Assembly (NCBI GenBank): GCA_008632985.1
Contig: QPGO01000023.1
Coordinates: forward strand, 279,266 to 343,265
Length of the DNA: 64,000 bases
DNA from: Psammoneis japonica
Taxonomy: Eukaryota
Direction of reading: 5' to 3'
The number at the start of each line of letters is the position of its first letter. Position 1 is the first letter of the stretch. The notes under the pieces are model-generated. The model had not been told where the DNA came from, did no database searches, and saw only the letters and a program-made list of their open reading frames with translations. Positions 1 through 64,000 of this stretch are shown here, piece after piece. Made by a program: the position numbers and the translations under genes.

Positions 1-3000
1 CTTCAATGGCATCTTGTCATTGACCTTTGGCCACTCCAGCATGTCTCATCCAACAACCATGTGTCAGGTTTGCATGATGATCAAATGTGTGTGTGGTTGA
101 CTTCACGCACAAGCTCTGCTGTTGCAGACAACTCTGGCAACTGAAAATTGGTGATGCAAGCACAGTGTGCCATCTTGAAGCTGCCTGCCAATGTGGTTTT
201 GGCTGTCATGTGGCTCAAAAGCCATTTGCTTGCAGCACTTGGCATCTGGCATCACATGCTTTTGATGCTGCCATCTGGCACTGCTTCAATCATTTCAGGC
301 TTGCCTTCACCATGCTTGGCATCCATGGCTAAAAACAACATTGCTGCCAGTCAAATGTCTGTGCTTGACATGTGTGCAGGGTTGGCCTGTGCAACATGAG
401 TGTGATGGCACAACAAGTGATGCACTGAACCTGTCTGACTTGCACTGGCCTGCTTGTTCTCAGGTGCTGTTGTCCTCCAAATCCTCATTGGAGTCACCCA
501 GGGAGAGGGCACAAAAGTGATTTGGCTCCTCTTTGCAAGCCTTGCACACCACCCTGCAGTTCTCAATTACATCTTCCACTCTTGCCTTGGCAGGAGCTTT
601 GTCAAGCTCCTCATGAGTGGTGCGCAGTTTCTGTGTGGCTGGTTTCCAATTGCTGTTCATGTGGGACATCTTGAGACATTTCACCCCATGCCTCAAAATG
701 AGACATTCTTCCACATTGTGCACCTGACACTGTCACCACCATGCAACACTCAGCATTTGATGCCTTTCTCTCCTGACTGTTGACCCCAGCAATTTTAAGG
801 AATGTCGTCCATTTTTCCATGGCCCTGGTGCTTCATGGGGACATTGTGGCATGACCTTCCTGCTTGCCTTTGGCAGAAACAAGTTTTGCAATGGCATGAG
901 TCCATGGGTCAAAATCCTGTGGGATTGTCTGCTTTTGCCATGTGTTTGGAGTGCTTCATTCAAATGAGTCAACCAACTTATCTTCTGGCAATGATGCAGG
1001 TGCAAAACCATTTTCAATCACAGACAGAAACAGCAAGATGTGGCCATTCAGCTCACTGGCCTTTGTGGCACAGAGTCGCCTGTCTTCACACCATTTGGCT
1101 TGAGTGCAAAACATCACAGAGACAACATGCTTTTGCAGCAGCACTGCCTTGTGCAGGAAGATGCTTTCTGTCACCTTTGAGATGCACACCTTGAACAAAA
1201 ACACATTGGCCTCCCCCTGATGCCCCTTTGACACACCATCATCAAATGCAGCAAAGACATTGCCTTGCTTTGAGCAGCTGCTGCACAAGCAAAAATTCTC
1301 CAGTCTGGTGGCAAAATTTTGCCCTGTCACAACATGGCCTGCATTGTGCAGAAACACAACGGGTGGGTTCTTCACAAACACAATGCACAAAAAAGCACTG
1401 AAAACCACTCACAGAAAACCACTCAGCTTGTGTGTTGGACTGTCAGCATCAGCTGGTAAGTTCCTGAGCTCACACATCTTGTGCTCTCCTTTTGGCAGCA
1501 TCTTTTTCTCTGGATGTTTGAGCAGAGATGGCAGCTCAACCTGCTTTTTCATGGTTGGCTAACTTGCTGATGTTGGTTTCAATGAGACTTTGTGACCTTG
1601 CACATTGTTTGCAGCAGCAATGTTGCTGTGCATTGTGCACTTCTGTCAGGTGATAAAAACAACAGGTTGTTGAAAGTTGCAATGTGTTGTGGAGTTCATG
1701 AGACCAGGTTGTCTCTGGAAAAAGAATTGTGGTGTGAATGGGGAGTTGTGCAAATGCCCTGTTGAATTTCTCTTTGGAGATCACATGTGGTCAGCTGTGC
1801 CAGAGTTTCTCCAACTCCATTTGCACATGATCATGAATGTGTGCACCACATGCTGCTCTTGTGCAACATCATGCCAGCCATGCTGATGGCCTGTCAATGC
1901 ACACATGCCACATGCACAGATGCTTGCTTCTAAAATGCCCAAGTCACCAAGCCAAAGGGCCTCTGTGCTTTCATGCCAACCCTGTTGCAGCACTCTTGAC
2001 AGTGATGGCAGCTTGCTTTCTTCATGTCCCAGATGTCTTCTTTCAAGCTGCAATGCCTTGACAGATGGGTCTGGTTTCAGATCATTGTGTGCTGGATGGA
2101 CCCCCATCTCAGTGCTTCTCACCCCAACCAGCCAAAAGAAGCCACATCACATTTTCCAGTTTGGCAACCCTGCCACCTCACCTGTGTGCAGTTTGGTGTG
2201 CATTGAGTCAGGAACCTGTGGCAAGGCTCGCCAAAATCAAGCATCTCCCAGTGTTTGTCCGTCTGATTTTTTACAGTGACTGTGAACCCCATTTCTGGAA
2301 AAGCCACTCAAGAGGTGAAAGCCAGCACCGCAGGTGGGAGAAATCCAGCTCCACAAGGAGCTGGGGTGGTTTTTGGTCCTCTTGTTTGCACTGGAGAAAT
2401 TGGCGCTGCAACCTTTCTGTTTGCAACAGATCTTTCTTCTTCCAATGATCAGAGCATCTTGTTGTCAAAATGGCAGTGCTGAGCTCCGCATTTGCCACCC
2501 ACCATGACAACAAGTGACAGCACACCAGCATCATTGCAATGGCCCTGCTTGCACCACTGTTTTGGACCACATGAGAAAGTCAACAAAGTCCACATCATGA
2601 GCACCTCTGATTTTCAAGGGAGACATTGAAAGCCTCTTCCATTGAGCACATGCCCAAGATGCTGGTGTTGGTCTTGCTGGCAACATGCCTCAGAGTTCTG
2701 GCAACAAAGCATTTGCAGATTGTGACATCTTCCTTGGCCCACAATTTGCAGACCTGGACAGGCTCTTGTCTCCATTGCTGCCCACAGTTTGCCGCTGTTA
2801 AAGCTGTTGATTGTGGGCTGTTCAAAGCAGCAAAATTGCTTTGGTCAGCAATGGAGAGTGTTTTTGCAAAGCAGTCTCAGGGTGGGTCCTTTGTGCCATT
2901 GTTGACAGCACATGATGCAACCCAAAAGCACTCACTCTGCAAAAGCTGCACAAACTCAGGCTCATTCCACTGAGTGTGCATGTGTTGACATGACTGTGTG

Positions 3001-5089
3001 TCAACTGTGGGCAACCAGTGCCACAAGCGTTGCACACTCAACTTGCTCCTGAAGTCAAGTCTGGTGAGCAAAAAGCCTCCACTTGTGGAAGAAGACATTT
3101 GTGCACAGCATGTGTGAATGGAGAGCACATTTCACATGATGAGTCTTTTCATGGCTGACAATGCATGTGCCAGCTCAGGAGCAGCTCTCACAGCTGCCAA
3201 TGACAGCAAACTTTGCAACTGCTCAATGCCCCTGCTTTCCCCAGGTGTGCTTTTGTGGCACATGAAAAATGAGCAGCAGGTGAGCTGGGTTGTGAGCAGG
3301 AGATGAAGTGCTTTGGGTTGCTCAGCTGTCTCCAAGCCAAGTGAGTCAAAGAGCAAAACAGCCAAGAACCTTGAGAGGTGTTGGAGCTTGTGGCGCTCAC
3401 TTGTTTGCTCATTTTTTCATCACTTCATGGTGTCTGTTTGTTTGTTGGCACCACATCTCTCCACCCACAGCAGAGGTGGCAGCACTCTCCATGCTTCCTT
3501 TTTTGCACACTCTGGGTCTGGCAGGCTGCCTGTTGTTTGTTTTGTGGTTGGGGCAGTGGCTGCTGCTGTGCTGGTGGCAGGAGTTGCTGACTCACTTGCT
3601 GTGTTGCTGTTGTGCAGCTTGTGGAGGGTTTGCTGGGGGGCTGCCTTGCCGCTGCCACTCCACCGGTTGCTTCTCCTTGATCAGCCATGACACATCACAG
3701 CATGATGCTGATGCAGGCCCAGTCATCATCCTTTTGAATTTTGAATGATGAGCAAAACGCCATGACTGCACAATGAAAAATCATGTCTGGGATGTCCATG
3801 ACCAAGGCAGAAGAGAAGGCACATGGCAAGTTGGTGGCCAGCAAAGCTCTTGTGACTCCAGAAGAGGTTGTTCTCCTCTTGCAGCATGCCAAAACTTGCT
3901 TCCAGCAGCTTGGCACCTGAATGTTGTTGTGGGGACACTGAAAGTGACAGGGATGATGATGCTTTTTTGATGCACTCAGAAAAATGGTGGCTGCATGGAC
4001 AGACAAATGGTCAATGGGAAAGGCATGGCTGACCAAGAAAACAATCCCTGCAGAAAGCTGTGTCCCATGAGGTGCCAAATGGTGATGAGGAAATTTAAGC
4101 TAAAGGCACTTGTTAAAAGTTGTGTGCCTGAACAGAGATGCCAGATTGTTCAGCTCTAGAAGATGTGTGTGCTCTTCACAGGCTAGCGTTGGGACTGGAA
4201 CTTGGCTGTCTGAAGGGCAAAGAGCAGTTTCTGCATGCCAGGATGTGGCTTTTGGGAAAGGTTTGACGCCACCTGAAGAAGACGCTTGCCATCAGAAGCT
4301 GGTCTGCAGCATTGAACTCAACCCCAAAGAGCAAGACCTTGCCAATGCTGTGCATCTTTAAGAAGTTAATGCAGACAACACGTTGACTCCCACAGAAGAA
4401 ATGGCATGTGGCAATCTTGTCTCCAGTCAGGTGTTCAACAACAAGGTGATCTCAGGCTGAGACATGCAAGATGACAGAGCTTTCTCTGCCTGCCTTTTAA
4501 CAGTGAAGAGTTCACCCATCAGAGCAGGGGGACAGCCAGCAATGATTGGTGTTGTTTTGCCACTTTGAGGATCCACATCAGCAACCCTTGCTTGCACCAA
4601 ATCTCAGCTTGTGAAGCAGGTGCGAACTGGTCCGTCTGCAAATCCAATCTGTCATCTCTGTCAGCCATGGTTTTGCACTCAAAATGTAAGATGCTTGAAC
4701 CCACCTGCGTTTCTTGATTGTTTGAATTGCTTGCTGGTGTCCCTTTGTAAGAGAAGTTGGAGAAAGCAATGAGCTCACCCTGTCGTTGCTGGCATTGCAT
4801 GTTGTGTCATCCATGAAATTTGCAGTTTGACTGTGTTCCCCCCATGCAGGTTCTTGGTGAAATGCTCCATCTTGTTCTGCTGAAATTAGCATGTGAATGA
4901 TTCCAGATTGCCAGGGTGATGATGCCGGCAACACCCCACATGATGTGATTGTCCTTGCTGTTTTGTGTGTGCTCAGGGAAAGCAAAGCTTTGAACTGTGC
5001 ACCAGATGCCTTCTGTTGGCACTCAAAAACAAGGCATTTGATGCTCCAGCATCTCCTGACTGCTGATCTCACAAACCATTCCAAAGTTT

Positions 5090-5448
5090 GAAAGTGTCCA
5101 TTGTTGAGTGTCCACAAATTTGACCAAGGTGGGAACTTGTCACTGCACATGGCAGCTGCACAGGGGGGCCTGGCAATGATGAAGCTTCTTGGAAAATGTT
5201 TTTCAAGCAGCGCATCTGTCCAAAACAATGACGGCATTATTTCACCTCTGCATTTGGCCACAATCATGTTGTGTTTGCTGCCAGCATCCAAGCCAATTCT
5301 GAAGCTGTTCCCCTTGTTGATTGCTGTGACTGATGACAAAGGATGTCTCCCACTCCAAATCGCTGCAAGCTCCTTGCAGGGAGATGTCAGTGTTGATGTG
5401 ACATTCATGCTTCTCAATGAAGCAAATTGTCAGGCCAACATGGCATGA
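5090..5448 (+). pseudogene. Ankyrin-repeat protein remnant, hypermutated
   Basis: Three ankyrin-type motifs in ORF 5101..5448: GNLSLHMAA, NNDGIISPLHLA, DDKGCLPLQIAA. An in-frame stop lies just upstream. Confidence 0.65.
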
Positions 5449-7159
5449 GGGGTTTGGTTTTTGGACTGCAAATTAGAACCAACTGAGGATGAATCGGCAG
5501 TCACAGACATGATGTCTGGTTTTGGATTTGGAAACCATTTGTTGCACAATGGCACACAACATGTGGGTCCACAATCCTCTTGCATCTGCTGTTTGATCCT
5601 TGGCAGGGCAAGAAATTGCCAAAGCAATCATTGATGGAAGTGGAGGGCAACAAGCGGCTCTCACTTTTGATGCAAATGTGTGCAATGCATTGCAGCTTCT
5701 CTTGAGCAGCGAATTTGCAAACCCCGCATCAATTTTGTCAATTCTAAAGCAGCATCAAAGTCTGCAACCATGTGCAACAAGGAAGGGTTGTTGCCAATTG
5801 AGGTGTCTTTGGGTTGATTCATTGGTCTTGTAGAGGCTGCTCATGATGAGCACTCATTTTTGTCTGCTTCACCAACAAGATGGCATGCATGCAGGGGATG
5901 CCACCTGATGTCAATCTTGCTCCAGTGTTTGGTTGATTTACGTGCAGAGCTGGACAGTGAGGAGAGTGCCAAGGTCCGTGAAGTTCACGGTGACAGCGTG
6001 GTTCCCAATGTGTGAAAGCAACGTTCACCTCGTGGACATTGCAAAGGAAGTGATTTTGGTGTGCACAACCAAATTCGTGAGCTTTGTTTCTCATGAAAGG
6101 AGGAGCAAATGGCAGAGGTGGATCTGCAATTTCTTGTGCAACTCCAAGATGCAAATGCCCATTGCAGAAAGCATTTTGCTTTGTCAGTCACTTTGAGTTT
6201 CTGGGGAGCTCTGCTCTTTGTGCTGATCCATCACTTTGTCTGAAAGTGTTTGAGGCACTTGCGTGTGGCACAAAAGAAATGGCAACCGACATTGGGAGAC
6301 AAGTGTTCTCACACAGCTGTGGCAATGAAGAGTCTTTCACAAATGAGGGCAAGTTGCAAATGATGTGTGTGTTGTCACTTTTTGGCACCAGCCCTCACAT
6401 GATCTCTGCAACAGATGACATTGCTTCTCGCACACAAGTTTGACAAAGTCTTTGCCAAGGAAACAGTCCCTTCTGTTGTGCAAGAGAAGAACAAGTTCCA
6501 GAAAGGATTTCCATGTCAGTTCTGTGTGGCTTTGAAAGACCGGCCCTTGCACTGGACCAAATGATCAAGTCCATGTCAAGTGCAAGGGTTGTCAACTGCC
6601 AGATTCTGAAATGTGTGGATGCTGCTTGAACAGGTGGCCTGCATGCTCACTCGGTTGCGAAAGCTGTTTGGCATTTAGACTCTGTCAGTGCACATCGTGG
6701 TGACTTGTTTGAAGACAAATGGAAAACTTCTTGGCATCATGGGTGGTCACTTAGTTGGCAATCTCATTTCTCCATTGTCACAGCCCTTTCTCAAAATTTT
6801 TCTCTCAGCTCCACAAAAAAATGCTGAAGATGCAACATCTAAAATCAATGGAGCAGTGCAAAAACAGCTGTGATGGCAGAACTCAGTTGTGATGCCGGTG
6901 TTGGAAACAGCTCTGGTTTGGCATTGAGCAACAACAACATCCATTGCAAGAGTGCAGCACCTGTCAACAACAAGCCTTGGGGCATCCCACAATGAAGACC
7001 CCAGCGTGGACCCCATTTGAAAATAAGAGGACAGCGGACAGCGGACAGCAGACAGCAGTGCAGCGCCAAAGCAGAAACAATGACAACACAGAATGCAGCA
7101 GCATTGAAATTGCTGTGACCATCATTGTGGTCCATTGACGTGTGTTGTCACGCTGCTGT

Positions 7160-7730
7160 CCACCTTGTCTGCCAGGACAACAAGGTGCTGTGTGGACCCA
7201 TGACAAGGCTTGCACCACCCAACCATGGTTCTTGGCATGCCCCCAGGGACTCAACTGAGTTCACCATCACTGCTGCAAGGCAACTGTGGACTTGCACCAT
7301 CACACTGTTCTCTGCCTTGTTTCTGCAGCAGGGCCAGTGGGCAAAATCCTGGTTTGCCAGGACACAACAAGGGGCTGCATCTGCCCAAGACAAGGCTTGC
7401 ACTGCCCAACCACAATTCTTGGCATGTCCCCAGAGACCCAACAGAGTGATGCATTGACAATGCAAGGCAACTGTGGACTTGCACTGTTGCGCCATTGTCT
7501 GCTGCCTTGTTTCTGCAGCAGGACTCTGATGATGGCGGGGGGCACAATCCTTGTCTGCCAGGACAACAAGGTGATGCATCTGCCCAAGACAAAGCTTGCA
7601 CCAACCAACCATGGTTCTTGGCATGTTCCCCAGGAAACCAACAGGAGAGTCCTCAATCACCATTGCAAGGCAGCTGCTGTGGACTTTCACTGCCACGCCA
7701 TTGTCTGCCTTGTTTCTGCAGCCAGCAGGA
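7160..7730. repeat. Three diverged tandem copies of a ~190-bp unit
   Basis: Recurring blocks tgccaggaca(ca)acaagg, ttcttggcatg, ctgtggactt and ctgccttgtttctgcagc starting at about 7165, 7350 and 7550. Confidence 0.85.
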
Positions 7731-9261
7731 CTGATGGGGCAAATTTCTGTGCTGCTGGGACAACAATGCTTCTCAGAGATTTCCTCATCTCTGTGATGAG
7801 CACTCCTGTTTTTTGTGTTTTGTCTTTTCCCACCACCAAGTGCAGAGAACATGTTGTGAAAGGTGCACCTGAGAGAGTGGCAGCCAATGTCAGCTGTGTC
7901 ACCTCTGTCGCAGTTTTCTTCTGGCCTTTCCACAAACCTGTGATGGTGGCAGGAACAGGAGACCTCAATGCTTTCAAGCCCTGTCATCACTCAAAGGGTT
8001 GGGAACAAGAGCTTGAGTCTCTTGGCAAGGATGTGGAAAACATCCAGCAGACTGTTGTGAGTGTGTGGTGTTTCACACAAACAAGCTCGAGCTGCCACAA
8101 CAACTGGGGTGCTGGCCAGTTTTTTTACATTGTCATGAGTGTGTTCATCGCACATGTGCTCTTTCATGGAGAAGCCCAGTTTTAGACCCTCATTGACAAG
8201 GGCAGAACACCACTTCCTGTGCTTGGAGAAGAAAGGGAACCAGCCGCTGATCTCATTGCCTTTGGCTGCTGTTTGATTGACGTTCTCTCTCAAGATGTGG
8301 TGCTGCGGCAAAGCAAGGTTCAGTGTTGGTGTGCGGCTGACAGAACTTTGTAAAAATCATCATTGCTGGCCTTGACTTGGACACTGGCACAGTTGGAGGG
8401 CCTTTTTGGTGGCCACTCTTTGTCGGATGTGCAGCTGCAAAATGATGGCCCCGCCTCTTGTTTTGCGGCGGGTGCAGTCAGCCGAATGTTGTTGCACTGG
8501 ATTGGATTGGGCAGCACCAGTGTTCAAGGCACCTGGACATGAGCAGCACCAGCTGCCACTCTTGTAGCAACTCCATGAGTAGCCGAAAGAGTGGTTCAGA
8601 GAAGAGCTGTCACCGGCAACTCGTTTCTAGAGTAGAGTTGGTGAATCGAAAGAGTTCCATCCTTCCACTAGAGCACTAGGCCCTACTCAGCATCGCATAT
8701 GTTCTCTGTTTCTCCCGAATCGCGCGAACGCGCATATTTTTTGCCCACACACAACACACAACATCAACAGCCACAATGACATCAGAAGCCGCACTGCTCC
8801 AGCGTCGCAACCACAGCGTCTCATCTTGCAGTTCCTTTTGAAACATAAACTTCAATATACCCTTGATACACTCTTGGCGTTTTGTTTTTTGGAATTGATC
8901 AGGTGAAGAGGTGTGCCAATGCAAATTCGGATGTGAGTTTGGTGCTGCATGCAGCGATTTGTGCGCGTTGTTTCGGTATTTTTCGAGTTGGGGGAGTTGT
9001 GTTATTGCATTTCTCACACGTTTTGCCGATGTTGTATGAATATTCAGGATTTATTCTGTTTGTTTAACATATAAGGGATACTTCAGTCATTTGTTGGTGC
9101 TCCTGGAGATGTTCATACCGTGATGTAAGGGGGGTGCGCTATCACTGCGGCGTCAAGACGCTGCGCGAATCCTATGTTTCGAAGCTTTCTCCGTACTTGA
9201 GAGTCCCTTGTACTTCTATTTATGACACCCACTAAAGTCGAGAATACGACTTAATGCTGTT

Positions 9262-9590
9262 GTGCTCTGTGTTCTGGGAATTGTTGGAATCGGCACAAGT
9301 GCTGCGCTTTTTGTCTTGGGCACTCACGTTGTTTCTTACCGGAACGGAAATGCTGTGAAAGAGTATCGCATGACCTGGAGAGATCGAAGCGATAGATTGG
9401 ACAACGAACTGGAGGAAGTTTGTTCGAGGGAACTGCAACGTGTACAAAAAAAGATTCTTGACTGTGTGTCGCCGTATACTCGTTATGTTGAAACCGAACA
9501 AGAACGTGTACAAGGCTTGATTGAAGAATGCAATGATGTCATGGCGCGTTCTCGTGGTTTGAGGAGACGAATACAGAACTCTATGAATGA
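9262..9590 (+). pseudogene. C-terminal fragment of an FZL/bacterial dynamin-like GTPase
   Basis: RELQRVQKKILDCVSPYTRYVETEQERV resembles the APYTRFV-type C-terminal motif of this family. No GTPase domain upstream. A second copy is at about 27780-28030. Confidence 0.55.
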
Positions 9591-9729
9591 AATGGTCGAA
9601 AGGTTCATAGTAGCAAGTAGCTTATTTGTTGGACCTCATTCTCCAACTATGCAACGGCGACTCGGGATATCGCAGCGCGAGGTTGGAAGTGTAAAAGAAG
9701 AATGTTTTTCTTCAAAAACTAGATCAGAA

Positions 9730-9920
9730 TAACCGGGCAGCTAATCTGGGAGCCCAGGTGGTGTACACCTTGGCGGTGCATTTAATGGCACGCTTATCGA
9801 CCTCGCAACATGGAAGATCACGTCGACGTACAGTCGGCGCAGAAACAACGGTGTCTGCGAGCCGCGGGGTGCTGTACTTATGATTATGTTGGAAGAGAAT
9901 CATCACTGCATCCGGCATTG
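9730..9920 (-). pseudogene. Degenerate copy of the RING-finger C-terminus of the 28196-29483 gene
   Basis: RRRDLPCCEVDKRAIKCTAKVY here versus RRRDLPCCPVDKCTIECTTKVY at about 28200-28290. Confidence 0.75.
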
Positions 9921-10894
9921 TGTAGAGTCTCAACTTTTAGCCTTGACAAAGCCCTCAATGTCATTCATCGTGTTCCATCATCTACTTGAATGACAATGCA
10001 AGAGGAGATCAGACGTTGGCTAAAGGTCGATCGGTGGCAGAATCGACGTCATCAATGGAAGGGTGTCACTTGTGCCCCGGCCTTGCTACTTTAATGGTCA
10101 TGCAAGAGGAAATTCAGTGATGGCTAGAGGTTGATCGGTGGCAGAATCCAGGTCTGGGAACTACACATCTCGAGTTGCCAAAAAGAAATATACTATCACA
10201 TGTTCATGCTTAGTGGATTCCGAGGATTTGTTGGAGACTTCAAGTGAGAATGTCGCTCATCTGATTGGTCTTTCAAGTGTAGGAATATGGTAGTGCTGAG
10301 TGGTAGCGACAAAAAGCAGAAATGGGGAGAACCTTTTTTATCCACTTTCACAAGATACGCACGATGCAAACAATATACATCAGTGGCGCGTGTCACATTA
10401 CCCATGGCACATGGCGCTGCCAGAGGGCCAGAGGCGATTCAGATCAGTCATCAAGGGCAGCTTTCCGCTAAGCCTTCTCTTTCACGCTCCCTTTGGACAA
10501 ACGGTCGGTATCTATACTTCCTTTTGCTTCAAACTGCCCATATCTCTGCGAAGAGAAGTCGCTCCGACTAGCTTCTCCCGCGTCCTCCAAACCTGCTCGC
10601 ATTCAACAAGGTCCGCCGAGAACAGTCCACTGCATCCACACCGAAGGAATCAGTCATTTGGTACCATACGTTGACAAAAGAATGAGAAATAAGAGAGTCC
10701 TATCTGCTCCTGCCGTGGCGCTTGGGCTTCTTGTAACTCACTCCAGCGCCTTTATCGCTCACTACCAAATCGTCACTCTCGTCTCACTTTGTCGAGCTAC
10801 TTGGAAAACCTTTCAACGCCGACAAGTCCCATTACCTCCTCAACGATAATATCATCCAATGATCCCAGCTACACGGACTTTCAGTACGTTCCCG

Positions 10895-11318
10895 TTTCAT
10901 GTCTCACTCAGGCCGACTCGATTGCCAACACTTTCCTGCTGCAAGCGAAATTGTTTCAATCCAGTCACAGTGTAAGTGCTGGACGCTTTTGGTTCATCGC
11001 TCGTATCAAAGAGAATGGATGGATGCAATCCAGTTGGACTGCCTGATTTCGCCAAGGCCAAGACATTTTCGTGCATTGTCAACAAGTATCCGTCTCGAGC
11101 CTTTCGAGATTTGTCTGCAGCTAACGAGGCGTCTGCAAAGTTTTGTCAAAGTTTCAGTATCTGGAGGTAACATGGCCCCATTTCCCGGTGATATTCTTTT
11201 AAAGTTGGGTGATCAATTCGTTGGAGCTGTAGGAGTGAGTGGTGAGGCGGGAGATGAAGACGAGTATTGTGCGTTGTTCGGGTATGTTGGAAACGTCGGC
11301 CGCCATTATAATGTATGA
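10895..11318 (+). pseudogene. GlcG/HbpS (DUF336) haem-binding protein, frameshifted
   Basis: Motifs are split over three frames: LTQADSIAN, SKRMDGCNPVGLPDFAKAK..SRAFRD, and FPGDILLKLGDQFVGAVGVSGEAGDEDEYCA. Confidence 0.75.
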
Positions 11319-11619
11319 ATGGAAGAACCGCTCTCCCAAACTCTTAGATCGGTTGCTGAAAGCCATTATGCGGGTGCTGTCTCGACCGTGTCACGCATCT
11401 TGGCTTCTCCATTGGACTTTGAATCGCAAGACAAGGCGGTGGGAGCCATGAAGGCACGAGACGCGTGTTGTCGGAATCTCTGTGCCTTGTTTGGGATTGC
11501 GCATACCGACGAGACGGAAATTTGTTTGACGAGACTCTACCAAATGGTGGATACCGACTCGTATACCTACAAGAAAAAGGGAAAGCAGGCCCGCAATGCT
11601 CCACGAGACGTCACAACGA

Positions 11620-14600
11620 CGGCCCTATGGATTTTGCTGGATTCACCTCGACCTATTTTCGGTATTTGTTTTGGAAATCAACTCTTGGCCCTTGCTGCAG
11701 GAGCGAAAATGTACAAACGGAAGTATGGGAACTGTGGAATGAATCATCCTGCCATTGACTTGAGGACAGGTCGTTGCTACATTTCTCCTCAAAATCACGG
11801 TTTTGCCGTCGATGCAGATTCCTTCCCACCTATGTGGAAGCCCTTGGATCTCAACGCCAACGGCTTGACCAATGAGGGTTCAGTGTGCAGTTTCACCCAG
11901 ATGCCAGTGGTAGACCACTGGATACAGCCTTTCTGTTTGAGAAGTTTGTTCGTCACGTTCGCAACATTCCACAGCCCCTCATTTTGCAGGATAGTTTATC
12001 TTATCAACGCAAGTCCTACAAAAAGGTGCTGTTGGTTGGGAGTGGTGGCCTGAGCATTGGACAAGCCGGTGAATTCGACTATTCCGGCAGTCAGTGCATC
12101 AAGGCGCTGAAAGAGGAGTGTATTGAGGTTATTTTGATAAACCCAAACATTGCTACGGTACAAACATCTCAGGAAAAGACGGAATATACTACCCCGTCAG
12201 CCGACCGAGTCTACTTTCTGCCTATTCGCCCCTCTGTTGTGATGGATGTGATTCACAAGGAAAAGCCTGACGGCATTATTGTGTCCATGGGAGGACAAAC
12301 TGCTTTGAATGTCGGTGTCGAACTGTGGAACGCCGGCCTCCTTCAAAAAGCCGGGGTGGAACTGTTTGGTACACAGATACCCGAGATTGAGGCTACAGAA
12401 GATCGCGAAATTTTCAGCTCAAAGCTCAAGGAAATTGACGAAACCATCGCGCTGTCGTACAGTGCCAACAGCATTGAAGAAGCACTCGTGGCTGCCAACA
12501 AGATTGGATGTCCCGTATTGATTCGTGCAGCCTCTGCTCTCGGTGGTTTAGGATCCGGATTTGCCAGTAACGACCAAGAGCTGAAAGACCAACCAGCCAA
12601 GGCTTTTTCCAACAGCGCTCAAATCCTTATTGACCAGGAATCTGCGAGGTTGGAAGGAACTGGAATACGAATTCGTTCGGGACTCAAGCGACAACTGTAT
12701 CACAGTCTGTAACATGGAAAATTTTGACCCGTTAGGTATCCATACTGGTGATTCGATTGTTGTCGCCCCATCTCAGACGTTGTCAAACCGTGAATATTTT
12801 ATGCTAAGAGGGACCGCGATCAAGGTTGTCAGGCACTTGGGCATTGTCGGTGAATTCAATATTCAAAAAGTATTGCATCATTGAAGTCAATGCTCGGTTG
12901 TCCCGGTCCTCAGCTCTCGCTTCCAAGGCTACAGGATACCCTTTGGCGTACGTGGCGACTAAGTTATCGCTAGGAAAGGATCTCGTTCCTATTCGCAACT
13001 CGGTTACCAAGAATACAACGGCGTGCTTCGAGCCCAGCTTGGACTACTGCGTCCTAAAGATGCCTCGTTGGGATCTAAAGAAACTTTCTCGGGTAAGCAA
13101 CAAGCTTGGATCGTCCATATTAAGTGTGGGTGAAGTCATGGCGATTGGTAACCATTCGAGGAAGTACAGTAACACAGAAAGCTTGTCGCATGGTGAACCC
13201 GGCGCTTGACGGCTTAGACGGTCAAGATTCCAATCTCATCGACGACTCGGTTTCATTGGAAGCTCCGCTTAAAGAGCCGACTGATACTCGGTTGTTTGCG
13301 GTCCAAACTGCTCTCGAACTCGAATGGTCCTTCGAAAAGGTCCACGATCTCACTAAGAATGATCTTTGGTTCTTGAGCAAGCTCAAGAACATCGCTTCAA
13401 TGCGAAAGGCTTTCACTACTGGTGCCTCACACCCGCTCTCCGCTTTGAGCTTAGATCGCCCGCTATACCAACCTGTCGTCCAGTCTCCAAGGCGAGTGTG
13501 CTGTCCGCGAGAAGCGCAAGGCTCTGGGGTCACTCCTTGTATCAAACAGATCGACACCCTTGTCACTGAGTTCCCAGCTCAGACCAACTATCTATAAGTA
13601 ACGTACTCTGGGGATTGTGACGACGTCGAAGAGCCCCCTCACGGTGCTCACGTGACACCAGCCTACCGTTTCTCTGTCACTGAGCGCACGACGCTGAATA
13701 CTCCAGATTTCAAGCGCCGCGCTCGCGCCTTTTCCAATGCTTAAGTAGCACAATCGCTCAATGACGCGAAGAACCGTGGTGTATGGTGCTGGGTTGTGGT
13801 GCCACTTGCATTGGTTCGTCGGTGGAATTTGATTGGTGTGCAGTTTCATGTGTTCGCCAGCTCCGTCGCGATGGTTTCAAGAGCATCATTGTGAACTGCA
13901 ACCCCGAGACAGTCAGTACCGACTATGACGAAAGCGATCGTCTTTACTTCAAAGTACTTTGAAGAGTTGAGTCTGGAGCGCGTCATGGACATTTACGAAC
14001 CCGAAGGTGCAGCTGGCGTGGTTGTCCCGGTTGGAGGGCAGATCCCCAACAACTTGTCTGGTCCACTCGCTGAATGTGGAGCCATGATTTTTGGAACTGA
14101 CGCTTCTGACATTGAGCGCGCTGAAGACCGTAATCAGTTTTCCGACATGCTTGATAGTATGGGTATCAAGCAACATCCGTGGGCCGTATTGAAAACCAAT
14201 GAAGAAGCGATCGAGTTTGCAGACAAAGTGGAGTACCCTGTATTAGTCCGTCCTTTCTTTGTTCTCTCAGGTGCAACCATGCGTGTGGCAGCCGACGAGG
14301 TGCAGCTTCGCAACTTTCTAGATTTGGCCTCGGAAGTAGCCGCAGACAAACCAGTAGGTGTGACAAAGTTCATGTTGGAGGCGAAGGAAATTGAATTTGA
14401 CGCTGTCGCCATGCAGAGAACCATTTTGAACTACCATATGCAATTGGTGAGCATTTAGAAAATGCCGGTGTCCACAGTGGTGACGCGACTGTTATTCTTC
14501 CGGCCCAAAAACTTTACGTAAGCACGATTGATTCGTCAGGTCAAACGGTACGCGAGTGCCATTTCCAAAGCGTTACGCATCACTGGGCCTTTCAACATTC

Positions 14601-14655
14601 AGTTCATGGCCAAGGGAAACGAGGTGCAAGTCAGTGAATGAAACTTGCGAGCTCT
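11620..14655 (+). pseudogene. Carbamoyl-phosphate synthetase (fused GATase + synthetase), truncated with many frameshifts
   Basis: [99 protein letters not shown] and KEIEFDAV are spread over ORFs 11319, 11885, 12630, 12826, 13124 and 13925. The sequence ends abruptly at about 14655. Confidence 0.93.
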
Positions 14656-15530
14656 CCATGAAAAATAACTGGACAATCAGCAACCAGGTCAGGCGTGATT
14701 GCAACTATCGGGTATAGTAGAAGAGGATTCGGTGGACGTAACGAATGCCTCATTGAGCACCCCAGGCAAGGAAAGCATGCTAAAGAGAACTTATCTTAAA
14801 GAAAGAGAGCGGTGAGGAACAAAACAGAAACGACGGCATCAAAGCATGCAGTGAAATCGCAAGCGCTACGACCGTCATCGTAGTCTATTGACGTACGTAC
14901 GGAATTAACTTACACGCAAATAAAGATTGCTATCTTGTACTGTTAGTTTTTCTACTTCTATTGTAAAGGTTCAAAGCGTGTCTCAAAAAAAATTGAAACA
15001 CACCAAAGTCAAAAGCTATTGAAATCGGTCGCGTAGGATAACATTGCCTCAAGAGCGCCATCAGAAGATAGCGCTCAAGCTTTTTCCTATTTTCGGGGTG
15101 GATCAACATCCCAAAAAAAAAGAAAAAGGGGGGACGTACTACGGAGACAGCAAGAAAACTTGCGAGTCAACCGCGTTCTAAATCAACACTCCCTACGAGT
15201 GAAGACTTACCGTATCATGTCACTGACACGACAGAACCCCAAACCTGTGTTCCGTCAACGGTATGATCTGCTCGGCAAGCTTTTGCTGCTTCACAGACGA
15301 ACGCTGCTGTCTGTTTCAACAGCCGTGACCTGACGGGTCAAGCGAACAGGCAACTTCCTACGCTCAAAGACACGAGAGTGACATGGACTCAAGGCCGGAG
15401 AGACGCATTCGATTTGCCCCGACCTCCGGACTTAACTGGCAACACCTACGCCGCCGATTGAGAAAACACGCCATCAAACAAAATGATTTGTGGAATTCCA
15501 AACAAGAGCGAGCAATCTATTCCAGAAGAA

Positions 15531-15760
15531 GGGCGAGCCATCCTCGGCGATCGCGGCATTCGTTGCTTGGCAAACAACAAAGACATCGTGCGAGACGACG
15601 AGTTTAAAAAGAGAGACAACAAGCCATCAAGCACAATGAGTTGTGTGACTGCCAAACAAGAGAAGACTTTCTATTATCCACAGGAAGGGTGAGCCATCCT
15701 GGGCGATCGCCTGCGTTCCTGCTTGGCAAACAACAAACACATCGTGCGAGACGACGAGTT
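15531..15760. repeat. Local direct duplication of ~75 bp
   Basis: gagccatcct.ggcgatcgc...tgcttggcaaacaacaaa.acatcgtgcgagacgacgagtt at about 15535 and 15691. Confidence 0.8.
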
Positions 15761-16743
15761 GTGATCGAAAAAATCGAGCGCGATAACGAACAACTTCCGA
15801 GAGAGATTTTGGTTTGTGTCGTGACCGTTGCTGAATTTGTCAATCACTATTATTTTTGTGTACATCTGTAGAATTAATACCATGATTTCGTATGTAGAAG
15901 ATTCGTGGTAGTTCAGTACTTTCAAGAAATATTACTAATTCCTACGTACACTTTACGGTAACCGTCGAAAATGCAAAAGACTTGCCGAGCGACTGACTGA
16001 CGAAAAAATCTTCAAATTTCAAATTCACAATCCAAATCCAATTCCGCCCACAACCAACAAATCGAGAACAACAATGTATGTTGACATTTCTTTGTGCGCC
16101 TGTGTTTTGTCCACATTGATGGCATTTGGCTCTTGTGTGAATGAACTTGCCACAAACATGTTTTTCCACTTGTTGCGGGGCACACACACTGGTTTCACAC
16201 TGCAGTTGTGTCAGTGCTCTTGGCTTTGTTTGGTGTGCAGGTGCCTGGCTCTCATTGACATGGGCTGGACATCCTGCCAAAACAAAATGAGAGAGTGTCT
16301 CATGCTGCCGCAAGATGGAGCTTCTCTTGTTTTTGTTGTGGTGGAGGCTGGGCTGGCTCGTCTTCAACTTTCCACTGGCGCCCCTCAGCCAAACAAAAAT
16401 TGGAGCAATCAGGCTCTTGCCCCAGCATCTTGGTCCATCAGATCAAGCGTCAAGGCAAGCAGCACCCAACAAATCACACAATGTTGACAGGAGGCTGGCC
16501 AACATGGAGAACACACCACTCAACACTTTGGAGCAAAACGTGTTCTTTTTTTTGGAAGCGCACCTGCCTCGGGCTTGCCCGACAAGATGTGAGACACTCT
16601 GGGGCTTTTGCATGCCAACACACATGATGCTTTGTTTGTCACACATCATTTTGGTGCCATTTCATCAAGCTTGCTGCATGCAATGCACAAAGAGGACCAG
16701 CCATGCACAGACAAAGGAGTGCAGTTGCCAGCAACATGCTGCA

Positions 16744-16988
16744 GCAAATGCACCTCACAGCAAAAGTCATGCTTGTCATCACACTGTCATTGGATCAGTC
16801 AGCATTTGCACACTTGAGCCCCAAATGTTTCACGCAGATGGGGCTGATCACTTTGTGCAGCAAGCATGAGCAAATGCACCTCACAGCAAAAGTCATGTTT
16901 GTCAGCAGGCCGTCATCGGATCAGCCAGCAATCATTTTGCACACTTGAGCCCCCCAAATGTTTGATGCAGACATGGGGTTGATCACTT
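16744..16988. repeat. Diverged tandem duplication of ~125 bp
   Basis: gcaaatgcacctcacagcaaaagtcatg...tgcacacttgagcccc...tgatcactt occurs twice (16744 and 16870). Confidence 0.85.
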
Positions 16989-18439
16989 CACACAGCCACA
17001 TGCTTGTTGGAAGGCTTGATCCCAACTGCCTTGGTGTGCTGCTTGTGAGTGAGTCAGTCTGAGAAGAAAGAGGTTTTTGTGCAGTTGATGCAGTCATGAG
17101 AGTGAGAGGCTGGGGTTTGCACATGCATTTTGCCACCCTGTGCACATGTTTTTTGTGGAGTCTGGCATTGGAGCCATTTTTGCAATGCTGCTTTGGCTGG
17201 CTGTTTTGGAAGATTGTGGTGTTGGTGGCATCTTGCAACAGGGCTTTGACACCTCCCTGTCTCAGCATGTGGAATCCCTCTCAAATGGCACTGTTCAGTG
17301 CTTGCAGAGAGCAGGACCAGCACCACCCCCTCATTGAGGATGCCTGGAGCTGATTGGCAAAGAAAGAGTGCATGAGCCCATTGGGTGCCAATGGGTCACT
17401 CTCATTGCAGCAACAGTCATCCTCACATTTGCACTCCTGCACACTTCCAAGTGAGGTTTTTGCCACTTGTTGTTTGGTGACTTTGCAGCAATCACACAAA
17501 GCACTGTCTTGGCCTTGTCATTTGTCCTGCAAGTCATTGTGTTGTGTGATGCCCAATGACTTTGACATTTGATGGTCCATCTCTCTCATTTCAGTGGCTT
17601 TTGCACCAGTGTTGGGTTCCAAAGCATGTTGACTAAAGAGAAAAAAGCAGAAAAAGCAAACAAGGAATCTTGATTCATCATTTTTGAGAATTCTTCAATG
17701 AACAACTCATGGAAGATGCCCCACCGCTGCAGGACAATGTCGCCGCCAGCAGACGTGGAAGTGTCAGAGCCCAAAATGTGTTGGGGGCAGATCAAGGGGG
17801 GTCCAGTTGCATTGAAGATGAAATCACTGGAAACAAAATGACTCCAATCAAGACAGAGCCTGAAAAGCTGACAGCAAAAGTGGTCAAAGTGGGCCCATCA
17901 ATGGAGACTTTTTGCTTTGTGACACCACAGCTGAGGTCATTCTCATGTTGCTCATTGCTGCCCATCCCACATGAAAAAACTTTGGCCCAAGTTCAAAGAG
18001 TGAAGCTCCTGTTTTTGTCTCCTTCAACTGGGTGCTTGTCACTGCTGTGGCAGGGCAAGAGCTGGGGGGCACATGCAAAGCATGCACAAAAATGAGCCAG
18101 GAGTGTTGTCACAAAAAGGCTCATTGGCATCAACCAAAGATCAAAAGCTGCATGTGCCCTGCTCCCAAAGGCAATGAGTTTTATGACTCCAATCCTTGTG
18201 TGATTGACAAGGCACAACCAGAGGACTGCTGGCTTGTTTCAGTGGTGTGTCCACAAACTCTTTGGACATGCCGGTGCATGATGCTCTGGAAATGCCCTGG
18301 TCATTTGTTGATGTCATTGACATTTTTGGGTCTGTGGTGCAATGCAAAAATCTCCATGCAACAGAGGTCTCACAATTTCAACAGATTGCATTTATTTCAT
18401 TGAAGCACTTTTTGCACTTTGTCAGAGCCACACTGCTGG

Positions 18440-19285
18440 CTGATTGCCACAGCATTTGCCACCACACAAATCAATGCCTTCTTTCAGGGGACACTGTTCA
18501 GACAGTGCCACCTGATGCAACTTGTGCCCAGCTCATGGTCAAAGGCCTTGAATTTGTCAATGACATTGAGGATTTTGATGAGGAAGGTCTCAAGCAACCA
18601 TTTGAAAACATCAATGACATTGAGGATTTTGATGAGGAAGGTCTCAAGCAACCATTTGAAAACATCAAAAAGCCTTCACAGGAGGAAATGTCACTGATCC
18701 AAACCCTTGCACTTCTGCAGGTGCAGTTGTTCCAACCCCTGCTTCTGTTGTTCTTGGTGCCAAAAGTGCAGTGCACAGCTGAAGGCAGCTCTGCAAGATG
18801 CCAAGTGTTGTGGCACACTTGGCAGAGAGCTCACAGCAGCCAACATGCATTGGAGTCCTGTTCTCAAGAATTTCCGGAGATCTCGGAAGGCTCCACAGTG
18901 TGAGCAAGACAATGATCAAGTTGTCCCCAAGATGTCCAAGTCTCCACCTGTTGTGAAGTGGGCCAAAGCATTTTGTGACCACATGCAGTGCACTGTTGGT
19001 TCTCAGAACATCCCACTGTCATGCATTGTTTGTGAGGAGGTGGCTGTGCCTGCCACTGCTCCGGCTCTTGCTGCAAACCAGCCACACTCTGATGAGTGAG
19101 CATGGGCCCCTTGAGGAAGGAAGAGAGCTGGTTGCTTGCTCCAACCACGCTTTTGCACTGTTTCACAAGAAGGACAGCACCACTCCATGCCGCATGCACA
19201 CAAAGAGGCCACTTGTGATGCTGTCTGTGCAGCTTCCATCAAGCGCTTCCAGTGCCGCAAGGAGGGCAGGAGTGCCGGGATCACA
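18440..19285 (+). mobile_element. Ty1/copia (diatom CoDi-type) gag remnant, hypermutated
   Basis: LGRELTAANMHW, VPKMSKSPPVVKWAKAF, IPLSCIVCEEVAVPATAPALAANQPHSDE and EATCDAVCAASIKRFQCRKEGRSA match the CoDi gag pattern as I recall it (IPLAYVIRE...QPHSEEHGS...YAASIKPYQRRKDGR), with Y and R changed to C. Confidence 0.75.
18557..18668. repeat. Perfect 54-bp tandem duplication inside gag
   Basis: tcaatgacattgaggattttgatgaggaaggtctcaagcaaccatttgaaaaca x2, identical. Confidence 0.95.
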
Positions 19286-19976
19286 CTGATGCTAACAAAG
19301 CTCCAAAATCATGATGTTCGAGTTTCAAAGAGCTGTGGGAAACAACAAATGCATGGAAACTTACAGTTTCTCTCTGTGAACAAGTTGAGGGGAGTGCAAT
19401 TGGCTGGTCTGAATGCTTTGTTGTGTTCAAGTTTCCATTGTCCTGGAGGGGGTTCAAGTTGGCGAGGTGACTTTGGCGATTTGTGCAGAAAACACACTGA
19501 GTCCTGCGCACACAGAATCTGGCCCACTTTTGCACCCGCACCATCTTGAGAGGCAAAAACTGCTGCGAGCATGACCAGTGCACACTGCATTTTGGCAGAC
19601 GATGAAAGCAAGAGCTCATTTTCTTGTGCCACCTGCTCCGACAAAGAAGGCAAGCCACCCCGCGGAGGAGAACAACATCAGCACTGTCACTTCGGGCAGC
19701 AACAAAGATTCCAAAACCTTGGAGCTGCACATTCAACATGGAACCTCAAGGCAAAAGCCTTGCTGCCAAGGAGATGACTGCTGCATCTGTTCCAACAGAG
19801 GATGAAAGCAGGGATCCACCCCGCCACCGCCTTTGCAACAACATGACCTGGACGGTTCAAGCAGAAGATTCCCAACAAGCAACCCAGCTGGTCATCATGC
19901 CCCAAAGGATGATGCAAAAGTGGGAAGCGCTGGCACGATGCCAGCAGCGGTTTTTGTGGCAAGGTGGGAGGGAAAA

Positions 19977-20148
19977 TGAAATGAGTTCTGAAAATGTGAG
20001 AATGAAGAAGCACACCTCGTCTCTCCAGAGAACGTTTTTATTTGTTTTCATTTTTCATTGTGAATTGCTCTGGTTTTTGGGTTGACAACAGCAGGTCGAA
20101 TGGTGTCAACACAAAATCGATGATGCTCATTTTCAGCGGCGACGGCCA
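19977..20148 (+). repeat. LTR-like dispersed repeat, copy 1 (TG...CA, preceded by a purine tract)
   Basis: Homologous to 62190-62347 (aatgaagaa.caca, ttgacaacagcaggtc, atgctcattttc.gcggcgacggcca). Preceded by the PPT-like tract aaggtgggagggaaaa and located downstream of the copia gag. Confidence 0.6.
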
Positions 20149-21764
20149 TTGTTGCAGGTGCTCCGTGTTGATGATGTTTGTGTGTTTGTGGTGGGGAGCG
20201 AGAAACGGCCGTTTCCACGCAACGTGCGTGTTGCTCACTACGATGCTGTGCAAGCGCCTGTGCTCCAATGTGAGCACTGGTGCTGCGCTCCCAACTGCGC
20301 GCTGTGTGTTTTGACAAAACACACGTAGGGCCCCATACAAGCAAAGACAAGTCTTGAATCTATGATGACTTTTATATTTTAATCAATTCTGAAAAGGTTG
20401 GGTAATGGCACTGTCTTTTGCAATCTTCAGGACACAATAAATCTGAATGCATGATGGCCTGTGCTCCTGATGTGAGCACTGGTGCTGCGCCCAACTGCGC
20501 GCTGCCGCTGTCTTTTCACACGATGCAATTGTGCAAGCGCCTGTGCTCCTGATGTGAGCACTGGAAACTAACTAACTCAAAGCCAGCTGGATAACATCTT
20601 TGCGATCGCTACAGTTTTCTAAAAAGAAAAATGGACTGTCCATTAGCCAACATAGAAAATTTCTTCAAGCATGTGTTCTTATCATGCCCGAAAATCACAA
20701 GGTGCAATCAACATCACAGCTCTGCCTGCAAGGCATGGCTAGTTGCTCGGCTGCATCGAACCCAAACGTGCGCGACCAACTAGCCCTACCCCGGCTAACT
20801 CAATAAAAATTGATTCTGTATAATGCAAACACACTCTAGCTAGAGTAGAATGTGTGTGTCCAGATCAAATTTGCCAGCAAGCCTCATCCCATGCTGTACA
20901 ATAAACACACCGTCCTAGCATAGAGAATAGTGCGTCGCTCAATCCCGTGTTGCGCTACCCAGAGTAGCTCTATTGAAATAATAATTGTCCAAGAGGTGCT
21001 AGGTATGAAAATCGCAAGGTCCAATCAGTGTTCTTAGCCGGATATACTGTAGTCGTAAAAGCAAAATTGTTGTTACTACAAGTGCCGCTAGAATGAAAAA
21101 AGTTGTTTGAACTTCAATAAGAGAGCGCACCTGGTCGCTCCATGTCTAATCTCAGTCTCCCCGAGTACCATAGTAGAGAGGGACATTGTGTTGCTATATA
21201 CTCTGCAAACGTGATTCTGGTAGGGCCAACATTCAAACTGGAAACGTTCCACCACCAGGCGACACTCCTTGTGGCACAGTGTATTTTTGTAAATTGGCTA
21301 GCTTCTCACACGGATGGCACTTGGTCGACAATCTGTTTGAGGATTACTCGTCGTAGGTTCTAGTAGTGCACAGCTCTCATTGAAACTCTAGAGTGTCCAA
21401 AAAGTACAGCAGTCCTACTACTGCATACCGCACGCTGTAAATGACGAACACCATCGTCAGCACCGGACGGAATCTAATATCAAACACGCATCGTTTCAAA
21501 ATACCCAAAAATGGACAAAGACCGTCTGAGCACGATCATTAAATTGCACCCACCCGTCCGCCTCCAGGCTCCTAAAGGAGTGTTTACTACCCCGTCATGG
21601 TGATGCAATTCGTCTCCTGCATTGGTAATTTCCACAAACTGCTGCACCACGTCCCACACAGCCATACGAGTGCCTCGCTTCTTTCAAGCACAATTCAGTA
21701 TGATAAAAGGAAGAATGAAAACGAGGAAAAGAGAAAACGGGATGAAAAGGATACACAGTCGTAA

Positions 21765-23900
<2,136 letters not shown>

Positions 23901-25307
23901 AACGGCAATACCAAGCATATTCTTCTATTATCTGAAGCTATTGTTTCCTTGTTCTCCATGGTAGCATCATTCTTGATTCTCCTCGGCTGTGTCGTTCATC
24001 CGTCAGTCGAATGAAGACCGGAATCCTCATTTTGTTCAACATCAGCTCGTTCACTAGAAGAATCATGAGCAGAGGAACCACTGGAGGAGTCGCTTGATGG
24101 GTTGCAAGTGCTTTTGATTTTGATATTGACAAAAGGACCCCGATTCTCCTCGTCAGCACTAGCAGAACTCGCAGGAACGGCATCGGTGCTTTCCTCGGTG
24201 GACGTGTCAGCAACAGCCTTTGCTTGGCTTTTCTTGGTGAATCTATTGTGCGTCCTTGTATTTTGGTTGAACTCTTCCTCTTCTTTTCATGATTCCTCTG
24301 CTTCTCGCTGCTTTGGGACAGCATGCGCTTGCGGGGTGCTTTATGACTGAAGCTTGCGCATCGCCTGTGTTGATGTTGGACGGTGTGCTCCACATTGCTC
24401 TTCACAGACCCCACCAAAGGCAAATACAAGACAGAATAAACCTAACACGACCATAAAGAAGAGATTCGATCAAAGAAGTGTGAGTAAAGAGACGAAAAGG
24501 ATGAATAAACATCAAAGTATGGGTCAGCGATAATCACAAAATGCCGACATGAGACCACACGAGTGCGACCGATATTTCTCTCCACAAAACAAACAGACAA
24601 CAAACACAAGACAGGGGATGATTTTCGTATCTATAATAAAGAGATAACAGCAATGGTACGCAACAAAGCAGGTGTATTGAACGAATAAACACCAAAGTAT
24701 GGATCGTGTCAATTCCATGCTTTTTGGTGTTTCTTGTCGATACGAGAGAACGATGTTTCTCGACACAGCCCCCACTCACAGCATACCCAAGACACAGAAA
24801 ACTTTTTGTGACTATTGTGAGTCGATACTAGCAAAGGTAGTCATCAGATGAAGTGAAATGAGCGAATAAACATCCGAGTATGGGTTTTGCCGCTCAGAAA
24901 TGGCTAAGACAAAAGCAAAAAGACCCATCTTTCGATTTCTACACAACCACAACACCGTTTCTCGCCAAACCAAGGACCTCACCTAACAATTCGACCTCCT
25001 AAAAGTAATATCCGTGTCTTCAATGAATGAAAACGATGAAGAATAGCTCAAACAAGGCCGAGTATGGGTCGGCGCAGCGTCATCTCCAAAAACACAACTT
25101 TTACGTTCCGAAAAAAAAAAGTCTCGCCGCGCTTAATCCCACGGATCGCGCGAAAAGCAATACCCCACGACCCACGACACTGCGTCAACGCGCGGCGATA
25201 ATGCTGGTCGATGTTGGTTCGATGTGCGGAAGGCGGAAGTTTGGTTATTGCTTACCTCTCGACTATTTCACCTACCGTATCATCCTCCACTTGCCCCAAA
25301 CAACAGA

Positions 25308-27282
25308 ATGAATATGCCGAAACAACCACCCGCAGATACTGTTATTCCTCGTAGAGATCGGAATCGATCGACGATCTCGACGATATCGCAAGGAGTGCGT
25401 CGATCCATTGTGTCTTTAGAGCAAAGTCTGCATTCGCACTTCGTGACAACAGTGGCACTTTGTACCAGTGTCTTGACCATGTTTTACATATTAATGAATT
25501 GCTTTCCTTATTCTGGATTCATGGCCATGTCGTTGGTACCCGGTCTGACGGAAGAAAGTGCCGGAACATATGCTGGTATCCTATCATCTTCCTTTATGAT
25601 TGGAAGAGCCTTTTCATCGTATCCATGGGGAAAGATTGCAGATTTATATGGACGAAAGTTCGTTCTGATTGTCAGCTTGATCAATTCTGCAATCTTTTCC
25701 ATTGCCTTTGGCTTTTCTCCTACCTTCTCATGGGCTGTCGCGAGTCGCTTTCTCATGGGAATTGGCAATGGCATCATGCTCATTGCACGAACATTAGCCT
25801 CGGAGCTGGCACGGGGAGACCATGAACTAGAATCTCGTAGTATGGGACTCATCATGTCCATGGTTGGGGTGCGTACAAAACGCGTGCTTGTTGTTTTTTT
25901 GTGCGTTTGTGTGTGTGTCACGATAGGGCCCGCTTGGGTTGACCGTGTGCGTATTCTCTCGCTTCTTTGTATTGCTCTTCGCTCATACGCATTCTGATCA
26001 TCTGCAACTAGTACGGAATGTTATTGGCTCCAGCTGTTGGTGGTGCATTATCAGAACCAATGACTCAGTACCCAGACGCGCATTGGTTCGGAGGACGGTT
26101 CGATGGTCTCCTTTCGCAGTTTCCTTTCATTCTTCCCAATCTCGTGGCGAGTGCTCTGTCGTTGATATCCTTGGTGATTGTTGTAGTGAGTATCGAAGAA
26201 ACTCTCCCACAAGAGAAACAACGACCTGTACGAAATGCTGTACCGGACTTGTGTCGACAGCTCGCTCGTTTGCCCGTGGCGCTGTGGAATTGGTTCAACA
26301 GCTTGATAGAACGTTCTGCGGTTCACAAGAATCTACCTTTGGCAACGACTACGTGTATGAACAAGTGAGTGCAACGACGTCATCCACCATTGAAAATGCC
26401 AGTGACGATGCAGACAGTGTGGAAGACGACTTGAGAATTCTCGAACAAAAGGAAGCTTCTGAAGTGACGACACTGCTATCGTCTCCTGCATCTCGGGCAT
26501 CTTACAATTCGGAAATGCATCGTCCATCTGTCATTTCTTCCAAGTCCAGAGAGTCTACCAAGAGTGCCACTGTCAAGTCATTACTAAGCAACAAGAGCAC
26601 CCGTGATTGTCTCGTGGCCTACTGGATGAATTGTTTTGTCAATGTTGCCTTGAATGAGTCCTTTCCACTCTTTTGCATGTCCAAAGAGGGCGGACTGGGT
26701 CTAACCGAATCGCAGATTGGAGGAATTGGCACTGCGTCTGGGTTTCTCTTTTGCATTTGTCAGTACTTTATCTTTTCCTACACGATGCAAAAGTTTGGAT
26801 TGCACAAGTCCCTCGTCGGTGCATCCTTTCTGAGCAATGCTCCTGCAATCTTGTTTCCCGTTTCGCTATTGCTTCATGGATGGACGGCTCTTGCGTTTCT
26901 CAGTATTCTCATGGCGGTACTCATGATTTTCAATAGCGTCTTTTATGCCAACATGACCATTGTTACCAACAAGACTGTCGAAGCATCGCATCGAGCTACA
27001 CTGAACGGCCTGTCGTCGGTTGGTGCAAGTGTCGGCAGAGGCTGTGGACCTCTTTTTGCTGGTTCGCTGGTGGCATTTTGTCTATCCTCGGGTGTCATTC
27101 CATTTCGATACGGAGCCATTGTTATTTACACTATCCTCACTGCCTTGGGATTGGTGGCATTTGGCTTTACACTTTGCTTGGAGGCAGAGCACAATGAAGA
27201 GGCAACAACAGCAGAGGGAAAGAAGGATGATGGGATTGAAATCGAAGGAATTAGTGTCGTTACGGAAAATGAAAAGGAGTAA
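25308..27282 (+). CDS. Major facilitator superfamily transporter (ZIFL/Tet-like)
   Basis: MFS motif A WGKIADLYGRK and many hydrophobic segments. Intron 25869-26011 (GTGCGT...CTAG) keeps frame. A second frame change near 26310-26420, in the central loop, needs either a short intron (e.g. 26365-26417) or a frameshift. Confidence 0.85.
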
Positions 27283-28030
27283 TGGTTTGGGAGAATCAAT
27301 CACTGGGCGCATTGGAAAAACACCAAACACAGTTTCGCTCATACCGAATCTCGATTGGAGAATCAAATCTTGGAGCTCGTGCAAGAAACTGCTTGACGCT
27401 GTTTGTTGTTAGCGATATCGCTATGGACGAGGTTGCTGCCGTGTACCGTAGATATTATTGTGCGCGTTATGATGTGGCTACTCATGCTCGACCCGAAGGG
27501 AAAGCGGTCATTGAGTACCTTGGCAAGCGCCCAACAATTAAAAAGTCGAAATATAGTGAAAGGCGTCACCGCATCTTCTCGATTTGATGTCAAGAGGCGC
27601 TATTTATGAGAAAATGTCTGTCTCTGCGTTCGCGATGTACTGGAAGATGTAAACGTCAAGACGTCGTTATGAAATCGTTTCGCAACACGAGTATAATTTC
27701 ATGTGCCGTGTCGATGACGGGCATAGCAACAGCTTGTGCAGCAGCTTTGCAGGCTGTGGATGCAATGGCTGGAATCCATACAGGTGCGGCGCTTGTAGTC
27801 TTGAGCAATTGCGTTGTTTCTTACCGGAACGGAAATGCTGTGAAAGACTATCGCAGATCCTGGAGAGACAGAAGTGATAGATTAGACCTCGCATTGGAGG
27901 AAGTTTGTTCGAGGGAACTGCAACGTGCACAAAAAAGGGATCTTTCACTACGTTCAAGGCTTGATTAAAAACGCAGTGATGTCATGGCGCGTGTTTATGG
28001 TTGGAGGAGACGGAAACAGAACTTGCGACC
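27283..28030 (+). pseudogene. Longer degenerate fragment of the FZL/dynamin-like gene
   Basis: EGKAVIEYLGKRP..., then VVSYRNGNAVKDYRRSWRDRSDRLDLALEEVCSRELQR, which matches 9330-9450. Multiple frameshifts. Confidence 0.6.
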
Positions 28031-28195
28031 GTATGAGTAAGCAAGACGAAGCATTCAGAATAGTGCTTAGTAACTACTATTTATGGACCTCGTTCTATAA
28101 CTACGCAACATCAACACGGGATATCACATCGCAACGTGAGATTGAAAGTGTATAAGAACAACGCTCTTCAAAAACTAAATCAAGTGGCAGGCAGT

Positions 28196-29483
28196 TCATC
28201 TGGGAACCGCGGCGATGTAAACCTTGGTGGTACATTCAATGGTACACTTATCCACCGGGCAACAAGGAAGATCACGTCGACGGCGAGGCGAAGCACAATC
28301 GGCACAGAGACAAAGGTGTCCGCAAGGCATGATAATGTGGGAAATTGGCTTGTCCCAGCAGACAATGCACAGCCCCAATGATTCGGCTGTCAAACCCGTC
28401 TTGCTTTCTTCTACCTCTTTTTCCGCAATAGCGTCCTTGATTCTCCACAGGACATCCAAGGCTGGTTGGATCTTTTGCTGCAATCGCCAAGCAAGCTTGG
28501 GAGCGCGGGTTCGGTACATGTCGACGAGATAAACCACGGAAGCCGATTCAAAAAAGATCAGCAGGTAGTAGACATGACTCTTGTTCACCACAACAAACAA
28601 AGCCCACAGAATCGAGACAGATGTACACAATAAGGAATAAAAGGCTAAAAAGCAGAAGAGTCGCGTCACACGCTGCACTGGAGTCGGATCGGGTGCCAAG
28701 AGCTCCAGGACTTGTCGTCTTTCATCCTCGCGATCGCGATAAACATGTTCCCGAGAAGCACAGTCATGGGCTGTTCTTCCTTCTGCATTTCGGATATTCT
28801 TCGCAGAAGGACAAATCTCAACGAGCATCTCTACCCAAATAGGATCCAAGCTGGCAACAACAGCCTTTGTTCAGGGATAATACAAGAGCGTATGTTAGGA
28901 TTCAACAAACATACCGTTTTTTCCAGAGAACATACCGTTCCAACGAGAAGACACTTACGACATGAAGAGGGTGCACTGAATCTCCAAAGGACCCATCAGA
29001 ACTCGACTTTATCGCCACAGCTTCTGGATAAGTCATAAGTAAGTGCGCTACAGTCTCTCCTGCGGCCACTGTCGGGTGCTTTGCCAATCGATCAACAGCG
29101 TAGTGCAGGGGCAGATCTCCGGCATGATCAGATTTGATCTTTACCAAGTCGGGACAAATCTCCAATACAAGCTTAATGATATCAAGCGGAGCACCGTAGT
29201 GACACGCTAAGTGCAACGCCGTAAGTTTAGCCTGTCTACTTTCCGAGCTATCATGGAACGTGTACCTCTTATTCGCCACACTCTCTTTACCACGTGTCGT
29301 TGCAAGAATGTGCCTCACGTCAGACCATTTTTCTTTGATAATAGCGACTTTCAGCGACACGCTGCGAAACATGGGAGACATGTGTACGTTCTCTGGGAGC
29401 ACAAAGGGCTCGAGGCGTCTGCGACAAGAAGACGTGGTGGGCGATGGAACAAGCGGGCGGCCGTCCATCATTGCCTTGTTCAA
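28196..29483 (-). CDS. Ankyrin-repeat, two-TM, C3HC4 RING protein (putative E3 ligase), 2 exons
   Basis: LTALHLAC, GDLPLHYA, HPLHVAV and EGRTAHDCA; two hydrophobic helices; CIVCWDKPISHIIMPCGHLCLCADC..CPVD. Intron 28865-28958 (GTAAGT...AAG) joins both ORFs in frame. Confidence 0.85.
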
Positions 29484-30438
29484 CGCAAATCTGATGGCGA
29501 TTGGAGATCGAAGAAAAAAGGCAATGTGTTTTTCGTGAATTCAGCGGTTGCGTTTTCGAATCCTGATGTACATAAAAGTGATAGTAAATGTGAAAGCTAC
29601 TGTTGAGTGACGTTAGCGGTCACGTATGTCAGTTATGATATGTATACAACGTTAATAGTAGATTTGAATTTTGAAAATTTAGGGTGTGTGGCATCAAACG
29701 CAACGTGCGAAACAGAAAACAACAACCTTTGCGATGGTCAACGGTAAACGACCAATGACAACATTAGCCTTGATGTGACGGGATCGCCGATTGCAGTGGT
29801 GAAATCCCAAGTTTTGCAAGGAAAAGGAAAAGCGATCGATGTTCGAGCCAAGATTCACTTTCGTCATCATTCACGACTGGCGATGCCACGTATGCAGCGA
29901 AACACGTGTCGGGTGTCATAAGTTGACACCTATTTTCTTCTCTCGTGGACACTCCCGGCTTGGGAGGTCTGTAATTGGACGAGAAATGGGTATTGGGGAT
30001 TCGTTTTTGCGACGCCTAACATTTATAATTAAAATTGGCACTCATGCTGTAGACTAACCGCTGCTTGTTTTGTCTTCTGCCTTTCATGGGCTCTCATCAT
30101 GCATGCCGATAGATGGCGGCGCTGCGTCGGAACTTTTCGCTCTTTTCGTTGAGTTTCTTTTCGCCCGCGTCGTCCGCTCCGCCGCGAACGCCAACGGACG
30201 TCAAAGCCCTGATATCTTTCAATTTTATTCATAGTTGAGGATGAAGCAATTTTTCATAGTTTATTCAAGTGATAATAAAGAGAATGCGGCCGACTTCATG
30301 AGGTGCGCCTGCTCACAAAGTTGGCGGTCATGGCGACATCAACTACGATACCAACGAAAAAGAGATTGCACCCATCGTGATATACTGGGTATTCTGAGTT
30401 GCACACGATGCAATTCTATTATACCTCATACTACGGCC

Positions 30439-31263
30439 ATGTCTGATTGTACCCGTGCACGGGAGATACTTGAGCTCTTGAGAAAGCGCCGAGAATCACT
30501 GATCCTTCACATGGATAGCGGGTTCAGGCAAATCTCGAATCAGTTGCATTCAAATACCGAAAGCACAAAGGACGAGGAATCTTCAATATCAAGTACTCGA
30601 GCGGTAAAGGAAGGTGTGTACAATATTTCAACCGATCTCGACAAGTTGACGGAGAACCGACCCACCCTTGAGCCAATCGAACGAAACCTCAAAAACGTCG
30701 AAGCAAGAGGTTGCGACCATTCTTTGAACAAAGTCAAGCTCTTTGGGACGTGCTCTTTAAGCTCCATTGCCAGTGCGTCACCAACCGATGAAAGTTCGGA
30801 AATTTATGTCGCAATGGATGAACGGGCCTCCAGTGGAATCGAACAATACCTCAAAATCGACGAAGCAAGAAATCGTGGCCGCTTGTTGGACAAAGTCAAG
30901 CTTTTCGGGACGTGCTCGTTAAGCTCCATTGCCAGCGCGGCACCCACTGAGGAAAGTTCGGAAATTGATAATACGATGGATGACTGGGCCTCCAGTGAAA
31001 TCCAGCAAGATGTAAATGTTGACGAAACAAAAGATTGCGGCCACTCTTCGAACAAAGTTAAGTTTTTCGGTCAATGTTCTATTAGTTCCATTGGCAGTGC
31101 CGCACCGACCAAAGAAAGCTCCGACATTGATGAGGAATGTGACGATGAGATAATGAGCTTGAAAGCGAGTCGTAGTGTCTTGCTTTGCACATATTGCTAC
31201 GATGGAAGCTCCGCTGTTTCAAGAGGTGGGAAGAAATGCGCATTTGGAGAGATATGCGCGTAA
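30439..31263 (+). CDS. Hypothetical protein with three ~58-aa internal repeats
   Basis: Long ORF with NKVKLFGTCSLSSIASASPTDESSEI / DKVKLFGTCSLSSIASAAPTEESSEI / NKVKFFGQCSISSIGSAAPTKESSDI. The ATG at 30439 is my choice of start. Confidence 0.6.
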   Translation: MSDCTRAREILELLRKRRESLILHMDSGFRQISNQLHSNTESTKDEESSISSTRAVKEGVYNISTDLDKLTENRPTLEPIERNLKNVEARGCDHSLNKVKLFGTCSLSSIASASPTDESSEIYVAMDERASSGIEQYLKIDEARNRGRLLDKVKLFGTCSLSSIASAAPTEESSEIDNTMDDWASSEIQQDVNVDETKDCGHSSNKVKFFGQCSISSIGSAAPTKESSDIDEECDDEIMSLKASRSVLLCTYCYDGSSAVSRGGKKCAFGEICA

Positions 31264-31978
31264 GTGGTGGAAAGGTTGTAGAGTGTCGTGAATGAAGGGC
31301 TGCCATACTCTGCGACATAATGTGCATGGATCAACAGCAATACGAGCACGTTTGGCGTGCGTTTTCATAGCTATTGTCCGGGGAAAAATGTGTGATACGA
31401 ATCGTTTGCAGTATAGTGCAAGCTGTGAAGTAAACAACCCAATTTCAGCTAAGTTGACTAATTTTTAGTCTCTCTAACAGTGTAGTATATTTGAGTGTTT
31501 TTAATGAGGTTGGGTTGATATCTTTACCTTTCCGACGCTCTTGTCAGGCATGCACCACTGTTTGTCGCTTGCCACGGTATGGGCTACGAGTTTATTACGA
31601 GAGAGGCATACAGTACTTAGTGAGCTACGGTACGACGCACGATTCCAAATTCATCCCGACTGGTTAGCCGATCGATGCCGGTACTGATTTTCGACCCACT
31701 GTCATTTGCTTGCATTCAGCAGCGCTGCGAGCACGTGTAGCATGCATTCTAAGAGCTACATCGTTTGCAGTACCGGTATGGTGGAAGCACAAGCTACAGC
31801 TATTAATGAATTAAATTCCGTCTCAATGTCTATAGCACAGGTCGCCTGGTTTCTTTAGGGAGGCTAGAGAACGAAGGATTCACGGGCATGTTCTCCTACC
31901 CACTCCTCCGGCACAAACTAGGAGGGACCTAGACATAGCCGTCCTTCAAATTCACAGGTTCGAAAACTGATACTCTAT

Positions 31979-33243
31979 TCATCCCAGATGGTTACCCGAT
32001 CGATGTCGGTACTGGCTTTCGACCCATTGTACCAGTGGATGTCTTGGGTTGGGCACAAAATCTAATTCACAATCACCGTGATCGTCCATTGTTCCCATGT
32101 TACAAAAGGTAAAGGATATTCGGCCCGATCCAAGGTCTGGATCTTTTCTATTGAGCCAACCACGCAGCTCACTATCCCGGTGTATGGCATCTCGAAACAT
32201 ATCATTGGATAACACATATCCACCGCCACCGTGTCCTCGTGATTGTGCGCGGGCAACCTCTCTCTGAGCTATCAAAATGCAATAAGCATCGTCGTCGTCT
32301 CTCGGCGGGGCCGATACCAACAAGCCACGTTCCTTCAAGTCATTGAGTACTTCAAGCTGTGGTGTCAACATTAATGCATTGCCTATTGACAATAGAGTCC
32401 AAAAGAATGGGATGGGTGTATGCTGAAATTGAATTGAAAGGTCATACTTTAAGTTCTCAGAAACGCCAAACTGCCCAACATACCTTGTGAGGCATCACCT
32501 GGTCGAGGCTTGACTCGTAACCAAGGTGCTGGTATCACAACCAACACTCGTACCCCCTCGACTGCCAAAAAGTACTTTGCAGCAACTTGAATGCCTCGCG
32601 CGTCTGGCTCTTTTGAGGATTGCGCCATTTTCGTCAAGGAAGAACCGACAGACATGGCATCTGCGTATGCATACGCAATGTTGGCGCCATCCATAACCAC
32701 CAGGGGACCTTTGGTGCCGTGATCTTCGACTCCTTCCATTTTTTCCACATGTCTATAGTCCTCCTCCACGTAGTATTCATGAGATTGTTGCGTCTCGCCG
32801 ATCACGTAATGATGTGCTCCGGGTGTAGCCGCTGCATGAGATAGAGTTTCTCCAACTACAAGTCTATGCGCTCCAACGGTTGAAGCCACCGGGGAATGAC
32901 CATGATGAGCCGGTCCATGGTGTATGGAGTCAATCTCCATTTCTTCGTGCTCTTCCTCTGCAGAAACATTCTCGCTTTGTTCTTCTCCTCCGATAACCAG
33001 CCGTGTCGACAGAGAATACTTTTTCTTTTCCTTTTTCGTATGTAAGCCGGACGATGAGTATCCTGTTGCTCTCGCCGCTAGAGATGACGACGAGGAGGGA
33101 CCATGGTGATGAGCAGTGTGGTCGTTTTTTGCCGTCGGCATGTTGTGATGATGCATTGCGTGATCGCTCGTGCTGCTCGGGGTCGCCCCAGAATTCATCG
33201 TTATTGGCTTACCCTCCTCGACAAGACGTGGACGGGCCGACAT
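31979..33243 (-). CDS. Zc3h12a-like NYN/PIN ribonuclease, 2 exons
   Basis: VVMDGANIA, PPRDDDDAY, VLSNDMFRD and RISFTF carry the acidic catalytic pattern. Intron 32383-32483 (GTATGT...TAG) restores frame. His-rich N-terminus. Confidence 0.85.
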
Positions 33244-33500
33244 GATGATTGTTCATGCAAGTAAAGTAGTACAAGAATGGTTGACGCTGTTGCAACCTTA
33301 CTCTCAATGTTAATCGTCGGCGTGTTTCAACGACCCTCGACCCTCGACCCTTTGCGGGGCGCTATCGCTCGGTCGCTATCGGCGTGTGGCGTGTCTCTTT
33401 TCGCGCGATTGGATGCATGGGCACTTGACTCCGATGTGGCGGGGCGGCGATGATGCAGGACGCAAAGAGCAGAAGTGCTTCTTGTTTTCACAATGTTTAA

Positions 33501-35122
33501 TGTGGGAGACGGTCAAGGGATGGGTTTTTGGACATGTTGCGCTGACAACATTGCAATGACAGACAAAGAACATTTAGAAAACAAGAGGAAGAAAAGCACC
33601 TCTTTGCGCAATCACCTCTCCTGTGGTGCACACCACACACCAGCCAGACCCCTTGTTGGCTTTGTGCACGACATGCTGAGCAGCACAACAAGCGAGTGTG
33701 GTGACACATGGAGCCTTGCACTGGCAGGTGACATGGTTTGTTGCAACAGCAAGTTCAACACTGTTGGGTCACTTTTTTCTTTCAAGGCAATCTTCTTTCA
33801 GATGAGGGGGGGAGGGCGCGAGAGACTTGCGAGGTGACGAGATGAGCAGAGACTTTCTTGGCAGTCGTCTCCTCTCAATCTTTTTCTTGTGATTCACTGT
33901 CACAGCTCAGGATGCCCAGATTCATTGGCTGTGAGTGTGCATGGTTTGTTCAGTAACTTTTCACATCATGCTGATGAGAGAGTGTTTGGTTTTTGACAAA
34001 AGATTTTTTTGTGAGATTGAAGGTTTGCAAGGGCCAGAGGGGCATCATGTGATTCTCCCCATTGATGGAAGAGTGAGAGCCTTGTGCATCATCCATTTGA
34101 TGCAAGCTGAGGGTTGAATGGGCCATGCTCAAATCATGTTGAGTTGTGGGCAGGGTGCATGGCAAGCTTTTGTGCAAGAGATTCAGTCCATTGTCTCCAT
34201 CCTCAAACAGCCCTCTTTGTCTTGTTGTTGCAGCAGATCATGTCTTGGCCATGACAGTGCCCTCCTGGAGTGCTCTCCGTTGCACCTGTGCAGTGGGTGT
34301 GCAGGTGCATTTTTGAAATGAAACCTGCACACTGATGAGCACAGATGCAAGAAAGCCACACAGCCACTGTGCGACATTGGGGGGGAGTGATGGCTGGCAA
34401 TGGGAAAGCTCTGATTTTCTGACAAATGGCAATGCTGGTTGTCCACACAATGCTTTGGTTGTGACAAGAAGAATCCAGAGAGCCAAGGGGGCACTGGCAG
34501 AGGCAGGCTGTGAAATGACTCTTGACTTGCTGACCCACAGCACCATTGCTTGGAGCGCATGATGTGTTCCTCAGCATTTGAATTAACCTGCAAATGATTT
34601 GATCTAGAAATGAGCTGGTGGTGTGCAGCTAATGAGCTTTTGTCTCCAGTGCCATGCCAAAACAGCAGGATCATTTGACATTTTACATGCTGGCTTTTTC
34701 AGCCAAGCAAGAGCTCTTTTGAGTCAAAATGGCACCAAGTGCAACAAAGCCCTGCAATTGCATCAAGAAAAAGCACTTTCTCTGCATCTGTCCAAAGGCA
34801 GCAAGAAGAGCAGCACAGAAACAGCTGGAGTGGCATGCAGCCACACTGGCTTGGCACTTCAGCTCAAAGGCAATTGTGACAAGGCTCTGGAGCACCTTTG
34901 CAAGGTTGTTGCTGCCAAAGAAACAATTCTCCAGGTGAGAAAAACCATGTGGATGTGCTGCATTGAGCCGCAACAACCTTGGGACCATTCTCAAGGACAA
35001 GCAGGTGCATTGAAGGAGGCTGCTGCATGTGCTGACTTGGTTTGTCAAGGCACATGAAATGTTTGAGCAGCTCCATGGTGCAAGCCACCAAAGTGCTGTG
35101 ACCAGGAGCTGCAACAATGTTG
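33501..35122 (+). pseudogene. Tandem unit A (~1.75 kb) ending in a kinesin-light-chain-type TPR remnant; continues at 39324-39453 after the LINE
   Basis: KCNKALQLHQEKAL, ACSHTGLALQLKGNCDKALEHL and RSCNNV are TPR motifs with Y changed to C/H. Colinear with 39454-40919. Confidence 0.75.
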
Positions 35123-38100
35123 AAAGAAAGACAAAATTCCACATTTTAAGTGCTGCTCGAACTCCACTCGCCACTAGCTCCAAGCCGGCCCACACTCCCA
35201 GTGCACCGAAGTGCGGCAGAAGTGGTTGTGGATTAGCCGACCGTGGCGTCACGAGATTGTGACGCCCATCCAAAGCAGCTGAGAACAGTCCGAGTGCCGT
35301 GCACGGCAAGTCGTTTTGCCTCTCTCATGCTTGTTTTAAAAAGTGATTTGTTCGTAGCCAACCAGTTATGAATCTGATGAGTCGACTGGTTTAGATGCTC
35401 TTCAACCGTGTCGAATGAATGACGCCGATCCTTTGCCAAATGTTCATTCTGTTGTTCGTGTGTCAACCTGAGTTCAGCCTCAGCAAGTCTGCGCTGTGCA
35501 GACTTCCACGTTTCTTTGTCGTGTCCGTGAAGAGCCTCATTGTGGTCATCCCATAAAGCCCACCATTCTTTCCACACAAAAGAACCAATGCTGGTCGCCC
35601 AATCACTTCTGCGTTTGTCAGTGTCACCTTCATCTGACCTCACGCGACGCTCAAGTACGTGAAACCGTTGGAGCTCATTCCACAGATGCGAAAAACGACC
35701 GTTGAAAATCTGTCGCCATCCGACAGCCTGTTGCAAAGCAGCCACTTGGCGCACACGGGGATGAATCGAAGCAACATTGAGAACTTCCTCATTGAACCAC
35801 GCTTCCAATCCTTGTGACAACAGATCCATCAAAGGAGGCATCGCATCTAATTCGTCACAGCGCCGACGTAAGCCTTGTAAAAATTTCCGACGCCACTGTG
35901 CCTGTCTCGGGCACCGAAGGACATGGTCTGACAGTGGAGACAACAGTCCAATCGCGCAGGATTGTGTCGATGTGCAATCTCATTCGCAGGCAAAATGTCC
36001 TGAACCAATTTAACGGTTCCAACTCTGTGTTTGACATGACAATGCATTAAAGTTGCATGTGTCTTCCAGTCGACTTGGTTGAAGACCTCTTCAGACCAAG
36101 AGTGCTTTTGCTTCATGTGCTCAATTAGCGCAAGAGATGCTGCTGCGTGTCGAATCTGGCTCTTGAAATTGGATGCAACAGTTCCTTTCTCGAGAAGAAA
36201 ATTGGCAGCGCAATGAGGCAAGCGTGGCACAGTTTCAGTGTCACCAAAATGTTTGCCCTGGAATGCTCCAGCCAAGTGATCAGCCCGAACGTTCAACCGC
36301 GCATCAAGAGGAAGTCGGGAAAGCGGAGTGTGGCGATCCTGGTGTCCTTTAACCCATTCAACGGCAATGAAAGTGCCACTCTTGTCTTGCACCCGGCATT
36401 CCTGTAAATCAAGAAAAGCATGAAGAATTTCGTTCACGACATCCCAATCCGGAGATGATGTGTGCGAGACATGGTGACGAAGAAGGAAATCCGTTTGGCC
36501 ATCCAAGGAGCATTCCTCACACTCAACGGGAGGAGGGGTGTTGAGATTTTGGACTGTGTTCACGAGGGAGCCATTGTCACACACAGACAAAAAGCCTTGC
36601 AAGAAAACCGCATCGCAAAATTCCATCAGCCGAAGTGTGAATCGAGACACAGACAATGGACCACAAGCTTCCGCTCGGTACGAAGTAGGGCGTTTCCCAA
36701 AAACCGGTCCAGAACAATCAACCAAAACAACTCCTTCAATCGTGAGTGTCCAACCAAAGGTGGCAGACTCGTGTGTGACGGAGCCGTCGCTGCCCATTTT
36801 TCCAATCGCAGTGCGAAGGGCATCAGCAATCTCAAACACGGAGCGGTGTGGGGCAATAAAATCGAAGAGGGATGCCTCCCATTTTGGTGGAGAACCGAGG
36901 AATGACTCAAAGTCAGGTGCACTTGGAAGAGCAAGCGGAGTGTCAAATCCCACTCGCTGAAAGGAGATTGTCCAATGTCCAGTGTCGACAGAATCAACGG
37001 AGACAGGAACAGCAGTAGAAGAAGGATGGGGAACCACTTCCAACGCACTCACCAAGTCAGCGCTCATGTTGGATGCCGGAAAAATTTCAAAACCCGTGAT
37101 CGAATGTAAAGGAACTGTTCAGTTGAAGAGAAATGTGCCGATGCCTGCATCCGCATTTGGTCCACTGGGACCACCCAATCCCCCAAGGGCTCCCGTAAGT
37201 CGCAGGCATCTGAATTGCAGAAAAGAAGGCACGCGCGTCGCCATTGTTTCCAGGCGGCTGGGGACGGATTTTCCTGGTCAACGAAATTAATCTGGCAGGT
37301 GCTGCTGGCTGGGGATGGTTGTCCCAGCACTTTAGATTCATCGAGACTGAGGCCATCAGGAAGCGTAACATCAGAAAGCATGAGAACCTGAAGAAACAGA
37401 CGGCAATAATTTGCCAAGCATGCTTGACGATTGGTGAATGTTCCTGACTCCAGGACCGCATCCATAATGTGTTGGTCGTCATTGCACTGAAGGGGAAGAA
37501 CTCCACTCTGATCCAGTTCCATTCTGCCATTAATTCGAGAGAGGAAGGGCCGAAGTGACATTAGCCATTTTGATTCAGAGTGGGGAAGAACCGCAGTGAC
37601 GTCATTGAGACAACTAATTCCTGTGCCCAGATGAAGTTGTGTCCACGAGACGGCAATGCGCAACAGTAAATTCGGCTGACCGTCACCTCGCCAGTGCTTA
37701 AGAAATTGGAGAGCTTGAGCCAATCCTTGTTCCACATCTAGGGAGCAAAAACCACCGCCTCCCAACGAGTGAGGGCCGTGCAGAAGATCCCGTTTCGTGT
37801 TACGGTTGTAGCCACATTTGGCAAAAATGGCTCTCATGGCTTTCCGTTGGATCTCGAGAAGTTGCTTGGGCGGGAAATGAGTGTTCGGGAGAACGCAGGT
37901 AACAGACGGAAGACAGCTTGCATGATGATGAGTCCAGGCATCGCTGCGGGTCATCGGACAATTTCGAACAAGAGCACTCTTGGAGTCGCTCTTTTCTTTA
38001 AGCTTGGAGCATTGAGTCTTCTGGGTTCCAACCGGTGACTTGTGGTGTCCCAAGGTCTTATGAGCCGAATGAGCTGACAGCTGAGTGCTGCAACAGGAGG

Positions 38101-39300
38101 AGGATCTGTCCGCCGTGCACATTTCCAATTCGAATTCATCGTGACAAGGTTTCAGGTGCGGCTCACCATCGTCGGTGAAAAGCCACTCGATGGCGTGGAA
38201 CGAGCATTTCGGCAATTCCAGTTCGTGACCAGCAGCATTGAGAAGATCGCACCACAGTTGAGTGTCGTGCTGCAGCTTCAATGCAAGATTGGCAGCCGAG
38301 GGTTGAGGAGATGCCCGAAAATCGTTCACCTGGGTAGATGTGTCGTCAACGTAACCACGTGAGAACATGCAAAGCTGAGTGGAACGGTCGGGAGATTCAA
38401 AGAACGCTCCACACGCCTTCTGGTCAAACAAATCAAATGATGAATTGCAAATCTGGTTCCAACACTGGGGAGAATTGCCACTGCCTTGACCGCTGCCATA
38501 AATCGGAAACTCAGCAGTGTGAGAGCACGAATCCTGGGCAAGTCCTGTTTCCGTTCAAAGCCAGTGTCGAGCCTCGTGGAGGGTTTCCGTGGCAGACGCC
38601 GTGACCTGCTCATCCATGCCAAGGCTCCTGCTCTGAACAGCACACACAGCCGGAAGGTTCCGATCACAACACGAGGTGCAATCATTGTCTCCTGACATGA
38701 GAGTCTTCCGTCCAGTCCTTGATGTCTCAAGCATGAGTTCTTCCAAAAACACCGGATCATTCGCACATTTGAATGCTCTCGTGCCACAGATCCCTGGATT
38801 ACACAGTCGTTCCTGTTCCATGTGTTGTGCCAAAGCTCACCACTTGACACTGCAGATGAGTTGAAAATCCGCCTCATAGATGTGTGTAACACGCAATCGG
38901 TGAATCTTGGCATTTCCCGGTTCCTTGAAAATCATGACATTCACGATGTCTTTCCAGCGGTCGCAGGAATGTCCCCACTTCAAAGCGCAGTTCAGCAAGT
39001 TCAAACGGATGTGGGTGAGGTTAGTTTGGACTGCACCCAAGGCGTCCTTCTCAGGAGTGGGATCTCCGCTGTCAAGAAAGGAGTCAGAAAACGAGTGAGA
39101 GGCGCACATCGCTTTCCAATGACCAAGATGCATGCCGGACTTGACAGAAGCAGCAGTCGACTCAGTCCAGTTTTTGATCTTGGCTTCCAATTCGTTTGCC
39201 GAGACTTGGTCAGCAATCGAAACTGGGGAACGCCGTCGAAGATGTTGCACAAACAATGAGGTGGCTTCATTTAAGGAATGAGTTTCATGCTCTCCATCGA
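35123..39300 (-). mobile_element. 5'-truncated non-LTR retrotransposon (RT + RNase H, Ambal-like)
   Basis: KIHRLRVTHIYEADF, DNDCTSCCDR and GYVDD (RT); SDGS..FGW..SYRAEACG and WVKGHQD..LNVRADHLA (RNase H). Flanked by an exact 23-bp TSD gaccaggagctgcaacaatgttg at 35100-35122 and 39301-39323. Confidence 0.93.
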
Positions 39301-39453
39301 GACCAGGAGCTGCAACAATGTTGGTTTTGTGTTGTTCAAAATGGGGGATCACACATGGAGGATCCAGCTGCATGCCAAAAGGCATGTTTGCCACTCATGA
39401 ATCCACTGACCTCTCAACAAAGACCAGTGCTGCCCATGCACTGCAGATTCACT

Positions 39454-40919
39454 GTGTGGGAGATGGTCAAGGGATGGCTTTTCTGACATGCTGCACTGAC
39501 AACATTGCAATGACAGACAAGAAGTTACAAGAAACAAGAGGAAGAAAAACTGAGCAGTGCAACAAGTGAGTGTGGTGACAAATGGTGCTTTGCACTGGCA
39601 GGTGCCAGCCATGGTTTGTTGCAACAGCAAGTTCAACACTTTTTGAGCCATTTTTTCTTTCAAGGCAATCTGCAAGAGATGGACAAGGTGATGTGATGAG
39701 CAGAAAACTTCTTGGCTGGTGCCTTGCAGCTCATTGCCACAGCTCAGGGTGCTCAGATCTGCTGGGTGTGAATGCATGCTGTCTGTCCATCCAGTGACTG
39801 AACATGTGCTGTTGAGAGTGTTGGGTTGTTTTCCACAGGAAGCATCCAAGGTTCTTGTGTGGGACTGAAGGTTTGCAAGAGCCAGAGGAGAGGGTCATGT
39901 GACTCTCCCCATTGATGGAAGAACAGGGGGAGTCTCATGCACCCATTTGATGCAAGACAAGGGCCACACATGGGCTGTGCACAAGTCATGTTGAGTTTTG
40001 TGGGTGGGGTGCACAATGAGCAAACTGGGGGGGGGGGCATCTTTTGCATGAAAGACTCAGTCCATTGCGTCCATCTTCAAGCAACCTCTTGTCTTGTTGT
40101 TTGGTTGCATGCTGGCTGGTGTCATTGGCACACTTTTTCAATTTTGCTTCACAATTCCCACAAGCTTGGTCCAAGGTGGACCTGTGCCTGGATTTGCCAG
40201 GGCATGTCTTGGCCATGATGGTGCCCTGCAATGCTCCATTGCACCTGTGCAGCGGGTGTGCACCAGTGCATTTTTGAACTGTGTGCTGTGTGCCAATGAG
40301 TGTGGATGCACAACACCAGAGAAAAAGTGGCAATGGGCGAAGCTCTGGTTTCTGACAAATGGCAATGTTGGTCATTCACACAATGCCCCAGCTGTTGCAA
40401 CAATCCAGAGTGCCAAGGCTCTGGCAGAGGCAGGCTGTGAAATGACTCTTGACTTCATCCACAGCACCATTGGAGCATTCATCTGGAAATGGGTTGGCGG
40501 TGCAGTTGATGAGCTTGTCCAATGTCATGCCAAAGCAGCAGGTCATTGGACATTTTACATGCTGAATTTTTCAGCCAAGTGGGGGCTCTGGCCTCTTGAA
40601 TGAAATGGCAAGTGCAACAAAGCCTTGAAATTGCACTGAGCAGTGCTTTCTCTGCATCTGTCCAAGTGCAGCAATGATGGCACAGAAGCAGCAAGAGTGC
40701 GCAGCCACACTGGCTTGGCACTTTGTCACAAAGGATGTTGCAACAAGTCTCTGGAGCACATTTGCACTTTGCAAGGCTGTTGATGCCAAAGAAACAACTC
40801 CAGGTGAAAAACATGTGGATGTGCTGCACTGAGCTGCAACAACCTCGGGCCTGTTTTTAAGGACAAGGGGGTGCATTGAAAGAGGCTGCCGCCTGTTCTG
40901 ACTGGGTTTGTCAAGGTGC
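39454..40919 (+). pseudogene. Tandem unit B (TPR remnant); continues at about 46938-47140 after the gypsy element
   Basis: Starts tgtgggagatggtcaaggg like 33501 and is colinear with unit A. gtttgtcaagg (40906) rejoins aaatgtttgagcagctccatgg (46949), as in the uninterrupted copy at 35040-35078. Confidence 0.8.
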
Positions 40920-41300
40920 TGCAGCATGCACTGTTGTGCAGGAAGAAATGTGCATGTTCACAGTTGCACATTTCACTGCATGTGTCAATTGCACCACAAT
41001 TTTGGATGTGTGCAAAGGACAGATAAATCACACAGATTTGATTTGATGTCAAAAATTGCAGGTGCAATTGATCAATGATGTTGACACACAAGATGCTGGC
41101 GTTGATTGCATCTGGATCTGTTGTCATGATCAGATGCTTCAAATGGCCTTTGGTCTGTAGAATCAGTGCAAATGCTTTGGGCCATTGAGAGCTCCTTTGG
41201 AGAAACTTAAAGTGGCAGAGCAAAAAATCTAATCTCACAATTTTCCACTTTTTGTGATTCGTTTTGCTTTTGTTTGCACTTGTTTTTCAAGCATGGTGCA
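40920..41300 (+). repeat. 5' LTR of the gypsy element
   Basis: Aligns end to end with 46543-46937 and has TG...CA termini. Exact ends are uncertain by a few bp. Confidence 0.85.
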
Positions 41301-43367
41301 TTGTGTGTGCTCACCACAGAAGGCAAAAACACAAAAATGAAGCTTTCACTTCATGCAGCTAACTCTGGGTCTTCTGTCAAGCAGGAAAAAATTGTTCTGG
41401 CACCTCTGGAGTCAATTTCTGAGCTGAAGTCACTCAAACCAATCCAGCACCTCATGATGGAGCAATGTCATCACCCTGAAGATGAGAAGAGTTGTGCACT
41501 CATGCAGTCAATGCCAAGCACTGCAACAAGCAGGGAGACCCCAAGCACACCAAGTTTTTGAAAACTTGTTGTCATTGCTTTGTTGGCCAGAACATCCAGG
41601 CAGAAGCAATCCAGTGAGTTCTGTCTGGCACGTGTGTTGTTGCAGGGAGACAATCTGCCAGTTTTTGAGAAGAGGGCTGTGAGTGATGAGTCCAAAGAAG
41701 ATGGAGGAGCCTGCAAAAAAAGCACAGCATTCTCAAGCCATGTTTTCCACAAGGGTGCACTTCAGAATCAGAAGTGACACCTGTGCTACAATCTCAAGAA
41801 GCCAGAGTCAATGAAGATCCAAGAAATTGCTGCTTTGGCTCAAGAAAAGTGAGAGAAGGTTTCAAGCTTTGCTCTCCCTTTTAGTCAAAGCAGCACTTAG
41901 ATGAAGATGAGCTCAAAGATCTTGTCTGCAACCTTGCACCTTGTTGATGGTGTTGTCAGTCAACCCTGCAAGGACCCAAGATCTTAGACCACACGCCTTT
42001 GCTGCTTTGACAGGTTGGTTGAGTTCTTGGAGCATTTTGAAGGTTGCTGAGGACACACTTGTTGACCAGACTCATGTCAAGTCTGATCCCAACACCAAGT
42101 CTGGGTTAAAGGCAAAGATGGGTCCCAGCATCGTGGTCCCAAAGTTGGTTGCCAGTCTGGCACCAAATGTTCTGAGTCCATGAAGCAGTGCAATCATTGC
42201 AAAAAGTCCACTCATGACATGTGGGTCAATGCTGTGTTGTCAAGAAATTGGCAAAGGAGTGCCAAGAGAACACTGGACAAAACTCAAAAAGGCAACGTTC
42301 AAATGGCAATTGCATGTGGTCATGTGTGACACTAAGAGTGCCTCTCAAAAGGAAGAGTTGAATGCCATGGTCACTCAAGCAGTCATCAAAACTCTCAAGA
42401 CAAGTTCATTGGCAAATGACAAAAGCACAAGGGAGAAAATTCTGATGCTGATGCACTCAGTGAAGAAGACTGCCAATTTGAGCAAATGATGCATGGCAAC
42501 TCTGAGGAATGACTGGCTCGCTCCTCCTGTCAAGGAGTCTTGCATGATGCTGGACATTGGGAAGTCCAGAAAAAGGTCAAAGCAATTCATGCCAGTCCAG
42601 CAGTCATTGCTCACATCAGCGCCTCTTTGGGAGGAGAGAAAACAAGCCTCTCTGCATGTTCTTCTCAACAGCAGAGCATCGTCAACCACAATTTTGTGCA
42701 AGTTCATGCCAAAAGCTGAGAACTGAGAAATCTGCCACCAAAACTTGGGAAACCAAATGCAGGCTCTTCACAAAACTGACGGTTGGGGTGAGGTGCAGTT
42801 CTCATTGCATGAATTTGACAAGCATGAGTTGATTGAGAAGATGGCACATGCTGATGCACCCCTTCTTCTTCATGTCAATGTGATGTGATCATGGGACATG
42901 ACCCAACAAGCTGTCTTGAAGTCACACCTGACTTTGCAAATGATGAAATCAGGTGGGAAGATGCAACCACACCAATGAAGAATGCGGGTGCACTCTTTGA
43001 TGCCAATGTCTTCAAGCTGATTGCCAATCACATTGAAGACTCACATGCTTTGAATGGTCTTGACAATGACAGGATCAACAGGATCCTCAATGCCAACTGT
43101 CATGCCAGCTGCCAAGAGTCTCAATGAATCTTTTTGATGTTGGTTCCTCCTCAGGTGTGTGGAAAGCAAAACCAGATGACCTTGCATTGAAGCTGGGCGC
43201 AACTCTGCATCATGCAAGACCACATCCTGTGCCACAGGCCTTGGAGGCAACCACCATTCAGAAGAAAGTGGAAAGACTCTGTAAGATGGGAGTCTCGAGA
43301 AGAAAAATGAGCAATTCTGAATTCTGAGCAGCCAAAACCTTTGTTCACCCCAAGAAAAAATGGTTGA

Positions 43368-44164
43368 GACCTGTTGCACTCATGGCAGAGGGGTGCAATT
43401 CAGGTGTGATTTTTGGGTGCAAAAACATGCACTTGCACCCCTCTGAAAAAAATTGCAGCCAACAAATTGGCCACCAAACACATGTTGTTTCTGCCTGCGC
43501 AGTGTTTTGTGAAAAAAAGACTCGTCATTGTCCATGATGGCAACAAACATCAGAGTGTCAAACAACGGCAACCATCAATCAACAACAAACTTCAATCAAC
43601 AAGAGATGCAAAAACTTGTTTCTGGGGAGCTGTTGTGGTGCATTCAGGAAAAAAATGGTGGCAAAAGACAGTGAGATTGAAGTCAACAGACAACAAAATG
43701 AAGGCAAGTTCATGCCCTTTCAGAAGAAAAACATGTCACAGCATGGTTGCTGAAACCTTGCCTTTGAATGCAACAATGACACACAATGTCAATCACATCA
43801 TTGCAAGTCAAGTGGACTTGTCAGAGCACAATGATTTGACATGTGCAAGGTCACAACAGAGCAAATGAATGCCACAGCATTCGATGCGGTCATTTGAGTG
43901 TTCAGCTTCATGTGCGTGCAAGTTGATTGAAATCAGAGATGCAAAGTTGTCTCTGGCCAGCTGTCAACAATTGTTCAGGAGCATGTGTTTGATGAATGTG
44001 CTGTCACTTGCAGAATTGCAAATGTCAAATTTCACACCCTTCTTGGAGTCTGCTTGTGTGAAAATCACCCGCAGTTTTTGGGGTGTGAATTCGTGCAACG
44101 CACCTTTTTGCACCCCCAAATTGCACTTAAAATTGCACCCCAATTTCCATGAGTGCAACGGGTC
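43368..44164. mobile_element. Non-autonomous DNA transposon (MITE, PIF/Harbinger-like) inserted in the gypsy RT
   Basis: Imperfect ~55-bp TIRs (gacctgttgcactcatgg... / ...ccatgagtgcaacgggtc) with 3-bp tga on both sides. Removing it rejoins the RT motif PKK..G to FLPDFFELNRR. Confidence 0.85.
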
Positions 44165-46542
44165 TGAGCTTGGTTCCTGCCTGACTTTTTTGAGCTGAAC
44201 AGGAGACTGAAGTGCACTTGGCATCCTTTGCTCAATGTTCAGGATGTGCTGCAGAAACTCAAAGGTTTCATGCATGCAACGTCAGTCGATTTGAACATGG
44301 GATGTCATCACATCAAAGTGGCATGACATGCACATTGTTTGCACATGATTGTGATGCCGTGGGGCAAACATGAACACTGCAAACTCCCTGTGGAAATTTG
44401 TGGATTGCCTGACAATCTTCTAGAGCACATGAGCAAATTCATGGCAAGTTTAGAGTTTGTCAGAACTTGCATTGATGACACACCATGCCTGACAAAAGGC
44501 GACTTCAAATGTCATCTCCAGAAACTCAAGGAGACATTTGCACAGCTCAAACAAGCTGATCTGAAGGTTGGTGTCAAGAAAACTTTTTTGCCTGGCCTGG
44601 CGCAGACTGTCTGGTTTTTCACATCACCCAAAATGGTGTTGCGCCAATCCCTGAAAAAGTGGAGGCCATTCAAGCAATTGCACCTCCCCCAAAACGTGCA
44701 GAGAATTGCATTTCTTTGTTGGCATGATCAACTGTTGTTGAGACATGTGGCATCAACAACATCATGCACTTGCTCCTCTGGCCAAACTCACCTCAACAAA
44801 GATCAAGTGGCAGCAGACAAGCACAGAATAAAAAGCCTTCAAAAATGTCAATTGAGCTGTGTCAAAGGATGCATTGTTGTCATGGCCAAATTTCAATGAA
44901 CCCTTTAAGATGTGTGCTGATCCAAGCAACTCTCAATTGGGAGTGATCACATCACAGAACAACCAACCCATTGTCTTCTGTGGACACAAGCCAAGTGGAG
45001 TGCAGACGCGATGTGCCACAATGGAAAAAGAACTTCTGTCTGTCATGGAAACTCTTGAGGAGTTCTGCATGTCACAGTGCTTGGCCAACATGTGAATGAT
45101 GTGTTTGCAGATCATAAAACCTTGCTCACAAGAACTTTGCTGCAGAAGGAGTCATGCCATTGGCATCTGACAATCAAAGAATGTGCAACCCCAAAATGAC
45201 TTTTACAGAGGGCAAGGCCAGTGTCACGCTGCAGATGGTGCAGTCAGCCAAGAACTTTCTGTGCAGAAAACAGAAGAGCCTGTGAAAAACCTCAGCACCA
45301 AAGAACCAGCTGAGAAGGTTGCACCTGAATCCCATGACAAAGTTTTTCTGTCAACATGCAAAGTTCTTGACATTGAACAAAGACAGAGGAAGACATCCTC
45401 TCTAAATTGTCAAACAATGCAGCATGTTGTGTGAAGGCTTTTTGTGGAGGCGAGCAAGTGAAATCAAATGCTCACATGTCACAAGGAAAAAACTGTTGCG
45501 CCAAAGTCATTGCAAAAGACAGCAACAGATTGGAGTCATGCATGCCTTCTGCACCCTGGCACAAATGGAGCTGAAGAAACAATCTCACAACACCTGTGGT
45601 GGTGGTCCACCTTTGTGTGAAGACACAAGAAAATGTCAAAATGTGAGACATGCTAGAAATTCAAGAAGAAACAAAAGAAATGTGGACACTCACCTCCTGA
45701 GTGCATGGAATCAGTGCCACGGGAAAGACCATGTGTGCACCTCATTGTGGACCACAAAAAGTGGGTTGCAAAAGCACAAACAGGAGCTGCTGGTCCACAA
45801 GTGTTTGACAATGATTGATCCAGCATCAGGTTGGTTTGAAATGGTGGAAATTCCAAATGAGAAATCCACAACTGTTGCGCTGGAATGTCAGAGAGAACAT
45901 GGCTGAATGGGTGCCCTTGGCCACAGTTGATTGTTTGTGACCATGGAAGGGAGTTCATTGGACGCCAACTCAGAACTGTGCTCAAAGATGACAGCGGCAT
46001 TGAGTGCAAGCTCACAACCACAAAAAATCCACAAGCTGATGCCACATTTGAGCACATGCATCAAGTGTTGGGCAGTGTGCCACATGCACTTGATTTGCAA
46101 AATGCACCTCCAGACACAGAAAATCCATTTTCTGCAATGCTGTCAGCAACAGCCTTTGCAGCAGTGCAATCAACATGTCACGCTGCTGTGAAAGCTGTGC
46201 CAGGACAATTGGTCTTCAACAGAGACATGACATTTGATGTCCAAGATGTCAACAACTGGAAATTTGTTCAGAGATGAAAACAAGAAACAACAAATAAAAA
46301 TGATGCTGAAGAGAATGCTTGACACAGCCACTTCACACACACCCACAGGGCAGGAGACAAAATGTCACTCAAGAAAGACTCTAAAAAACTGGAGCAGCCT
46401 TGTGCTGAACATTGTGCAATCACAACTGCACACACTGACAGCACAGAACAAATCAAACACAGTGATGTCATTGATGCTGTCAATGCCCACATCAAACAAT
46501 CCCATTTGACAGATGACTCTAATGTGCAACTGGGGAGGTGAA

Positions 46543-46937
46543 TGCAGTGTGCACTGTTGTGCAGGAAGAAACACACACACTTGTGATTGCACATTGTCAC
46601 ACTTGTCAATTGTGCCACAATCATGGATGCACATGAAGGACAGATCAGTCACACAGATTTTGTTGCACGTCAAAAATTGCAGATGCAATCAATCAATGAT
46701 GTTGACACATGAGATGTCAAAGTTGATTGCATCCAGACAATCTGTTGTCATGATCCACTGTTGGATGCTCTGAGTGGCCTTTGGTCTGCAGACAGCCACA
46801 GCACACCAGATGCTTCAGGCCATTGAAAAAACTCCTTTTTATGAACTCAAAATGGCAGAGCAAAATCCAATCTCACAATTTTCCACTTTTTGTGATTTGC
46901 TCTGCTTTTTTTGCACTTGTTCTTTGAACACAGTGCA
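46543..46937 (+). repeat. 3' LTR of the gypsy element
   Basis: Follows the PPT and is homologous to 40920-41300. Confidence 0.85.
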
Positions 46938-49339
46938 AAGGCATGTGCAAATGTTTGAGCAGCTCCATGGGGTGCAAACCACCAAAAGTGCTGTGACCAG
47001 CTGCAACAACATCAGTTTTGTGTTGTTCAAAATGGGAGACAACATGGAGGATCCAGCTGCATGCCAACAAGAGTGTTGACCACCACTCATGAATGTGCAC
47101 TCTCAGCAAAGACCAGCACTGCCTGAGCACTGCAGATTCCTTCCACAATGCTGGGAAGGCCACACAGGCCTTTGGGAGCTGCGTTTTGGGAAAGGATCAT
47201 CCCCAAGCCATGCACAGTCAAACAGCACCATTGCTTTGGTGTTGTGTCAAAAATGAAAAGCTGAAAAGATCTGTGTGGGGGAGAGCTGGGTGCTGACCAT
47301 TCAGACACACTGGCACCCTGGAGCGCAATTTGCTTTGTTGAAAGTCACTGGAATTGAACAATTCTCACACATCTGTTGCTTCTCACCATCTGTTGAGTGC
47401 CATCACAAGACAAAGAAGCCGTGCAAAACAAAAAGTCAAGTTGCCTCCCGCCACTGGGGTTGCTGAAGAAGGCAAGAGAACTGCAATCTCTGTGATTTTG
47501 AGCGCAACTCTGAGCACACCTCCAGAGATGATTCAGAAATGGGTGAGTGTGATCTGTTTGATTTTTTTGTTGATGTGCTCATCCAAAAGACAGAGCAAAC
47601 ATGTGCACCCAGAAAAAATTGACCGTGAAGAGGGTGAGGAGATCTGCGAGGCAGGAATCTCCATTGGTGCCGTGACAGGAACACATGGCATGGTGCAGTG
47701 CAAGAGAAATGACAACAGTCTGTTGTTGACTTCTCTGAAAGCAGTTCACTTCCAGATGAGTCAGGCATTTGTCCAGAAGAAGAAAATTGCACTTGGCAAG
47801 AGATTCGCACGAGCCACAAAATGCTGCTGACACATCGACGGCGATGATGGCAGAGCAACACAGGGTCATCGACTCCAAACTGCTGTCTGTCAAGAGCGAG
47901 ACGTGAGTGCCACTTCCAAGAGAAATTGAAACAAAATGTACTCAAGCTAAGTCCTCGTTATGATAGAATCGTCTTCGTTGAAGTGTTGGTCCTCGTTGGC
48001 GCTTGTTTGCGTGTAGGTTTGTCCGTTTGGGTCAATGGCAGTGGCGCTCGTTTTCATTCATGACACCAGGGAGTTGCATGAAATGTCAAAACAGAATGTC
48101 AGAGAGACCTGCCTGCACATGAGTGCCGCCACAGTCTGCACGATGCTGCGAAAGTTTGTGCACTTGCCACCAAAACGCTGCTCGCACTTTTTGCCAGGGG
48201 ACGTGCCACAGACACACAATGTTGCATTTGGCTGCAGGACAAATCCTGTGTTTTTGGGGCTCTGTTTGATTTGACAAAATGTCGAAATTCCATGGAAGGT
48301 TTCTCAACAATTGCCTTTTTTCCCAACCAGTGCTGAGACAAAATGCCCCCAGAAATGCAGGTGGTTGTGTCTTCACCAGACCCCGCCAAAATTTCTTGTT
48401 GAGAAGACAACCCACTGGATGGAATGAGAATGTTTAAATGATGTTGCACAGTGCGTGAAAAATGACAACCTGCACTCACTCAATTGGGTTGGCATGGTGA
48501 CATCAAGCACTGAAATGAACGACAAAACGGTGCGATAATCGAGGAGGGATTTTGGGGGGGTTAGTGACTCCAAGAGAGGGGGGGAGGGGAGAGGAGAAAG
48601 AAGGAGGAGGAGGAGAGAAAGGAAGGAGAGAGGAAGGGGTTGCGAGGGCAGCGAGCTTGATCTAAAAGGCAGAAGTGGTTTGAAGAGCCATCGTCAATTC
48701 TTTCTCCCGTTTCACCACCCGATGTGTCAGATCTCCGGGTGCTCCCATGTTGAAGTAATTTGGTGTGGTGACACAGATCGAGACATTGTAGTGTTGAAGT
48801 ATCTCTAGTATGAATTTTACGTAGAAATCTACGCAATTCAGGAGTTTCCCTCCGACACCACACAAAAAATCGACCATGAGAGCTGCAAGAGCCGGTAGTC
48901 GAAATTGTCGCCGTCACTTGTGATACTGTTGTGACAACAAAGCACGCATTAAAACTCTCTCTGATGAATGAATATACGAAAAGAGATGTATGAAAAACGT
49001 GAAAAATGGATAAGAAATGCTTGGTACTTTTTCCATTTTTTGAACTCGTCTCTCACCGCTCTTGCGTTGCAATTTCTGTTCGTTCTTGACAGATTGAAGA
49101 GCCCTCCTTTAAGCATTGATCATTCATGGCGTCTCTCATGCTGATGCTTTGTATTGTTGCCTTTTTGGCTTCAGCCGAGTGTTCACCCTTCGTTGACGAG
49201 GCTTTAGAAGTTGTTGGAGTGGTGGCTTTTCAGGGTTCATTGGAATTGCTGAGTGCGGCGGTACCACAAGCGCTGTTGACCGGGATATGATGGAATGAAT
49301 GTCACATGTTGGTTGTGGGTGTGGTTTGTTTTGGCTGGT

Positions 49340-49634
49340 AATCTACAATCTACCACTTTTGGAAAAGTCCGTGTATAAGCGGCAGACGAGGTTGCCCTCG
49401 TCTTTAAATAACACGGGCTACTGCCGAGGTTGCTGACTGCAGCAGCGCCTCGGTAATTTTTTTTCTGCAATAATGTTCATGTGGCCCCACCTCTGAACAT
49501 TGAGACGGCCAACGAGAGCCAAGGGGTTGCCCCCCGGTGAGGCGTTGACTGGTGCTTCCAAGGACGGGAGTGCCTTCAACCGCCGCAGACCCGAATCTCC
49601 GTTGCGATAGGGTTCACCTGCCCTTGAAAGGTGG
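49340..49634 (-). repeat. Structured ~260-290-bp dispersed repeat, copy 1 (SINE-like or LINE 3' end)
   Basis: Reverse-complement homologue of 61616-61876. GCAA-capped hairpins. Ends in tagattgtagatt. Confidence 0.8.
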
Positions 49635-49865
49635 CATTTGAGTGTGGTATTGTGATGAAGTATGTGGAGGACACAACAACCAATAGTTATAGAAGTGTGG
49701 TAGATAAGAAATAAAATAGTGAATTCGTAACTCATGGAAACTCAGCTCTGTTTCGAAAACACTACTGTGCGTCTCTAGGCTAGATCGCTTCTACGAGTAG
49801 TAGCTATCTCACGAGAATGTCAACAAAAGTAGTAATACATAAAGTATGCCTAGTAATGATAACAT

Positions 49866-52530
49866 CTACCTCCTTGACTGCTGTCTCTTTGGGCAATCCT
49901 TAGAATGCGCTGGTCGACCTCTTGGTCGGCACCCCGTCACACTGTAGCTTTGCTGCAGCTTGTATTGTAGGAAGACAGGACAACAGTATGGATCAATGTC
50001 TTGCTTCCTCTGATCCCGTATCAGATCATTAAGATTTGAAAGAGCCGGTTGCACTTGATATGGAACAGATGGGAGGGATGCGCTCATGCTCGATGCAATG
50101 GCAACTTGTTGTGACAGGGCGCTTCTCACGGCTTGCAACATGTTGAACTGCTCCTCGACTCGAACGTGAGCCGCGTTAAGTAATGGTGTGTCATTCACAC
50201 ACATAGATTCAACCCCCACCTGAGGAGCCGCCACAATTTCCACAAAACCACTAGCCGGTCGAACGCTTGCCACTGCTGTAGTTTCTCCATCGTTGCCGTT
50301 TCCAACAACTGATCTTGTTGTTCGCTTGTATGGATTTGTCACTGGCTTTGTCCCACAGATATTGCACATACATCGATCCGTCTCCGGGTGTGGAGTAATT
50401 GTTTCATTTCTAGCATTCTGCTCCCGCAGGTACTTGGACAGAAAACGCTCGCCGGTGTCCGCCTCGAGTTCCCTTACATCTGGATAGGGCGCTTTCTTCC
50501 CCTTCTTTGTTGCTAGCTTGTTGATTTCGATTAGATTGAGCACGTTCCGATGAGTAACCACACCCCGAAAATCGTATGGAATCTTTGCTCGAGTCTCTGG
50601 ATTCATTCGTTCAACGCGTTCCTTTTCTTCAATTGTAGCGTTGTAGAGAACCAAACCTTCCAGAGTGATCAAATCCATCAATGAATCTCGCATCCCACAG
50701 TTCCCATAATGAGCCAGCGAATCATGAGCCTTTTCCAACTTTGACTCCGGCCCGAGTAATGTCCGCCACTTCACCAGCTTCGCTCTTGAACGGAGCGATG
50801 GAGCCACTGGCCAGTACTGCTCTGACTTTGGCACTGGAACGTCCAATCCCTTGGATGTTTCTCTTCCATTTGCCACGGCATCCTTTGTATCACTTGTAAA
50901 GAGTGTCAAACCACTGTTTGGATCAAGACGTCCCCCAGCGGGTCGCGATCCATCAGAAGCCGTACACTTATATCGGGCGTGCCAATCGTCAAGCAAGAGC
51001 TGTCAATTCCGATGCGCCAGATTCATCATAAAGATCAAGAATCGCAGAACCTGATGGACTGTAGCTGCCAATCCACTCGTAGAAAGATATCCAGTCACCT
51101 GATTCATCGTTGGCTCGTTGATAATACTCTTTCTGGAGATCCTCGAAATAGGCAGCTCGCATCTGGTGTAGCGTGTGAGAAAACTTATCGCCGTTTGCGT
51201 ACGTGACAAGAAAGGATTCAAATAGCCTTGTGGTTTCCCTTGTAAGGTGCCATTTGTTGGTTGTGCTGGCATACTTTGGCTCAGTTGGATACGATGATTG
51301 AAGGCTTTTTGGTAACTTGTGTAGCAGTCGACCGTCGTTGCCCTTGCATCGCGTCTTGCATTTGTTGCACTCATACCACATTGACACTGCCACATGAGTC
51401 TTACCGCTGATGCAATATATTGGCGTCGCCCCACCGTATCGAGTAAAGTCCATACGGTCATGAATCATCTCCCCGTCACACTCTCCGTCAATACAGGAAA
51501 TGTAGATGTTAGGACAATTCAGCTCCCAACAAACGATGTATATTATCATACCCTGCAGCTGGTGGTAGTAATAATCAGGCGGTGAAGTGCAGTCATCCTT
51601 GGGAACTTGAAACGATATTGTACCAGGCGGAAAGGTACCATCCTTGACCTCCAGAATCTCTTTGAGCTTAGTGCTTTTTGCTGTAGCAACAGGATACGTG
51701 TTGCTGCCCTGATCAAATCTGGGCTTGACAGAATCCAACAGATAACTGATAAGAGCACTCACTGCAGCCGGGCACTTTGTCTTCTCCTCCGAGTTCTCAT
51801 ACTTTTTCACTCGTGCTCGAATCTCTTTTTTCAACGTCTCAACCGAGAATTTTGTATTCCTTGCGGCATCAAAAAGATTCGGGTTGCTTGCGACGGTAGA
51901 ACTGGACGCTCCCAGATTCACGGGCTTGCAAAAGTTTGAATCACCGGGAGGAGGCAATGGAGCTCGACTGTTTGATTCTTTAATTTCAAAATGGTCTTCC
52001 ATGGTAGAAACTCCTTTCTGTGGGGCGGCTGGGATCGTATTGTTCTTTTCATGGAGCTCTTTTTCCCGTCGCTCTGCATCTTTCGTAGCCGCGGTGACAT
52101 TGATTTGCATGTATCGTTTCGAAAACTTGCACGTGGGATCGTGACCATGATGGTATGTAGGCCCATTCTCACACCTCTTGCATTTCTTTGTTCCGTCGTC
52201 TACTCTTGGCACCTTGCGCCCACTTAAATCGCTCTGTTGCGTGCGCTTCTTACGTGTCTGCGCTTGACTTTTGCTCGTTTTAATGGAGCCTTTGCGCTTC
52301 TGGGATTGAATGCCCACGTTGATAAAGAAAGGATGCAGCTGCTGCTGTGTAGCCACTTTTAGTGGAGCTGATTCTTCTTCAACGTCGGTCATCATCGAAG
52401 CACCAGTAGAGATTGTACTTTTCTCTCTCGTGGGTTTTTTTTGTGAGAGAATTTTTCTCATCGCGACAGAAGTCTGTGTTGTTGTGTTTTTCCGTGGCGC
52501 GAAAGAAGATGATTTCGGTCTCCGCATCAT
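49866..52530 (-). pseudogene. DUF6729-like putative transposon protein, split into two ORFs (513 and 376 aa)
   Basis: WYECNKCKTRCKGNDGRLLHKLPKSLQSSYP, and downstream LFTSDT...ESKLEKAH...EGLVLYN, fit my recollection of DUF6729-family proteins. The frame break at about 50990 looks like an internal deletion. Family call is not verified by search. Confidence 0.5.
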
Positions 52531-53092
52531 TTTGATTCTTGTGTCTGATTTTGGAGAGTTGTCTCAGCCTCCTCGTCTATAAATGATTGCGTCAGATTTT
52601 CCGAAAAAATGTTAATTAATTAGTCGGAAAGTCCTCGACTTTCCGAGGGCCCCCTATAAGTAGAAATCCCAAATGCTGAATTCTGATTGGCTCTCGTAGC
52701 GCCATTCCTAATCCTCCCTCGATGGGGAGGACGACACCTTCTATCGGTGCCTGCCTGTGCGCTCATTTTCTACTGTATTCAAATTTGTATATCCATATAT
52801 ACATCATAAGTAGTTGCCATGAGCACATCACGTTGTCGGTCACGGCGTTTCTGCACGCATGATGATACGCATGGCACCGTACGACTGCAAGAGACGCCGT
52901 TGAGTTCCCTTCTCGATCCCGAACTCCGATTTGAACCAGTCACGACTGTCTCAACCTCATCGCTTCGTGCGATAGTACAATTTCAAATTCAAACCCGCCA
53001 AATAGCTCCAACCGCCAAAACCAAAAAAGGCCTCTTGGGGGGACTGGGGCTAGAGACTATTTTGGATTATTGTCGTTCAAGATTCCCTTGCA

Positions 53093-53575
53093 TACCGTTC
53101 CAAAAGCGTTCCAAAAGCGTTCCGAAAGCGTTCCGAGAACGTTCTCATATGCACTAATTCGCGCGGAAATCAAACTTTGGAGCCGGTCAATTCGCCAATG
53201 AGACATATGATGCATTGTAATTAGTGCACTATTGTTAGAACTATTTGAGTATGGCACAATAGTGTAAAGTTTAACAGATTATATGGATTTATTGCAAAAA
53301 GGTACACCCGTCAAAACAGGTTTCTATTTTCTCTAAGAAAAAGAACGGCTGGTAGAAGTCTCAATAATTTTGAGTTACAGTGGCTATAAGTTGAACTATA
53401 AGGGTGTGTTGTAACTACTAGTATTGTTTGACAATAAACCATATCTATGACAACCGCCAATAGCTCCAACACGGAAATACCATTCGACGAAATAGGCATT
53501 TCGTCATTCCCGTGTTTCCACCGTTCCGGGACCGTACCAAAAGCGTTCCGAAACCGCACCAAAAGCGTTCCCGAA
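53093..53575. repeat. Two clusters of an 11-bp motif (cgttccRaaag), possible subterminal repeats of a small element
   Basis: ccgttccaaaagcgttccaaaagcgttccgaaagcgttccgagaacgttc at about 53095 and degenerate copies at about 53520-53572. Confidence 0.7.
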
Positions 53576-54599
53576 GGGAATCTCTCTAAAAGGCCTAACA
53601 TCAAAACATTGTTTTTAGACGTTGGAAACGAATGAGAACCCTGCCCGATAATACATGGAACCATCAATCCACCTACGGCAACAAAAACACTGCTGTATGG
53701 CAATAGCGCGGTATCAATCATTTTAGCATAGTGTAAAATATCAAATGCGCAACACACGACTGTACTACTCACCATACAAATGCGCCTGCCCAGAGCCACA
53801 GTAGATTGTCTTGCAAGGACAGTCATTCAGAGGCAGACAAGATCGGAATGGATTTGGAACCAATGGGTTCGCGTCATACTTGAGCACTTTGCAGGACATA
53901 CAGTAGTGTGCGAGTTGTGGGGCCTTCTTCAAGATGAAGGCAACCTTTCTCATGGGTTCCTGCCCACTCACTTGTTGTGTGCCCTTGTTTTCTGAATCTG
54001 CATTGTTCTGAAACCATTTTGCCGGGAATCTGTGGTGGAGCACACGAAGACACGATAAGAAAATGGTTTTGTGTCGGAATAGAGTTAATTGTAAATCTGG
54101 ACTTGTTGCGTACCATCATTCCAATCTCTTTTTGAAAATCAACGTACTGGCATTAGCTTCACCATCTTATCATCTTAGATTGACTGGTAACACAGGTTTA
54201 TGGATGATAATGGCATGCACGGTGACGGTGGACGGCACTGACTTTCGCTTCGCATCAACGAACCATCGCCGCGTTCGCCGTTCGACCCCATCTTCTATCT
54301 GGTGTCTGGTGTTCGCATAGCCCAAAATGCAACGTTTTAGGGGATGTGTAAAATGAATTATCGTCACGAAAAAACACGAAAAACCACGAAAAACAGGGAA
54401 AAACGAAAATTTCGACATTTCATGCAACTCCCAGTGACACGACATGATGAGAACCCGAACCTTTTTGATGGCGTTTTCGATGTCAACTGACATTTTTCTT
54501 GACACGAAAGTTCCATCCATCAACCAAAAACCAAAATGCATCTCGGTGGTCACAATTGCTGCGGGTGCGACTCGAGTCATCTACTTTTCTTAAACGAAG

Positions 54600-56183
54600 A
54601 TGATGAGGAGTGTTCTTGTGGCATCACGGCTCTGTAGTCAGCGCCTTGGTGTTACTAGGCCCACTGTTGTCTCTCCTATTTCGTCCTTCCGTCTTGATCA
54701 ATCTCGTTTCTTTGCCGATGCTGTGGAACGTAGTGAGACGGAAGAGGAGTGGACTGATGCTTTTACCAGAGCTACGGTTGGTATTGCTGAGATGGACCCC
54801 ACTACCATCGATTATGCAACGTCTGCTCACCGTATGAGAGTCTTGCTAAAGACGGGTCTCTTGCGTCACACGGATCTTGTTGATAACCCAGAACGCTTCT
54901 TCTTAGCCCATCGTATTCTTGCCAAGCACTCGTCCGCTGTTGGTCCAGGATTTTGGGTTAGATTCACAGTCCATTACAATCTTTGTGCCGGAACTGTCAT
55001 TGCCCTGGGCACCCCAGATCAGGTTTCTGACTTGGACGAGATGCAATCCAAGGGAGAACTTGGATGTTTTGCGCTTACCGAGAAGCTAGCTGGTGTCAAT
55101 TCAGGACTTGTTGTCAATACGACGGCTGACTGGGATGAAAACACCGAGACTTTTGTTTTGAATACCGCCGATGTTGGTGCTCACAAGAATTGGATCAGTC
55201 AAGGATTAGTCGCTGACAAGACGGTCGTTGTCGCGGACTTGCGCATCAAGGGCAAATCGTATGGTCCTCACGCTTTTCTCATGTACCTACGTCAAGATGG
55301 CGAGCTAGTTGATGGAGTGACAACGGAGGATATGGGCCTCAAGACGGTCGGAAACGATCTCGACAACGCTTCGATTGCTTTTGATCATGTCGTCATCCCC
55401 AAGTCATCTCTTCTGAGCCGGTTTGCCGATATCGATGACGGAAGCAACTACGTGCAAAAGGTGGAAGGTCTACCCGTCTTTCACATGATTGGTCAGCGTC
55501 TATTTACTGGAAGGGTTGCAGTCGCGCAAGCTGCAATGGCGTTTCGCCAGGGACTCTTTGAGAAAACGAAGGCCTTTACTGATCATAAGAAATGCTGGGC
55601 GCCAAAGGGCGAGCTCATGCTGAGTGGTATTCCGCAGCTCAAGGCGCTGTACAAGGAAGCTGACGAAGAAGCTTCCCAGCTCAATGCCTTTGTCGAGGAG
55701 TGTGAACGCCGCCTTTGCGAATGTCTCCGCAACGACAAGCTCCCAAGTATGGATCTCGTTGAAGCTATAGCATGTGCCAAAGTCAAGTGCGTGGAGGGGA
55801 GCATCGAGTCTTGTCACCGTCTACAGAACGAGGTTGGAAGCTATGCTCTCATGGCGCATACCGGGTTTGAGAACATCGACTTTTTGACCTGTTGCAAGTT
55901 TGCAGAAGGAGACAGTCGCATTCTTATGCAAAAGATGAGCAGGGATAGGATGAAGCGGTTCGCCAACAAGGAGTTGGAAAAGACGCCTCCGGCCGGAGTC
56001 GACCCCGAAGATTGGGATGAAGAGCACCACTACTGTACCATGTTGCAGGTGAAAATGCTTAAAATCATGACGGACGAGGGATTGGACAAGCAGGCTGCGT
56101 GGGATCGCTGCTTTAAAGAAGTGTACGAGCTCGCAGAACTTATCATGGCCAGGACAATGAAGTCCTTTATGGCAAAAGCTTGA
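54600..56183 (+). CDS. Acyl-CoA oxidase/dehydrogenase family protein, 527 aa, single exon
   Basis: FTVHYNLCAGT, GCFALTEKLAGVNSG, KNWISQG, GNDLDNA and FAEGDSRILMQK. The Arg/Ser-rich N-terminus resembles a mitochondrial presequence. Confidence 0.92.
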   Translation: MMRSVLVASRLCSQRLGVTRPTVVSPISSFRLDQSRFFADAVERSETEEEWTDAFTRATVGIAEMDPTTIDYATSAHRMRVLLKTGLLRHTDLVDNPERFFLAHRILAKHSSAVGPGFWVRFTVHYNLCAGTVIALGTPDQVSDLDEMQSKGELGCFALTEKLAGVNSGLVVNTTADWDENTETFVLNTADVGAHKNWISQGLVADKTVVVADLRIKGKSYGPHAFLMYLRQDGELVDGVTTEDMGLKTVGNDLDNASIAFDHVVIPKSSLLSRFADIDDGSNYVQKVEGLPVFHMIGQRLFTGRVAVAQAAMAFRQGLFEKTKAFTDHKKCWAPKGELMLSGIPQLKALYKEADEEASQLNAFVEECERRLCECLRNDKLPSMDLVEAIACAKVKCVEGSIESCHRLQNEVGSYALMAHTGFENIDFLTCCKFAEGDSRILMQKMSRDRMKRFANKELEKTPPAGVDPEDWDEEHHYCTMLQVKMLKIMTDEGLDKQAAWDRCFKEVYELAELIMARTMKSFMAKA

Positions 56184-56189
56184 AAAGGT

Positions 56190-57159
56190 TCATAATATTA
56201 AATTCTGTAAACTACTTGTCAACACTGTTTTCATGAGCCGATTCCTCCATGTCTCATCGAAACCGATGTCGTTTAGATATCCTGGAGAAACGGAACCGTA
56301 TTTTGTAGAGAGTAGCGAAAGCACCGATTTCATCATTTGCGGCTTGGCTCCAGCCATTGCCTTGTGATGATCATTGTTATCGTGATTCTGCTGCTTGTCG
56401 GCAAAGACTTGCATCATGGCCGCAGAGGCCTGTTGAGCGACTTTGGACGTGTCCGACAATGCAAACTCGTCTACAATATCCTCGTCCGACAATCCAATAG
56501 CTGCCTGCAGCAACATGCAAACCATTCCACTTCGATCCTTTCCTTGTGTACAGTTAATCGCACAGCATGTAGCGTTACCGCACTCTAGCTCGAGGGTAAC
56601 CGCCTTGAGAATGTTACAGTATTCCTCCTTTTGCATCTCTAGAAGTGTACATGAACAGGTCCAATCCACGTTTCTTCACCTCAGCAAACACAATTTTCAT
56701 GTACGTTGGAAAGTCTTCATCCTTGCTGACTCCAATATTGTTTTCAAACCAGTGTTCATTGATATATTTCGAAGTTTTATCTAGAAGATTCGCACGAAGC
56801 AACACTCGACGATGCTTGGAGTCGTCCTCTTTCTTTTCAAACAGTGAACTCAGATCTTGACCGTCTTTACCGGCAACATCGTCGAGTTGGACTATGTCAA
56901 ACGCACCACCAGGAGCCTTTGAGCTCCACGCCCCCTGCTTTGCATGGTCGACTTCTGGATTCGATCGAAGATCTACGTTCAACGTTAGGTCAAAGAGAAA
57001 GATGCGCTCTTCCCAAGTGTATGATTCCGCGTTCAGAATTGTTGCAAGATCGTCTGGCCTACCACAACGATAAACGCGATTCTTGAAACCAGACAATGAG
57101 CGAAAGTTGACGAGAACCTCGCTGTTGCCTTCTTTCAACGATGCGGGTGGATTCGACAT
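56190..57159 (-). pseudogene. Tyrosine-protein phosphatase (Y_phosphatase3-like) with one frameshift at about 56645
   Basis: NFRSL..VYRCGRPD and DLRSNPE in ORF 56614..57207; NCTQGKDRSG P-loop and DIVDEFALS in ORF 56190..56669. No room for an intron at the break. Confidence 0.75.
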
Positions 57160-57941
57160 TGTTCTCTGCTTACAATCGTCATGAGCTCGCAGATGGGAGT
57201 GGTTCACTCTTCACTCTTCAGCTTTCAGCTGTTGCCGACGATAAGGTTGACGAATTGAATTCAGTGAAGTGAAGGTGTAAGTTGAAAGCGAGTGCGTGGT
57301 GAAGTGGTGAAGGTCGCGCCTTCAAATCCTCAGAGTCTGCCTTGAAACTTGTGACGTGGAAGATTAATCAGAATGCAAGAAAAAACTGCAGGGGGTGTCT
57401 ACTCCTGGGTCATTCCGCCACCATATCATCATAAATGTTTATTGCACTCCATCGGAAAAAGGTTGGACGAATGACTGTATATAATTATTGTAATGTCTCC
57501 GATGACAACGAGTCAAAAACGAGAATCCTGTCGGTCGGACATTTTGAAAGAAACATTTAACAGAAGATCATTGTTCAAATCTATCTTAATCGCCCTTTCA
57601 CCACATAAATGTTTAGGTCCCCCTAAGTATTGTTATGTTTTGTGATCGTGGGTTCGAGGTCGCGGATGGATTGCAAACGTCCGAGCTGAAGCCTTTTCTT
57701 GCCCATTATTTAACTCTTTAATCATTGTTTATGACATTTGTGAAATGACTTAAGGCGTCATTGTTTAACGATTAATTGAATTGCTGTTAAATGATTGGGG
57801 AGGAGAAGTTGGAAGAACACAAAGCATTCGGCTTCGCATCCCCATTCCATTTCGAACGACCGGCTCTGCAACACTCCCACAAAAAATCCAGACACCTAAA
57901 AAGTTACCAACTATCAACAAGTACTACTCTTTCCAGCCCCG

Positions 57942-60001
57942 ATGAGGTTGTCACTATTCATCCTCGCCTTATCCCTGGTTCTGTCGCCCTGCACCTCGCA
58001 GCCAGAGCTCATCAGCAGCTTCGACAGCTGCACCGCGATGAACAACTACTACATCAACAAGGTGCTACCGCTCATCGGTCCATACGGCCTCAACTCCCGC
58101 AACGCCTACACACCGACCCGAAATCCAGAGTTTGCCGGTAAGCCAGGCCGTCCGGGCGGGCCCGCTGGGCTGAAGCTCTACAAGCCTTTCGAAGACCCAA
58201 AAGTCATCGAAAAGGGAAACATCACCGAAGGCAACTCGTTCATCGACGATGAAGATGACGAAGAAGGTAAGGAGGAGGGCAAGGACTTCTCGGGCACCAA
58301 TGTCCAGGTAAAGGGCGTCGACGAGGCCGACATTGTCAAGACTGATGGCGAGATGGTGTACGCGATCTCGGGCTCAAAGTTAACCGTCATCAAGGTCCTC
58401 AACGAGGGTGGGGGCGGAAGAGTCACTGGAACAATCCAACTACCTACCCGCCCGGACGACATGCTGCTCGAGAAGAACTTTGTCGTCGTCATTGGTCGCG
58501 ACCGTAACTACAAACGCAAGGTCCACCGACGGTACAGACGCCATCCGTCGCGTGGTGAGCAGTCGACTGTTTTGTACCAAATCCGTATCAAGAACTACAA
58601 GCCGAAGCTGATTTCAACGCTTCATCTTGAAGGGTCATACGTCAAGGCGCGTGAAACGGACGGCGTTGCACGAATCGTGATCAAATTCAACCCTTTGCAA
58701 TCCATCTGGCTGTATTACCCCAACCGCAAGTACAAGAAGGATCAGACACTTAAGTGGAACCAGGAGATCATCGAATACTCGAGGGCTGGGAATTGGCTGC
58801 CGACCTACAAGCTTCAAAAGGGAAAGCAAACACAGGTTGGCGTGTACGGATCATGCAGTGACCTGTACCATTCGCCAGATGTGTTCTCAGGCTTTTCGAT
58901 GCTCTTAGTGGTGACGCTGCCGCTCAACAAACTCATGACTCCAACGTCATCAAACTCAATTATCTCCGATGCCGAGGCTTTGTATGTGACCAAGCAGTCG
59001 ATGTACGTGACGACCAACGAATTCCAATTTGGTAATGTGCCCAACAGCGCCAACCGTTGGGGTCCGAACTACCAGACACGTATCCACCGATTTAGCCTGA
59101 GCGAAACGGGGGCAACATATAGAGCATCTGGTCAAATCACGGTAAGCGAGCGTGCTTCACTGCCCGAATAGATTTCAACGCGTGTCTTTACTCAAGTCTT
59201 GTCTTTGTTTGCTGCTTATAGGGTAGCGTCCTCAACCGATTCTCTATGCACGAGAACGACGGCCACTTCTTCATTGCGTCGACCGTCGGGGCCTCTTGGT
59301 GGACGGGGCGGTCGCTCAGCGAGAGCAGGGTCACTTCGTTCAAGATCGACGACGACAAGGGCTTGCTGAAGCCTGTGGGCCTTGTTGAAGACCTAGGTGT
59401 CGGCGAGCGCATCTTTGCGGTGCGATATCATAAGGACATTGCATACGTTGTGACGTTTAGGGAGACGGATCCGCTCTACATCATCGACCTGGCAAATCCA
59501 AAGAAGCTTGAAGTCAAGGGAGAGCTCAAGATCCCTGGCTTCAGCACGTACCTTCACAGAGTGGAGGATGGAAGAGTCCTCGGAGTCGGAAAGGACGTGG
59601 TAAATGGCAGGACCTTAGGCACCAAGGTGTCGCTATTCGACGTGAGCGACGAAACAAACCCGAAGGAACTGTCAGTGTGGACGCTCCAAGGAAGCTACTC
59701 CGAGGCGGAGTGGGACAACCGGGCATTCTTGTACTGGAAAAAATTGAAACTCGCCATCATGCCGCTTGTGATCTACGGACGACGTAGAACGTTTTATGGC
59801 GCCATTGTTCTCCAAATTACCGACAAGAAGATCGTTGAGATCGGCCGTATCCAGCACATCATTCCTGGAAATCGTTACCATCCGCGAATCCTGAGAAACC
59901 TCGTGATAGGAAAATTCTTGTGGTCCATGTCGTCAGAGCAGCTCCAAATCAACGAGCTGGAAAACATCGAAAAGAAGAGGGGCGCTGTTGGCATTGCGTA
60001 A
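57942..60001 (+). CDS. Secreted beta-propeller domain protein (Beta_propel/COG4880-like), 659 aa, 2 exons
   Basis: Signal peptide; FSGTNVQVKGVDEADIVKTDG, GERIFAVRY, YVVTFRETDPLYIIDL, GELKIPGFSTYLH and KVSLFDVSD. Intron 59142-59221 (GTAAGC...TAG) is in frame. Confidence 0.92.
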
Positions 60002-60699
60002 TATTAGATATGAGAGGAGAATGCAATTGGCGAAGGATCATTCTCTATTGTAGCATTAGTAAACCGATTATAACTATTTCATTGCTATCTACCGATCTTG
60101 TTCAGTGGCTGGGTTTCGAACATTTCAGACTTAATATCTCCAATCCATACCGGTTATCACTACCTTGCTGTTATTGCATAGCCTGCAGAGCAGTCCAAAA
60201 ACGTTTGCTCCAAGCGTAAGATTTTGCCAATCCGTGTTGACGCGAAACTGCCATTCTGGTGGAGATCGATCGCGAACTCCATGTTGGGCTTGTAGCAGCA
60301 GGCAACCAGAATTTCGTTCTCCTCATGTGACGTGCATGTTATTGGGTTTCGACTTGCGTTAGTTGTTCTCCTCGTTTGACTTGCATTCTTCACCCTTGGA
60401 TGGCCGGACAAAGCCTTTGTAGTGGCTGCTGGTTGTTTTGGTTACTTTGCGGGACAGAGGCAGCCAACATTTGTCATTGCTTGTTTTTGGTGTAATTCTA
60501 AGCAGATCACATCCATGTGGTTTTTTGAGTCGAGAGAGAAAGCTCCAGGATCCGGGACAAAAGCTGAAGCAACACGCCCTTTCAACTACGTGCGGATCCC
60601 CCCTGTGTGAGGGGGACGTGAGATCTGATCTTGGGTGCGTGGGAAATAAAGCTGAAAGATGCCATGACAGCTGCAGAAGAAGAACCCAAAAGAGCATCA

Positions 60700-61040
60700 A
60701 TGGTGCATTCTCTCTGCAATGGCTGCATGCAGCAACACGCAACACGCAAGCACCATTCGACTTCGATCCTTTCCTTTGCACAACATGAAGTGCTACCGAA
60801 TTCTCGCTCAAGGGATAGTCTTGATAGAATTCTATAATATTCCTTCTCTTGCATCTCAACAGAAGAGTACAAATGAACGTAGACATAGTCTTCGCCTCTT
60901 ACCTCGGCAAACACAATTTTCATATAGGTTGGAAAATCTTCATCCTTGTTGACTCCGATTTTCCTTTCAAACCAGTGCTCATTGATATACACAGACATTT
61001 TATCAAGGAGATTCGCTCGAAGTAACACTCGACAATGCAC
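60700..61040 (-). pseudogene. Partial degenerate duplicate of the tyrosine phosphatase gene
   Basis: RVLLRANLLDKMSVYINEHWFERKIGVNKDEDFPTYMKIVFAEV is nearly identical to the translation of about 56680-56810, followed by frameshifts. Confidence 0.85.
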
Positions 61041-61615
61041 TGTACTTGCATCTCTTAGGTTTTATCCTAACATACCATAGCGAAATGGCCAATCCAACTT
61101 TGAACTTGAGCCACGATCGAGAAAATTTTGAAAATGAAAATCTCCCTCCAAAATGGCGTAGCTTGAAGTTATTGGTCAACCAATCAGAATGGCTCAGAGC
61201 TCGCAATCACGGATCTCCCGTTAAAGTAGTCCTAGACCCAACAAGAATGCCCAAATGCCAATGCACAACCCATGGCACAATTATAACGCAGGAGCGTTAC
61301 ATCGGCATACATACGGTGCCTACTCTAGCTAGAGACTATCCTTTCTGGGTTTCTTCCCTCGGCATTCGATCTCTTTTCTATCCGTTCTCTCCATTTTACC
61401 CGTACGCAAGCACAAGAAGATGGAGAAACGTCTGCAGGAGGAGAGACGTCTAGAAGCGCTACTACGAACGACCATCCAAGCTTTTCAATAACCTTTTTTT
61501 AGATCAATTGAACCCCGCTATTTTATCATTCTATCCTACTCTATCCTACCCCATCCCTTGACAACAACCAATCATATCATTCCATTAAATCAAATTTCTT
61601 GACAACAACCAATCA

Positions 61616-61876
61616 CCACCTTTGAGGGCAGGCGAACCCTATCTAACTGAGATTCGGGTCATAGCACGTCGAGTGGAACCCCCTTCCTTGGAGGTACCAC
61701 TCTCAGTCTCGCCGGGGAGCAACCCCTTGGCTCTCATAGGCCGTCTTGCAGAAAAAAATACAGAGGTGCTGCTGCAGTCAGCTACCTCGGTATGGTTGCT
61801 CGTAATTATTAGAGACGAGAGCAACCTCGTCTGCCCTTTATATCGGGACTTTCCCAAAAGTGGTAGATTGTAGATT
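61616..61876 (+). repeat. Structured dispersed repeat, copy 2
   Basis: Homologous to 49340-49634 in inverted orientation. Confidence 0.8.
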
Positions 61877-61960
61877 TTAAAATGAAGAATACTCCTCAAC
61901 CTTGGACCACTCCATATAATATTCAATATTGGTATCCGCTTGAGCCACCCCGTACAGTAT

Positions 61961-62083
61961 GATGTAGTATCCACTTGAGCCGCCCCGTTTGACATGGTAT
62001 CAACTGTATCCGCTCAACATGATATGGTGTCAACTGTATCCGCCCCACATGATATGGTATCAACTTGAGCCACCACACATGAT
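61961..62083. repeat. 30-bp minisatellite, 4 diverged copies
   Basis: gatatggtatcaactgtatccgccccacat-like units starting at 61961, 61991, 62021 and 62051. Confidence 0.85.
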
Positions 62084-62189
62084 GCAACATTTTCCTTTAG
62101 AAATGTGGACAAAGATTAAAGCAAAGAAAGTTGAGAAAAAAAAACATTTAATCAATAGAGAGTCCGTCACTTTCGCAAATACCGTGCTG

Positions 62190-62347
62190 TGATGCACTCA
62201 CTGAGAATGTGACAATGAAGAAACACATTTCGGGTCCAGATAATCTTTTCATTTGTTTTCATTATGAATCGGTTTTTGGTTTGACAACAGCAGGTCCAAT
62301 GGCATCAACACAAAATGAATAATGCTCATTTTCGGCGGCGACGGCCA
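62190..62347 (+). repeat. LTR-like dispersed repeat, copy 2
   Basis: Homologous to 19977-20148. Ends gacggcca, followed by ttggatgcc. Confidence 0.6.
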
Positions 62348-62402
62348 TTGGATGCCAAGCGATTGTTGAAACATCCGCGACTTTCGCAGAGAAGACAGTG
62401 CC

Positions 62403-64000
62403 GTGGATCCGAACAATCCACAAGCACCCGCTCAACAAGCGGCACCACCTGCTCAACCTGGAGCACAAGCACCTCAAGTGCCAGTTCCACCAGCACAAGA
62501 GCTGCACAATAAGCGCAGCCATCAGCAATCCCAGGTCAAGGAGGCGAGGGAGCAGGAGCACCGCCACCGGTCTGTCCTGTGCCACCGCCTCCGAATCAAC
62601 TGGCGCAACAACCTGGAGGAGGTCAACCAGCAGCACAAGTGCTGCCCATTCAACCACCTCCACCAAATCCCACCACGTGTCAAGAATGGATGCTGTGGAA
62701 CAGCAAACAAAGACCCGCACAATGGCGATTGCACCGAAGCCGGTCTGGACTTTGCTGCAGCCATCGCAGGAGCCTTGAGATGCACCCCTCAACCACTTGC
62801 GGCACAAGTCACAGCCACTTCACACTTCAGGACATGACATGCCAATGGCACAAGTGAAACTTGTGACCAATGCCACTGACCGGATGATCCAGGAGTGATC
62901 AGCGTGTTCCACCAAATTGCTGCCTGCCCGCAAACCATCGTTGGAAACGCACCACCCTGGGACAGAAATGCTTGCACCATCCGTGGTGACATCACACAAG
63001 GACAGTGTCATGTCGTGCCTTGGGAGGTTGCCAATCATCACATTGTTGCGGCAGCTGGAACCTGGGTCCCCATGGATGCAGAGATGGAAAATCACCCAGC
63101 GCAAAACCCTGAAGGCCCAATTGGCTGCATGCTGCCCAACAATGCCCGGAGCAGCAGAGGTGCAAACATGCGCCACTGCTTTGCTCCCTTTCAACTGCGT
63201 GAGTTTGCTGCTCCCAGTCACCTTGCCACCCAAAGATGTCTTCTGGCATGCACACGGCACTGCCCAGGTGAACAATCAGGTGCAGCAGCTCCGCCCCTTG
63301 CCAGACTGCCTTGAGGTGGCATGCATGAGGCACGGTGCTCAACAAGCTTCAGCGGCAGCTCAGCCATTGCCCCAACTGCTGCAATCACCCAACAAAGCAC
63401 TCCGCTGATTCTTCAACCACATGGCAGACATGGATCTCCTGGGCCATGCCAGGGAAGCCAACCCAACCTTGCCGCAGATCCTTCCGGTCGTTGGGGCCCT
63501 CGACAACCTTGCTGCAGAACAACATCAAACTTGACTGGATGCGCAGGCAAGGGCCCTGGCTGCTGCTGGGGAAAAGATGCCCACACAAACCTTTGGCATG
63601 TGCGGGGTCCTTAAGCTCATGCGACTGACCCAACTGCTGCACAAAGCACAACTCCTGCCATTTGTGGGTCAACCTTGCCGCTGCGCCCAAAATCACGTGT
63701 GTCAAGGTCATGCAGAGCGCATTCGACACCTTAAAGAGTGCACTGGGGACACACTTCCTGACATGTGCCATGGTGCCACTCGTGTCAAAACTCATGAACC
63801 TTGCACTCTTTTGCTGGTTTGTTTTTAGAATGGCTTCAATCCGTGATGCAGGTGTTCTTTTTTCAATGGTGGCACCTTTCACTCACTTTGGATTGGTTGG
63901 GCACCACATGGAGACTGTTTTTGGAACCAGATTTGGAGCCATTTTGGTTTTGGAGCCAACCTTGCTGTCAGAGTCTTGATGTTTTTTGTGTTGTGGACGT
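62403..64000 (+). mobile_element. Hypermutated domain IV: degenerate ORF1-like sequence of a probable retroelement, running off the window
   Basis: TA-depleted. Pro/Gln/Ala-rich start, then VQTCATALLPFNCVSLLLPVTLPPKDVF..LRPLPDCLEVAC, which resembles a repetitive diatom ORF1-type family as I recall it. Element class is not established. Confidence 0.45.

Follow-up and report, generated by a model that had tools for sequence, protein, structure and literature searches.

The retrotransposon in this stretch of DNA (the window, 64 kb in all) raises the question of how its two long terminal repeats (LTRs) came to differ at site after site by a reciprocal exchange of CA for TG, and at what stage in the life of the element this happened. 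A sequence-only reading had proposed that an ancestral TA or CG underwent one independent transition in each copy, through a single process working in situ on both strands. The parts of the element, located by tblastn with the protein P0272 unless another source is named, are as follows.

40920-41293, + strand: 5' LTR, starting with TG and ending with CA; paired with 46543-46930 by blastn and MAFFT
41619-41846, + strand: gag-like remnant; P0272 residues 88-163, E 1.3e-4
42882-43094, + strand: aspartic protease remnant; P0272 residues 544-606 (in the Pfam RVP part of P0272)
43082-43357, + strand: reverse transcriptase (RT), N-terminal part; P0272 residues 626-711
43358-44173, + strand: about 816 bp interrupting the RT; the match skips in P0272 from residue 711 to 717 and in the window from 43357 to 44174
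44174-44587, + strand: RT core; P0272 residues 717-854, 46% identity
44676-46493, + strand: RNase H and integrase remnant, frameshifted and with stops; P0272 residues 884-1491
46531-46542, + strand: purine-rich tract directly 5' of the 3' LTR, read from the sequence, a putative polypurine tract
46543-46930, + strand: 3' LTR; partner of 40920-41293 by blastn and MAFFT

The element, an LTR retrotransposon of the Ty3/gypsy type, is old and dead and lies within a 15-kb transposon island; its TG..CA LTRs flank gag followed by the PR-RT-RH-IN order. P0272 carries the Pfam domains RVP, RVT_1, RT_RNaseH, Integrase_H2C2 and rve, and a Pfam search of the element's own ORFs found none of these five. Where the element carries its RT interruption the homologues have 5 residues. 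The RT core has 323 phmmer matches at E<=1e-3, and in the homologue alignment its YxDD box has become C-I-D-D, and K-Y-E-Y has become K-H-E-H.

Divergence of the two LTRs

By blastn the LTRs are 74.6% identical across 401 columns. The MAFFT alignment has 393 columns, made up of 291 matches, 78 mismatches (in 369 aligned columns) and 24 gap columns, and the mismatches comprise 64 transitions and 14 transversions. Dinucleotide content is strongly skewed in both copies, with 4 TA, 2 CG, 50 TG and 42 CA in the 5' LTR and 1 TA, 1 CG, 48 TG and 54 CA in the 3' LTR. The strings quoted in the sequence-only reading were found where it had placed them, and its reciprocal swaps are real; its list had 8 of the 18 CA/TG swaps now counted, and together the 18 make up 36 of the 78 mismatches. 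Of these swaps, 10 have TG in the 5' LTR and 8 have CA there. When the observed numbers of transitions and transversions were placed at random columns (n=2000 permutations), the mean number of swaps was 2.59 and the maximum 8. With greedy pairing, CA/TG makes up 16 of the 27 adjacent double mismatches, and every other type occurs at most twice. In addition, 3 sites pair TA in one LTR with CA in the other, and 2 pair CG with TG.

The remaining 42 of the 78 mismatches are not swaps; given their number, the element is old by the usual measure as well, and part of the CG loss may simply reflect age. Just outside the two LTRs the adjoining 5 bases differ; it takes a 2-base shift of the LTR end to give a match, of 4 bases, and the site lies in converted DNA. 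Because the target-site duplication is thus unreadable, a recombinant LTR pair is conceivable, and such an origin would not change the conclusion.

Ancestral dinucleotides and regional extent

Both TA and CG are ancestral to the present TG and CA. The direction of change was read from pol codons where at least 2 intact homologues agree on the residue. At the 10 agreed Tyr positions no Tyr is kept, and the codons are now TGY (4), CAY (3) or other (3); at the 20 agreed Arg positions there are 8 CAN, 3 TGN, 3 retained AGR and no retained CGN. Control residues are retained (Phe 13/16, Asp 16/21, His 7/7). Of the 42 aligned Tyr positions of P0272, none is Tyr in the element, 11 are Cys and 10 are His. 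The proposed single transition per copy from TA or CG is supported by these codons, since 7 of 10 Tyr have become TGY or CAY and 11 of 20 Arg have become CAN or TGN. The idea that all swapped sites might once have been CG, which would have undone that proposal, is contradicted by the converted Tyr codons and by the 3 LTR sites with TA opposite CA. A loose-end consensus of other family copies in run X1 (30 letters from 5 contigs) has CG where the LTRs have TG against CA, and it polarises directly 1 of the 18 swap sites, as CG-ancestral; at the other sites the split between TA and CG ancestry is a probable one drawn from composition.

The change is regional and is not limited to the element. Composition in the window is bimodal, with 5 islands that make up 24 kb of the 64 kb and whose edges are sharp at 250-bp resolution. 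In the islands the observed/expected ratio (o/e) is about 0.03-0.1 for TA and about 0.05-0.3 for CG, compared with 0.59 and 0.99 in genic DNA. With the window's genic DNA taken as a proxy for ancestral transposon composition, the islands hold 79 TA where 966 are expected (about 92% lost) and 236 CG where 1360 are expected (about 83% lost). Over the 24 kb the balance closes, as the joint loss of TA and CG is 2010 and the joint gain of TG and CA is 2055, shared evenly between the products (TG +1029, CA +1026). For the element alone the gains are TG +278 and CA +254, with a TA o/e of 0.05 and a CG o/e of 0.14. G+C is unchanged by the conversion (0.479 vs 0.473). The blocks around the element are given below.

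33501-35000, no strand assigned: diverged duplicate of the left flank, depleted in TA and CG; 33501-35050 matches 39455-40916
35001-39250, - strand: remnant of a second retroelement; motifs read by eye from the translations suggest ORFs akin to RT (G-Y-V-D-D) and RNase H
39251-47750, no strand assigned: island block with TA and CG almost absent; holds the element with 1.7 kb and 0.8 kb of flank
47751-48750, no strand assigned: right island edge, TA depleted and CG partly so; composition is normal from about 48751

Within 39251-47750 each 250 bp contains 0-4 TA and 0-4 CG (normal DNA: about 7-12 and 8-23), and the block has 41 CG where 293 are expected. Flanking non-LTR DNA is converted as fully as the element, up to and past the LTR ends, and its repeats carry the same swaps: 18 vs 3.1 and 16 vs 3.3 expected in the 33501-35050/39455-40916 duplicate, and 4 vs 0.39 and 8 vs 1.25 in further within-island flank repeat pairs. 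In four repeat pairs from normal DNA the observed and expected swaps are 2/1.1, 2/1.0, 1/0.24 and 0/0.33. The converted flanks, the swaps in flank repeats and the equal gains of TG and CA support the earlier claim that chromosomal double-stranded DNA was acted on after insertion, and on both strands alike, "both strands" following from the self-complementarity of TA and CG.

Two processes, at TA and at CG

TA loss and CG loss are two separable processes. In 35001-39250, where Pfam found no domain in the ORFs of the remnant, TA has fallen to 46 of 153 expected (70% lost), and CG stands at 217 of 269 (19% lost). Among 1-kb bins of the window, 7 are TA-poor with normal CG and none is CG-poor with normal TA. 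A second source of evidence is a metagenome sample of 80 contigs with a related RT family, retrieved by peptides of a mutated copy and so leaning towards mutated copies. Across these 80 loci the TA ratio shows no correlation with the CG ratio (rho 0.14, p 0.23), and TA against TG/CA gives a rho of -0.90. The CG loss in the element's block is read as a second, independent process beside the one at TA. Of the earlier proposal of a single in situ process on both strands, the in situ part stands and the single process gives way to two.

The loss of TA also follows a flank rule, the sparing of YTAR, which holds in the window as in the 80 metagenome contigs. Among the TAs that survive in the islands, 47 of 79 are YTAR and 1 of 79 is RTAY; the corresponding figures in normal DNA are 227 and 419 of 1349. 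The three YTAR classes retain a fraction of 0.19-0.26 of their TA in the metagenome family and the other seven 0.00-0.03, and in the L054 repeat 6 of the 7 TAs surviving in both copies are YTAR. Of 1293 TAs in TA-rich copies of this family, the others have 596 as TG and 455 as CA and keep 8%, counts that represent non-independent events, as the copies share ancestry.

It is very probable that two dinucleotide-specific transition processes struck the island in the chromosome, after insertion. The first would convert TpA to TpG or CpA, that is, A:T to G:C at TA on either strand, and would run fastest at RTAY, at an intermediate speed with mixed flanks and slowest at YTAR. The second would convert CpG to TpG or CpA, as in the usual decay of methylated CpG, and TG and CA would be dead ends for both. 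Since a TA or CG reads the same on either strand, and TG and CA lead no further, each site in each LTR would be resolved independently and at random, so that about half of the converted sites would come to have CA facing TG across the two LTRs. From normal-DNA dinucleotide ratios, each LTR is predicted to have held about 19.6 TA and 15 CG ancestrally, and about 15.5 discordant sites are predicted if all conversion was post-insertion; 18 are observed. The likeliest chemistry would be DNA adenine deamination by an ADAT/TadA-like enzyme for the first process and 5-methylcytosine deamination for the second.

Known systems and alternative explanations

The TA part of the pattern matches TpA hypermutation, so far reported in one alga only, Bigelowiella natans, where it affects integrated viral DNA (Mettrop et al., 2026 preprint, 10.64898/2026.01.13.699255). 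According to the preprint, mutation-accumulation lines had 231 of 302 new mutations in two viral insertions, of which 230 of 231 were A->G or T->C, all those at TpA, and the de novo rate in hypermutable regions was about 1000-fold above background; the genome also has clusters of TpA-poor, CpA+TpG-rich 1-kb windows, and its TpA-poor genes are enriched in RT and DDE domains (10.64898/2026.01.13.699255). Shared with the window are A:T to G:C change at TpA, both TpG and CpA as products, a chromosomal target, and confinement to discrete foreign or mobile regions, here islands amid normal genic DNA. Unlike the B. natans case as described there, conversion is saturated here (TA o/e 0.03-0.1 vs 0.45 in the giant-virus region), the target is an LTR retrotransposon island instead of viral insertions, and CpG loss runs alongside in most blocks. 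As for the near lack of G:C->A:T change in B. natans, CG stands at 217 vs 269 in 35001-39250 and at 41 vs 293 in the element's block. No CpG track, flank rule or LTR test was found in the main text of the preprint (10.64898/2026.01.13.699255). The host is probably another organism as well: among named matches, the closest to one of its genes is a red-algal transcript with 56% identity. There is about an even chance that at least 2 eukaryotes beyond B. natans have a natural, TpA-selective system that changes A:T to G:C in chromosomal DNA, with RTAY as its favoured site and YTAR spared. On this reading the system would mark transposon islands in their entirety and act earlier than CpG-methylation decay and independently of it, and the two together would push mobile DNA into a dead end of TG and CA alone, devoid of Tyr codons and of TAA and TAG stops. 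If true, this would be the mirror image of fungal RIP, carried out by a native DNA adenine deaminase whose motif can be read.

Decay of methylated CpG, as in vertebrates, plants and some fungi, likewise turns CG into TG or CA on both strands, and that pattern is present here in transposon DNA only, genic CG o/e being 0.99. Were it the sole cause, all swapped sites would have been CG, with C->T on either strand, as the CG o/e of the element, the Arg codons CGN now CAN or TGN, and the sole directly polarised swap site would suggest. This has next to no chance of being right, however: TA, which CpG decay never removes, is depleted beyond CG in the element, Tyr is kept at 0 of 42 P0272 positions with Cys or His at 21, TA faces CA in the LTRs, TA was lost without CG loss in 35001-39250, and the CG deficit of 1124 covers about 56% of conversions (1124/2010) and about half of the TG+CA gain. 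ADAR- or APOBEC-type editing of the retrotransposon's RNA or cDNA ahead of integration, with LTRs from two edited elements brought together by recombination, is hardly credible either. Deaminase-driven, dinucleotide-biased hypermutation of LTR elements by APOBEC3/ADAR is a true likeness, and edited vertebrate retroelements are known (PMC4866542); ADARs favour a 5' U (10.64898/2026.01.13.699255), and the unreadable target-site duplication leaves room for recombination. Such editing would however mark one strand only, stay within the element and be the same in both LTRs, whereas here the outcomes are even in one copy (Cys 11 vs His 10, TG +278 vs CA +254), flanks past the LTR ends and non-LTR repeat pairs are equally struck, the LTRs are unlike at 18 swap sites, and the same change arises de novo in single-copy chromosomal DNA of B. 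natans (10.64898/2026.01.13.699255). The case made against such editing by the sequence-only reading is supported.

A single bifunctional deaminase acting on the A of TpA and the C of CpG would explain why both depletions coincide over 24 kb and why no bin lost CG without TA, and the preprint cites ADAT2 enzymes whose substrates in DNA include both A and C (10.64898/2026.01.13.699255). It is nevertheless improbable in view of the TA loss with normal CG in 35001-39250 and in 7 one-kb bins, the uncorrelated ratios at 80 loci, the CG loss of TA-hypermutated copies, which is no greater than that of TA-rich copies (191 CG->TG/CA changes vs 316 in the reverse comparison), and the 230 of 231 hypermutable-region mutations of B. 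natans that are A->G or T->C (10.64898/2026.01.13.699255). RIP of ascomycete fungi resembles the pattern in being regional and genome-defence-like, with transitions at one dinucleotide on either strand, reading frames of transposons ruined and copies driven apart. Every checkable block depleted in TA and CG is repeated or of a multi-copy family, as it would be if sequences were struck for being repeated, and the preprint itself draws the analogy with RIP (10.64898/2026.01.13.699255). Against this, RIP turns CpA/TpG into TpA and lowers G+C (PMC2621366), whereas here TpA is lost (79 counted where 966 are expected) and replaced by CpA/TpG, with G+C steady at 0.48; family copies that still have CG and TA occur in the same run (loose-end consensus), and the hypermutable viral region of B. 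natans is single copy (10.64898/2026.01.13.699255), so that a duplication trigger is given only a slim probability. Thymine oxidation products mispair, and T at TpA is modified in some protists. An in situ lesion, with the T of TpA oxidised to 5-hydroxymethyl- or 5-formyl-uracil by a TET/JBP-type enzyme and mispairing with G to give T->C, would look the same in sequence, since TA is self-complementary and A->G on one strand is indistinguishable from T->C on the other. This is unlikely, if with a real chance, as the one study with experiments comes down in favour of adenine deamination, with an ADAT2-like candidate (10.64898/2026.01.13.699255).

One observation weighs against the favoured account, as the two products are not equally frequent everywhere: in the metagenome family the TG count is above that of CA (596 vs 455), with TG > CA in 11 of 15 loci, and the window is symmetric.

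The element and the swaps between its LTRs

The two LTRs of a retrotransposon in the window had been said, in a sequence-only reading, to differ by reciprocal CA/TG swaps, with CA in one copy opposite TG in the other. By comparing the window with itself (blastn), 40920-41300 was paired with 46543-46937 at 74.6% identity, and the limits of the LTRs were taken from a MAFFT alignment.

Features of the element
40920-41293: 5' LTR (MAFFT), starts with TG and ends with CA
43358-44173: interruption of the reverse transcriptase (RT) region, 816 bp, where homologues have 5 residues
directly 5' of the 3' LTR: purine-rich tract
46543-46930: 3' LTR (MAFFT), starts with TG and ends with CA

The element is a dead Ty3/gypsy-type LTR retrotransposon. 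Its ORF at 44327-44899 returned 323 protein matches at E<=1e-3 (phmmer), and the order of P0272, a relative of 1497 residues with protease, RT, RNase H, integrase zinc-binding and integrase core domains (Pfam), is preserved along 41619-46493 with several frameshifts and stops (tblastn). Domain searches fail on elements converted in this way, as exemplified by 10 of its own ORFs, for which Pfam gave no RT or integrase match at E<=0.1. The two integrase ORFs had no match at E<=1e-3 in word-indexed protein searches, and tblastn found no second pol copy within the window. The 816-bp interruption is TA- and CG-poor like the remaining element, and a nested insertion and a duplication are its candidate origins.

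The swaps were confirmed as real and far above chance. Of the 393 columns of the LTR alignment, 291 match, 78 are mismatched (64 by transition, 14 by transversion) and 24 contain a gap; 18 swaps, with TG in the 5' LTR at 10 and CA at 8, make up 36 of the 78 mismatches, and the strings originally quoted cover 8 of these sites. When transitions and transversions in equal numbers were scattered at random, 2000 trials gave a mean of 2.59 swaps and a maximum of 8. When adjacent double mismatches were paired greedily, 16 of 27 were CA/TG, every other type occurring at most twice.

To polarise the changes, the coding part of the element was compared with intact homologues. Tyr in P0272 is aligned at 42 positions; in the element 11 of these are Cys, 10 are His and none is Tyr; in the YxDD box of the RT the universal Y is replaced by Cys, and K-Y-E-Y reads K-H-E-H. 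At the 10 positions with conserved Tyr (at least two of four homologues aligned and in agreement), the codons found were TGY (4), CAY (3), TGG (1) and AGY (2), while the 20 Arg-conserved positions carried CAN at 8, TGN at 3, retained AGR at 3, other codons at 6 and retained CGN at none. Control residues were mostly retained (Phe 13/16, Asp 16/21, His 7/7). These codon outcomes show that TA and CG were both ancestral and that, within one copy, TG as well as CA arose from each. Together with the residual LTR pairs, in which TA lies opposite CA three times and CG opposite TG twice, they uphold both of the ancestors proposed for the swap sites.

The ratios of normal DNA predict about 19.6 TA and 15 CG per LTR, and thereby about 15.5 discordant sites if all were converted after insertion with the strand at random, against 18 observed; concordant CA/CA or TG/TG sites, ancestral CA and TG included, number 64. 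Since the discordant count lies near the prediction, the element was inserted essentially unconverted and underwent conversion where it sits. Neighbouring sites gave no sign of joint one-strand conversion, the 18 swaps forming 13 runs where a runs test expects 9.9. As LTRs are identical at insertion, the pair serves as a built-in control and furnishes, from sequence alone, an independent proof of TpA hypermutation on integrated DNA. By the same token, LTR divergence cannot serve to measure the age of insertions in such genomes, since conversion accounts for at least 36 of the 78 differences.

Other copies were sought in sequencing reads. One run, X1, carries 0.77 of the sampled window words, and no RNA run was among those listed. 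Its contigs at 80% likeness comprised 1221 pieces with high depth over the LTRs and pol; the LTRs and some stretches of pol reached about 40-50 times the flank level (39000-48500), which indicates a family of many copies. Contigs of other copies in X1 run out into loose ends in which CG and TA are frequent, and one such consensus has CG at a site that is TG in the 5' LTR and CA in the 3' LTR. Some copies therefore carry CG and TA, so that conversion is specific to a copy or a place and not family-wide. Among the 40 of 861 family-contig variants listed, none lies at an LTR swap site.

Regional conversion of chromosomal DNA

The element has observed/expected (o/e) ratios of 0.05 for TA, 0.14 for CG, 2.02 for TG and 1.79 for CA. 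The composition of the window is bimodal in both 1-kb and 250-bp bins, the loss of TA and CG not being genome-wide, and five islands were delimited, in which TA o/e is about 0.0-0.16 and CG o/e about 0.04-0.35; at 250-bp resolution their edges are sharp.

Islands in the window
~1-8250: island
~16001-20000: island
~33501-35000: island
~39251-47750: island containing the element
~62251-64000: island

Over 24 kb of islands, with normal-DNA ratios as the reference, 79 TA were counted vs 966 expected and 236 CG vs 1360. The gains are strand-symmetric (TG +1029, CA +1026), and the joint loss of TA and CG (2010) matches the gain of TG and CA (2055). G+C is unchanged (0.479 vs 0.473), since the TA and CG conversions cancel. 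The stretches bearing genes, which encode carbamoyl-phosphate synthase, MCM, an MFS transporter and a beta-propeller protein, have TA o/e of 0.59 and CG of 0.99.

The sequence-only reading had placed the process on the chromosome after insertion and argued against editing of the RNA or cDNA, and both positions are supported. The flanks of the element within its island are as depleted as the element itself; the left flank has a diverged duplicate (33501-35050 matches 39455-40916), and 39308-39450 matches 46999-47139. Three flank repeat pairs in islands carry 18 swaps vs 3.1 expected, 16 vs 3.3 and 4 vs 0.39, and a tandem pair at 7163-7722, in the first island, has 8 vs 1.25, whereas four repeat pairs in normal DNA show no excess (2 vs 1.1, 2 vs 1.0, 1 vs 0.24 and 0 vs 0.33). 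Converted flanks, swaps in repeats that are not LTRs and strand symmetry rule out RNA or cDNA editing. RIP and CpG-only decay were likewise rejected as explanations. In light of the flank and repeat evidence and the symmetry, it becomes immaterial whether the LTRs, whose target-site duplication is unreadable, derive from a single insertion. It is thus shown that TA and CG were converted to TG and CA regionally, on both strands alike, in chromosomal DNA after insertion.

The loss of TAA and TAG leaves long false ORFs in every frame: 40500-47300 (6.8 kb) holds 33 ORFs of 80 aa or longer, with long stop-free stretches in all six frames, and gene callers would report false genes here. In translation, these stretches abound in Cys and His and have no Tyr. 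The islands at 1-8250, 16001-20000 and 62251-64000 hold no recognisable domain save an ankyrin-repeat match in the ORF at 5092-5445, in the first of them. The beta-propeller gene (57900-59998, plus strand) is two-part and of bacterial type (Pfam PF09826); the named sequence nearest to it is a red-algal transcript (56% identity), followed by bacterial matches at about 30%, and by these likenesses it may be a transferred gene.

Separable TA and CG tracks and a flank rule at TA

A second retroelement remnant lies beside the element's island.

Second remnant
35001-39250, minus strand: retroelement remnant with two long ORFs, P0275 and P0276

By eye, P0275/P0276 show a G-Y-V-D-D box resembling that of RTs and a motif resembling RNase H; Pfam gave no match in the block. 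It has lost 70% of its TA (46 vs 153 expected) and 19% of its CG (217 vs 269), and has the appearance of conversion at an early stage. Of the 1-kb bins, seven combine low TA with a CG ratio above 0.6, and no CG-poor bin has normal TA. As CG is depleted only where TA is also lost, the CG track appears slower or more restricted. The two tracks are separable, which shows two processes and not one.

A related RT family offered a wider view. In some of the RT matches Tyr is absent and Cys plus His reach about 10%; by using P0160, one of these proteins, as query, 80 loci (L001-L080) were retrieved from metagenome contigs, three of the records being titled microbial mat metagenome. TA o/e ranges over 0.02-0.70 and CG over 0.30-0.89 among loci that were retrieved with peptides of a mutated copy and share ancestry, so that counts are not of independent events. 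No correlation is seen between TA and CG (rho 0.14, p 0.23), while TA correlates with TG/CA at -0.90 and with G+C at -0.81. The contigs have sharp internal boundaries, with L001 and L006 showing TA boundaries within one contig, and repeat pairs within contigs carry 12 swaps vs 1.9, 6 vs 0.59, 5 vs 0.55 and 3 vs 0.04. At least one block, L038:4001-5750, is depleted of both TA and CG, like the block of the element. A degenerate LTR pattern had 0 matches in the metagenome contigs.

Each of 15 TA-poor copies was aligned with its best partner among 9 TA-rich ones. Across the 1293 TA of the TA-rich partners, 8% were kept, 596 read TG and 455 CA; of 769 CG, 64% were kept, with 98 TG and 93 CA. Counting in the other direction, with TG or CA in a TA-rich copy facing CG in the TA-poor one, gave 316 sites, and hence there is no extra CG loss in the TA-hypermutated copies.

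The TAs that survive follow a rule of flanks. In the islands of the window, 47 of 79 are YTAR (CTAA/TTAG 26, TTAA 16, CTAG 5) vs 227 of 1349 in normal DNA, and RTAY accounts for 1 of 79 vs 419 of 1349. In the metagenome family, the fraction kept is 0.26 for CTAA/TTAG, 0.21 for TTAA and 0.19 for CTAG, the other seven classes lying at 0.00-0.03; A to G by trinucleotide is 0.57 for TAC and TAT, 0.32 for TAA and 0.30 for TAG. A repeat pair in L054, 96% identical, has swaps at 3 of its 8 differences, and 6 of the 7 TAs surviving in both copies are YTAR. That the window and the metagenome family share this preference speaks for a single mechanism of defined specificity, and the order RTAY > mixed > YTAR gives a testable fingerprint for the enzyme.

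Candidate causes and precedent

In full-text searches of the literature, the sole description found of a process from TpA to TpG/CpA was a preprint on Bigelowiella natans. Its main text reports that 231 of 302 new nuclear mutations in mutation-accumulation lines fell in two integrated viral regions, where all but one were A to G or T to C, all of those at TpA; 124 clusters of TpA-poor, CpA+TpG-rich windows were described, RT and DDE domains were enriched among TpA-poor genes, and an ADAT2-like enzyme deaminating adenine in DNA was proposed as the cause (10.64898/2026.01.13.699255). The TA track of the window is the same kind of process. With no named match to its beta-propeller gene closer than the red-algal transcript, the window probably does not come from the sequenced B. 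natans strain. TpA hypermutation, known from two viral insertions in one alga, is hereby extended to retrotransposon islands and a metagenome retroelement family; of interest to specialists are its motif, the presence of a second track and a case beyond the single alga studied so far. Relative to the main text of that preprint, in which CpG, LTR, retrotransposon, context, flanking and trinucleotide do not occur, the additions are the CpG track, the natural experiment offered by the LTRs, the rule of flanks and the end state of saturation (10.64898/2026.01.13.699255). Passages of a chromatin preprint yielded no statement about cytosine methylation in B. natans (10.1101/2025.03.17.643675).

The TA track would be explained by adenine deamination on DNA, and the CG track by deamination of 5-methylcytosine. 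Thymine oxidation would leave the same sequence outcome at TA as adenine deamination. A native adenine deaminase of genomic DNA would interest builders of base editors; to our knowledge, no natural enzyme of this activity is in use for base editing.

The element of the window is symmetric in its TG and CA outcomes, unlike the metagenome RT family, in which the TA outcomes are asymmetric on the RT-coding strand (TG 596 vs CA 455, p 1.5e-5). This asymmetry hints at a strand-linked component such as transcription. TG exceeds CA in 11 of the 15 metagenome copies, and the ratio is about 2:1 in some (L077, L078 and L079).
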